From NCBI GenBank assembly GCA_016218805.1, contig JACRCW010000157.1, positions 62,001 to 108,205 of the forward strand: a DNA stretch of 46,205 nucleotides, read 5' to 3'. The first letter of the stretch is position 1. Each line of letters opens with the position of its first letter. The notes below the pieces were generated by a model. It ran no database searches and had not been told where the DNA came from. It was given only the letters and a program-made list of their open reading frames with translations. The translations under genes were made by a program, and so were the position numbers. The stretch is from Deltaproteobacteria bacterium. GTDB taxonomy: Bacteria > Myxococcota > JACRCW01. Shown in pieces: positions 1-46,205 of the stretch.

Positions 1-1089
1 TCCATCATTCAGTCGGCGAGGAAGGCCAAGGGCCGCCCGGATCTGGTCGCTTCCCAGTTCAACGTGCGTCTTCTCCTTTGCCCTGTCGGCGAGTTCTGCG
101 GGCAACAGCAGTGTTGAGTCGACCAGCATCGCCCGCAACCCGCCGTCGGACGAGACTGACGGGTGAAGTCTGGACGCCCATTCGCGCAAGTACTCCCGAT
201 GGTCGCCGCGAATGCGCCAAGCATCCAATTCACCGTGTCGGTCTCCCTGTTCCCACTGGAACTGGACGTCGGCTGTCGGCTCAAAAGCGTGCAGCCGTCC
301 GGATTCTACTAGGTGGGCGACGCGGGCCTTCCCGAAGGCAAGGACGGCAAGGCCGAGGTGGCGGAACTGAATCCAGACCTTGTCAGCCAGTATAAGGGAG
401 GCGACGAGGATTCGCTGAACCTCTACATCACGTGCGTCCAGATCCCCTGTCTGCCAACCCGGTCCGACAAGATGCGTGCGCGGATTCCCACCGCCCTCGG
501 AGACCGTCGTGATGATGTCCCCAGGCAGCGTTGTGCCAATGGGGAATAGGTCGCTAACTACGAGGGAGGATTCCCCGCCCGTTGGCGTCGAAAGCTCTGC
601 GGCCAGCATCCGCTTTATCGCTTCACGCGCGATGGCGCCTTCGGGCGCAGCGTGTTCTTCCCGGAAGTGAACCGTGGCACCGCGTTGGTTCACCCAGTTC
701 GGATTCCGCTCCCCCAGCTCCCGGACCGCATCCCGAGCAGAGCGGAACCGACAACGGTTGTCGTGCTTGCTCCAAGTGCAAAGAATGACCGCGGGGCTCC
801 CGCTGCCAGTCCAGTTCTTGAGGTGGGCGACCTCAAATTCTTCCCGGTGAGTCGAAGCGAAGGACTCACGCGTCGACTTCAGTTGGAGCCAGAAGGACAG
901 TGGGCTGAGGTGGTGTGACGCGTCGTCGGCGCCTTCAACGACTTGGACGATAACGTCTCGACCAAAGTCGTGTCCTTGGCGAACGTAGTCGACAAGCCAA
1001 GGTGCAAGCAGGCTCTCCACCGCTCGCCGTGACTCATCCTCTTGGCGCAGGTTCCTTGGAATCAGAATGCGGTCATGGTCGCGCGGCAT
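1..1089 (-). CDS. DUF4365-like PD-(D/E)xK nuclease-domain protein, runs off the window edge (not in ORF track)
   Basis: Manual translation: ATG at 1089 preceded by GGAG, open to base 1 (363 codons, no stop). N-terminus [61 protein letters not shown] matches the DUF4365 pattern (D-[FY]-G-x-D ... F-x-x-Q-L-K-S-T). Start overlaps the hsdS 3' end. Confidence 0.72.
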   Translation of the reverse strand, partial: MPRDHDRILIPRNLRQEDESRRAVESLLAPWLVDYVRQGHDFGRDVIVQVVEGADDASHHLSPLSFWLQLKSTRESFASTHREEFEVAHLKNWTGSGSPAVILCTWSKHDNRCRFRSARDAVRELGERNPNWVNQRGATVHFREEHAAPEGAIAREAIKRMLAAELSTPTGGESSLVVSDLFPIGTTLPGDIITTVSEGGGNPRTHLVGPGWQTGDLDARDVEVQRILVASLILADKVWIQFRHLGLAVLAFGKARVAHLVESGRLHAFEPTADVQFQWEQGDRHGELDAWRIRGDHREYLREWASRLHPSVSSDGGLRAMLVDSTLLLPAELADRAKEKTHVELGSDQIRAALGLPRRLNDG

Positions 1090-2347
1090 TCTTGCTCCAT
1101 GCGTTGCCTTGCTCCGGTGGAGGCGGTGGACCGGACGCCGGAGGGGACGTCACGGCGCGCTCGTCCGCCGTGACGCGGACCTCGCCGGTGAGGAGGACGG
1201 ACATGAGGGCGGACTTGATGCGGAGCAGCCCCGCGAGAGTCTCGTGCTCCACAGCTTGCCGGTCAGCAATCGCCGCAACTACCGCTACCAGGTCTCGTTG
1301 TTCACACGCGTCGGGCGCTGGCACCAGGATCTTCTCAAGGTCCCTGAGGTTGATGACTTGTTGTACCGACCCGATTGTCTCTCGAAGCATCCCGCCAAGC
1401 CCTGACGGTGATTGGAGGAACAGGCAGACGAACTCAGCCGACACTCTGGTGCCCAGTTGAATCAGCCCCACCTGACGGGCAATGTTTGCGCCAGCCAGCC
1501 GTTGCGGGGCGACGAGGGTGGCCCCGGGCTGCCCGACCAGCGCTACGAGCAACTCCCCGCCCCTAAGAACGGTGCGCGAGTACTGGTCGGATACAGCGCG
1601 CGTGATTGTTCGAAGGGTCTCTTCCCTCAGATGGCCTGCCGCCACATCTCCTGACCGAACGAAGCGAACGCCGGCCGGGTCCTCAGGACCCGGTTGCACA
1701 ACTCCGTAAGTGACGCTGCTGCCGGCCGCAACCAGCGAACCCAGCCTCACCACCTCCCACTCCTCCGGCACCTCCCCGATCTCCGTCTGCTTGAACCGCG
1801 TGTGGCGCCCCGGCAGCCCCCGCGTCAGCAACTCGGCCATCATGGCCTTCTTCACGACGTGGAGTTGGTCGATGACCGCCTGGGTGGATTCGATGGCGTC
1901 ATCCACCGAGGAAAGGATGGCGGCGATCTTGCGCTGCTCGGCGAGGGGAGGGAGGAGGAGCGACAGCGGCCGCAGCGCGCTGATGGTTAGCATCGGCACG
2001 GCCTGTTTAGCGGTGATGTCGTCGAAGTTGGCACGCTCGAGCGCGTACTTCAGGAACTCGGAGACCGCGGCGTCAGTCGGAGCGACGGCGATTGTCGTTT
2101 GTGTCGATACGAACCTCTCGAAGGTGGGCAACCTCGGGAAGCCAATCGTTCCACGCGCACCCAGCACAATGGTCCCCCTGCCAAAGACCCGTCGGCTCTT
2201 GGATGTCCATCCCCAAGGTGCGGAATCGCGGCCCGCCGAAAACACCGGAATGCCGTCGCCGGTAAGGTCCTTGGCGATGATGGTCTCTCCCATCGCCAGA
2301 TCGGCGATCTCAGCGAGACCGGCTTGGCGCCAGCCGTTGGGTGTCAT
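1073..2347 (-). CDS. hsdS: Type I restriction-modification specificity subunit
   Basis: Two TRDs separated by the conserved helical spacer [54 protein letters not shown]-terminal [19 protein letters not shown] overlap with the upstream gene at 2344-2347. Confidence 0.95.
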
Positions 2348-3075
2348 GCTGGCGCTCCTTGGCCAACCGAGGACGGCATCTCATCCCAAGTGCGGCCCTC
2401 CAGGAGTCGCCCAGCGCGTTTCTTGTGGAACCCGCCCCACTGCTTAAAGAAGAACGCGACGTTCGCCGCGCTGCACTGGTCCTTGATTTCCAGCACCCAC
2501 TCCTCGCTCATTGGCCGCGCACCGGGGCCCGACTCCCCGCCGACGATGACCCAATCGATTCCCTTCAGGTTGAGCCGCCCCAGCGGCCCCAGCAGCGGCT
2601 CCAGCGAAAGGAACTTCACCGCCGCCTTGCTCCTTCTCAGCATGTCGATGCGGACCCGGAAGTCTGCGCGCTCGACGCTGACGCCCATCCAGATGTTCGG
2701 CGCCCACGCAAGGCGCGGTGACAGCTCAGCGAGACGTTCCGCGCGTTTGGTCAGCACCTGAAAACGGTGCCAATGGGCGCGCGTCATCACGTCGAACACG
2801 CGGCGGATGTACGTCAGCGGCACGTCCTTGTGGAACAGGTCGCTCATCGAGTTGACGAAGATGGTCTGCGGCTTCCGCCAATGCAGCGGCAACTCCAGCA
2901 TCTGCGGCTGCAGGGTCAGCTCGAAACCATTGACGTAGTTGGGCTGCCCCATGGCTTGGAGGCGGTGCGCCATCCGCTCGGCGTAGCAGTTCTTGCAGCC
3001 GGCGCTGATCTTGTCGCACCCGGTGACGGGGTTCCACGTCGCCTCCGTCCACTCGATGTCACTTCCCTGGGCCAT
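2344..3075 (-). CDS. DUF5131 / phage Gp37-Gp68 family radical-SAM-like protein (three-Cys motif)
   Basis: [26 protein letters not shown] (Cx6Cx2C), [46 protein letters not shown]. Confidence 0.93.
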
Positions 3076-3995
3076 CAGTAGTGCTCCTTCAACAGGTGAC
3101 TGGCTATGCGCGTGGCGATTTCCTGGCCTTTCGCGCTGTCGCTGTTCACGGCGAAGACCAGCATGTAGAGCGGCGTACCTTTCGAGTTGCGCAGTATCGC
3201 CGGCCTCTCCACCGCGGCGAAGATGGTTCGGAGGCGGGTGAGGATGTACTCGCCGATTCTGTCCACCGACGCCCGTTCGATGCGCTCCACTGCGCCGAGG
3301 AGGTTGGTGGTCTCCGTGACCGTGTAGAGGTCATTCTCCCAGGCATCGGTGCCGAGGAAGCGTGTCAAGGTCCGGCGCCACGACTTTGGGACTTTCCCTG
3401 ACTTCGGCAGCGTGCGTCCCACGCCGATAGCGTGCGGCAGCAGGATCCACGTGTCCAGCGCGCGGGTCGCGGCCGCGGCCTCCAGCGTCGCCCAGTCCAC
3501 CTGCATCCCGTATGGGTCGAGGAACAGCACACCCCGTCGGCCCTTCCACTGGCCGTTGCGGCAGACCTGCTGGACCACTTCGTTCGCGTCGCCGGTCCGG
3601 ACGTCGATGCGGTCGGCCAGCGCAGCGAACTCGGTCTTGAGGCTTTCCAGTTCCGCTGCGCGCTTGGCGCTCCGCTCGATGAACAGGTACTTGCCAAACG
3701 GTGGTTGGGTGCGCAGCGCGCGCCGCACGGACCCCTCAAGGAACTGCCTGGGCTCCGGGGCCGCGAGCTCCGGGAAGTACAACTGGTCATCGGACTCGTC
3801 TGGTTCCGACGGCGGGTCGACGTATCCGGACCCGGCAAACGCGTCGATGTACATCGTGTCGAACGGCGTCTTCTTCAGCGCAGTGACATAGGCCTGGAGG
3901 TAGCTGGAGACTGTGTCCAGCTTCTGCTCCGTCCAGCTTCCGCCGAACATGTGTGATTGGCGGCCATCGTCACCTCGCATCTTCCTCGCTGCCAT
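3075..3995 (-). CDS. tcmP: Three-Cys-motif partner protein (Rossmann methyltransferase-like fold)
   Basis: [54 protein letters not shown] stop/start overlap with the DUF5131 gene, its usual partner. Confidence 0.9.
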
Positions 3996-4032
3996 TCTCG
4001 CCCCCCTGTGAACGTAACTGGACGCCCTGCTG

Positions 4033-5875
4033 TCACGCCTCGTAGCCCAGCTCCTTCAGAAACCCGTTCATTCGCGCCGCCGCCTCATCGCGCTTCTTCT
4101 CCGCCTCCCTCAGCTTCGCGAGCGCGTGCCGCACGTCCACCTTCTCCGCGGCATCCGCGGTCTCCACGTAGCGGCTGATGTTCAGGTTCCACTCGTTCTT
4201 CTCGATTTCCTCCACCGGCACCACGCGCGCGTACTTCTCCACGTCGGCGAACGCGTGAAACGCCGCGGCAATCTTCTTCACGTCCTCCTCGCGGAGGTAG
4301 TTCTGCGCGCTGCCTTCGCGGAACTCGCGGGACGCCTCGATGAACAGCACCTTGCCCTTCCGCTCCGGCTTCTTCGCTCGGTTGAGCACCAGCACCGCGG
4401 CCGGGATGCCCGTGCCGTAGAAGAGGTTCGTGGGCAGCCCGATGACCGCCTCCACCAGATCCTCCTTGAGCATCCCCTGCCGAATCTCTCCCTCGCTGCT
4501 GCCGCGGAACAGCACGCCGTGCGGCATGACCACGCCCACCATGCCCTTGGTGTTCGTCGTGGCCACCATGTGCTGCACGAACGCGAGGTCGCCCTTGGTC
4601 TTCGGCGGAATCCCGAACCGGAAGCGGCCGAACGCATCGTGCTCGGCGGTCTCGCGCCCCCACTCGTCCAGCGAGAACGGCGGGTTGGCGATGACGCGGT
4701 CAAACAGCATCAGCGCGTCACCCTCGCGCAGCTTGGGGTCGCGGATGGTGTCGCCCTTGCGGATGTCCGCGATGCCCAGGCCGTGCAGCAGCGTGTTCAT
4801 CCGGCATATGGCCCACGTCCCCAAGTTCTTCTCCTGCCCGTACAGCGACAGGTTCTTCGGGTTCTTCCCCTGCCGCTGCAGGTGGTGCGCGCACTCAATG
4901 AGCATGCCGCCGGAGCCCACCGTGGGGTCGCAGATGCGCATGCCTTCGTTCGGCTGGAGCACCTCCACGATGAGCTTCACCACCATGCGCGGCGTGTAGA
5001 ACTCGCCGCCCTTCTTCCCGGCGTCGTCGGCGAACTTCTCGATGAGGTACTCGTACGCGCGGCCGAGCATGTCGGGTTCGGAGAGGCTCGCATTGCGCAG
5101 GTTCAGCGGCGCGAAGTGCTGCACCAGCCGCCCCAGCACCACGTCGCGGTGCTTGCCGTCGCCGAGCTTGCGCTCGTCGTTGAAGTCGATCCCCGCGAGC
5201 ACGCCCTCCAGCTTGGAGTTCTTCTCCTCCAGGGCGGCGCACGCCTTGTTCAGCGCCTCGCCGAGCCCGACCGCGACCTTCTGCAGCTCCGACCAGCGCG
5301 CACGCTTGGGGACGAAGAAGTCGTGTTTCGTCCGGGTCCTCCGGGTTGGGGTGGCCTTCCTTGGCCAGGGCTTCCATCTCCTCGTCAAAGCGGTCAGAAA
5401 GGCGCTTGAGGAACAGGAACCCGAAGATGAATCCCTTGTAATCGGACGAATCGATGGACCCGCGCAGGATATCTGCCGCGGACCAGAGGTACCGCTCCAG
5501 CCGGTCGGTGGTGAGCTTGCCGTCCACGGGGGGCGCGGCGGGTTCCTCTGCGCGCGGTGTGGCGCGGGCGGCGCGCGCCGGCGGGGCGGCGGCGGCGGGG
5601 GCGGCCGGTTCCGCGCGGGCCCCGGTGAGGCGGTCCACCATGAGGGACTTCTCGCGGCCGGAGTCGTCCAGGCCGAGGTCCCTGCAGAGGTCCTTGAGCC
5701 GGTCGCGGGGCAGGTCGGGGAGGACCTCGGCGAGGGTGGCCTTCTTGGATGCGCCCAGCGCGTCCACCAACTGGTCCTTCACGCGGCGGTCCGCGACGGA
5801 GACGTCAAACCGCTCCGCGATGGCGATGAGCTCGTCGCGGGTGAGGAGGGCGAGGACGTCGCGCTTGGCGGGCAT
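4033..5875 (-). pseudogene. hsdM: Type I RM N6-adenine methyltransferase with a single extra base (true frameshift or sequencing error)
   Basis: ORF 4895..5875 gives the HsdM N-terminus (LERYLWSAADILRGSIDSSDYKGFIFGFLFLKRLSD). ORF 4033..5388 gives GEFYTP, DPTVGSGGML and ANPPFS. Removing one T from TTT at 5326-5328 joins EDPDE to HDFFVPKRARW and gives 613 aa (span 1843 nt = 614 codons + 1). Confidence 0.9.
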
Positions 5876-6115
5876 GGTGGCTCCGGGCCGGCAGGGAACG
5901 GCCCCGCTTCATACGTCGCGGGGCGGGGCAGAGGGTACCCACGACGTGGCGACGGTTCGCGCAGCCCGCCGCGGCGGTGGCCCAACGGGCTCCCTGGGAG
6001 GGCGAGGCTTCCGCCGAGCCACGCCCCGCGGTGCCTGGTTCCTCGCTCGCGGGACACGGGCGCCGCTGGGGGGGCGCCGTCCCGCCCGCGTGACGGCACT
6101 CACGCGGTCGCCCCT

Positions 6116-6283
6116 TCCGGATACCCGGGGCGTGCCGTCCGGATACATCCGGAACGCCCGCCCACCCTATCCGGAACGGGTCCCACCCCTATCCGGAAGC
6201 ACTTCCCCCCCTATCCGGAACGGCCAAACCCTATCCGGAAGGGGTTCCCCCCCTATCCGGAAGCACCTTCCCCCCTATCCGGA
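6116..6283. repeat. Periodic array of TCCGGA-core motifs (consensus CCCTATCCGGAA), period 22 bp
   Basis: TCCGGA cores start at 6148, 6170, 6192, 6214, 6234, 6256 and 6278 (spacing 22,22,22,20,22,22). Two inverted TCCGGATA copies start at 6116 and 6138. Linkers of 8-10 nt differ between units. Confidence 0.9.
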
Positions 6284-6500
6284 CGCATACTCTTCGCGCC
6301 AATGTGACGGAGCGCACAAGGAACGCGGCGCGGACACCTGCGGACTGATTCCCATGGGGAGGTGGACGCGGCGGGGGCCGGCGCACGAGTAATGACACCG
6401 CGGGACCGGATGACGCGGCGTGTCGGGGCATCCGGGCCGGGCGAGCAGGTCTGGGCGCGCTGTTGGGGAACCGCGTGGACGTGAGTCCGAGGAGTACCGC

Positions 6501-7448
6501 ATGTTGATCGCGCGTCAGTTCGGCTTTCTCACTGATTTCACCACGGACATCTCGGCGGACGGCTTCGCGATTCGGGCATGCTGCGACACGGCCGAAGTAC
6601 GTGCGTACGTTGACGCCCGCTGTCACGCCGACGGTTGGCTCTACCCTCCGGCGACTCCGTCTTCCGGGGGCGCCGTCCAGGACGTGCCTGCAGCGCATTA
6701 CGCAAGAATCAGCAGTCCACCGCTCCGGATGAAACCAGCGCACCTGTGGCGCCCGCCGTGGCCGACCCATCTGCAGGAATGCGAAGAAGGCGCGGATGAC
6801 GCGGAGCGGCTGATGGCGAGCCTGGTGCTACACACGCTGGCGTTCGCCCTCGGCACCCGCCTCCAGTTCTCAGACTGGTGGTTTGACACGCGGGTGAGGA
6901 TGACGCGCGCGCCGCCGTTCTCCTGTCGGAGTGGGGAGTTGCAGCGGTTGCTGCAGACCGCCTTCTTGACTGGGCAGGCGCTTACTCCTGAGCGGCTGAG
7001 GGCGCTGGTGAACATTCTTTGCGTCTACGCGCGCTCCTCCACGTACGAGTGGCGGTGGGAGCAGTTCTCGGCGCTGTATATGTGCCTTGACGCATGCTGG
7101 CGCCTCTTCAACGACTTGGCGATCATCAAGCCTCCCAAGAACGGAAAGGCAGACATCCCCCACAACAAGCGCTTCGAGTTCCTGTGCAGCGAACTCGGGA
7201 TTCCGGACTCGCCCGCCGATCGAACCGCAATCATCGCTCTTCGGAATCCGCTCGCTCACGAGGCGCTTTGGTCCGGCCATACCCTGACCTCCGATGATGG
7301 AGAGGGTTCCCGCCGAGTCGGCCAGCTGCGCGAGTTCGTCGCCGTCCTCATCGTCCGCCTTCTGGGCGTGGATTGCGACTTCGCCAAGCAGGCCTGGTCG
7401 CTCGCCGGCCAAGGCCAGCCCTCCCTTGGCCTCAGTGCGGCGGGGTGA
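6501..7448 (+). CDS. HEPN-domain protein (ApeA-like), putative RNase
   Basis: GAGGAG upstream of ATG 6501. C-terminal helical region WEQFSALYMCLDACW...IIALRNPLAHEALW contains the HEPN R-x4-H motif (RNPLAH). Confidence 0.62.
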   Translation: MLIARQFGFLTDFTTDISADGFAIRACCDTAEVRAYVDARCHADGWLYPPATPSSGGAVQDVPAAHYARISSPPLRMKPAHLWRPPWPTHLQECEEGADDAERLMASLVLHTLAFALGTRLQFSDWWFDTRVRMTRAPPFSCRSGELQRLLQTAFLTGQALTPERLRALVNILCVYARSSTYEWRWEQFSALYMCLDACWRLFNDLAIIKPPKNGKADIPHNKRFEFLCSELGIPDSPADRTAIIALRNPLAHEALWSGHTLTSDDGEGSRRVGQLREFVAVLIVRLLGVDCDFAKQAWSLAGQGQPSLGLSAAG

Positions 7449-7482
7449 CCGGGGGCGCCGAGGAGGGCCGGGTGTCGGGCGC

Positions 7483-7505
7483 GAGGTGTCGACGCCTCCT
7501 CTTTG
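7483..7505 (+). terminator. Possible weak intrinsic terminator after the HEPN gene
   Basis: GAGGTGT-CG-ACGCCTC hairpin followed by CTCTTT, between convergent genes. Confidence 0.25.
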
Positions 7506-7708
7506 CGCGCGGACGGCGGACAGGCAAGTGCTGCATGGCCAGGCATCCCGGCTGATGCGTCAGCGGAGTGTCTTGGGGGAGGGATTGGGCTGGATATGCG
7601 CGTGTGGTGGGTCCACCGCCGGGGTTCAGCATCGGCGAGGTCGCAGGGCGTGGCCCCGTGTGCACACGTGGTTGAGGAGGACCCTGACCACCGGACCCCT
7701 GTGGCGCT

Positions 7709-8485
7709 TCACGCCGGCACGGACACGTCCGTCACCACCGCCACCGACTTCCGCTTCCCGTTCTTCCGCCGCACGTACCCGGAGGTGAACGCGTTGCGCC
7801 GCGTGTTGTTGCGGTCGTTGCGGAACGCGTACGCGGCGAACATCCGCAGATCCCCCAGCGGCCCGAGGACCAGCGTGTAGACGCGGTCACGGATGTCCTT
7901 GCTGCCGGTGAGCGTGCGGACGGCGTCCTCCTTGGCCAGCGCGTCCTGCAGCGCCTTGGCGTCGCCGCTGAGCTGCGCGGCCATGGCGTCCACGTTGAAG
8001 TTGATGGCCTCAAACAGCGGGCGGGCATCGGTGAGCAGCACGGCGCAGTCCACGCCGTCCTGGATCAGGTCGGGGAGGCCGTCGCCCTCGCGGATGCGCG
8101 AGAGCCGGGCCAGCGCCTCGGTGCTGTGGCGGCAGGCGAGGTCGCCGGCGATCAGCGTCTCGTGGCGGTTCCGCTCGAGGCGCTCAATGAGGACCACGGT
8201 GCCCGGCGCGCGGCCCTTGCGCTGCTCCGCGTTCCACAGCGCCTGCGCGGAGCGCAGCACGCCCAACCGCGCGGCCAGTGCTGCCGGGAGGTCGGGCGGC
8301 ATGCCCACCGCCTTGAGCGCGTCGGCATACTGCTCGGAGGCGGCCTGGGCGGTGAAGCCCTCGTCAAGGAAGTGGTCGATGGGGATGTCGGGCGACTTCA
8401 CGGCGTCCACGGGGAGGGCGTCCAGCAGGGACTGCAGGGTCTTCACGACGTCCTTGTGCTGCTGGAGGGTAGTGGGCTCGGACAT
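7709..8485 (-). CDS. Hypothetical, probably all-alpha-helical protein with basic C-terminal tail
   Basis: 258-aa ORF, AAGGAG ribosome-binding site, GC-rich third codon positions, amphipathic Ala/Leu-rich pattern, tail GYVRRKNGKRK. Confidence 0.75.
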   Translation of the reverse strand: MSEPTTLQQHKDVVKTLQSLLDALPVDAVKSPDIPIDHFLDEGFTAQAASEQYADALKAVGMPPDLPAALAARLGVLRSAQALWNAEQRKGRAPGTVVLIERLERNRHETLIAGDLACRHSTEALARLSRIREGDGLPDLIQDGVDCAVLLTDARPLFEAINFNVDAMAAQLSGDAKALQDALAKEDAVRTLTGSKDIRDRVYTLVLGPLGDLRMFAAYAFRNDRNNTRRNAFTSGYVRRKNGKRKSVAVVTDVSVPA

Positions 8486-8574
8486 GGTGTTGCTCCTTGT
8501 GATGCCGCGGGCGGGAGTTGCCGGCGGCGGTTGGCCGCGGGGACATCCCGCGGACGGTGGTGAAATCGAGTGCT

Positions 8575-9909
8575 TCAGCGTTGGAGAAACTCCGCCAGCG
8601 CGCGTTGTGCGCCTGGCTCGCCGTGATGCAGCGCAACGCGTTGGACGCGCGGAATGGCGGACAGCCAGGCGCGCAGTTCAGAGCGGTCCGCGTGGGCGGA
8701 CATCCCCGGCAGGGTCTCCACGGCGGCGCGCACGGGAACGTCCGCGCCGTCCAGTTGCACGGTGGCGTGGGTGCGCGCGGCGTCCTGGATGCGCCGCCCC
8801 GGCGTCCCGTCCGCCTGGTAGCCGACGAACAGCACGCACGTTTCCGGCCGCGGCAGCAGCGCCTTGAGATGGTTCACGATGCGGCCGCCGGTGCACATCC
8901 CGGAGCCGGCGATCACCAGCATGGATTCGCGGACTTCGTGGATGCGGAACGAATCCGCGGTGCGGCGCACGGCGTAGAGGTTCTTGAAGTCCAGCGGGTT
9001 GTCGTGGGCGGCCAGCTTGGCGAGCGCGGGCGCGTCGAACAGCTCGCGGTGCGCCTGGTGCAGCTCAGTGACCTCGAGTCCCATGGGAGAATCCACGGCA
9101 ACGGGAATGCGGGGGATTCGGCCGGATTCCACCAGCTCATTGAACAGGTAGAGCAACGTCTGCGTGCGGCCGATGGCGAAGGCGGGCACCAGGATGTGCC
9201 CGCCGTCCTTCAACGCGCGCAGGACGACGTCCTGCAGCCGGTCCGCGAGTTCTGCCGTGACGTGTCCATGGTCGGAGTCGCCGTACGTGCTTTCCAGCAC
9301 CACCACGTCGGCGGGCGCATCGGAAGCCCACGCGCGGTTGGGATCGCGCAGCAACGGGGTGCCGGGCCGGCCGAGGTCGCCCGAGCAGATCACCCGGCTC
9401 TCCGCCGATCGAAACTCCACGCTGGCGGACCCGAGGATGTGCCCTGCTTCGCGCAGCGCGAACGTCCCGGCGAACTGGGGGATGCCCTGCGCGGGCGCGT
9501 CGTAGTCCACCGCGTGGAACAGAGCGCGCAGCTGCCGCAGCGTTTCGTCAATGTCGCGCGGGTCCGCGCCGGAAAGGCGCATGCCGTCAGCGACCACCAG
9601 CGCCGCCAGGTCCAGGGTGGGCCGCGTGCCGAAGATGGGCTTCCGGAACCCGCGGGCAAGCATCTCGGGCAGGCTGCCGACGTGGTCGTTGTGGCCATGC
9701 GTGAGGACGAGCGCGTCGATCTCCATCGCTCGGTCAGGGAAACGCCAGTGGCGCGCGTCCGCGCCCTGCGGGCGCCCCGCATCAACGAGGAACCGCGCGC
9801 CGCCGCAGTTCACGCGCGTCATCGCGCCGGTCACCGCGGAGACGGCACCGAGCAGGTCGACGGAGCCGTCGCGGAGCGGGTGATGAGCAGTGCAGGTCAG
9901 GATGTCCAT
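8575..9909 (-). CDS. MBL-fold beta-CASP ribonuclease (Ysh1/CPSF73-like)
   Basis: LTHGHNDHVG, AGHILGSA, SGDLG, LESTYG, PAFAIGRTQ, AGSGMCTGGRI, SAHAD, HGE motifs. Start set at ATG 9909 (MDILT). Confidence 0.93.
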   Translation of the reverse strand: MDILTCTAHHPLRDGSVDLLGAVSAVTGAMTRVNCGGARFLVDAGRPQGADARHWRFPDRAMEIDALVLTHGHNDHVGSLPEMLARGFRKPIFGTRPTLDLAALVVADGMRLSGADPRDIDETLRQLRALFHAVDYDAPAQGIPQFAGTFALREAGHILGSASVEFRSAESRVICSGDLGRPGTPLLRDPNRAWASDAPADVVVLESTYGDSDHGHVTAELADRLQDVVLRALKDGGHILVPAFAIGRTQTLLYLFNELVESGRIPRIPVAVDSPMGLEVTELHQAHRELFDAPALAKLAAHDNPLDFKNLYAVRRTADSFRIHEVRESMLVIAGSGMCTGGRIVNHLKALLPRPETCVLFVGYQADGTPGRRIQDAARTHATVQLDGADVPVRAAVETLPGMSAHADRSELRAWLSAIPRVQRVALHHGEPGAQRALAEFLQR

Positions 9910-10190
9910 GGCGGCGTCCTCTTCAGCGGTTGTGCGGAGGCGGAGAGCAACCGGCGCGCCAGTTGAACGGGCGGGCGCAGACCCGCGGAAGATCAGCGTG
10001 GTGACGCGAAGATGCGCTGCCGCCCCGGGCATGCGGCTGTCCGGATTTCGGACAGGTGACCGGGAATCGGACGGCGGTGACGACGAGACGGCGCGGAGTT
10101 CCGGTCAGGTCGTGGTGGTGCGCGGGATGCAGAACGGGCCGTTCGCGCCGGCCAGGCAGTCAACCGTGAGCCGGGCGCATGGGAGGCGCC

Positions 10191-11297
10191 GTGAGACTCG
10201 CGTCATTCAACGTGGAGAACCTGTTCGGACGGGCAAAGGTGATGAATCTGGCAACGTGGAGGGACGGCCGCGGCGTCCTGGACGCGTACGCTCGCTTCAG
10301 GGGGCTCATCCAGAAAGCCCGCTATTCGGCCGCGGACAAGCGCGCCATGGGGAAGTTGCTCGGCGTGCTTGGCCTGCACGGGACGGACGAGGGACCGTAC
10401 GTGGTGCTGCGCCGCAATCGCGGACAACTGGTCAGGCGGCAGGGGAGGCGCCTGGAGATTGTGGCCAATGGGCGCGGGGATTGGCTGGGCTGGTTGGACC
10501 TGAAGGAGGAGGAGGTCAGCGAAGCGGCAACCCGGAACACGGCCCGCGTCTTCAAGGAGCTGGAAGCGGACGTGGTCGCGGTCGTGGAGGCCGAGGACCG
10601 CGTCGCCCTGAAGCGGTTCAACGACGAGCTGATCCCGCGTGTGGGTGGGACGCCCTACCGCCATGTGATGCTGATCGATGGCAACGACCGGCGCGGCATC
10701 GACGTGGGGATCATGTGCCAGGACGGCTACGCCATCACGGCCATGCGCAGCCACGTGGATGACCTGGCGGACGGGGAGCCTGTGTTCAGCCGGGACTGCC
10801 CGGAATACGCGGTGCAGTTGCCGTCGGGTGAGACGCTCTGGGTGCTGGTGAACCACCTCAAGAGCCGGGGATACGGCTCGGCGAAGGAATCCGACGCAAA
10901 GCGCCGCCGGCAAGCCGCGCGGGTCAGGAGCATCTACAAGACGTTGAAACGGTCGGGTGCGAATGACGTGGCGGTCGTGGGTGATTTCAACGACACACCG
11001 GACAGCGACGCGTTGGCGCCGCTGTTGCGCGGGCGCGAGCTGCGCGACGTGAGCGAGCATCCGCGTTTCCAGCACGATGGGCGCCCGGGGACGTGGGGCA
11101 ACGGCACGGCGACGGGAAGATTCGACTACATTCTGTTGTCGTCGGCGCTGTGGCAGAAGGTGCAGGCTGCGGGGGTGCTCCGGAAAGGCGTGTGGGGCGG
11201 GAAGAACGGGACGCTGTGGCCGCATTTCCCCGAGATGCGGCGCGCGGAGGACGCAGCGTCGGACCACGCGGCGATCTGGGTGGACATCGATCTTTGA
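10191..11297 (+). CDS. Endonuclease/exonuclease/phosphatase (EEP) family protein
   Basis: RLASFNVENLF, VVEAE, VNHLKS, VGDFND, FDYILLS, ASDHAAIW. GGAGG upstream of GTG 10191. Confidence 0.92.
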   Translation: MRLASFNVENLFGRAKVMNLATWRDGRGVLDAYARFRGLIQKARYSAADKRAMGKLLGVLGLHGTDEGPYVVLRRNRGQLVRRQGRRLEIVANGRGDWLGWLDLKEEEVSEAATRNTARVFKELEADVVAVVEAEDRVALKRFNDELIPRVGGTPYRHVMLIDGNDRRGIDVGIMCQDGYAITAMRSHVDDLADGEPVFSRDCPEYAVQLPSGETLWVLVNHLKSRGYGSAKESDAKRRRQAARVRSIYKTLKRSGANDVAVVGDFNDTPDSDALAPLLRGRELRDVSEHPRFQHDGRPGTWGNGTATGRFDYILLSSALWQKVQAAGVLRKGVWGGKNGTLWPHFPEMRRAEDAASDHAAIWVDIDL

Positions 11298-11322
11298 CGG
11301 AGTCGAAGAGCCCGGCGCCCGC

Positions 11323-11375
11323 GCAGCAGTCCGCTGCTGCACTGTGGGTGTTTCCTGGCGCTGCCTCGGCAGCGC
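11323..11375 (+). terminator. Twin GC-rich hairpins downstream of the EEP gene (possible terminator or stability element)
   Basis: GCAGCAG-TCCG-CTGCTGC and GCGCTGCC-TC-GGCAGCGC; no clean U-tract. Confidence 0.3.
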
Positions 11376-11527
11376 TGACGCGGACTCACCTCGTCCGCCG
11401 TGTGTCCGATGGGCGCATGAGAGCTGTATCCAAGACGCGCAAATTCGGCGCCGGCCGATCACCAAGCGGATGATTGCAGCCCATGCGGGGCGTGGGCAGA
11501 CTGCGCAGCGTGCCAACGGGGGTGTTC

Positions 11528-12025
11528 ATGAAGCGCGTTCCCAGGCAAGCCCAAATCACCGGATATCCAATCAGCCCGCTGCTGGTGGACCGCCGACGTT
11601 TCATGGCGGCGCTGGGGGCCGGATGCGGCGTGGCAGCGAGTTTCACGCTGGGCGGGTGCATGATGACGGCCGGTGAGCCCATGATGACTGGGCCGACGCT
11701 CTGGCCCGTGCGCCTGCCGGCCGAGGGACTGCGCGCGCTCCGCTTCGAAGGGCAGGGCGCCCTGGACTACTGCGTCGAGGCGTCCACAGAGAGCTACCAG
11801 TTGTACGCGTCCCTTGTGTCGGACGATCCCGGCCGCCTTCCCGCCATGGACGCTGTGATGCTCACGCACGCGCTGGCGGATTTCTCGTCGGAGTTGGTCG
11901 TGGCCCAGGTTGAGGGTGAGTTGCGGCGGGCACTGCTTGACCGGTTCCACGCGGACGCCGGCGCATCATCCGACGACTTCGTTTCGCTGCGTCTGTTCAT
12001 CAGCGGCGCTGCGCGGCCCACATGA
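11528..12025 (+). CDS. Small putative Tat-exported lipoprotein upstream of a radical SAM enzyme
   Basis: MKRVP..GYP leader, twin-arginine-like DRRRFM, hydrophobic stretch, lipobox-like LGGC. Confidence 0.65.
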   Translation: MKRVPRQAQITGYPISPLLVDRRRFMAALGAGCGVAASFTLGGCMMTAGEPMMTGPTLWPVRLPAEGLRALRFEGQGALDYCVEASTESYQLYASLVSDDPGRLPAMDAVMLTHALADFSSELVVAQVEGELRRALLDRFHADAGASSDDFVSLRLFISGAARPT

Positions 12026-12101
12026 CCCCACGGTTGCAGATGAAACGCGTCCCCGGCCGACGGGACGGCGGCGTGCCCCCGCCGCGCTGAGGACGCTGCG
12101 C

Positions 12102-13235
12102 ATGCGTGTCACGCTGTTCCTGGACCACGCGTGCAACCTCCGCTGCACGTACTGTTACAACGGTGAGAAGTTCTCCCGGCGCATGTCCTCTGACGTCATG
12201 CGGCGGGCCATCAACCTCGTGCTGGCGCAGCCGGCGCATCCCGCGCTGCGCACGCAGGTGTCGTTCTTTGGCGGTGAGCCGCTGCTGGCCATGGACCTGG
12301 TGGACGAGGCCGTGACCTACGCCCGTGCGCGCGCCGCCGCCGTGGGGCGCCGCGTGGTGTTTCACCTGGTCACCAACGGCACGCTGATGGGACCGGAAAC
12401 GGTGGAGCGGTTGGTGACCGCGCAGGTGCAGGTGGCGGTGAGCCTGGATGGCTGCGCCGCCGCTCACAACGCCACCCGACGCTATGCCAACGGACGCCCC
12501 AGCCACGCCGACGTGGCCGCCCACGTGCGCGGCCTGGCGCAGCGTGTGGCGCCGGGCGGGTTCAAGGTGATGTCCGTGGTGGACCCGGCCAACGTGGGCC
12601 ACCTGGGAAGCGTGCTGGACGCCGCGCTGGAGCTGGGGTGCCTGGATGTGGGCATCAACGTGAACCACGCCGCCGCGTGGGATGACGACGCGCGCGCCGC
12701 CTACGCACGCGGCCTGCGCGAACTGGGCGACCGTTACGTGGCGGCGTGCCGCCGCGGCATCCGCTTCAAGCTGGCGCTGTTGGACAGCAAGATCATCACG
12801 CACCTGCGGGGCGGATTCTCCCCGGAGGAGCGCTGTGATTTCGGCTGCGAAGAGCTGGCCGTGGCGCCGTCCGGGCGGCTCTACCCGTGCGACCGCCTGG
12901 TGGGCATGGACGACCGGGATGAGCTGGTGATTGGCGATGTGTGGCGCGGCGTGGACGTGGCGCGGCGTGATGCGCTGGTGGAGGAGAAGAACGCGGAGCC
13001 GGAGGACTGCCGCGCATGCGCGTTGGCGCCGCGTTGCGCCCACTGGTGCGGCTGCGTGAACCACGCCATGACCGGGCGCGTGGGTGAGGTCTCCGGGCTG
13101 TTTTGCTGGTTTGAGCAGTGCGCCATTGACGAGGCGGACCGCTGCGCGGCGGTCCTTCACGCGGAACGCAACGCGGTGTTCCTGGAGAAGTTCTACCCCC
13201 GTGCACCGGATGCGCTGCTCCGCGTGTTGGCGTGA
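12102..13235 (+). CDS. Radical SAM/SPASM domain protein
   Basis: CNLRCTYC, FFGGEPLL, TNGTL, VSLDG. SPASM region CDFG..G.LYPC..IGDV..CRAC...RCAHWCGC..FC. Confidence 0.93.
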   Translation: MRVTLFLDHACNLRCTYCYNGEKFSRRMSSDVMRRAINLVLAQPAHPALRTQVSFFGGEPLLAMDLVDEAVTYARARAAAVGRRVVFHLVTNGTLMGPETVERLVTAQVQVAVSLDGCAAAHNATRRYANGRPSHADVAAHVRGLAQRVAPGGFKVMSVVDPANVGHLGSVLDAALELGCLDVGINVNHAAAWDDDARAAYARGLRELGDRYVAACRRGIRFKLALLDSKIITHLRGGFSPEERCDFGCEELAVAPSGRLYPCDRLVGMDDRDELVIGDVWRGVDVARRDALVEEKNAEPEDCRACALAPRCAHWCGCVNHAMTGRVGEVSGLFCWFEQCAIDEADRCAAVLHAERNAVFLEKFYPRAPDALLRVLA

Positions 13236-13259
13236 CGGGCGCGCGCCCGGGTGCTGGCG

Positions 13260-13970
13260 TCACCGGCGCGGCGGTTCCCCGGTCCCATCGGGCACGTGGC
13301 CAAACAGCGCGCCCATCGTCGGTGCGCACAGGACCCGATGCATGGCCCGCTGGCGCGCGCGCATGGCGAACACGAACCCCGCGAAGATGAGCACGTCCAG
13401 CGACTCGAGTCCCGCACCGAACGCCAGCCAATCCGCCACGGCGCCGCACAACGCGGGCTCGCGCTCCCGGCCGTCAAGAACGGAGGCGACTCCCGCAACC
13501 ATGCCCGACAGGGCCCAGATTGGCGCCCACATACGGAGTACCCAGGGGACACGGGCCTCGCGCTCCACCGACGGACCGCTGAACCGCCACAAGCGGGTCA
13601 CCACGTCGTGGGCGTGGAACCAACACAGGATCGGGATGAAGAACCCAATGATGACCCATTTCGGCGAATCCCCGGCACCGGTCCGCCCCAGAGCCACCTG
13701 GTTGATGTGCAGCCGCCGCAGCACCACCAGGCGCAGGATCCCGGAAACCAGGCTGGGCAAGAGCGCCAGGACGCTCAGGGCGGCCATGATGGCGGCGGCG
13801 TATTTCGGATTGGCGGGGGAGGCACACGCGTCGTCGGCGGCCACCGCGCGCAGGACGCGCAGCAACGCCGTCATCACCGCCGTGAGGACAAACAGGACAG
13901 CAATGACCCCGGAGGCCCGGTACGCATGGGCCGGAGGTGGCGCAGGAGCCTGAGAAGTGTCGTCGGTCAT
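13260..13970 (-). CDS. DUF4328-like membrane protein
   Basis: Several hydrophobic helices; SPKWVIIGFFIPILCW..DVVTRLWRFS..WAPIWAL pattern. Confidence 0.65.
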   Translation of the reverse strand: MTDDTSQAPAPPPAHAYRASGVIAVLFVLTAVMTALLRVLRAVAADDACASPANPKYAAAIMAALSVLALLPSLVSGILRLVVLRRLHINQVALGRTGAGDSPKWVIIGFFIPILCWFHAHDVVTRLWRFSGPSVEREARVPWVLRMWAPIWALSGMVAGVASVLDGREREPALCGAVADWLAFGAGLESLDVLIFAGFVFAMRARQRAMHRVLCAPTMGALFGHVPDGTGEPPRR

Positions 13971-14058
13971 GGGGGGTCAAGCCGGTCTGCGCGTGCACTT
14001 CACCCGGCATCCTTGCGCTGGGGCGCCACCATGTCCAGCGGGGGAATCCCCTCATTCT

Positions 14059-16995
14059 TCACGACGGGTCCACGCACGTCACGCCGTACCGCGGCGCCAG
14101 CGCCCGGCAGCGGGCCATGACGCCCACGGCGTCCAACTCCAGCGGGTGCACCGCCACGAACCCGATCTCGCCTTCAAACGGATATCCGTCCGCGGAGTCC
14201 CGCCCGATGGTGAGGGGGTCCGTGCTGGGCCGCGGGTCCGCATCCCGCAGACCCGTCAGCACGCCGTTCACGTACATCTTCTCCGTTCCGCCGGCGTACG
14301 TGCCCACCACGTGCGCCCACTCGCCACCCGTCACCACGCCACTGACGGCGGTCCCATAGGTCCCGTGGAAGAACCACAGGCGCCGCGCCGGGGGCGGCTC
14401 CGTTTCGTAGCCCGAGTAGTAATAGAGCCCCCAGCCGCGCGCCCAGCCGGCGTCTGACTTCATGACAATTGCATCCCACCCCGTGAAAGCGGTCCCCTTC
14501 ATCCACGCCTCCACGCTCATTGCCGACGCATCCAGTGAAGCGTCCTCCGCCACCACGACGCGGCCACCCGCCGCGCTGAACAGGAACGACGGCGGCACGG
14601 TGGCGGACCAGCCTACGTCCGTACACACGCCGGGGAACGCCGCGCGCCCGTCAAGTCCGTTGGCGGACAGATCAAACCACGTGGCGGCCGCGCAGCCCGC
14701 GGCGTGCGGCGCCACGCCGGCCTTCGCGTTGGCGGCGTCCAGCACCAGCGCGGCGCCGGCCCGCACCAGCGTGGGGACCGGGAAGGGGCGCAGGTCGTTG
14801 GCGGTGGATGCAAAGTTCCCGCGCAGGTCGTCGGCTGTGGCGGTTGCATACACGCGCACCTGCGCAAGGTCCCCGCTCCATCCCGCCGCCCCGACGACAA
14901 GCGGCCCGTCCACCCGCCAATCCCCCGCGATGGTCGCGGTGCAGGCCGTTCGGCCGGCCACGGTGACTGACGCGTTCCCCGGCGCCGCCAGCAGCCCGAC
15001 ATGCTGAAACACGCCCGGCGCCGGTGCGGCCAACCTGCACCGCGCGCGTGCATCCGCGGCATCCAGCGACGCCCGCAGCGCCGCGGTGTCCGGCGCAACC
15101 GCGGCACCGGAAACCGCCGCCAGCCCAAAGCGCGCAGCGTCACGGTTGAACAGGTGCCGGACGTTCTCCGCGGACAGCGCGGCCGCCCACTGCCGCACCA
15201 CCGCCAGGCTACCGGCCAGGTGGTGCAGGTTGAACGGCCCGAACCGGCCCACGTGCAGCGTGTCATCCGTGACGTTCAGCGCCGCGGCGGGCTGCGCCAC
15301 CGTCTGCTCCACGCCATCGAGAAACAGGTGCACGGCGGGTGGCGCGCTTTCATACACGGCGACGACGTGGATCCAGCGCACCCCCGGGAGCACCGGCCCG
15401 TACTGAATGACGCCGTCCGCCACGTAATAGAACTTGCTGGCGTTACCCGTGGCCGACGACGCGCGGGAGATCGCGATGGTGTCCTGGCTCGCGTAATCAC
15501 CCGCGTGGACAAAATAGTCGTAATCGGCTCCCTGGTCCGCAGCGTCAAAGTAGCCCCACGCTTCCAGCGTTGTCGTCGGCGATTGGGCCCCGGAGGCGGG
15601 CACCGTCACCCAGTCATCCACGCCGTCAAAACGCAGCGCGTAGGGATTGCCCACTGTGCCGTTCCCCGTCCACCCGGAACTGGCAAAGTTGGCGAGCGCG
15701 GCCGTCCGCGCCAGCGGTCCCTGGTCCGCCCAGGTGTCCGCCGCGCCGTCAGCGGGCTGCGGCCCCGGGGAAGCCAGCTCCAGCAGCCCCGGCGCCCATG
15801 CCGCGGTGCGCAGGGTGACGTCTCCCAGCGTGGCAACGGTGAACGGCGCCATGGGCGGTGCCGCGGCGCGAAGCCACAGTTCCACGGCCCCGCCCGATCC
15901 GTTGACCACGACGGGGAATGTGACCTGGCCGGTGTTCCCCAACTGGATGCGCCAGGGGTCTGATGGTGAACCCGTCCCGGTGTACGCGGCACCGCCCAGC
16001 AGTGTGCCGTCCGCAGTTCCCTGCACGTCCGCCATGACCGTTGAAGTGAGCTGCGTCGGCGGTCCTGCCAGCGCGCCAAACTGCGCGTCGTACGCGGCCA
16101 CCAGGTCGGAGACCGTGTACGGCGCGCGCACGTCAATGATGAACGACACCTCGTCCGTTCCCAACGCGTTGGCACCCAGGATGGAGACCTCATAGGCCCC
16201 GTGGACCAGCGCGCCCGGCGCCCAGGTGAAGAGGCCGCTCACGGAGTCAAACACCACGTCGGGAAGCTCGGCACAGGGGCGGCCCGCGCTCACCGCGTGG
16301 TCAATGACGCGGTCGTACGCGCACGCGTAGGTCATGTCCCGGTCGTCGCCCGGCGGCCCGCGCGCAAGGTCGTCCACGTCGGCAAAGTAGATGTCAAAGT
16401 CGTGCATGAGTGCGCCGCCGCGGAAGACGGCGTCCGGCGGTGTACTCAGCACCGGTACGCAACAGCCCGCGTCCGGCACCGCGCCGTCGGTGGCCGCCCC
16501 GGCGTCCGTGATCAGGGATGCGTCCGGACCCACGCCCGCGTCCGTGATGCCGCCGTCCGCGCCTGAGGCGGACGCGCCCTGAGACGAGGCCAGCGACGAT
16601 GTGGGAGCGCTCTGGGAGGTGACGCCCGCCGCCGAAGAAGCGTTCAGCGACGACGCGTGCGAGGAGGCGCCGGCCACGGACGTGGCGGTTGACGAGGGTG
16701 CGCTGGAAGCGGAAAAGCCTGAGCCGCCCGTCGAAGTGCCGGCGGGCGTGGCGGAAGAGCTCGCCGGGACGGTGATCACGCAGGCGCCGGAAGAGCAGGT
16801 CTGGCCGGTTTCGCAGTCGGTCGCGCCGTGACAGGGCTCCTGACAGCGGCCCTCCACGCACGCGTGGCCGTTGGCGCACTCGTCGTCGGCTTCGCATAAG
16901 TACTGCAAAGTGCCTGCGCCCAGCGGGCACGCGGCCAGGAACGCACACCACACAAGGAGCGGTGCGGCTGAATGGGCGGTGCGTGGGGCCACCAC
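14059..16995 (-). CDS. Large secreted/surface protein: Cys-rich N-terminus, Ser-rich linker, Ig-like domain, three LamG-like jelly-roll domains
   Basis: Signal-like N-terminus, CEADDECANGHACVEGRC, poly-Ser linker, FDSVSGLFTWAP, YALRFDGVDDWV, SVEAWMK, WAHVVGTY, FEGEIGFVAVH. Confidence 0.8.
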   Translation of the reverse strand: MVAPRTAHSAAPLLVWCAFLAACPLGAGTLQYLCEADDECANGHACVEGRCQEPCHGATDCETGQTCSSGACVITVPASSSATPAGTSTGGSGFSASSAPSSTATSVAGASSHASSLNASSAAGVTSQSAPTSSLASSQGASASGADGGITDAGVGPDASLITDAGAATDGAVPDAGCCVPVLSTPPDAVFRGGALMHDFDIYFADVDDLARGPPGDDRDMTYACAYDRVIDHAVSAGRPCAELPDVVFDSVSGLFTWAPGALVHGAYEVSILGANALGTDEVSFIIDVRAPYTVSDLVAAYDAQFGALAGPPTQLTSTVMADVQGTADGTLLGGAAYTGTGSPSDPWRIQLGNTGQVTFPVVVNGSGGAVELWLRAAAPPMAPFTVATLGDVTLRTAAWAPGLLELASPGPQPADGAADTWADQGPLARTAALANFASSGWTGNGTVGNPYALRFDGVDDWVTVPASGAQSPTTTLEAWGYFDAADQGADYDYFVHAGDYASQDTIAISRASSATGNASKFYYVADGVIQYGPVLPGVRWIHVVAVYESAPPAVHLFLDGVEQTVAQPAAALNVTDDTLHVGRFGPFNLHHLAGSLAVVRQWAAALSAENVRHLFNRDAARFGLAAVSGAAVAPDTAALRASLDAADARARCRLAAPAPGVFQHVGLLAAPGNASVTVAGRTACTATIAGDWRVDGPLVVGAAGWSGDLAQVRVYATATADDLRGNFASTANDLRPFPVPTLVRAGAALVLDAANAKAGVAPHAAGCAAATWFDLSANGLDGRAAFPGVCTDVGWSATVPPSFLFSAAGGRVVVAEDASLDASAMSVEAWMKGTAFTGWDAIVMKSDAGWARGWGLYYYSGYETEPPPARRLWFFHGTYGTAVSGVVTGGEWAHVVGTYAGGTEKMYVNGVLTGLRDADPRPSTDPLTIGRDSADGYPFEGEIGFVAVHPLELDAVGVMARCRALAPRYGVTCVDPS

Positions 16996-17065
16996 TGGAG
17001 AGTGTCGCAGGCCACATGCAGCCGCAAGGCGGGGTGCGGTGGTCGTGCCTGCCGGGAGCCGTGGG

Positions 17066-18013
17066 CTACCGGCTCATGCAGGTGCGCGCTTCGCAGTTGT
17101 TCGGCGTGGGCTCCAGGCAGGCCACCCGGGGACACACGAGGTGTTCACACCAGCCGCTGTTGAGACGGTTGTTGAACTCTTCCTGGATGGCCCGCAGCGC
17201 CGGGTACGCGTCATTGGACGGGCTCACGTAGTCGGAGCAGCTGCAGCACAGCGAGGTGCACACCAGCGCGGAGCAATCCTGGTTGCAGCCGCACGCCTTG
17301 GCGGCCGCAACGTTCTGCACGTACAGCGTCTGCAACTCCTCGCACGTCAAAGCGGCGGCGTCATACGGCGTGGTGCTGGGTGGTGCGGGGCACACCGCCA
17401 GGCCGCTGGAGGAGGGGGCTGCGCTGGAAGAGACCCTGGCGGTGGAGGTTCCCGGCGAGGCGCTGGACGACGGGCGGACCGCGCTGGTTCCGCCCGACGA
17501 AGACGGCGGGGCCTGCGACGAGGAAGCCGAGCCGGCTGCGGAGGACGCGCTGGACGGCGCGGCGGCTGAGGTAGCCGCCAACGACGTTGTCCCGGCGGAT
17601 GACGATGATGGGACGCTGCTGGTGGCCGGAAGGGAGCCGGAGTCCGAATGGGACGCGGAGGTGCTGGACGCGGCGGAACTGGTGGCCGGCATGGACGCCG
17701 CGTGGGACGACGACGGAAAGGAAGTTGCACCGACGGAGGAGAGGGTGGAGGTGGTGCCCGGGCGGGAGGACGAAACCGCGGCAGGGACGCATTCACCCTG
17801 GGTGCAGACCTGGCCGGGTGCGCAGTTTCCGTCTCCGGCGCAGTGCGCCACGCGGCAGGCACCATCCGCGCACACGCTGCCCAACTCGCAGTCAGCGTCG
17901 GTTCCGCAGCTGAAGGAGAGCGCCGGCCCGCATCCGCCGCAGGACGTGGCGGCCAACGCCACCGCGCACGCGACGACAACGAGGAGGGGGCGGCCGGCAC
18001 GCATGGGGTGCAC
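17066..18013 (-). CDS. Cys-rich putative lipoprotein with long Ser-rich linker
   Basis: Signal plus ATSCGGC, two C-x2-D-x2-C-x2-G-x-x-C-x2-G-x-C modules, ~125-aa Ser/Ala/Thr linker, Cys-rich C-terminal domain. Confidence 0.75.
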   Translation of the reverse strand: MHPMRAGRPLLVVVACAVALAATSCGGCGPALSFSCGTDADCELGSVCADGACRVAHCAGDGNCAPGQVCTQGECVPAAVSSSRPGTTSTLSSVGATSFPSSSHAASMPATSSAASSTSASHSDSGSLPATSSVPSSSSAGTTSLAATSAAAPSSASSAAGSASSSQAPPSSSGGTSAVRPSSSASPGTSTARVSSSAAPSSSGLAVCPAPPSTTPYDAAALTCEELQTLYVQNVAAAKACGCNQDCSALVCTSLCCSCSDYVSPSNDAYPALRAIQEEFNNRLNSGWCEHLVCPRVACLEPTPNNCEARTCMSR

Positions 18014-18122
18014 TAAGCTACCAGCCGCCCGGACGGCGCGGAACGCATGGCGTCACCGGGGCACAACCTTCCGCCGGGGCCGCTTGTGGCCGCCACGGGC
18101 GTTGCCTCTATACTTGCCGGCC

Positions 18123-21100
18123 ATGCCCAACTTTCCGCTGGCCCTTGTCCTCCCGGTCTGCCTCATCCTTGGTGGTTCCAGCTGCGGCAACAACAAGCCG
18201 GAGCCGCCGCCTGCTCCCAAGCTCAAGACCATTTCGCCTCCCATTGGTGACCTGGGGGGTGGTCAGACGGTGACGCTCAAGGGCGAGAACCTGGGTGGCG
18301 CGTCCGAAGTGAAGTTTGGTGCTGTGGCAGCGGCGGTGCCGGTGGTGGCGGCGGATGGGTTGTCCCTGACGTGCCTGACGCCGCCGGGCGCGCGCGGGAC
18401 GGTGGCGGTCTCCGTGACCACGCCAGGTGGCACGGACACGGTGCAGAACGCGTTCACCTACGTCACGCAGGTGTTCATCACCGCGCTGGAGCCGGACCAC
18501 GTGCCGGCCAACCAGGAGTCCCAGGTCACCATCCGCGGGCGCGGCCTGATTCCGCCCATGTCCGTGAAGATCACCGGTCCCAACGACGTGTCCGTCAATG
18601 CGGTGGTGGGCACGGGCACGGACCAGGCGGTGGCGGTGACCATTCCGGCGCTGGACGTGGGGAGCTACCAGCTGACGGCCACCAACGGTGAAAACCAGCT
18701 GCAGACCAGCCCCATCCCGCTCACGGTGACGGAGCCCATCCGCGTGACGCTGATTGACCCGGACAGCGGGTTTGCCGACGAGGAACTGCTGGTGCGCATT
18801 GAGGGCACCGGGTTCACCGCGTCCACGGGGGTGACCGCCGTGCTGGCCGGCACGGCGCCCTGCACGGACCTGCTGGTGGAGGATGACACGCACATCAGCT
18901 GCAGGATTCCGCCGGGCACTGCCGGGGCGGTGGACGTGACCGTGCGCCGGTCCGTGGGAGATGAGACCAAGGTCACCAACGGGTTCACCTGGCACAGCCC
19001 CACGGATGCCACCGTCCGCATCCTGTATGCGGACCCGCGCAACGGGCGCAGCACGGGCGGGCAGGAGACGCTGATTGCCGCCACCGGCGTGAGCGGGCAG
19101 ACGCCCACGGTGACCATTGGTGGGGCAGCAGCCACGGTGCTGGGTGTGGTGGATGGCAAGCGCGTGCGCGTGCAACTGCCGTCCCACGCGGTGGCGGGGC
19201 TGGACGTTTCTGAGAAGGTGGCCATCAATCTGACGGCGGGGTCCGGTACGGACACCAAGCAGAATGCGTTCACCTTCTACGTGCGGCCCGGCGTGGGGAC
19301 CATCAGCCCGGTCAAGGGCGCCACCGTCGGCGGGGACCGCATCACCATGTTTGGCGAGGGCTTCACCGCGCGGCACCTGCGCGTCACGTTTGACGGGGCG
19401 GAGGCCACCGAGGTGACGCGCCTGGACGGACTGCACCTCACCTGCCGCGTGCCGCCGCATTCGGCCGGCTTTGTGGACGTGCAGGTGTTCAGCGAGTTTG
19501 ACGCGTCCGACGTGGCGGTGGGCGCGTTTGAGTACCGCGAGGCGGTGCGCATCACCGCGCTGGACCCGCCCACGGCGAGCATCGCCGGCGGGACCATCGT
19601 GGAGGCGCAGGGCAGCGGGTACGTGGCGGGGCGCATGGAGGTGAAGGTGGACGGCGTGGTGGTGGACAACCCCACGGTGCAGTCCAACAGCCGGATGCGG
19701 TTTGTGATGCCGCGCCGCAACGCGGTGGCCACCGTGCAGGTCAGTGTGCGGGACACGGCGGGCACGGACGCGGAGCTGTCCACCGGCACCATCAGCCTGG
19801 ACTACCAGGACAAGACCATTCCCGGCGGCGGGGTCACCGGCGGCATCATCAAGCGCAACATCTCCGTCAGCGTGGTGCGGCAGGACAATGGCGCCGCGGT
19901 GAGCGGGGCCACGGTGTTCCTGGGAGACAGCTGGCAGAACGCCACGTACAAGGGCGCCACCGACGACAAGGGCATGCTGGTGCTGGCGGCCAGTGACCTC
20001 AGCGGACCGGTGACCATCACCGCGGCGCGCACCGGGTACGAGAACCAGACGCGCCTGGGGTTGAACGCGGGCGAGGTCACCTTTGCGCTGTTGCCATACG
20101 ATTGGCAGAACCCGACGCCGGGCACTCCGGCGACGATCACGGGGACCGTGGGCAACTGGGCGGCGGCGGGATACCCGCTGGGCTACGCGCCCGGCGTGGT
20201 GAAGCGGGTGGCGGTGCTGTGGCTGGCGGAGCCGGACCAGGGGTTCGGGTCGCCCAATCCCGGTCCGTTCAACGTCATTGCCGAGGAGCCCAACTGCGAC
20301 GTCACCATCAACAACGCCAACACCGCGCTCCCCACGAGCTTCACGCTGGACGCGGCGCCGGGCGGGCAGGTGGCGCTGATGGCGGTGGTGTACTTCTACG
20401 ACTCCAAGAACGGCGTGTGTAACCCGGAGGCGCCGCCGGGCCAGCAGCAGGCCAACCCGGAAGGTGAGAGCTTCCTGCTGGTGACGGCGGGCGCGGTGGG
20501 CCTGCTCACGGACTTCCCCGTACGTTCCGGCACCAACCCCGGCGCCAACGTCCCCATCAACCGGACGGTGACGGACGGGATGGTGGTGAACCTGGTGGGC
20601 GCACCCGCGCTGGGCGGCGCGGGCCAGACCGCGCGGACCGTGGACGCGGTGCTGGATGTGGGCGCGTCGGGCGTGTTCACGTTCTTCAATCCCATTGCGG
20701 ACACCGCCACGGTGCAGATGAACCAGTCGCTGCCGGCTGCGGGGTTGTCGTACTACTCGGGCGCGGACTTCATGAACGCCATCCCGTCTGCGGTGCCCGC
20801 GCCGGGTGGGGATCTCAAGTACATCCTGCACGGCATTGCCGCGCGGCCCGCCGTGGAGCAGGGGCAGATCGTGGGTTACACGCTGCCGTACAGCGAGGTG
20901 TGGAAGCGCGCGGTCACCGGCGCCCAGGAGAACCTGGAGAACTGGTACGAATTTCCAACGGGGATGAGCCCGGGCATCGGCGGGACGCTGCAGAACCGCG
21001 CGTTCAGCTGGGGCGCGCTCACGCAGGCGAGTTCGTTTGTGGTGGCGGACGTGGGGCAGGTGGACGGCAACGGCAACATCACGCCGCGGTGGACCATCTT

Positions 21101-21317
21101 CATGCCCGGGGACACCACGCAGCTCACCCTGCCAACGGTGTCCGGCGCGGGGGACACCGAGGACCTGCAGTCCGGCACGCTGCTGTGGCAGGTGAGTGCG
21201 TACGCGCTGTTTGAGTCTGACGGGTTCAACTTCCAGGACCACCAGGTCGGCAACCTGGGCGAGGCGCACTGGCGCGCGCGCGCGGCGTCTGACCTGGTGG
21301 ACTTCCAGCTGCCCTGA
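18123..21317 (+). CDS. IPT/TIG-repeat lipoprotein with carboxypeptidase-regulatory-like domain
   Basis: MPNFPLALVLPVCLILGGSSC signal. About six repeats of I..I.P..G...GG..V.I.G.GF...V.FG....C..PP...G.V.V.V...F.Y, then VSGATVFLG..GATDDKG..VTITAARTGY. Confidence 0.88.
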   Translation: MPNFPLALVLPVCLILGGSSCGNNKPEPPPAPKLKTISPPIGDLGGGQTVTLKGENLGGASEVKFGAVAAAVPVVAADGLSLTCLTPPGARGTVAVSVTTPGGTDTVQNAFTYVTQVFITALEPDHVPANQESQVTIRGRGLIPPMSVKITGPNDVSVNAVVGTGTDQAVAVTIPALDVGSYQLTATNGENQLQTSPIPLTVTEPIRVTLIDPDSGFADEELLVRIEGTGFTASTGVTAVLAGTAPCTDLLVEDDTHISCRIPPGTAGAVDVTVRRSVGDETKVTNGFTWHSPTDATVRILYADPRNGRSTGGQETLIAATGVSGQTPTVTIGGAAATVLGVVDGKRVRVQLPSHAVAGLDVSEKVAINLTAGSGTDTKQNAFTFYVRPGVGTISPVKGATVGGDRITMFGEGFTARHLRVTFDGAEATEVTRLDGLHLTCRVPPHSAGFVDVQVFSEFDASDVAVGAFEYREAVRITALDPPTASIAGGTIVEAQGSGYVAGRMEVKVDGVVVDNPTVQSNSRMRFVMPRRNAVATVQVSVRDTAGTDAELSTGTISLDYQDKTIPGGGVTGGIIKRNISVSVVRQDNGAAVSGATVFLGDSWQNATYKGATDDKGMLVLAASDLSGPVTITAARTGYENQTRLGLNAGEVTFALLPYDWQNPTPGTPATITGTVGNWAAAGYPLGYAPGVVKRVAVLWLAEPDQGFGSPNPGPFNVIAEEPNCDVTINNANTALPTSFTLDAAPGGQVALMAVVYFYDSKNGVCNPEAPPGQQQANPEGESFLLVTAGAVGLLTDFPVRSGTNPGANVPINRTVTDGMVVNLVGAPALGGAGQTARTVDAVLDVGASGVFTFFNPIADTATVQMNQSLPAAGLSYYSGADFMNAIPSAVPAPGGDLKYILHGIAARPAVEQGQIVGYTLPYSEVWKRAVTGAQENLENWYEFPTGMSPGIGGTLQNRAFSWGALTQASSFVVADVGQVDGNGNITPRWTIFMPGDTTQLTLPTVSGAGDTEDLQSGTLLWQVSAYALFESDGFNFQDHQVGNLGEAHWRARAASDLVDFQLP

Positions 21318-21421
21318 CGGCGTCACGCGCGGAAAGCAGAACCCGCTCCCGGACAAGATGGAGACCCTCCGTCGGCTCAGCCCCCGCCCCGCGTCCGGCC
21401 GCACCGGCGTGCGGCCGCGTA

Positions 21422-21443
21422 GCCTCCCCCTCGGGGGGGAGGC
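21422..21443. other. Perfect 9-bp GC hairpin in intergenic region
   Basis: GCCTCCCCC-TCGG-GGGGGAGGC; no U-tract, function unknown. Confidence 0.4.
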
Positions 21444-21597
21444 GGCTTGCCGCTGTCAGGCGGCAAGCGGTGGGGGGGGGGGACGTGCAGCGGGCCCCGC
21501 GTGCGTTCGCCCTGGCTGCGCGCCGTCGCCCACCCTCCACCCGCCTCGGCGCTGTGCGCCTCGGCAACCTCCCCCACAGGGCGGGAGGCAAGCGCCC

Positions 21598-24500
21598 ATG
21601 AAGCGGCTTGCTGTCGTCCTGCTGCTTGCCGCGGCGCCCACCGCGCACGCCGCGCCGCGCCCGTGGAAGGGCACGGACGCCTGGCTGGGCGCGGTGGAGA
21701 AACGCGTGGAGGCCGGCGCAGCCTCCGTGGCGGCGCTGGGCTGGCTGCACCACCGCCTGGAGTGGCGTGACGAAGACACCAGCCCGCAGCGCCTGCAGAA
21801 GCTGCTGCAGAAACTCTCCGTTTCACCGCGCGCGCACCCGCTGGTGCGTGACCACGCGCACCTGGCATTGGCCACCCTGGCCCTGGACGCCGGTGACGTC
21901 ACCACGGCGCGGGAGCACCAGCGCGCGGCGGGGGTGATCACCGCGTTCCAGGTGCTGGGGCCGTTTGAGAACGCCGGCGGCGGCGCGTTCCTGGCCCCGC
22001 TGGGCGTGGAGGAGGATCCCGGCCTGGACCGCGCGCATGACGGGCTGGCCCGACCCGTGCGCTGGCACCCGGTGGATGACGTGGGACCGCGCGGCGTGCT
22101 GGCGCTGCATGACCAGGTGTGGCCCAACGACGACACGCTGGCCGCCGTCCTGGTGTGGGTCCGCTCGGACGCGCCGCGTGACGTGGCGCTGCGCCTGGGC
22201 GCATCCGACCAGGTGGCGGTGGTGTTCAACGGGGAGGCGGTGTTCCTGGCGGACGCGCAGCATCCGGTGGCCTTTGACCAGTACGCCGTGCCGCTGCACC
22301 TGGAGCAGGGGTGGAACCGGCTGGTGTTCCGCGTGGGCCAGCTGCGCGGCGGCTGGAACCTGGCGGCGCGTCTCACCGCGCCGGACGGGTCCGCGCTGGC
22401 CGGCGTGGAGACCAGCCAAGACCCCGTCCACGAAGCCGAGGCCCGCAGCGCCCGCTTCTCCCCGTCCGGAACCGCCGTGGCGGACGCGCTGGCCGCGGTG
22501 GACACGGCGGCCCGGGACCCCAACGCCGACGCGGCTGCGCTGGAGGACGCCTGGCGGCTGCACCGCGCCCTGCGCGCGGATGACGAGCGCCAACGCCCCG
22601 CGGCGCGGGTGGCGCTGCTGGAGGAGGCGCAGCGCCGGCAGCCCAACGATCCATTCCTGCTGGCCGCGCTGGCTGAAGAACAGGCCGATGACGACGTGAA
22701 CCACGCGCGCGAACTGCTGCAATCCGCGGTGGCGGCCGACCCGGGATTTGCGCCGGGCTGGCTGGCGCTGGGACGCCTGCGCGCGCGGCAGGCTCTGCCC
22801 GCTGAAGCGCGCGCCCACCTGGCGCGCGCCGCGCGGGACCGGACGCTGACCCGGGCCGCCGTGGCGCTGGCGGAAGAGCGCGTGGCGCTGGGGACGGACG
22901 TGGACGGCGCGGTGGAGGCGCTGGCAGCGGTGGCGCGGGCCCGCCCCACGTTGATGGCGCTGGAAGGTCTGATGCGGCTGGAGCAGAACCGCGGCGGGTT
23001 TCCCGCGGCGGCGGCGGCGGCGGAGAAGCTGCGCGCGGCGTGGCCGGGGCACCGCGGTGCCCGCGCCTACCTGGCGGACACCGCGCGCCGCCGCGGTGAG
23101 TGGCCGCGCGTGCTGGAGGCATGGCGCGCGGCGGCCGTCCTGGAACCGCACGGGGAGGGCCCGGCGCTGGAGGTGGCCACGGCGTTGTGGAACCTGGGGC
23201 GCACGGACGAGGCGGTGGACGGCCTGGCGGCGTTCACGGCGCGGCACCCGGACGCGACGGGTGTGTGGGAACGGTTGGGTGACCTGCAGCTGCGGCGCGG
23301 CAAGGCGCGCGACGCGGCGGAGGCGTGGCGCGCGCTGCTGCTGCTCAAACCGCAGGAGGCGCCGCTGCGCCGGCACGTGGAGGCGCTGGATTCCACCGAG
23401 CGGTTTGAAGACCGCTATGTGCTGCCGGTGGAGAAGCTGGCGGCCGCCGCGCCACCGCCGGGTGCGGCGGCGGCGGGCGCGTACGTGCTGGGACACCTGG
23501 TGGCGTACCGGCTGTATGAGAACGGCCTGACCACGCAGGTGGTGGACATGGCGTACCGGCTGGTGGACGCGGCCCGGGCCCCGCTGCTGCAGAAGCTGTC
23601 CGCGTCCTACGTGCCCGGGCGGGAGACGTTTGAGGTGCTGCGCGCGGAGCGGGTCACCGCCGCGGGCCAGGTGTTCGCCGCTGACGTGGATGAGCAGGAC
23701 CCCGGCGGACCGGTGCAGGGGATGTACGTGGACCGGCGGCGCGTGACGGTGGACTACGGCCACCTGGAGCGGGGTGACCTCATCCGGCTGCGCTACCGGT
23801 TGGATGCCAGCGGGGAACGCAACCTGTTTGGTGACTTCTTTGGGCTCATGGAGGACGCGCAGGAGGCGCTGCCCAAGGCAAGCTGGGAGCTGGTGGTGGA
23901 AGCGCCCGCCACGCGCAAGCTGTACGCGCGCACGCAGCGCCTGCCGCCCATGACGTCAACGGTGGAAGGTGACCGGGTCACCTGGCGGCTGCACGCGGAC
24001 AACCTGCCGGCGTTGGTGCTGGAGCCCCACATGCCGCCGTACACGGAGGTGGGCGCCTACGCAGTGATGTCCACGTACGGCAGCTGGGAGGAACTGGGGC
24101 GCTGGTACCAGGGGCTGGTGAAGGACGCGCTGGTGCCGGATGACGCGGTCCGGCGCGCCACCGACGAGCTGCTTCCCGGCGCGGTGGATGACGACGAGAA
24201 GATCCGCCGCATCCACCGGTTCGTGTTGGCGCGCACGCGCTACGTGGGCATTGAGCTGGGGATTCACGGTTGGAAGCCGTACCGCGTGGGCCAGGTGCTG
24301 GCGCGCGGCTACGGGGACTGCAAGGACAAAGCGTCCCTGATGGTGGCGATGATGAAACACGCCGGCGTGGACGCGCGGCTGGCGCTGGTGCGCACCAATG
24401 ACCTCGGTCCCATGGTGGACCTCCCGTCCATGTGGTCGTTCAACCACGCCATTGCGTACGTGCCGTCACGCCGCCTGTTCCTGGACGGGACCGCGGAGTT

Positions 24501-25266
24501 CAGCGGCCGGGGCGAACTGCCCTACCAGGACCAGGACGCCATGGTGCTGACGGTGGACGTGGCGGACGGGCGCGTGGAGCGGCTTTCGCCCGCGGCGGCG
24601 CCTTCCACCGCCAACACCAATGCGTCTGACTACGTGGTGGAGCTGGGCGCGGACGGCTCCGCGCGGCTGACGGGGGAGGAGCGGTTTGCCGGAGCGCGCG
24701 CGCCCGACGAGCGCGCCCGCCTGCAGGACCCGGCGACGCGGCAGCAGGTGCTGGAGAAGGACCTGTCACAGGTCTACCCGGGGGCGCGGATTGTGGAAGC
24801 GTCGTTCTCGGACTCGGCGGACCTGGACGCCCCGGTGGTGTACCGGTTCCGCGCTGAGCTGCCGTCGTTTGGCAGCGTGGAGGGCGGTGAGCTGGTGGTG
24901 CCGGTGACCCTGTACCCCCACCAGGTGGAGCGCACCTACGCCGCCGCCGCGCAACGGACGCACGACGTGGTGCTGCCGTTCCCGTCGTTGACGCGCAACC
25001 GGATGCGGTTTGTGTTGCCGCCCGGCGCCCGGGTGCGCCTCCCCGCCACCGGCGGCCGTGACGTGCACACCCAAGTTGAGTTCACCCAGGTGGTCACACC
25101 GCTGCCGGATGGCTGGACAGTGGAAGAGACCCTGCACCTGAAGGCGCGGCGCATTCCGGTGCGGTCCTACGCGCCGTTCCGCCAGGTGGCGGTGGAGGCT
25201 GACCGGCGCATGGCCCAGAAGGTGCGCGTGACGCTGCCGCGCGTCGAAGCGGGGAGGGCGCCGTGA
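21598..25266 (+). CDS. Secreted TPR + DUF3857 + transglutaminase-like protein, catalytic triad intact
   Basis: Signal MKRLAVVLLLAAAPTAHA, beta-sandwich domain (FQVLGPFEN..LHLEQGWNRLV), TPR-like helices, RYVGIELGIHGWKP, GYGDCKDKA (Cys), FNHAIAYV (His), FLDGTA (Asp). Confidence 0.9.
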   Translation: MKRLAVVLLLAAAPTAHAAPRPWKGTDAWLGAVEKRVEAGAASVAALGWLHHRLEWRDEDTSPQRLQKLLQKLSVSPRAHPLVRDHAHLALATLALDAGDVTTAREHQRAAGVITAFQVLGPFENAGGGAFLAPLGVEEDPGLDRAHDGLARPVRWHPVDDVGPRGVLALHDQVWPNDDTLAAVLVWVRSDAPRDVALRLGASDQVAVVFNGEAVFLADAQHPVAFDQYAVPLHLEQGWNRLVFRVGQLRGGWNLAARLTAPDGSALAGVETSQDPVHEAEARSARFSPSGTAVADALAAVDTAARDPNADAAALEDAWRLHRALRADDERQRPAARVALLEEAQRRQPNDPFLLAALAEEQADDDVNHARELLQSAVAADPGFAPGWLALGRLRARQALPAEARAHLARAARDRTLTRAAVALAEERVALGTDVDGAVEALAAVARARPTLMALEGLMRLEQNRGGFPAAAAAAEKLRAAWPGHRGARAYLADTARRRGEWPRVLEAWRAAAVLEPHGEGPALEVATALWNLGRTDEAVDGLAAFTARHPDATGVWERLGDLQLRRGKARDAAEAWRALLLLKPQEAPLRRHVEALDSTERFEDRYVLPVEKLAAAAPPPGAAAAGAYVLGHLVAYRLYENGLTTQVVDMAYRLVDAARAPLLQKLSASYVPGRETFEVLRAERVTAAGQVFAADVDEQDPGGPVQGMYVDRRRVTVDYGHLERGDLIRLRYRLDASGERNLFGDFFGLMEDAQEALPKASWELVVEAPATRKLYARTQRLPPMTSTVEGDRVTWRLHADNLPALVLEPHMPPYTEVGAYAVMSTYGSWEELGRWYQGLVKDALVPDDAVRRATDELLPGAVDDDEKIRRIHRFVLARTRYVGIELGIHGWKPYRVGQVLARGYGDCKDKASLMVAMMKHAGVDARLALVRTNDLGPMVDLPSMWSFNHAIAYVPSRRLFLDGTAEFSGRGELPYQDQDAMVLTVDVADGRVERLSPAAAPSTANTNASDYVVELGADGSARLTGEERFAGARAPDERARLQDPATRQQVLEKDLSQVYPGARIVEASFSDSADLDAPVVYRFRAELPSFGSVEGGELVVPVTLYPHQVERTYAAAAQRTHDVVLPFPSLTRNRMRFVLPPGARVRLPATGGRDVHTQVEFTQVVTPLPDGWTVEETLHLKARRIPVRSYAPFRQVAVEADRRMAQKVRVTLPRVEAGRAP

Positions 25267-28200
25267 AACGGTCGGCCCTGCTGGTCCTGGTCCTGGTGGC
25301 GGCGGCCTGCCGGACCGCGCCGCCCGCGCGCACCCCTGCGCCGCCCACCCGGCCCGTGGGGCGGCAGCCCATTCCTCCCGCGCGCGCGGTGCCGCAGGGA
25401 GCCGGCGTGCTGGTGCTTTCGCAGCGGACCGGCATGGCCACCGGCCAGGACGCGGAGGCGCTGTACTGGCGCGCGGTGCAGGCGTGGCACGTGGACAATG
25501 ACGCCGCGCGCGCCGCGGTCCTGGTGGAGAGCGCGCTCCGCGCGCAGCCGGCCCACGCCCGCGCACTGCTGCTGCGCTGCGCCCTGGGGGCGGCGGACCG
25601 GCGCTACGCGGCCTTTGTGGAACAGTGCGCGGCAACGGTGGAGGTGGCCTGGGGGTCCTGGGTGGCGGAAGCCGCGCTGGTCTACGCGGACCAGGCCCGC
25701 GGGCAGCACCCGGACCATGATGCGCGGGTGGCCACGGCGGCGCTGCAGGCGCTGGATTCCTGTACCCGCGGCACCGGCGCCCGTTGTGCCGCACTGGGGG
25801 CGCGCGGCCTGCGGGCGGCCCTGGGCGTGGCGGCGGCCCGCCGGGACGTGGCGTGGTGGCAGTCCCTGGCCGCGCGCGCCGGCGTGGTGACGGCGTGGAC
25901 GGTGGCGGGCCCGTACGGCCCGGCGGAGGTGGACGCGTTCCGCGGCCTGGCGGGCTTTGCGCTGGCGGGCATTCCTCCGGAACCCGTCCACGCCGGTGTG
26001 CGCACGGCCGCGTTTCACCGCGTGGCCCGGCAGGTGTCTGACGGCGCCCTGCAGCCCGCGCGCCTGGCCTCCCCCGGCCTCTACGCCGCCGAATCCTGGG
26101 TCCACCTGCCACGGCCCGCGCGCGTGCTGGTGGAGGTGCGCAGCGCGGTGTCCTTCCGGGTGGCCCTGGACGGCGCGGTGGTGCTCACCCATGACGAGTG
26201 GGCCGACCCGCCGCGCCCGCGCGCCACCGCCACGGTGGTCATGGCGCCGGGATGGCACCGCGTGGGGCTGGAGGTCTCCGCCCGCGGGGTGGACCGCGTG
26301 GACGTGCGCCTCATCTCGGACGACGGGCGCGCGCCGCTGGACCAGCAGTTTGCCGCCCTGCCGGAGGGCAGTTTCCCGTCGCCCGCGGCGGTGCCGGCGC
26401 CCGGGCTGGCGGACCTGGAGACGGAAGCCGAGGCGCTGTTCCGCGCCTCACCGGACGACGTGGAGGCGGCGCTGGCGGCGGTGGCCGCCCACGCAGCCAA
26501 CGGGGATGCCGCGCGGGCGCGCCGCCTGGCGGAGGACGTGGTGGAGGCGTTCCCGGCCAGCGCGCGCGCGCTGCAAATGCTGTCCACCGTGGTGGAGGAT
26601 GACCAGGCGTTGCCCGCGGCCGTTCGGCAGTCCCTGGCACGCGCACACTGCGAGAAGGCGCTGGCCGTGGATCCGCGCGTGCTCATCTGCCGCTACCGCC
26701 TGGCCGTGCTGGACCAGGCGCGCCGCCCGGAAGACACGCTGCGCGCGCTCACGGCGCTGGTGACGGACCGTCCGGACTATCCGCACGCCTGGCGGTCCCT
26801 CATGGAGGTCTACCGCGCGCTGGGCTGGAACGCGGAAGCCGCCGCCGCGGCGGACCGGGCGCTGGCGCTGGGGGCGGTGGACGGCGTGGTGGACCCGGCC
26901 GCGGCGTTCTTCCAGTCCCTGGGCGAAGGCGCCCGGGCGCGCGCCCTGCGCCTGCGTTCCGCCCTGGTGGACCGGGAGCCGTTCAGCCCGCGGCTGGCGG
27001 AGTGGCTGGCGGACGGCCTGGACGACGAGGCCGCGCTCAAGGAATGGGACCGGTTGCTGCGCGTGTTTCCGGACCATCCCGACCAGGTGGACCGGCTTGC
27101 GCTGGTGCGGCGGTCACGGGATGCGCGCACGTACCACAAGGCGCTGGAAGCGCACGTTGCGCGCTTCCCCGCTGACGGTGACGGAATCCTGCAGTGGTGC
27201 ACGCTGTCGCGGTCACTGGGCGACGCGCGGGCCCTGCGGACCTGCCTGGAGCGCGCGGACGCCGTGGTGCCCTCGTCATCCCTGCTGTACCGCCTGCGGG
27301 AGGAGACCGCTGGCCGCGAGGTGGGAGACGACCCGGCACTCCCGGTGCGGGAGGTGCGGTCGCTCGTGGAAGAGCTGGAAGCGGCGCGCCGCGCGGGTGC
27401 CCCGTGGCTGGGTGACGCCGCGACCGTGGTGCTGGTGGACCATGGACGCCGGGTGCTGGCGCGTGACGGCGGCGGCTACTCCGCGAAGCACCGCGTGGTG
27501 CGGATCGGCACGCGGGACGCCGCTGACGCCATGGGGGAGATCCGCGCCGGTAACGACGAGGAATGGCGCGTGCTGCGCGTCCTGAAGGCGGATGGCCGCG
27601 TGCTGGAACCGGAGGTGGGCCAGGGCAAGGGGGACGTGAGCCTCAGCGGCCTGGAGCCGGGTGACACGGTGGAGATGCGGTCGGTGACGCTGGGGCGCCC
27701 CCCGCCCGTGGACGGCCGCTTCTGGGAGTGGTTCCTGCTGGGTGACCGCTACCCGGTGCTGCACGCGGAGTACGTCCTGGATGTGCCGGCGGCCTTGATG
27801 TCGTCGTTGCGCATTGCGGAGCGTGGGGTGGCCGCGCCGCGGGTGGTGACACTGGACGGTGTGGTCCGCCACGCGTGGGCCCTGGACCAGGTCCCCGCGC
27901 GCGTCCCTGAACCGTTCTCCCCCAACGCCGCGGAGTACCAGCCGCGCGTGCTGGTGGCGCTGGGACCGGACGACGGCCCTGACGCGCGGACCGTGTGCCG
28001 GCGCCTGGCGGGCACCGCGCGGACCGGCCGCACCCTGGGGGACTGGAACGCGCACGTGGCGCGCGCGGGCGGGGGGCCGGATGTGATCCTGGAGCGCGTG
28101 CTGGACGAAGTGCGCGCGCGCGTGGAGCCCGCGGCCGGGCCGTGGGAGGCGGAGTCCGCCGCGGCGCTGGGACGGGGCATGCACCTGCCGCTGGCGCGGG

Positions 28201-29147
28201 CGCTGCTGCGGGCCAACGGCGTTCCCGCGCGGGCGGTGGTGGCGCGCGGTGCGCTGGCGGCGGAGGCGGGGCTGGCGGTGCCGGGTGACCATGACGTGCT
28301 GCTGCTGGTGGTGCCGCTGCCGTCGGGGGACCGGGTGTTCACGCAGCTGGGCGGGCGGCTGGTGGACGGGGCGCCGCCGTGGCTGGTGACCGGGTCCGCG
28401 CTGGAAGCGGACTGTGACGAGATGGCGCGCTTGGGGCGGCGGTACGACCCGCCCGCGGTCCCCGCGGATGCGTGGGAACACCAGGTCCGGGTGGACGCCA
28501 CGGTCACCGCCGCGGGGCTGCTCAGCGGAACGGTGCGCGCGCAGGTGGCGGAGCCGGCCGCCGGCTCGCTGCGTGAGGAACTCCGCCGGGCCACGCCATC
28601 CCAGGTGGAGGCGTGGTTGTCGTCGCTGCTGCAGGCGCACTTCCCCGGTGTGCAGCTGGTGTCCACCGTGACGTCGGACCCGGGGGCGCGCGCGGGGCCG
28701 CTGGAACTGGAGCTGCGCTTCCAGAGCACGGACACGGTGCGGCGCTCGCCCCTGGGCGCGTGGACCTGGGACCGCTTCCTGGAGCAGCCGCTGCTGGATG
28801 ACGCGCTGGGTGGGAGCACGCCGGAGAGCTACCTGCGCGTGTCCGCCCGGAAGACGCCGCTGGTGCTGGGCCGGCCCTACCGCGAGCGCACGGTGGTGCA
28901 CCTGGACCTTCCCGCTGGCGCCACCGGCGTGGTGGTGCCGCGGGCGCTGGAGGCGCGCGGCCGCGGCTTCCTGGTGAAGCAGGACGCGGTGGTTCAGCCG
29001 GGCGCCGTGACGATCACGCGGGTCACCCACGTGGAGCCGGAACGCATCAGCGTGGAGGATTTCCCGGCGTGGCGCGCGCAGGTGGAACAACTGGTCCGGG
29101 ATGGGCGCAACGCGCTGGAATACCGGCTGGCCGAGCCGCCCCCGTGA
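25263..29147 (+). CDS. Paralogous TPR + DUF3857 + degenerate transglutaminase-like lipoprotein
   Basis: GTGA overlap with the previous gene; lipobox AAAC; same domain order (WTVAGPYG, PGWHRVGLEV, RVLKADGRVLEP, GLEPGDTVE). The GDC motif is replaced by GRGMHLP. Confidence 0.82.
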   Translation: MKRSALLVLVLVAAACRTAPPARTPAPPTRPVGRQPIPPARAVPQGAGVLVLSQRTGMATGQDAEALYWRAVQAWHVDNDAARAAVLVESALRAQPAHARALLLRCALGAADRRYAAFVEQCAATVEVAWGSWVAEAALVYADQARGQHPDHDARVATAALQALDSCTRGTGARCAALGARGLRAALGVAAARRDVAWWQSLAARAGVVTAWTVAGPYGPAEVDAFRGLAGFALAGIPPEPVHAGVRTAAFHRVARQVSDGALQPARLASPGLYAAESWVHLPRPARVLVEVRSAVSFRVALDGAVVLTHDEWADPPRPRATATVVMAPGWHRVGLEVSARGVDRVDVRLISDDGRAPLDQQFAALPEGSFPSPAAVPAPGLADLETEAEALFRASPDDVEAALAAVAAHAANGDAARARRLAEDVVEAFPASARALQMLSTVVEDDQALPAAVRQSLARAHCEKALAVDPRVLICRYRLAVLDQARRPEDTLRALTALVTDRPDYPHAWRSLMEVYRALGWNAEAAAAADRALALGAVDGVVDPAAAFFQSLGEGARARALRLRSALVDREPFSPRLAEWLADGLDDEAALKEWDRLLRVFPDHPDQVDRLALVRRSRDARTYHKALEAHVARFPADGDGILQWCTLSRSLGDARALRTCLERADAVVPSSSLLYRLREETAGREVGDDPALPVREVRSLVEELEAARRAGAPWLGDAATVVLVDHGRRVLARDGGGYSAKHRVVRIGTRDAADAMGEIRAGNDEEWRVLRVLKADGRVLEPEVGQGKGDVSLSGLEPGDTVEMRSVTLGRPPPVDGRFWEWFLLGDRYPVLHAEYVLDVPAALMSSLRIAERGVAAPRVVTLDGVVRHAWALDQVPARVPEPFSPNAAEYQPRVLVALGPDDGPDARTVCRRLAGTARTGRTLGDWNAHVARAGGGPDVILERVLDEVRARVEPAAGPWEAESAAALGRGMHLPLARALLRANGVPARAVVARGALAAEAGLAVPGDHDVLLLVVPLPSGDRVFTQLGGRLVDGAPPWLVTGSALEADCDEMARLGRRYDPPAVPADAWEHQVRVDATVTAAGLLSGTVRAQVAEPAAGSLREELRRATPSQVEAWLSSLLQAHFPGVQLVSTVTSDPGARAGPLELELRFQSTDTVRRSPLGAWTWDRFLEQPLLDDALGGSTPESYLRVSARKTPLVLGRPYRERTVVHLDLPAGATGVVVPRALEARGRGFLVKQDAVVQPGAVTITRVTHVEPERISVEDFPAWRAQVEQLVRDGRNALEYRLAEPPP

Positions 29148-30061
29148 GCGGCGCGCCGGATGTCGTCGTCACGCTGCAGCCGCCGGCGTCCGCGGACAGG
29201 GTGCGCCTGCTGCAACTGCCGGTGCGTCCCGGCGGCAACGCGGGAGCGCACGCGGCGGCGGATGGGAGCATGTGGCGCGCCGCGCGGTGGGCCTCCGGGC
29301 CGGCGTCCGTCCAGGTGCGCCGCGTGCAGGACGCGCTGGAGGTGCGCGCGTGGGGCCCGGGCGCCGCCCAGGCCGCGGCGCACGTGCCCGGGGAGCTGGG
29401 GTTTGACGACGACGACACTGGCTTTGCCCCCGCGGGCGAGCTGGGCCGGCTGTTGCGCCGCACCGGACGCATCCGCCTGGGCCGCACGCGGCGCGTGTTG
29501 GACGCGCTGCTGCGCGCGGTGCTGGAACAGAAGGTGTCCGGCCAGGACGCGGGCCGCGCGTGGCTGGGCATCTGCCGCGCGTGGGGCGAGCCGGCGCCGG
29601 GCCCCGTGCCCGTCCCGCTGTGGGTCCCGCCGGCGCCGGCGGAACTGGCGCGCCGCGCGTACTTTGAGTTCCACCCCTTCAACGTGGAGATGAAGCGCGC
29701 CAACACCCTGCGGCACCTGGCCGCGCACGCGCGCACGCTGGAGGCGCTGGCGGACCTCCCCGCTGACGAGGCGATGCGCCGCCTGGAGACGTTTCCCGGC
29801 GTGGGCCCGTGGACCAGCGCGCAGGTGGCGCTGGAGGCGCTGGGCCACCCGGACGCGGTGCCGCTGGGGGACTACCACCTCCCGCACCTGGTGAGCTTTG
29901 CATTCACCGGCGAGCGCGTGGGCACGGACGCGCGCATGCTGGAACTGCTGGCCCCATACGCCCCGCACCGCGCGCGTGTGGTGATGCTGCTGTGGGCGTC
30001 TGACATCCGCGTCCCGCGGCGTGGACCGCGCCTGTCCATCCGCGATTTCCGGCGGCACTGA
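29144..30061 (+). CDS. DNA-3-methyladenine glycosylase 2 (AlkA-like, HhH-GPD) family protein
   Basis: LLRAVLEQKVSG, WGEPAPGP, HhH motif LETFPGVGPWTS, DAVPLGDYHLP, LLAPYAPHRARV. GTGA overlap at 29144. Confidence 0.88.
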   Translation: MSGAPDVVVTLQPPASADRVRLLQLPVRPGGNAGAHAAADGSMWRAARWASGPASVQVRRVQDALEVRAWGPGAAQAAAHVPGELGFDDDDTGFAPAGELGRLLRRTGRIRLGRTRRVLDALLRAVLEQKVSGQDAGRAWLGICRAWGEPAPGPVPVPLWVPPAPAELARRAYFEFHPFNVEMKRANTLRHLAAHARTLEALADLPADEAMRRLETFPGVGPWTSAQVALEALGHPDAVPLGDYHLPHLVSFAFTGERVGTDARMLELLAPYAPHRARVVMLLWASDIRVPRRGPRLSIRDFRRH

Positions 30062-30207
30062 CTGACCCGGCGCTCTGGATGTTCGACTATCCTGTCAGGG
30101 AGTTCACCCAAATGTGCCCACCCGCCCTCAATCCCCGACGAGGATGTGCACCTGACGGCACGGTCAGGACACCAAGGACCGCGTGGGGCACACCCGCAAA
30201 GTCGGCG

Positions 30208-33200
30208 TTACTGGCACACCATACTGATGGATCTCGTGCCGGTGTCGTATGAACTTGTGCTGCAGTTGTTTCCGGCTGGTCCCGTCCAGACCCGCGAGAA
30301 GAAGCCGCCCGTTCCCCCAACAGTAAGTCCAAGATTCGATGTATTGCTGGTGTACGTGTACGACGTCGAACCAGTGCGGGCAGCACATGATGAGTTGCTG
30401 GTGAGATGGGTCGAAGGCGCTTTGTAGAACTCGGGAATGAACTGCCAGGCACCGAAAGCGGTGCCATCCTGCCTAGTGATTCGAACGGTGGTCGCACTCG
30501 ATGTCACCGAGATGATCTCCTGGCAGTAGGTCGTTCCACAGGAGGGTGCGGTTGAATAGCTATACGTTGTTGGACACGGCGAACATGTTGGCGCGGATCC
30601 ACTCCAGCTGCCGCTCAACTGGCAGGTCCGCGAGCTGGCCCCAGACATCACGTAGTACGTATTACAGGAGTAGGTCGCGGTGCTGCCATATGTCGTGGTC
30701 GGGGCGCTCACGCTGCCATTTGTCGGGTTTGAGAGCGAGCCGCAGTTTATGGGTGGGCAGGTTGGTGCCGACCCGCTCCAGGTGCCTCCGGCGCCGCAGG
30801 TCCGGGTGCTCGAGCCGCTGATGTTGTAGCCGGTATTACAGGCGTACGTGGCGGTGGCGCCGAAGGTGGTCGTTGGCGCGCTGACCGTGCCATTGCTCGG
30901 GTTTGTCAGCGAGCCGCAGTCCACGGGCACGCACGACAGGGCCGAACCGCTCCAGAAGCCTCCGGTTCCGCAGGTCCGGGTGCTCGATCCACTGATGTTG
31001 TAGCCGGTATTGCAGGAGTACGTGGCGGTGCCGCCCAGTGTGGTCGTTGGCGCGCTGACCGTGCCATTGCTCGGGCTGGTCAGCGAGCCGCAGTCCACCG
31101 GAACGCAAGACGGGGCCGAACCACTCCAGGCGCCTCCGGTGCCGCAGGTCCGGGTGCTCGCGCCACTGATGTTGTAGCCGGCATTGCAGGAGTATGTGGC
31201 GGTCCCGCCGAATGTGGTCGTTGGCGCAGTGACCGTGCCATTGGTCGGATTGGCCAGCGAGCCACAGTCCACCTGCACGCACGACGGGGCCGTACCGCTC
31301 CAGAAGCCTCCGGTTCCGCAAGTCCGGGTGCTGGAGCCGCTGATGGGGTAGCCGGCATTGCAGGAGTAGGTGGCGGTGCTGCCATATGTGGTCGTTGGCG
31401 CGCTGACCGTCCCATTGGTCGGACTTGTCAGCGAGCCGCAGTCCACCGGCACGCACGACGGGGCCGAACCGCTCCAGACGCCTCCGGTGCCGCAGGTCCG
31501 GGTGCTCGAGCCGCTGATGTTGTAGCCGGTATTACAGGCGTACGTGGCGGTGGCGGCGAACGTGGTCGTTGGCACGCTGACCGTGCCATTGGTCGGACTT
31601 GTCAGCGAGCCGCAGTCCACCGGCACGCACGACGGGGCCGTACCGCTCCATGTACCTCCGGTATCGCAGGTCCGGGTGCTGGATCCGCTGATGTTGTAGC
31701 CGGGACTGCAGGAGTACGTGGCGGTGCCGCCCAGTGTGGTCATTGGCGCGCTGACCATGCCATTGCTCGGATTGGTCAGCGAGCCGCAGTCCACCGGCAC
31801 ACACGACGGGGCCGTACCGCTCCATGCACCTCCGGTATCGCAGGTCCGGGTGCTCGAACCGCTGATGCTGTAGCCGGTATTGCACGAGTACGTGGCGGTG
31901 CCGCCCAGTGTGGTCGTTGGCGCGCTGACCGTGCCATTGCTCGGATTGGTCAGCGAACCGCAGTCCACCGGCACGCACGACGGGGCCGAACCGCTCCATG
32001 CACCTCCGGTGTCGCAGGTCCGGGTGCTCGAACCGCTGATGCTGTAGCCGGTATTGCACGAGTACGTGGCGGTGCCGCCCAGTGTGGTCGTTGGCGCGCT
32101 GACCGTGCCGTCGCTCGGGTTTGTCAGCGAGCCGCATTCTACCGGCACGCACGAAGGAGCCGAACCGCTCCATGAGCCTCCGGCCTCGCAGGTTCGGGTG
32201 CTGGAGCCGTTCATGGTGTAGCCGGTGTTGCAGGAGTACGTGGCAATGCTGCCGTATGTGGTTGTTGGCGCACTGACAGTGCCATTGCTCGGGCTTGTCA
32301 GCGAATTGCAGGCCGCCACCACACACGCCCCGCCGGCACAACCGATGAGGCAGGTCGACGTTTCCGTCCACCCGCAGCCGGTCAGGGCGCAGGTTTCTTC
32401 ATTCCCGTTGCCGCTACAGCGCGTCGCGCTTGGGAGACACGGGTCGGTGCAGGCCGGTCCACCATCTCCCCCGTCCGCGAATCCACCATCTTGAACCGCA
32501 GGGCCCCCATCACGCGGCGCTCCGCCGTCGGGCGGCCCGGAGGCCGACGAGCCGGACGTGTTGGAGGAGGAGATCTGGGAGGCCGCGGCCGACGAGGGCC
32601 CGATTTCGATGGAACCCCCCGATGGCGACCCAGAGGAGGCGCCATACGAAGAAGGAGCGGACGACGAAGCGCCGGACGAGGACGGCCCCGAGGAACTGGT
32701 GCCACAAACGGCGGTGTCTTCGTCAACAACGTCATCGCAGTCGTTATCCTGGCCGTCGCACCACTCGTTCGTGGGTCCGGTCGCACCTTGGCAGGGACTC
32801 CAGTGGACGCCATCGGTACACGTCTGTAGGCCGCTCCGACACTGCCCAACGTCGCTGCCGCAGTGGCGCTCTCCACCCTGCGCGCACACGGTGGAGTTGG
32901 ATTCATCATCGTCCACCACATCCTGGCATCCGGGGTCGTCGGGGTAGTCCGCCAACCCATCGCTGTCGTCATCGCTTCCATTTCCACAGGCCCCTACAGG
33001 AGAGGGCTTGAGTTCCACTTCCAGAGTGCCGTGGCCCGGGTCGTCGGATTGGACCACGAGATACCCTGAGGTCGCGCGCTCGCTGCGCGAATAGACCACA
33101 ACAATGGCGGTGGACCCGCCAGGCTCCACCGTTAGCCCGTTGAACACCTCCGCGAGCGAGAAGTCGTTGTTGGCGTCGGTTGACCTGACTCCCACGCTTC

Positions 33201-33762
33201 GGATGGTGAGTGGAGCGCGCCCGAAGTTGCCCAGGCTGACCGTGCCCTGCAAGGTCAACATGAGCGGGTTTGTCAGGTGTCCCGCAGAGAAATCCAGCGG
33301 TGACGGGGACGCCATGATGCGCGGAAGTGCCGGTCCGAACAAGGTGACGCGAACTTCCGGCAGGTCCGGGTCATTGCTCCTGAGCACCAGCGTTCCCGTG
33401 TCCTCCCCGGGGCCCAGCGGCGTGAACCGCACGTTCACGTTGTGCGATTCGGCGCGGGGGAGTGTAAAGGCCAAGGGCTGGGCAGGAAGGGCGAAGTCGG
33501 GAGAGCCAGCGTCCGCATCTACAAATATCGCGCTGACGGCCAACGGCCCGTCACCTTGGTTGAGAACTTGTATCGGAAGGTCTTGGGTCTCTCCCAGCGG
33601 CACCCAGCCAAACTCCAGGGTGGTGGGAGACACAGAGATCCTCCCGGAGACTGTTGTGATGTCGTCATCATCATCAAGGATCGGACAGGCGCAGTCAGCC
33701 ACCAGCAAACCGCCCATCAGGAAGAGCACCCACGCCCTGGTCACCCGGTTCTTGTTTGTCAT
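30208..33762 (-). CDS. Surface protein: two Ig-like (choice-of-anchor D-like) domains, Asp/Cys metal-binding repeats, Ser linker, ten Sushi/CCP domains, unknown C-terminal domain
   Basis: ISVSPTTLEFG..NQGDGPL..V.F.P..G.L.L.SNDP, EWCDGQDNDCDDVVDE, and 10 x C..L..P.NG.V....TT.G..ATYSC..GY...G...RTC...G.WSG.AP.C. Confidence 0.9.
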   Translation of the reverse strand: MTNKNRVTRAWVLFLMGGLLVADCACPILDDDDDITTVSGRISVSPTTLEFGWVPLGETQDLPIQVLNQGDGPLAVSAIFVDADAGSPDFALPAQPLAFTLPRAESHNVNVRFTPLGPGEDTGTLVLRSNDPDLPEVRVTLFGPALPRIMASPSPLDFSAGHLTNPLMLTLQGTVSLGNFGRAPLTIRSVGVRSTDANNDFSLAEVFNGLTVEPGGSTAIVVVYSRSERATSGYLVVQSDDPGHGTLEVELKPSPVGACGNGSDDDSDGLADYPDDPGCQDVVDDDESNSTVCAQGGERHCGSDVGQCRSGLQTCTDGVHWSPCQGATGPTNEWCDGQDNDCDDVVDEDTAVCGTSSSGPSSSGASSSAPSSYGASSGSPSGGSIEIGPSSAAASQISSSNTSGSSASGPPDGGAPRDGGPAVQDGGFADGGDGGPACTDPCLPSATRCSGNGNEETCALTGCGWTETSTCLIGCAGGACVVAACNSLTSPSNGTVSAPTTTYGSIATYSCNTGYTMNGSSTRTCEAGGSWSGSAPSCVPVECGSLTNPSDGTVSAPTTTLGGTATYSCNTGYSISGSSTRTCDTGGAWSGSAPSCVPVDCGSLTNPSNGTVSAPTTTLGGTATYSCNTGYSISGSSTRTCDTGGAWSGTAPSCVPVDCGSLTNPSNGMVSAPMTTLGGTATYSCSPGYNISGSSTRTCDTGGTWSGTAPSCVPVDCGSLTSPTNGTVSVPTTTFAATATYACNTGYNISGSSTRTCGTGGVWSGSAPSCVPVDCGSLTSPTNGTVSAPTTTYGSTATYSCNAGYPISGSSTRTCGTGGFWSGTAPSCVQVDCGSLANPTNGTVTAPTTTFGGTATYSCNAGYNISGASTRTCGTGGAWSGSAPSCVPVDCGSLTSPSNGTVSAPTTTLGGTATYSCNTGYNISGSSTRTCGTGGFWSGSALSCVPVDCGSLTNPSNGTVSAPTTTFGATATYACNTGYNISGSSTRTCGAGGTWSGSAPTCPPINCGSLSNPTNGSVSAPTTTYGSTATYSCNTYYVMSGASSRTCQLSGSWSGSAPTCSPCPTTYSYSTAPSCGTTYCQEIISVTSSATTVRITRQDGTAFGAWQFIPEFYKAPSTHLTSNSSCAARTGSTSYTYTSNTSNLGLTVGGTGGFFSRVWTGPAGNNCSTSSYDTGTRSISMVCQ
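30583..32310 (-). repeat. Ten tandem 174-bp (58-aa) intragenic Sushi repeats
   Basis: Near-identical nucleotide units, for example recurring cagcgagccgcagtccac and ccgggtgctcga. Confidence 0.95.
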
Positions 33763-33936
33763 TGGTGAACCTCCCCGGCAGAGGCAACAAGGAACTCAGA
33801 GAGACCCTCCAGAGCCTTGTGTCTGCGTAGGCACCCATGGTGCACCGACGGTGGCTGCGGCATTCTTATGTCAATGCCCCCCCCCTGTATGGGCGCCGCT
33901 ACCGCGGTGCCGGCCCGGCGGAATACCCTCCTAAGG

Positions 33937-35070
33937 ATGATCACAGTCTTTCGCCATCTTACGCCTCCCGCGCAGGACCTCTTGGTAGAGGCCTGCGGGC
34001 GGTTCGATGCCGGGCAGGCGCTGGCCTTGCGGAGGTACTTCGAAGGGCGACCGCGCGCACCTAAGGGGGAAACGCGCCAGGCGGCATACGGCCAGCTCAG
34101 CCGCGCGGTCACGACGGCTATCGCCGGCAGCCTGGCGCTCGCCACGGTGGACCCGCGCTACCACCGTCTCGTGCTGAGCAACGACTTCGCGCTCCTCAAG
34201 GCGTACTGTCCGTCCGTGTACTCGCGCTATGACAGCTTTCCGCCTGATATGCGGGCGCCGCCCAGCCCGGCCATCAAGCGCCTGATCGACGACGCCGCGA
34301 CCGAGATGATCCACCTGAGCGGCTTGCCGGAACCGCTGTCCCGTGTTGACAGCGTCCGCGCGTATTCCATGGCGGCGGTGCTGGCCGTCACGCTGGTGGA
34401 CCACGGTCTCCGTCCCGGCATCCGGGACCTGTGGAAGGACATCTTCCGCCGGGCCGAAGGCGCGGGGGCGCTCGCGCGTCCCTACTTCCGGGCACAGTTC
34501 TGCTATTTGGGTTCATTCGTCGGTGAGTGGAACGACTACGTTCAGTGGCTCATGGAGCCGGCCAACCGCCTGCTCGAGGAGGCCGACCTCGTGTGCTTCT
34601 CGCGCGAGGACCTGGGCGACCCCCTGTACAATTGCGTGGCCGCCCTGGTGGCCGGGCGGCCGTACGGCGCACTGGACGCACTCCACCCAGCGCGACCGGA
34701 GAAAACGGTGACGGATATCCTGGGATTTGCGCGCGGCGCGGCGCACCGGCACAGCCACTTCAGGACGCCCGGCCTGGTCGCCGGAGTGTTGAGTTGGGCC
34801 ATGATGGGCCGGGACTTGGCAGCGAGGCTCCAGCCCCGCCGCGCGGTTGATGACAACGAGGCGGCCTGCGTCTCTGCGCAGCTGCGACGCGGGATTGCCA
34901 AAGTCACCGAGGTGCTCGATCAGCGGGGGGCGCGCTTCTGGCAAGCGATGGAGGAGGTGGGGGACCAGCACCAACGTGAGTTCATGTTGCGCTGCTGGGC
35001 CACCTTGATGCTTGACGGGGGCGCGGCGGGGCAGCACGGACCGGACGACTGGTTCTTCGGACGTACCTGA
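33937..35070 (+). CDS. Hypothetical protein divergent from the Sushi gene
   Basis: Long ORF with coding-like codon bias; start uncertain (33817, 33868 or 33937); no recognisable family motif. Confidence 0.65.
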   Translation: MITVFRHLTPPAQDLLVEACGRFDAGQALALRRYFEGRPRAPKGETRQAAYGQLSRAVTTAIAGSLALATVDPRYHRLVLSNDFALLKAYCPSVYSRYDSFPPDMRAPPSPAIKRLIDDAATEMIHLSGLPEPLSRVDSVRAYSMAAVLAVTLVDHGLRPGIRDLWKDIFRRAEGAGALARPYFRAQFCYLGSFVGEWNDYVQWLMEPANRLLEEADLVCFSREDLGDPLYNCVAALVAGRPYGALDALHPARPEKTVTDILGFARGAAHRHSHFRTPGLVAGVLSWAMMGRDLAARLQPRRAVDDNEAACVSAQLRRGIAKVTEVLDQRGARFWQAMEEVGDQHQREFMLRCWATLMLDGGAAGQHGPDDWFFGRT

Positions 35071-35250
35071 GCGCTGAGGCGGACCGGCCGGGCCGCGCAC
35101 GGGCACCCGGGTTCTGACGCCGTGCTTCGGCGGAGGGCTTCCATCGGTCGGTCGCCTATTGGATGGGTTTGCCCCCCCGTGCCACCGGCTGGTAGCACGC
35201 CGCCATCAACCAATGCGGGGCACGCGTCACGCGGCCCGCGAGGAGGCCAC

Positions 35251-36000
35251 TTGGCTGACCGTCCATTTGATGCGCAGAGCATCATCCAACTCCCCCGGCT
35301 CAATGCCGATGAAACCCACACCGCGGTCCAGCAACTGACCGCGGAGGCGGCCGCGGTGCCCGGCCTGCCGGGCGGCATCTCCGACGCCCTGGCGGAGATG
35401 AAGGCCTCCGACGCCCGGCTGCTTGCCGCCATGGCCTCCAAGGGCCGCGCCGAAGCCAAGGCCGCCATTGACCCGAACCGCGCCCGCGCCGCGGACAAGT
35501 TCTCCGACTGCGCGTGGGGCGGGACCCGCAGTTGGTTGGAGGGTTTTGAGGAGTTGCCGGAGGCCTACCAGCCTGATCCGCAAGCGGTGCGCACGCTCAA
35601 GACGCGCCTGTTTGGTGATGGGAGCGGGTTTCTCGCGCAGCCGTTCAAGGAGCAGTGGGCCGAGTGTGACCGCCGTCTGCTCGTCATTGCTGAAGAGGGC
35701 CTGGCGCCGCTGTTCACCAAGCTGGGCGGAGACGGCTTCCTGCGCGCGCTCAAGGATTCCCACGCGGAGTACGGCGCCGCGCTGCATGTCACCGCGGCGG
35801 CGCCGTGGGTTGCGCCGGATTTGGATGTGCGCGGCCCAATGCAGGAATGCCAGTACGCCATTCGGTTCTATGCCACGCAGGTCGTCGCCAGCATCAAGCC
35901 CAAGGACCCGGCAACCCGGGAACGCGCTGACCGGCTCCTGCGCCCGCTGATTGAGTGGAAGTCGGAAGTCACGCCCGCTCCGGCGGCAACTCCTATCTGA
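35251..36000 (+). CDS. Hypothetical helical-bundle-type protein directly upstream of a tandem repeat array
   Basis: AGGAGG then TTG at 35251; 249 aa with an amphipathic helical pattern (ARAADKFSDCAW, RLFGDGSGFLAQPFKEQW, LKDSHAEYGAAL, LLRPL). Confidence 0.8.
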   Translation: MADRPFDAQSIIQLPRLNADETHTAVQQLTAEAAAVPGLPGGISDALAEMKASDARLLAAMASKGRAEAKAAIDPNRARAADKFSDCAWGGTRSWLEGFEELPEAYQPDPQAVRTLKTRLFGDGSGFLAQPFKEQWAECDRRLLVIAEEGLAPLFTKLGGDGFLRALKDSHAEYGAALHVTAAAPWVAPDLDVRGPMQECQYAIRFYATQVVASIKPKDPATRERADRLLRPLIEWKSEVTPAPAATPI

Positions 36001-36015
36001 CATCGGCGCACCCCT

Positions 36016-36363
36016 GACCACCCTCCAGGGTGCCTCCGCCGCTCTGCATTGCGGTTGGACCACCCTCCAGGGTGCCCTCCACCGCTCTGCATTGCGGTTG
36101 GACCACCCTCCAGGGTGCCTCCCGCCACTCTGCATTGCGGTTGGACCACCCTTCAGGGTGCCTCCCACCAGTCTGCATTGCGGTTGGACCACCCTTCAGG
36201 GTGCCCTCCACCAGTCTGCATTGCGGTTGGACCACCCTTCAGGGTGCCCTCCACCAGTCTCCATTGCGGTTGGACCACCCTTCAGGGTGCCTCCCACCAC
36301 TCTGCATTGCGGTTGGACCACCCTTCAGGGTGCCCTCCACCAGTCTGCATTGCGGTTGGACCA
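36016..36363. repeat. Eight tandem 43-bp repeats, each with an internal palindrome
   Basis: Units start at 36016, 36058, 36101, 36144, 36187, 36230, 36273 and 36316, with a partial unit at 36359. Consensus GACCACCCTYCAGGGTGCCYYCCRCCRSTCTGCATTGCGGTTG, containing CACCC-TYCA-GGGTG. Confidence 0.97.
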
Positions 36364-36406
36364 GCCTCCGGGGGTCGCCGCGCGTGATGCGGGTCACGGT
36401 TGCGGC

Positions 36407-36636
36407 CGGTCACCCGGCTCGCTGGATGCTGGGGTATCAGCGCCCGTTGGCGCCACTGAACCTGAGGAGAACCGCAGTTCACTCAAGGGACTCACGCTGC
36501 CGGAAGCCGAAGCGTGACACATCAAGAACGGCGTTCCGGAGGTACCCATCGCGTCGGTGCCGGGTGCCGCAGCCATGGAACCGGGGCGGGCTGCTGGGTC
36601 CCCGCGGCGTATCGGTCGGTGCGCGCGTGGTGGAAC
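36407..36636 (+). pseudogene. Decayed duplicate of the upstream region and 5' end of the RlmI-like gene at 45838 onward
   Basis: Aligns by eye to 45838-~46072 (cggtcaccc..gctggat..tggggtatcagcgccc..cctgaggagaaccgca..tcactcaagggactcac..ctgccggaagccga). ATG is changed to AGT, a GAG codon is TGA, and there is a short deletion. Confidence 0.9.
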
Positions 36637-36769
36637 CCACGGCGATACTGAACCGGCAAAACCCTGTCGGTCTTCCTGTGGTGCCTGGACGCGGAGCTCC
36701 CGGACCTCATGCTGGTGACCAGGCCTGCGTGCAGCGCGGCACGGGGAGTGTGCCTGCGGAGACCTGGGC

Positions 36770-37057
36770 GTGCTGATGGGCATCCTGCGGACGCGGTCAC
36801 GCAGCGTGTGGCCCGGCGTGCTCATGCAGGCGCTGCACAACGGGCTGGTGGCGGGCGCGGCATTTGGCGGCACGGGGTTGGTGGACCTGGAACCGCTGGT
36901 GGCGTCCCAAATGTCCGGGCCCGTGCTTGCCGCGTTGGGGGCATCCACCCGCACCGCGGGCGTGGCTGGCGTGGCGCGCGCGCGCGGAGGGTTGACGGGG
37001 TTCGTGCACGGCTGCGCCTTGCACCCATCGGGTGATGGAGGGACGCTCCGGTCATGA
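36770..37057 (+). pseudogene. C-terminal remnant of a CPBP (Abi/CAAX) intramembrane protease
   Basis: GVLMGILRTRSRSVWPGVLMQALHNGL resembles the CPBP C-terminal motif (G..L.....GSLWP.I..H...N), with His replaced by Gln. The EExxxR motif is absent. Confidence 0.55.
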
Positions 37058-38640
37058 CATCGCTGCCGCGCGCCAACCGGTCACACTTGGAAGCCATCAG
37101 CGTGGAGGACCTGCTGGGTCACGTGGACACGGGACACATCCGGGTTCCGAGGTTCCAGCGCGACTTCAAGTGGGACCAGGCCGACGTCATCCGCCTGCTG
37201 GATTCCATCTACCGTGGTTATCCCGTGGGTACCCTCCTGTTCTGGGAACGGCCCCGGCCCGCCGAGGATGTGCGTCTTGGGGCACGCGTCATACCTGCCC
37301 CGGAACGGGCGGACGCCTGGCTGGTGCTGGACGGACAGCAACGCGTCACCGTGCTGGCCAACGTGCTGCATGACCCCGGGCAGGATGGCGTTACGGACCC
37401 GGTCTTCAGAGTGGCGTTCGACTTGCGCTCGCGCGAGTTCGTCCCGGCCGGCGGACACGAACCGCACGTGCTGCCGCTTCATGTGCTGCGCGACTTTGGT
37501 GACCTCCTGGCGTGGTTCCAATTGAACCAGGCGGACCTTTCCCACCAGGGCGCCGCGCGGGACCTTCTCGGGCGCCTGCTTGGCTACCGCCTGGCGGTGC
37601 ACGTGCTCCGCGACGAAAGCGAGGACACGGCGCGCGAGGTGTTTGACCGGATGAATCATTCCGGCAAGGCGCTGACGGCGGTGGAGGTGTTCACCGCGGC
37701 CCAACCGGGGGCGTCGCAGGTATCGCTCCCGTTGCTCGCGGTGGAACTGGAGCAGCAGGGCTACGGGGTCATCTCCGTGGAGCAGCTGATGAACGCCATC
37801 ATCATCGCTGATGGACGGGACCCCACGCGCGGCGCAGCCGAAGCCGCCCGGGATGCAGCGCGGGACGGTGCCATGGAGAGGGTCCTGCCGGCCACGCGCG
37901 CCGCCGCGGCCTTTGCCATGGACGCGGGGATGCAGTCACTTGCTTTGCTGCCTGCCTTCTCCACGTGGATCGCGTTGGTCCGCTTCTTCCACCTCCATCC
38001 CCGCCCGCACCCGCGCAACCTGATCCTCCTGCGCCGCTGGTTGTGGCGTGACCTCTATGTGCGCGCGTTTGCAGATGACAACCGGACGCCCCAGCGGTTC
38101 ATCCTTGCCAGCGTGACGACGGACGAGGACGCGTCCGTCCAGGCGCTGCTGGAACGGACAGGGGCAAACCGTCATCCGCTGGTGCTGGACCAGAAGTACG
38201 ATCCACGCGCGGCGGATGCGCGCGCGGCGTTGAGGGTGCTCCTTGCCCTTGAACCCAGGGCGCTGGATGGCCACCCCACGCGTGCCGCGGACGTTCGGAA
38301 GAAGGCATGGGCCAACCTCCCGCGCCTCGTGCCCGGCGGCCTCTCCGTGGCCAACCGTCTGCTGTGGGGTCCTCGCGAACACGACACGTGGGCGGACTGG
38401 GCGCAGGACCAGGACACCCCCACACCACCCGCGGAATTCCTGGTCAGCCACGGTGTCACGCCGGAGACATGGCAACTCCTGGTGGCGGGCCGGGACGAAG
38501 AAGCGCTCCGTACGCGGCGCGTGCACCTGGAGCGGGAGTGCCAGCGCTACGTGGACGCGCGCGCGGAGTGGGAGCAGGAGGACCGCGGGCCCATCCGCCT
38601 GGAGGACGAGGATGTCGGAGGCGACTGTCTGGTTGCGTGA
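37054..38640 (+). CDS. DUF262 (GmrS/ParB-Srx-like) domain protein
   Basis: IRVPRFQRDFKW, LLDSIYRGYPVGTLLFW, LVLDGQQRVT, EVFDRMNHSGKALT. C-terminal SVANRLL and FLVSHGV with no clear HNH motif. Confidence 0.92.
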   Translation: MTSLPRANRSHLEAISVEDLLGHVDTGHIRVPRFQRDFKWDQADVIRLLDSIYRGYPVGTLLFWERPRPAEDVRLGARVIPAPERADAWLVLDGQQRVTVLANVLHDPGQDGVTDPVFRVAFDLRSREFVPAGGHEPHVLPLHVLRDFGDLLAWFQLNQADLSHQGAARDLLGRLLGYRLAVHVLRDESEDTAREVFDRMNHSGKALTAVEVFTAAQPGASQVSLPLLAVELEQQGYGVISVEQLMNAIIIADGRDPTRGAAEAARDAARDGAMERVLPATRAAAAFAMDAGMQSLALLPAFSTWIALVRFFHLHPRPHPRNLILLRRWLWRDLYVRAFADDNRTPQRFILASVTTDEDASVQALLERTGANRHPLVLDQKYDPRAADARAALRVLLALEPRALDGHPTRAADVRKKAWANLPRLVPGGLSVANRLLWGPREHDTWADWAQDQDTPTPPAEFLVSHGVTPETWQLLVAGRDEEALRTRRVHLERECQRYVDARAEWEQEDRGPIRLEDEDVGGDCLVA

Positions 38641-39821
38641 CGTGCAGGTGGGGACCCTGGGATTCGCGTCCGGAAGTTCGGCTTTCCGTTTTGAGCGGAA
38701 CTACCGGGACATGCCCAACCGCCCGGTGCTTTCCCAGCAGTTTGAACAGCGGGGGCTGGACAGGGCCTACCAGTCCGGCGCCGGACTGCCGGCGTTCTTC
38801 GTTCACCTGCTCCCTCCCAACGGCAGCGAACTGCGGGCGCTCCTGGACCGCATGCTGGAGAACCCTGGCGACGCGCGCCTGCTCGAGCACCTGGGGCAAT
38901 CACTCCCCGGGGCGGTGCGCGTGCTCCTGGCCCGCACGGCCGAGGCACAGACTCCGGCGCCGGCAGGTTCACAGGCGTCCGGACCGCTGCGCTTTTCGCT
39001 TGGGGGGATGCAGTTGAAGTTCAGCGCGGACAAGCCGTCCTGGGAGCCGCGGTTTGCGCTTCCCGCCGCGGGCCTCGGAGGCCAGTGGATCCTCAAGGCG
39101 CCCGCCATGGGCTGGCCGGACCTTGCCCGGACCGAGCGCCTGGTGACAGCGTGGGCAGGGCTGCTGGGCATCACGGTGCCGGAGTCCGGTCTTGTTGCCG
39201 CCCTCCAGGGTCCTGAACCTGCCCGTGTCCCTCCCCGACGACATGCTGTTGCTGGCAACACGCCGCTTTGACCGCGATGAGGAAGGTGGTGCCGTCCATG
39301 CCGAGGACCTTGCACAGGCATTGGGGCTTCGCGCAGACCCCAACGCCGCGTACCGGGGTGTGACCTACGCGGGCATCGCGCGTTTCGTCAGCACGCTGAT
39401 GGACGCGGACGACCACGTGGAGTTCGCGCGGCGGCTTGTCTTCATGGTGCTCTCCGGGAACGGTGATGCGCACGCCAAGAACTGGGGCATCTTCTACCCG
39501 GATGGCATCCATGCGCGGCTCTCCCCGGCGTACGACCTCGTCTTCACGCGGTCCTACGTGCGCGGGAGTGAACTCGCGTTGAAGATGGGCAGGGCTGCGG
39601 ACCGGTCGTGGGGCAGCGTGACGCGGGCAAGCCTGCTCTCCGCGCTGGCCGGGACCGGCGTCGGTGCCGCCGTGCTGCAGGACACCCTGGGCACCATGGT
39701 GGAGACGGCAACGGCACGCCTGGGGGACGCGCTTGCACGCGTGGAGGCACCTCCAGACAGCAGCACGCTGCAGGCGCTCCGCACCCACCTGGAAGTCATG
39801 CGGGTGGCGCTGGGAACGTGA
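38612..39821 (+). pseudogene. hipA: HipA-family Ser/Thr kinase toxin with a single extra base (true frameshift or sequencing error)
   Basis: N-terminal part in ORF 38243..39271 (VGTL..FRFERNY, LPAFFVHLLP, FSLGGMQLKFS, WILK). C-terminal part in ORF 39192..39821 (RRFDR, HAEDLAQALG, GNGDAHAKNW, LSPAYDL). Span 1210 nt = 403 codons + 1; the shift is near 39191-39205. Confidence 0.88.
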
Positions 39822-40233
39822 CCCGCACCCGGCTCACGCCTCGTCGTCGTTCCGTCGGAAGCCCGGTGCATCCTGCGCTTGGTCGGGCCAGCCACGGCGC
39901 CGCGCCCCCACGCCCGTGTCCATCTGGTTGGATGCTGCGGAGCTGCGCCATGCGAACATCCTACCGGGCCGCGAGGTGCGACGCGGGCTTCCTTACCTCA
40001 GTCACCCCGGAGCGCACGCAACTCCCTGGCCGCTCAGCCCCGAGCCGCCGAAGACCGGGTAGCCCGCCCAATGGGTGAAACGCGCGGCACTCCTGCCCTC
40101 GACATTCCAATTCGGCAAGGGGCTACCGCGTGCGGGCCAGCCGTCCACGCCGTAGCGGAGGCTGCTTGTGCGCCCAGGTAGCGGCAAGCTCAGGCGGCCG
40201 CGTGGTGCGCGCGTGCACCGCCCTGCCCGGTGT

Positions 40234-40341
40234 GGCCACGGCAGCGGCCTGTTTCCCCCGGCTTGCTGGATCCCCGCAGGTGATCTGCCTACTTCTCTTC
40301 GATCGGCTCTTGAACCCCGAGCGCGTCCCACGCCGGACCTC
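40234..40341 (+). pseudogene. Possible eroded fragment of DNA polymerase III alpha subunit (DnaE catalytic-motif region)
   Basis: 40292-40327 reads LLFDRLLNPERV against the DnaE signature LLFERFLNPERV. It is followed after a 1-nt gap by TPDL (SMPD[IF]D in DnaE) and preceded by GHGSG (GRGSG in DnaE). Confidence 0.4.
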
Positions 40342-40692
40342 GGGTCCGAGCCGGGGCGAAGCCGGTCGAGCTGTACCGCGCGGAGCGGAGGACTCCTGTG
40401 CGCACTCCTAAAGATGGGGAGCCACGCGAAAGGCGTCATCATGGTGGCCAGTTCCGCCCCGCCCCATCAAAGGCGCCGGCCTCCTCGGGCCGGTGCAATC
40501 GTGCGCCGCGTCGAAGGCCGGCTGAGTCGAAGGGCCCCACAGCAGGAACGGCGCTTCTTCGCCCCCGCCGATCCGGCGCGCGCCTGACTCGAGCTCTGCG
40601 GCGACCCGTCGGTGAGGAGTCGTGGGCATCCGGCTGGGGGCCTACGGTTTCGTAGGATTTTGGTCCCACTGGAATTGTGCGATCACGCGGCA

Positions 40693-43600
40693 ATGACAAA
40701 TCGCTCAACGTCGGCGTCCTCGTGTGACCCTCGTGCAACGGGAGGCCAGGCGGTCCTGGTCGCCATGGCGCTGCTGCCCTGGCTGGCGGCGTGCGGGGGC
40801 CATGCAGCGGTCCAGAGCCATCCGGACGCCTCGGAGGTCCGTGACGCCGGAAGAGTCGGAGCGGACGCGGGCAATACAAACGAGCCCGACGCGGGCAATA
40901 CGAGCGAACCCGACGCGGGCAATACGAGCGAGCCCGACGCTGGCAACACGAGCGAGCCCGACGCGGGCAATACGAGCGAACCCGACGCGGGCATTACGAG
41001 CGAACCCGACGCGGGCAATACGAGCGAACCCGACGCGGGCAATACGAGCGAACCCGACGCGGGCAATACGAGCGAACCCGACGCGGGCAATGCGAGCGAA
41101 CCCGACGCGGGCAATACGAGCGAACCCGACGCGGGCAATACGAGCGGACCCGACGCGGGCAATACGAACGAACCCGACGCGGGCAATACGAGCGGACCCG
41201 ACGCGGGCAATACGAGCGAACCCGACGCGGGCAATACGAACGAACCCGACGCGGGCCAAACCCCTGCGCTCGACGGGGGCGAGCCCGACCCCGCACCTCC
41301 AGCGCCCGAGACGCTGGGGCTCTCGTGCGCGACCGCGGCGGACTGCGACGACGGCAACCCCTGCACGGTCGCGAGCTGCGACCTCGACGCGGCGCTGGGT
41401 CGGAGGGCCTGCGTGGTCGCCCCGCGGCCGCTCGGGGCGCTCTGCAGCGACGGCAACGCCTGCACGGTCGACGACCACTGCGTCGAGGCCCGGTGCCGGG
41501 GGACGGCCCGGGGCTGCGACGGCGCCTGCGACACCGGCGAGTGCGATCCTGCGACAGGCTGCGAATCGGTACCCGACGGAACCACGTGCGACGATCGTGA
41601 TCTCTTCACCACCGGGGATGCCTGCACCGGCGGCCGCTGCCGAGGGGCGTCCGAGTGCGTGCCGCCGCAGCCCGCCCCCTGCGTCGCGGGCGTGATCGAC
41701 CATGTCGGCGGGACCTGCTCGGCCGCCTACTACGCCGCCGGCCAGGCCTGCCCTGATGACGGCGACCCCTGCACCCGTGACGAGTGCGACGGGCTGGGCA
41801 CGTGTGTCCACCCCGGGCGCGGGCAGGGCGCGGCGTGCAGCCACGGCTGCGGCCCCGGGATCTGCGCGGCCGACGGGGCGTGCGTGCTCGCGACCAGCGA
41901 GTGCGGCCGGCTCGACAACGCCTGCGGCCAGGGCGGGTGTGACGGTGATGCGTGCGTCTACGACAGCGGCGATGACGCGGCCTGCGACGAGACGGGCACC
42001 AACTGCGCCGCGAGCCTCGGAGCGTGCTTCACCGGTGGGTGCGGCGACGGCTGGTGCACCGGCGGCGAGCAGGAGTTCAACTGCACGGCGGACTGCTCCT
42101 CGCCCTGCGAGTTCGACTGCCTGGAGAGCTGCGCCAAGACGTACCGCGCCTTCCCCTGGCGGGGCGCGTGGCGGGCGGCCCAGAGTGCGGCGTACGGCTT
42201 CCCGCTCCACTCGCGCTTCCAGACCCAGTCGTTCACGCAGATGCTCCAGGACGGCATCCGCTGGCTCCATCTTGTCGTCGATTACTGCCAGCCCGGCGTC
42301 TCGAGCGGCCCGATCTGCCTCTGCCGCGGCGACGACACCTGTCCCGCCGCCTCGACCCCGCTTGACGGGCGGCTCACGGAGGTACGGGCGTTCCTGGAGG
42401 CGCGCCCGGGGGCGGTGGTCACGCTCTACTTCGAGCGCGCGTTCGTCTCGGATGACGATCTCAAGGCGGCCATCGACCGGGCCGGGCTCGCGCGCTGGCT
42501 GTACCGCGACCGGCCCACGTACGACGAGCGGTTCGACGTACGGCTCGCGACCATGGCGCGCCATGATCGCCGGCTCGTTGTGATCGGTGGTCCGTACATC
42601 AGCCTCCGCCACGTCTTCCTCACGAACGACGGTCCCCCGGTGGCGGCGGGAGCCGGCCCCAGCCGCGGTCCGTCGAGCATCTTCGTGTTGAACGCCGACA
42701 ACGAGCCGCCGTGGGACTGCGAGCGTGCGGGCCTCGGGCCCTTCGACCCGCCCTACGACCAGGACCCGCCCGGGCGGCTGTTCGCCGTACGGCACACGCT
42801 CGAGGGCCGCGATTCGTCCGTCGAGACGGACCGGGTGAGTACCGCCTGCTTCAACGGCCGGCTCGCCGAGCACTCGGACGCCTGCGTTGAGCGTCATCCG
42901 GGCGTGGCGCCGCTGACCGTTGCCCTCACGGCGTACTACGACAGCCATCCGGACGCGCTCAAGCCGGTGGTCCACCTGGCGAGGTCGACCCGCATCGTGC
43001 GGTGCGGGTCCAACGTGGCGAGCCCGCTGAGTCAGTGCCCCGAGGACGTGGCCACCTGCAGCTCCGACGCCGCCTGCCCGCAGGGCGCCACCTGCAACTG
43101 GCTCGGGGTCTGCGTCGACTGTGTCGCTGACGGCGACTGTGCGGACGGGCAGTACTGCCACGACGCGTGGAGTGCTTGCCTCACGCGGCTCCCCGATGGG
43201 GACTACTGCTCCCGCGACACGATGTGTGCGAGCGGCAACTGCGGGTTGCTCTGCTACTCCTGCAGCACCCACGCCGACTGCGACGAGGGCGAGTGGTGCG
43301 ACGTCTTTGGCGGCTGCCAGGTCAAGGTCGCCAACGCCTACGGCTGCCTCTCGGACGCGGAGTGCCTCTCGGGCGCCTGCCACCTCGGGTTCTGCGCCGC
43401 GTGCAACTCCCAGGACGACTGCACGGTGGAGGGCCGTTTCTGCTCGCTCGACCCCGCGCCGGGGGCAAGCGCCTGCCTCGCGCGCAAGGCGGACGGCGCG
43501 CTGTGCGCGAACGACTTCGAATGCGGCTCCGGGGCGTGCCACCTCGGTACCTGCCAGCCGTGCAACTCCCACGACGACTGCGCGGCCCTGGAATACTGCA

Positions 43601-44883
43601 CGCTGCCCGTGGTGCCGGGCCTCGCCAGCACCTGCGAGGCCGCGCAGGGCGAGGGCGGTGCGTGCCTTGGCTCCGCCGAGTGCACGTCACCCCTCACCTG
43701 CCACGCTTCCGGCACCTGCCGCGCGAGCTGCTCGCTCGACACGCACTGCCCCGCGACGCACTTCTGCGTCCTCGGGGGCTGCGTGCCCCGGCTCGACCTA
43801 GGCGCCGCCTGTACGCGCAACCGCATCTGCAGCAGCGACCGGTGCTGGCTCGGCTTCTGCGTCGAGTGCGCCAGCCAGGCCGACTGCCAGTCCGACTCGT
43901 TCTGTACCCTCGACCCGGTGCCGGGCCAGAGCAGCTGCGTCGCGAAGAAGGCGTTCGGTACCCTCTGCGCAAGCGCCTACGAGTGCACCAGCAACCGTTG
44001 CGACGTGACCTGCGTGGATTGCACCGCGGCCCCGGCGGCCGGCTGCACCTTCTCGACGCAGTACTGCGAGTTCGGCCTGTGCAACGCCAAGAAGGCAACC
44101 GGCCAGAGCTGCGCCACCTCCAACCAGTGCACCTCGGGTATCTGCGACCTCTTCAAGTGCGTCCAGTGCACCAACGTCCCGCAGACCGGGTGCAACTTCT
44201 CCACGCAGTACTGCAGCGCTGGCGCCTGCAACCCGAAGAAGTCGAACGGCCAGAGCTGCGGGACCTCCGCCGAGTGCTCGTCGGGAATCTGCGACCTCTT
44301 CAAGTGCGTCCAGTGCACCAACGTCCCGCAGAACGGGTGCAACTTCTCGACGCAATACTGCAGCGCCGGCGCCTGCTACTCAAAGAAGTCGAACGGCCAG
44401 ACCTGTGGGGCCTCCGCCGAGTGCACCTCGGGTATCTGCGACCTCTTCAAGTGCGTCCAGTGCACCAACGTCCCACAGAGCGGGTGCAACTTTTCGACGC
44501 AGTTCTGCAACGGCGGCGCGTGCTACGCGAGGAAGTCGAACGGCTCGAGCTGCTCGACGTCCTCGGAGTGCTCGTCGGGTATCTGCGATCTCTTCAAGTG
44601 CGTGCAGTGCAACGCGTCCAGCGGGTGCACCTCCACCCAATACTGCGAGGCCGGCACCTGCTACGCGGAGAGGTCAAACGGCAGCGACTGCGCCTTCTCC
44701 AATCAGTGCCAGTCCGGGATCTGCGACCTGTTCAAGTGCGTGCAGTGCAATGCCTGGGGCGGCTGCACGTCGAGTCAGTACTGCGAGACGGGCAGCTGCC
44801 AGGCGAAGAAGGGCTCCGGCAGCTCGTGCGGCTCAAGCGACCAGTGCACCTCAAACGACTGCTTCTTGTGGACGTGCCGCTGA
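40693..44883 (+). CDS. Large Cys-rich lipoprotein: DAGNTSEP repeats, Cys-rich repeats, degenerate PI-PLC-like domain, C-terminal Cys repeats
   Basis: Lipobox LAAC, CDDGNPCT-type modules, QTQSFTQMLQDGIRWLHL..LCRG..LTEVRAFLEARPGAVVTLYFE, repeated KKSNGQSC..S.EC.SGICDLFKCVQC. Confidence 0.85.
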   Translation: MTNRSTSASSCDPRATGGQAVLVAMALLPWLAACGGHAAVQSHPDASEVRDAGRVGADAGNTNEPDAGNTSEPDAGNTSEPDAGNTSEPDAGNTSEPDAGITSEPDAGNTSEPDAGNTSEPDAGNTSEPDAGNASEPDAGNTSEPDAGNTSGPDAGNTNEPDAGNTSGPDAGNTSEPDAGNTNEPDAGQTPALDGGEPDPAPPAPETLGLSCATAADCDDGNPCTVASCDLDAALGRRACVVAPRPLGALCSDGNACTVDDHCVEARCRGTARGCDGACDTGECDPATGCESVPDGTTCDDRDLFTTGDACTGGRCRGASECVPPQPAPCVAGVIDHVGGTCSAAYYAAGQACPDDGDPCTRDECDGLGTCVHPGRGQGAACSHGCGPGICAADGACVLATSECGRLDNACGQGGCDGDACVYDSGDDAACDETGTNCAASLGACFTGGCGDGWCTGGEQEFNCTADCSSPCEFDCLESCAKTYRAFPWRGAWRAAQSAAYGFPLHSRFQTQSFTQMLQDGIRWLHLVVDYCQPGVSSGPICLCRGDDTCPAASTPLDGRLTEVRAFLEARPGAVVTLYFERAFVSDDDLKAAIDRAGLARWLYRDRPTYDERFDVRLATMARHDRRLVVIGGPYISLRHVFLTNDGPPVAAGAGPSRGPSSIFVLNADNEPPWDCERAGLGPFDPPYDQDPPGRLFAVRHTLEGRDSSVETDRVSTACFNGRLAEHSDACVERHPGVAPLTVALTAYYDSHPDALKPVVHLARSTRIVRCGSNVASPLSQCPEDVATCSSDAACPQGATCNWLGVCVDCVADGDCADGQYCHDAWSACLTRLPDGDYCSRDTMCASGNCGLLCYSCSTHADCDEGEWCDVFGGCQVKVANAYGCLSDAECLSGACHLGFCAACNSQDDCTVEGRFCSLDPAPGASACLARKADGALCANDFECGSGACHLGTCQPCNSHDDCAALEYCTLPVVPGLASTCEAAQGEGGACLGSAECTSPLTCHASGTCRASCSLDTHCPATHFCVLGGCVPRLDLGAACTRNRICSSDRCWLGFCVECASQADCQSDSFCTLDPVPGQSSCVAKKAFGTLCASAYECTSNRCDVTCVDCTAAPAAGCTFSTQYCEFGLCNAKKATGQSCATSNQCTSGICDLFKCVQCTNVPQTGCNFSTQYCSAGACNPKKSNGQSCGTSAECSSGICDLFKCVQCTNVPQNGCNFSTQYCSAGACYSKKSNGQTCGASAECTSGICDLFKCVQCTNVPQSGCNFSTQFCNGGACYARKSNGSSCSTSSECSSGICDLFKCVQCNASSGCTSTQYCEAGTCYAERSNGSDCAFSNQCQSGICDLFKCVQCNAWGGCTSSQYCETGSCQAKKGSGSSCGSSDQCTSNDCFLWTCR
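40864..41256 (+). repeat. Sixteen tandem 24-bp in-frame repeats encoding DAGNTSEP
   Basis: gacgcgggcaatacgagcgaaccc x16 with minor variants, followed by a final gacgcgggc. Confidence 0.97.
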
Positions 44884-44898
44884 CCCGCCGCCGGGCGC

Positions 44899-45780
44899 CT
44901 ACGGCCGGGGGATCTCCGGGGCGCACAGCCCGCGGCTCATGAGCTCGCGGTGGCTGCAGACGCCGAGCTTGCGGTACACGGAGACGACGTACTGGTGGGT
45001 CGACCCCACCGTCAGCGAGAGGCGGTCGGCGGCCTCCTTCTCAGACAGGCCGCGCAGCAGGAGCCCCAGGACCTCGGTCTCCCTCGGGCTGAGCGGCGAC
45101 TGGTCGGGGAAGAGGCCGTGAGCGCGCACCCACCGCTCGAACGGGGCCCGCGAGACGAGGAGGAGTTCCGTCACGAAGGCGCGCTCGCGCTCGCCGAAGT
45201 CGGGTGGGGCGGCGCGGTCCAGGATGAGGTAGCACTCGACGTCCGGGTGGAGCGGCCGGGCGCCCACCATCCGGTCGGTGTGGCCGAACTGCTCGAGCAG
45301 CCTGGCGGCCGGGGTGCCTGCGAAGGACTGATCGTCGATCACCTGGCGCCGGGTCATCGTCCGCAGGGTTCCCGTCCCGGCCACCACCCGTTGCGTCATC
45401 GGGTCTTCGACGTAATTCGACGGAAGCGCCGTCCACTCGTCGAGGATTTGCTCCTGCCGGACGCGCCCGGGCCCCGAGACCAGCGAGCGCAGCGGCCGGA
45501 ACCCCAGCAGCGGATCCGCCGCCGCCGCACCGCGCCGCCGGATCGCCATGGTCGCGGTGATGCTCACCGCCCCGACGAGTTGGCCGCAGCCCTCGACGAG
45601 CTCGTAGATTGCCTCGCTGGGGTGGCTTGCCCGGCGGTCCGCAACTTGGGCCACGAGTTCGACGAGCGCGCGCCAGTCCGACTCCGTCAGGTTGGCCCGC
45701 GGCGCGGCCTCGGGGGAGGGGGGTAGGCTCGGCGGTCGAGGGACAGCGCGCGTCCGCCTGCGCTTGCCGGGGGAGGACAT
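44899..45780 (-). CDS. LuxR-type C-terminal HTH transcriptional regulator with GAF-like sensor region
   Basis: PLSPRETEVLGLLLRGLSEKEAADRLSLTVGSTHQYVVSVYRKLGVCSHRELM; upstream LILDRAAPPDFGERER. Confidence 0.88.
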   Translation of the reverse strand: MSSPGKRRRTRAVPRPPSLPPSPEAAPRANLTESDWRALVELVAQVADRRASHPSEAIYELVEGCGQLVGAVSITATMAIRRRGAAAADPLLGFRPLRSLVSGPGRVRQEQILDEWTALPSNYVEDPMTQRVVAGTGTLRTMTRRQVIDDQSFAGTPAARLLEQFGHTDRMVGARPLHPDVECYLILDRAAPPDFGERERAFVTELLLVSRAPFERWVRAHGLFPDQSPLSPRETEVLGLLLRGLSEKEAADRLSLTVGSTHQYVVSVYRKLGVCSHRELMSRGLCAPEIPRP

Positions 45781-45905
45781 GTGGTGACTCTGCCACAGCG
45801 CCGAGGGACCGCCCAAATCGCAACGGAATTTCCCCGGCGGTCACCCAGTTCGCTGGATCTTGGGGTATCAGCGCCCATTGGCGTCACTGACCTGAGGAGA
45901 ACCGC

Positions 45906-46205
45906 ATGTCACTCAAGGGACTCACACTGCCGGAAGCCGAGGCGGAGCGCATCAAGAGCGGTGTGCCTGAGGTGCCCATCGCGTCGGTGCCGGGTGCTGC
46001 GGGCATGGAGCCCGGGCGGCCGGTGCGCCTGCTCGGCCCCCGCGGTGAGACGCTGGGCGCGGGGGTGGTGGACGTTGAGAACGAGGTGGTGCGCGCATGG
46101 ACGCTGGAGCCGGTGCAGGCGTTTGACGCGGCGTTCTTCAAGGCGCGGGTGCGGCGGGCGCTGGAGCTGCGGCGCGCGCTGGGCCTGGTGCTCCCAGAGG
46201 AGAGC
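45906..46205 (+). CDS. RlmI/RlmK-like SAM-dependent rRNA methyltransferase, N-terminal PUA-like part (runs off the window; not in ORF track)
   Basis: GAGGAG then ATG 45906: MSLKGLTLPEAEAERIKSG..EPGRPVRLLGPRGETLGAG..FDAAFFKARVRRALELRRALGL, typical of RlmI N-termini. The catalytic domain is not in the window. Confidence 0.68.
   Translation, partial: MSLKGLTLPEAEAERIKSGVPEVPIASVPGAAGMEPGRPVRLLGPRGETLGAGVVDVENEVVRAWTLEPVQAFDAAFFKARVRRALELRRALGLVLPEES

Follow-up and report, generated by a model that had tools for sequence, protein, structure and literature searches.

Organisation of the locus

HipA kinases are classic persistence toxins, and the restraints known for them are helix-turn-helix (HTH) proteins (HipB, HipR) or HipS-type domains. 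The hipA gene studied here is situated on a 46,205 nt stretch of DNA from a deltaproteobacterium (contig JACRCW010000157.1; the window) behind a gene for a DUF262 protein and has no hipB gene beside it, which raises the question of what such a protein does in the place of HipB. The DUF262 protein was assigned by a Pfam match to GmrSD_N/DUF262 (E 7.1e-25, residues 17–215). HipA (38612–39821) is encoded immediately behind it on the same strand (Table 1), and the overlap of 29 nt given in the first-pass annotation was confirmed, the HipA start ATG being at 38612 and the DUF262 stop codon ending at 38640. A scan of 36300–40700 gave no promoter-like and two terminator-like sequences (1.9 expected), a scan that is uninformative in DNA this rich in G+C.

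Table 1. Features of the DUF262-hipA locus (positions in the window)
Feature	Position	Strand	Description
DUF262 (GmrSD_N) gene	37054..38640	+	528 aa, BrxU/GmrSD-like, no nuclease motif, PADLOC PDC-M55C-like
DUF262 / ParB-Srx-like nucleotide-binding domain	37102..37698	+	Residues 17-215, Pfam
DGQQR motif	37330..37344	+	Residues 93-97, read directly off the sequence
Conserved C-terminal tail, predicted HipA-binding peptide	38563..38637	+	A-E-W-x3-D-R-G-P-I-R-L ...
GGAGGA, ribosome-binding site for HipA	38601..38606	+	Within the 3' end of the DUF262 gene, 6-11 nt before ATG 38612
HipA 5' part, frame A	38612..39210	+	N-subdomain (Couple_hipA), Gly-rich loop, ATP Lys; by alignment
+1 frameshift site splitting HipA	39195..39215	+	Homology moves from frame A to frame B
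HipA 3' part, frame B	39192..39821	+	GDAHAKN catalytic loop, Mg-binding SPAYD, C-terminal helices

The HipA kinase and its frameshift

Both the kinase core and the N-terminal Couple_hipA domain are present in HipA of the window. Frame A (38612–39271) matches Couple_hipA (PF13657, E 1e-10) and positions 1–59 of HipA_C (PF07804, E 1.1e-5), frame B (39192–39821) matches positions 64–188 of HipA_C (E 2e-29), and NCBIfam TIGR03071 is matched as well. The kinase motifs that had been described as retained could all be located, spread over the two frames: the Gly-rich loop RFSLGGMQLKFS at 38990–39025, the catalytic loop GDAHAKN at 39462–39482 and SPAYD, with its Mg-binding Asp at 39534–39536, together with K162 and E175, a Lys and a Glu that are invariant among the orthologues. 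The first three align with columns that are invariant in 32 HipA orthologues, and the 28 invariant columns of that alignment include the Ser, Gly and Lys of the Gly-rich loop, D-x-H-x-K-N and the Mg-binding Asp, indicating that the kinase is under selection across the orthologues.

HipA of the window is not one uninterrupted reading frame. When aligned with 14 intact orthologues a +1 shift was placed near 39195–39215, in the run GCCGCCCTCC. The frameshifted sequence was found, identical and without gaps, in assembled contigs from the runs of two samples of the same study, X1 (contig depth 24.7, a run that is possibly the source of the window) and X2 (a 450 nt contig covering 38816–39265, depth 3.4), and since the same extra base occurs in both, the shift is probably real. 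The first-pass annotation was right that a frameshift is present but had treated it only as something to be repaired, while the shift appears genuine and the copy of the module is probably defunct. As the kinase is frameshifted yet has every invariant residue in place, the window would hold a recently inactivated module, in which the DUF262 gene stays intact beside the split hipA. A programmed frameshift was considered and set aside, HipA being read in one frame at 37 orthologous loci.

Conservation of the gene pair

DUF262 relatives were examined at 80 genome loci. At 43 of these the next gene downstream is hipA, as one open frame in 37 cases, broken in two and with only one part detected in four; the other 37 loci comprise 26 without HipA and 11 with less than 1200 nt of downstream sequence. 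Carriers of the pair span at least five phyla (Myxococcota, Actinomycetota, Acidobacteriota, Pseudomonadota and Planctomycetota), and the pair was also present in two of 60 genomes of relatives and at nine metagenome loci. The conservation on which the first-pass annotation had made its proposal depend was thus found, in the form of a widely conserved two-gene unit. The intergenic gap is -17 to +7 nt at 28 of 36 intact loci and 34–67 nt at the other eight. All-against-all clustering of the flanking ORFs at the pair loci revealed no third conserved gene; DUF262 and hipA were the only recurring genes, and the other large clusters were antisense shadows of these two. On viral contigs no full-length DUF262 relative was detected, only 64 loci with partial matches to the N-domain (best E 6e-11, residues 29–136), and a phage collection gave a single partial DUF262 match.

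In the window and at loci L036, L032, L015 and L074 the DUF262 gene is intact but the hipA next to it has been disrupted or lost, a decay that looks toxin-like when judged from these sequences. At L054 and L067 it is the DUF262 frame that is broken while HipA is intact. Unless these two are assembly errors they count against a strict antitoxin, as a strict antitoxin should not tolerate such breakage. They would be tolerable if HipA needs activation, that is if the DUF262 protein is a sensor that, on encountering foreign or modified DNA, turns on a HipA which is idle and, on its own, harmless, with no toxin-antitoxin relation between the two. We regard this activator reading as unlikely; repeated loss or breakage of the kinase with retention of the DUF262 gene is what a costly toxin would give.

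Absence of HipB and phylogeny of HipA

The ORFs neighbouring the pair in the window gave no Pfam match, HTH domains included, and a HipB profile gave no match within 33000–43000, in line with the earlier observation that no HTH antitoxin gene flanks HipA. Over 47 pair loci and the window the profile gave only two matches, both non-adjacent and neither in the window, while 33 of 33 control loci matched. Close HipA relatives (41–61% identity) have an HTH_3 HipB gene upstream at 34 of the 36 loci tested. Locus L091, with the closest HipA lacking DUF262 (61% identity), was considered as an exception and rejected, its HipA region consisting of ORFs of 97, 75 and 220 aa, a decayed remnant.

In a tree of 111 HipA sequences one clade (SH-aLRT 99) is made up of the HipB-linked kinases (33 rows) and of kinases whose upstream region was unassessed (32 rows), and all 45 DUF262-linked rows fall outside it. 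By this tree the DUF262-linked kinases form a lineage distinct from the HipB-linked kinases, and its topology corresponds to one change of HipA partner.

The module resembles hipBA of E. coli K-12 in having a full-length HipA with the N-subdomain and all kinase motifs, in the partner gene lying immediately upstream and overlapping, in being a two-gene cassette spread by horizontal transfer and in that the DUF262-linked kinases are the nearest relatives of the HipB-linked ones. It differs in its partner, a 530-aa BrxU-like nucleotide-binding protein instead of a 70–200-aa HTH protein, and the adjacent HipB with an Xre/Cro-type HTH that defines hipBA is absent from the pair in the window. The arrangement of the two genes, overlap included, is an exact copy of hipBA, and the kinases are closest to those restrained by HipB; both points argue against activation by the DUF262 protein. 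With hipBST the module shares a non-HTH protein as presumed neutraliser, and by sequence the kinase core is slightly nearer to structures of HipT (E 5.5e-17) than to HipA of E. coli (8.6e-13), but here the N-subdomain (Couple_hipA) lies within the kinase and there is neither HipS nor HipB. The ten Hip gene organisations of Gerdes et al. 2021 (PMC8262856) all lack a partner of this kind, and the terms "DUF", "GmrSD" and "restriction" do not occur in the main text of that paper; the Azospirillum accessions and three genus names are absent from the text of its supplement, and tables outside that text could list them.

The DUF262 protein

The AlphaFold model of the DUF262 protein of the window (pLDDT 83.3) could be aligned with BrxU (7p9k) over 457 residues (VIA Z 15.1, model residues 10–508), which suggests that the protein folds like this type IV restriction enzyme along its whole length. 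The C-terminal domain of SspE matches residues 208–508 of the model (Z 7.9), and N-domains of ParB, Noc and sulfiredoxin match residues ~11–206 (Z 4.6–7.0). As in BrxU, GmrSD and SspE, the DUF262 domain is N-terminal and carries DGQQR, which is invariant in 27/27 and 33/33 aligned proteins of the family, as is the FQR motif, and a stretch RLLDS that aligns with RLFDS of BrxU. Unlike these enzymes it has no DUF1524/HNH motif, and a separate kinase gene supplies the output in place of a fused nuclease. None of the 27 family members matches DUF1524/HNH (PF07510) at E <= 1, and the segment with His-His and Asn is kept by one relative only (P0086) and replaced or deleted in the other members. The absence of a clear nuclease motif from the protein of the window, already remarked on, was confirmed. 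From these alignments the nucleotide-site motifs appear to be kept and the HNH nuclease motif lost.

The invariance of the nucleotide-site motifs, superfluous in a passive antidote, is a point in favour of activation, as is the fact that the characterised DUF262 relatives BrxU, SspE and DndI are all defence sensors or enzymes. The ParB-like N-domains, being DNA- or nucleotide-binding folds, would also suit a plain addiction or persistence module in which the DUF262 protein is a HipB substitute, a DNA-binding autorepressor and antidote, with neither sensing nor defence. This explanation we find doubtful, for a length of 530 aa, invariant DGQQR and FQR and a BrxU-like architecture exceed the needs of an operator-binding antidote.

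In the C-terminal tail of the family D510 and the position following R511 are nearly invariant. A loose tail pattern, defined after the sequences had been seen, fits 25 of 35 HipA-linked and 3 of 16 unlinked DUF262 proteins.

Predicted complex of the DUF262 protein and HipA

Complex modelling of the cognate, intact pair of locus L027 gave ipSAE values of 0.81, 0.81 and 0.80, with 0.00 for the best of three controls, the score being a model confidence and not a measurement. The mark used was reached by 116 of 157 solved complexes and by 2 of 215 mismatched pairs, rough counts for which own alignments were used. The runs share at least 94% of their contacts and the partner pLDDT is at least 80. 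To our knowledge no DUF262-HipA complex has been solved, so resemblance to a known structure probably does not account for the result. The predicted interface comprises residues 332–334 and 508–530 of the DUF262 protein and residues 34, 41–49, 237–261, 297–299 and 322–344 of HipA, the best-determined contacts in the model being made by the tail (508–530). In this prediction the DUF262 protein uses two elements to bind HipA, a loop of its helical domain and the conserved tail at its C-terminus.

On HipA the predicted interface touches the N-subdomain and the core, away from the catalytic residues, which counts against an inhibitor and leaves the route of inhibition unexplained. The earlier suggestion that the DUF262 protein is an antitoxin gating the kinase gains from the direct binding in the model, which would fit an antitoxin-like role, while the gating itself we infer. 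The predicted binding would also suit an addiction module, and for an activator the sign of the effect could go either way.

A contact would also be in keeping with a reversed order of control, in which HipA acts as regulator of the DUF262 protein, the latter being its substrate or the true effector, with phosphorylation controlling DNA binding or a residual nuclease; the C-terminal half of the protein does still fold like the corresponding region of GmrSD/SspE. We consider this very improbable, given the loss of the HNH motif and of the His-His/Asn segment described above, that the part which decays is the kinase and not the DUF262 gene, and that the known HipA kinases, as covered in Gerdes 2021 (PMC8262856), target translation factors.

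Genomic context and relation to defence systems

When two naive ORFs on each side of the pair were searched with PADLOC, 4 of 128 matched at E <= 1e-10, in 4 of 35 loci, the models being a generic methyltransferase (mad2) and candidate systems. Pfam searches of the flanks at 35 loci gave mainly housekeeping neighbours, and the nearest defence genes in the window, a type I R-M system at 1073–5388, are more than 30 kb from the pair. A defence role is plausible, and genomic context lends it no support. Of the first-pass proposal of a new defence or toxin-antitoxin system, the conserved two-gene unit without HipB stands, and the defence context is weak. The lack of defence islands speaks against the activator reading too, and solitary cassettes amid housekeeping genes are what an addiction module would show. 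The same can be said of the pair's occurrence on two Azospirillum plasmids, the PGAP annotation of its genes being DUF262 protein and HipA family toxin; one plasmid is conjugative, with T4SS and recombinase genes beside the pair, and the second is large.

The PADLOC model for PDC-M55C (PDLC04709) matches the DUF262 protein of the window over residues 15–502 (E 1e-45). PDC-M55 is a candidate system (Payne et al. 2024 preprint, 10.1101/2024.01.29.577857) whose C component, likewise a DUF262 protein devoid of a nuclease, has the length and architecture of the protein in the window. At the true PDC-M55 loci L078 and L070, however, C scores at E 3e-96 and 3e-89, and two further components are encoded upstream, the B protein and, as A, an AriA/NsnB-like ATPase. 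Neither is found in the window, where the upstream ORFs 33817–35070 and 35122–36000 have no PADLOC match and HipA matches no PDC-M55 model, and membership of PDC-M55 was rejected. The pair is not a named system in PADLOC, as had been supposed, the related PDC-M55C having an ATPase and a B protein as its true partners and not HipA. That the nearest PADLOC models are defence candidates favours a sensor that activates HipA, and that the paralogues are components of PDC-M55 tells against mere addiction.

In ptuXYZ, as presented by Gerdes 2025 (PMC11980606), a DUF262 protein without DUF1524 is likewise encoded first in an operon with a toxin domain at its end, but that operon consists of three genes, encodes a PtuA-like ATPase as well as a PIN-BECR RNase and has no kinase. 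Searches of the literature for HipA with DUF262, GmrSD, BrxU, SspE, ParB-like or PF03235 gave nothing on the pair among the matches listed, a search for PDC-M55 by name found no paper, and titles and abstracts on HipA-like kinases in phage defence included none on the DUF262-HipA pair. The sole match joining HipA and DUF262 was the ptuXYZ paper, which is unrelated to the pair.

Proposed function

On balance we lean towards the pair being an undescribed Hip-type toxin-antitoxin-like module, in which a BrxU-like protein replaces HipB, binds to the kinase and probably controls its activity. A nuclease-dead BrxU/GmrSD relative would occupy the HipB position ahead of a full-length HipA Ser/Thr kinase, to which it is coupled in translation, and would hold the kinase inactive, as HipB or HipS do. 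Release of the kinase would follow from the state of the DUF262 domain, a state set by nucleotide or DNA, the released kinase would phosphorylate a translation factor, as HipA does GltX and HipT does TrpS, and the growth stop could then serve abortive infection, plasmid maintenance or both. Toxicity, neutralisation and trigger are here all inferred. A more specific version, which we put forward tentatively and with less confidence, is an abortive-infection switch, where a nuclease-less type IV sensor frees the bound HipA via its C-terminal tail, so that foreign or modified DNA leads to a shutdown of translation and not to DNA cleavage.

If the module is of the proposed kind it would be an eleventh and widespread Hip organisation, with a large nucleotide-binding protein from restriction enzymes as partner, and would join type IV restriction sensing to kinase toxins by an exchange of the nuclease effector for a kinase. 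Should the abortive-infection switch be true, the same nuclease-less sensor scaffold would have been reused with the PDC-M55 ATPase or the ptuXYZ RNase. Intact copies of the pair, such as those of Azospirillum sp. B510 (pAB510d) and Myxococcus qinghaiensis, occur in culturable, harmless bacteria, on the Azospirillum plasmids and in Myxococcus and Streptomyces.

The DUF262-HipA pair in the window

A Pfam search of the 528-aa DUF262 protein returned no family besides GmrSD_N, and genome annotation names the two genes of the pair and nothing more. Since the HipA ATG lies before the DUF262 stop at 38640, the genes overlap by 29 nt. The kinase is spread over two reading frames. An alignment with 14 intact orthologues places the crossing of the homology from one into the other at ~39195-39215, within GCCGCCCTCC, through a +1 shift (a surplus base or two missing ones). 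GDAHAKN, SPAYD and the Gly-rich loop RFSLGGMQLKFS are all intact, no stop besides the frameshift was found in the gene, and this copy gives the only HipA_C matches in the whole genome (6.4 Mb, 170 contigs).

Features of the pair and of its surroundings in the window
Feature	Position	Strand	Details
HsdS	1073-2347	-	part of type I R-M system
DUF5131 protein	2344-3075	-	within the type I R-M part
ORF without family	3075-3995	-	within the type I R-M part
HsdM	4033-5388	-	part of type I R-M system
Sushi protein, 1184 aa	30208-33762	-	ten Sushi/CCP repeats; very large, secreted-type; flanks the pair
Tandem array, 43-nt unit	36016-36367		8.2 copies, 93% matches; ~690 nt before the DUF262 gene
DUF262 gene, 528 aa	37054-38640	+	ORF; GmrSD_N/DUF262 at residues 17-215, Pfam E 7.1e-25
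HipA gene start	ATG 38612	+	GGAGGA at 38601-38606 ahead of the ATG
HipA first frame	38612-39271	+	Couple_hipA, E 1e-10; first 59 positions of HipA_C
HipA second frame	39192-39821	+	HipA_C positions 64-188, E 2e-29
Cys-rich protein, 1423 aa	40612-44883	+	~20 'DAGNTSEP' repeats, Dickkopf-like match; very large, secreted-type; flanks the pair

Contigs from two sequencing runs, X1 (which may be where this DNA comes from) and X2, are identical to the window sequence without gaps, the X2 contig (a different groundwater sample, same study) being 450 nt long, covering 38816-39265 at a depth of 3.4. In this population the frameshift is thus likely to be genuine, as judged from assembled contigs of one study rather than raw reads. 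As no invariant residue has yet been lost, the inactivation of the kinase is recent, and the window copy of the pair is most likely non-functional.

Conservation and spread of the pair

DUF262 matches were found in three of 60 genomes of relatives, and in both with a strong match (G032 and G035) HipA lies directly downstream. A wider scan, using the family alignment as query and one genome per species, kept 80 loci. HipA follows in one open frame at 37 of these, is broken at two (L036 and L087), is detected as a single part at four (L032, L050, L059 and L065) and is absent from 26; the other 11 loci have <1200 nt of downstream DNA. The 26 loci lacking HipA mostly carry more distant DUF262 proteins, with L015 and L074 being full-length relatives. 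The carriers belong to Myxococcota, Acidobacteriota, Planctomycetota, Alpha-, Beta- and Gammaproteobacteria and Actinomycetota, the last including Streptomyces, Saccharomonospora, Dactylosporangium and Rathayibacter. Of the 36 intact pairs, 28 have an intergenic gap of -17 to +7 nt and eight one of 34-67 nt.

All-against-all clustering of every ORF of at least 90 aa in 41 loci plus the window revealed DUF262 and HipA as the only recurring genes, the other large clusters consisting of antisense shadow frames of these two. The pair is also present on two Azospirillum plasmids, where PGAP names the genes 'DUF262 domain-containing protein' and 'type II toxin-antitoxin system HipA family toxin'; one plasmid is conjugative, with T4SS and recombinase genes adjoining the pair. 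The analysis shows a conserved, mobile and translationally coupled DUF262-HipA cassette without HipB, with the kinase residues of HipA under selection.

In two Myxococcaceae loci (L017 1892-3844 and L022 1947-3899) the DUF262-linked HipA is fused to a C-terminal SAM-dependent methyltransferase, giving a 650-aa kinase-methyltransferase (Methyltransf_25, E 2.9e-12).

Absence of HipB and phylogeny of HipA

A kinase-side search of metagenome contigs gave 80 loci with 41-61% identity to an intact HipA orthologue. The DUF262 gene is directly upstream of HipA in nine. Of the others, 36 extend far enough upstream to be judged, and 34 of these have a small HTH_3 protein there, an arrangement that is classical hipBA. 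A maximum likelihood tree (quick search, LG+G4, no outgroup, root not fixed) was made of 111 HipA sequences, from 36 of 43 genome loci and 75 of 80 metagenome loci, leaving out broken or incomplete genes. One clade (SH-aLRT 99) holds 33 HipB-linked and 32 upstream-unassessed sequences and no DUF262-linked one; outside it are all 45 DUF262-linked sequences together with one that is upstream-unassessed. The partner label changes once on the unrooted tree, and the DUF262-linked kinases form a lineage separate from the HipB-linked ones.

A HipB profile built from 33 HTH proteins upstream of metagenome HipAs matched 33 of 33 control loci, by construction as the same proteins built it, and gave only two matches, both non-adjacent, in 47 pair loci and none in the window (33000-43000). 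The DUF262 gene occupies the place of hipB. Gerdes et al. 2021 (PMC8262856) defined ten Hip organisations and, in the available text of that paper, a DUF262 partner is absent from all ten.

The closest metagenome HipA relative (L091 2986-4178, 61% identity) has no DUF262 gene upstream and only short ORFs of 97, 75 and 220 aa in the HipA region, and is therefore a decayed remnant.

The DUF262 protein and its predicted complex with HipA

The model of the DUF262 family (mean pLDDT 83.3, pTM 0.63) has its best structural matches in BrxU, SspE and DndI. BrxU aligns over 457 residues (model 10-508; Foldseek E 8.6e-9, VIA Z 15.1), with a high rmsd of 15.0 because the domain orientation differs, and the isolated C-terminal domain of SspE over 277 residues (model 208-508; Z 7.9, rmsd 5.7). 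Structures resembling the N-domain also include ParB, Noc and sulfiredoxin folds (Z 4.6-7.0). Alignments of 27 and of 33 proteins show DGQQR and FQR without variation, and a RLLDS stretch aligns with RLFDS of BrxU, its predicted nucleotide-binding motif (Payne et al. 2024 preprint, 10.1101/2024.01.29.577857). DUF1524 was found in none of 27 members at E <= 1; one relative, P0086, retains 'FHHIFP...N...N', a segment replaced or deleted in the others. The partner is therefore a BrxU-like protein in which the nuclease centre has been lost but the nucleotide site and the overall architecture remain.

The complex was predicted for the cognate intact pair of locus L027 (DUF262 530 aa, HipA 395 aa), using a separate alignment for each protein. 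The ipSAE was 0.81, 0.81 and 0.80, the best of three controls reaching 0.00; among 157 solved complexes 116 attain this mark, as do 2 of the 215 mismatched pairs, a rough comparison as own alignments were used. At least 94% of the contacts agree between runs and partner pLDDT is at least 80. The predicted interface consists of the last ~23 residues of the DUF262 protein (…W-G-D-N-D-R-P-P-L-R-A-L-A-V-V…) with residues 332-334, and of HipA residues 34, 41-49 (N-subdomain), 237-261, 297-299 and 322-344, with no catalytic HipA residue in it. The tails of HipA-linked proteins are conserved, D510 and the next Pro position being nearly invariant (A-E-W-E-Q-E-D-R-G-P-I-R-L in the window), while unlinked relatives mostly end in a different, acidic tail; a pattern written once the tails had been inspected fits 25 of 35 linked versus 3 of 16 unlinked proteins, which is weak support given its post hoc origin. 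The modelling supports direct HipA binding through the C-terminal tail, the score covering contact and not inhibition versus activation.

Proposed function

We propose that the DUF262 partner keeps the kinase in check in the manner of HipB or HipS, that its nucleotide- or DNA-bound state would gate release, and that the freed kinase would stop translation, HipA/GltX and HipT/TrpS being the kinase/target precedents (Gerdes 2021, PMC8262856). Consistent with a costly toxin, the window, L036, L032, L015 and L074 retain an intact DUF262 gene while HipA is broken or missing. Speaking against this, in two MAG loci (L054 5974-7561 and L067 5983-7655) the DUF262 frame is interrupted and the downstream HipA intact, which reflects either an error of assembly or a genuine exception to a strict antitoxin role. 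Unless due to assembly error, these two loci favour the alternative that the DUF262 protein switches on an idle HipA outside any toxin-antitoxin relation.

Literature searches on HipA with DUF262 or related terms and on PDC-M55 found no published description of the pairing, and PADLOC v2 has no model for it. What is new here is a Hip module with a new partner class and, equally, a GmrSD-type sensor with a kinase replacing the nuclease.

Genomic context

The flanks of the pair vary between loci. Taking two ORFs on each side at 35 loci, four of 128 match PADLOC at E <= 1e-10 (PDC-S48, PDC-S09, PDC-S03 and mad2, a generic methyltransferase model), and by Pfam the flanks are mainly metabolic or housekeeping, with single cases of DDE transposase, HEPN, Uma2 and NACHT. 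In the window the neighbours include a protein with the Sushi/CCP domain, which is typical of animals, and two ORFs without family; the type I R-M genes (1073-5388, minus strand) lie >30 kb from the pair. The surroundings resemble the dispersed settings of toxin-antitoxin cassettes, chromosomal or plasmid-borne, rather than those of a defence island; a defence role is compatible with this context but gains no support from it.

The 43-nt tandem array was ruled out as a CRISPR, having no spacers, and a 190-nt stretch recurs once in the genome (contig C78, 95% identity). Two adjacent, overlapping genes (21196-25266 and 25263-29147; 1356 and 1294 aa) both carry DUF3857, the first also a transglutaminase core, and look like a tandem duplication.

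Related DUF262 systems

The best PADLOC model for the window DUF262 protein is PDC-M55C, matched end to end at E 1e-45, compared with 3e-96 and 3e-89 for the C component of the PDC-M55 loci L078 and L070. In those loci an AriA/NsnB-like ATPase (PDC-M55A) and PDC-M55B are directly upstream of C, whereas no PDC-M55A/B match was found among the window's neighbours or the intact HipA orthologues, the latter giving only weak PDC-M03A matches in PADLOC. With HipA here and PDC-M55A/B there, the nuclease-less DUF262 scaffold therefore has at least two different partner sets, and ptuXYZ, going by the available text of Gerdes 2025 (PMC11980606), is a third. PDC systems are untested 'guilt by embedding' candidates (Payne et al. 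2024 preprint).

The A, B and C genes of L078 (3563-7722) and L070 (772-4782) overlap or nearly so and encode an AriA/NsnB/HEC-03B-like ATPase, a protein of ~320 aa and the nuclease-less DUF262 protein, a gene content that fills in the otherwise undescribed PADLOC candidate PDC-M55.
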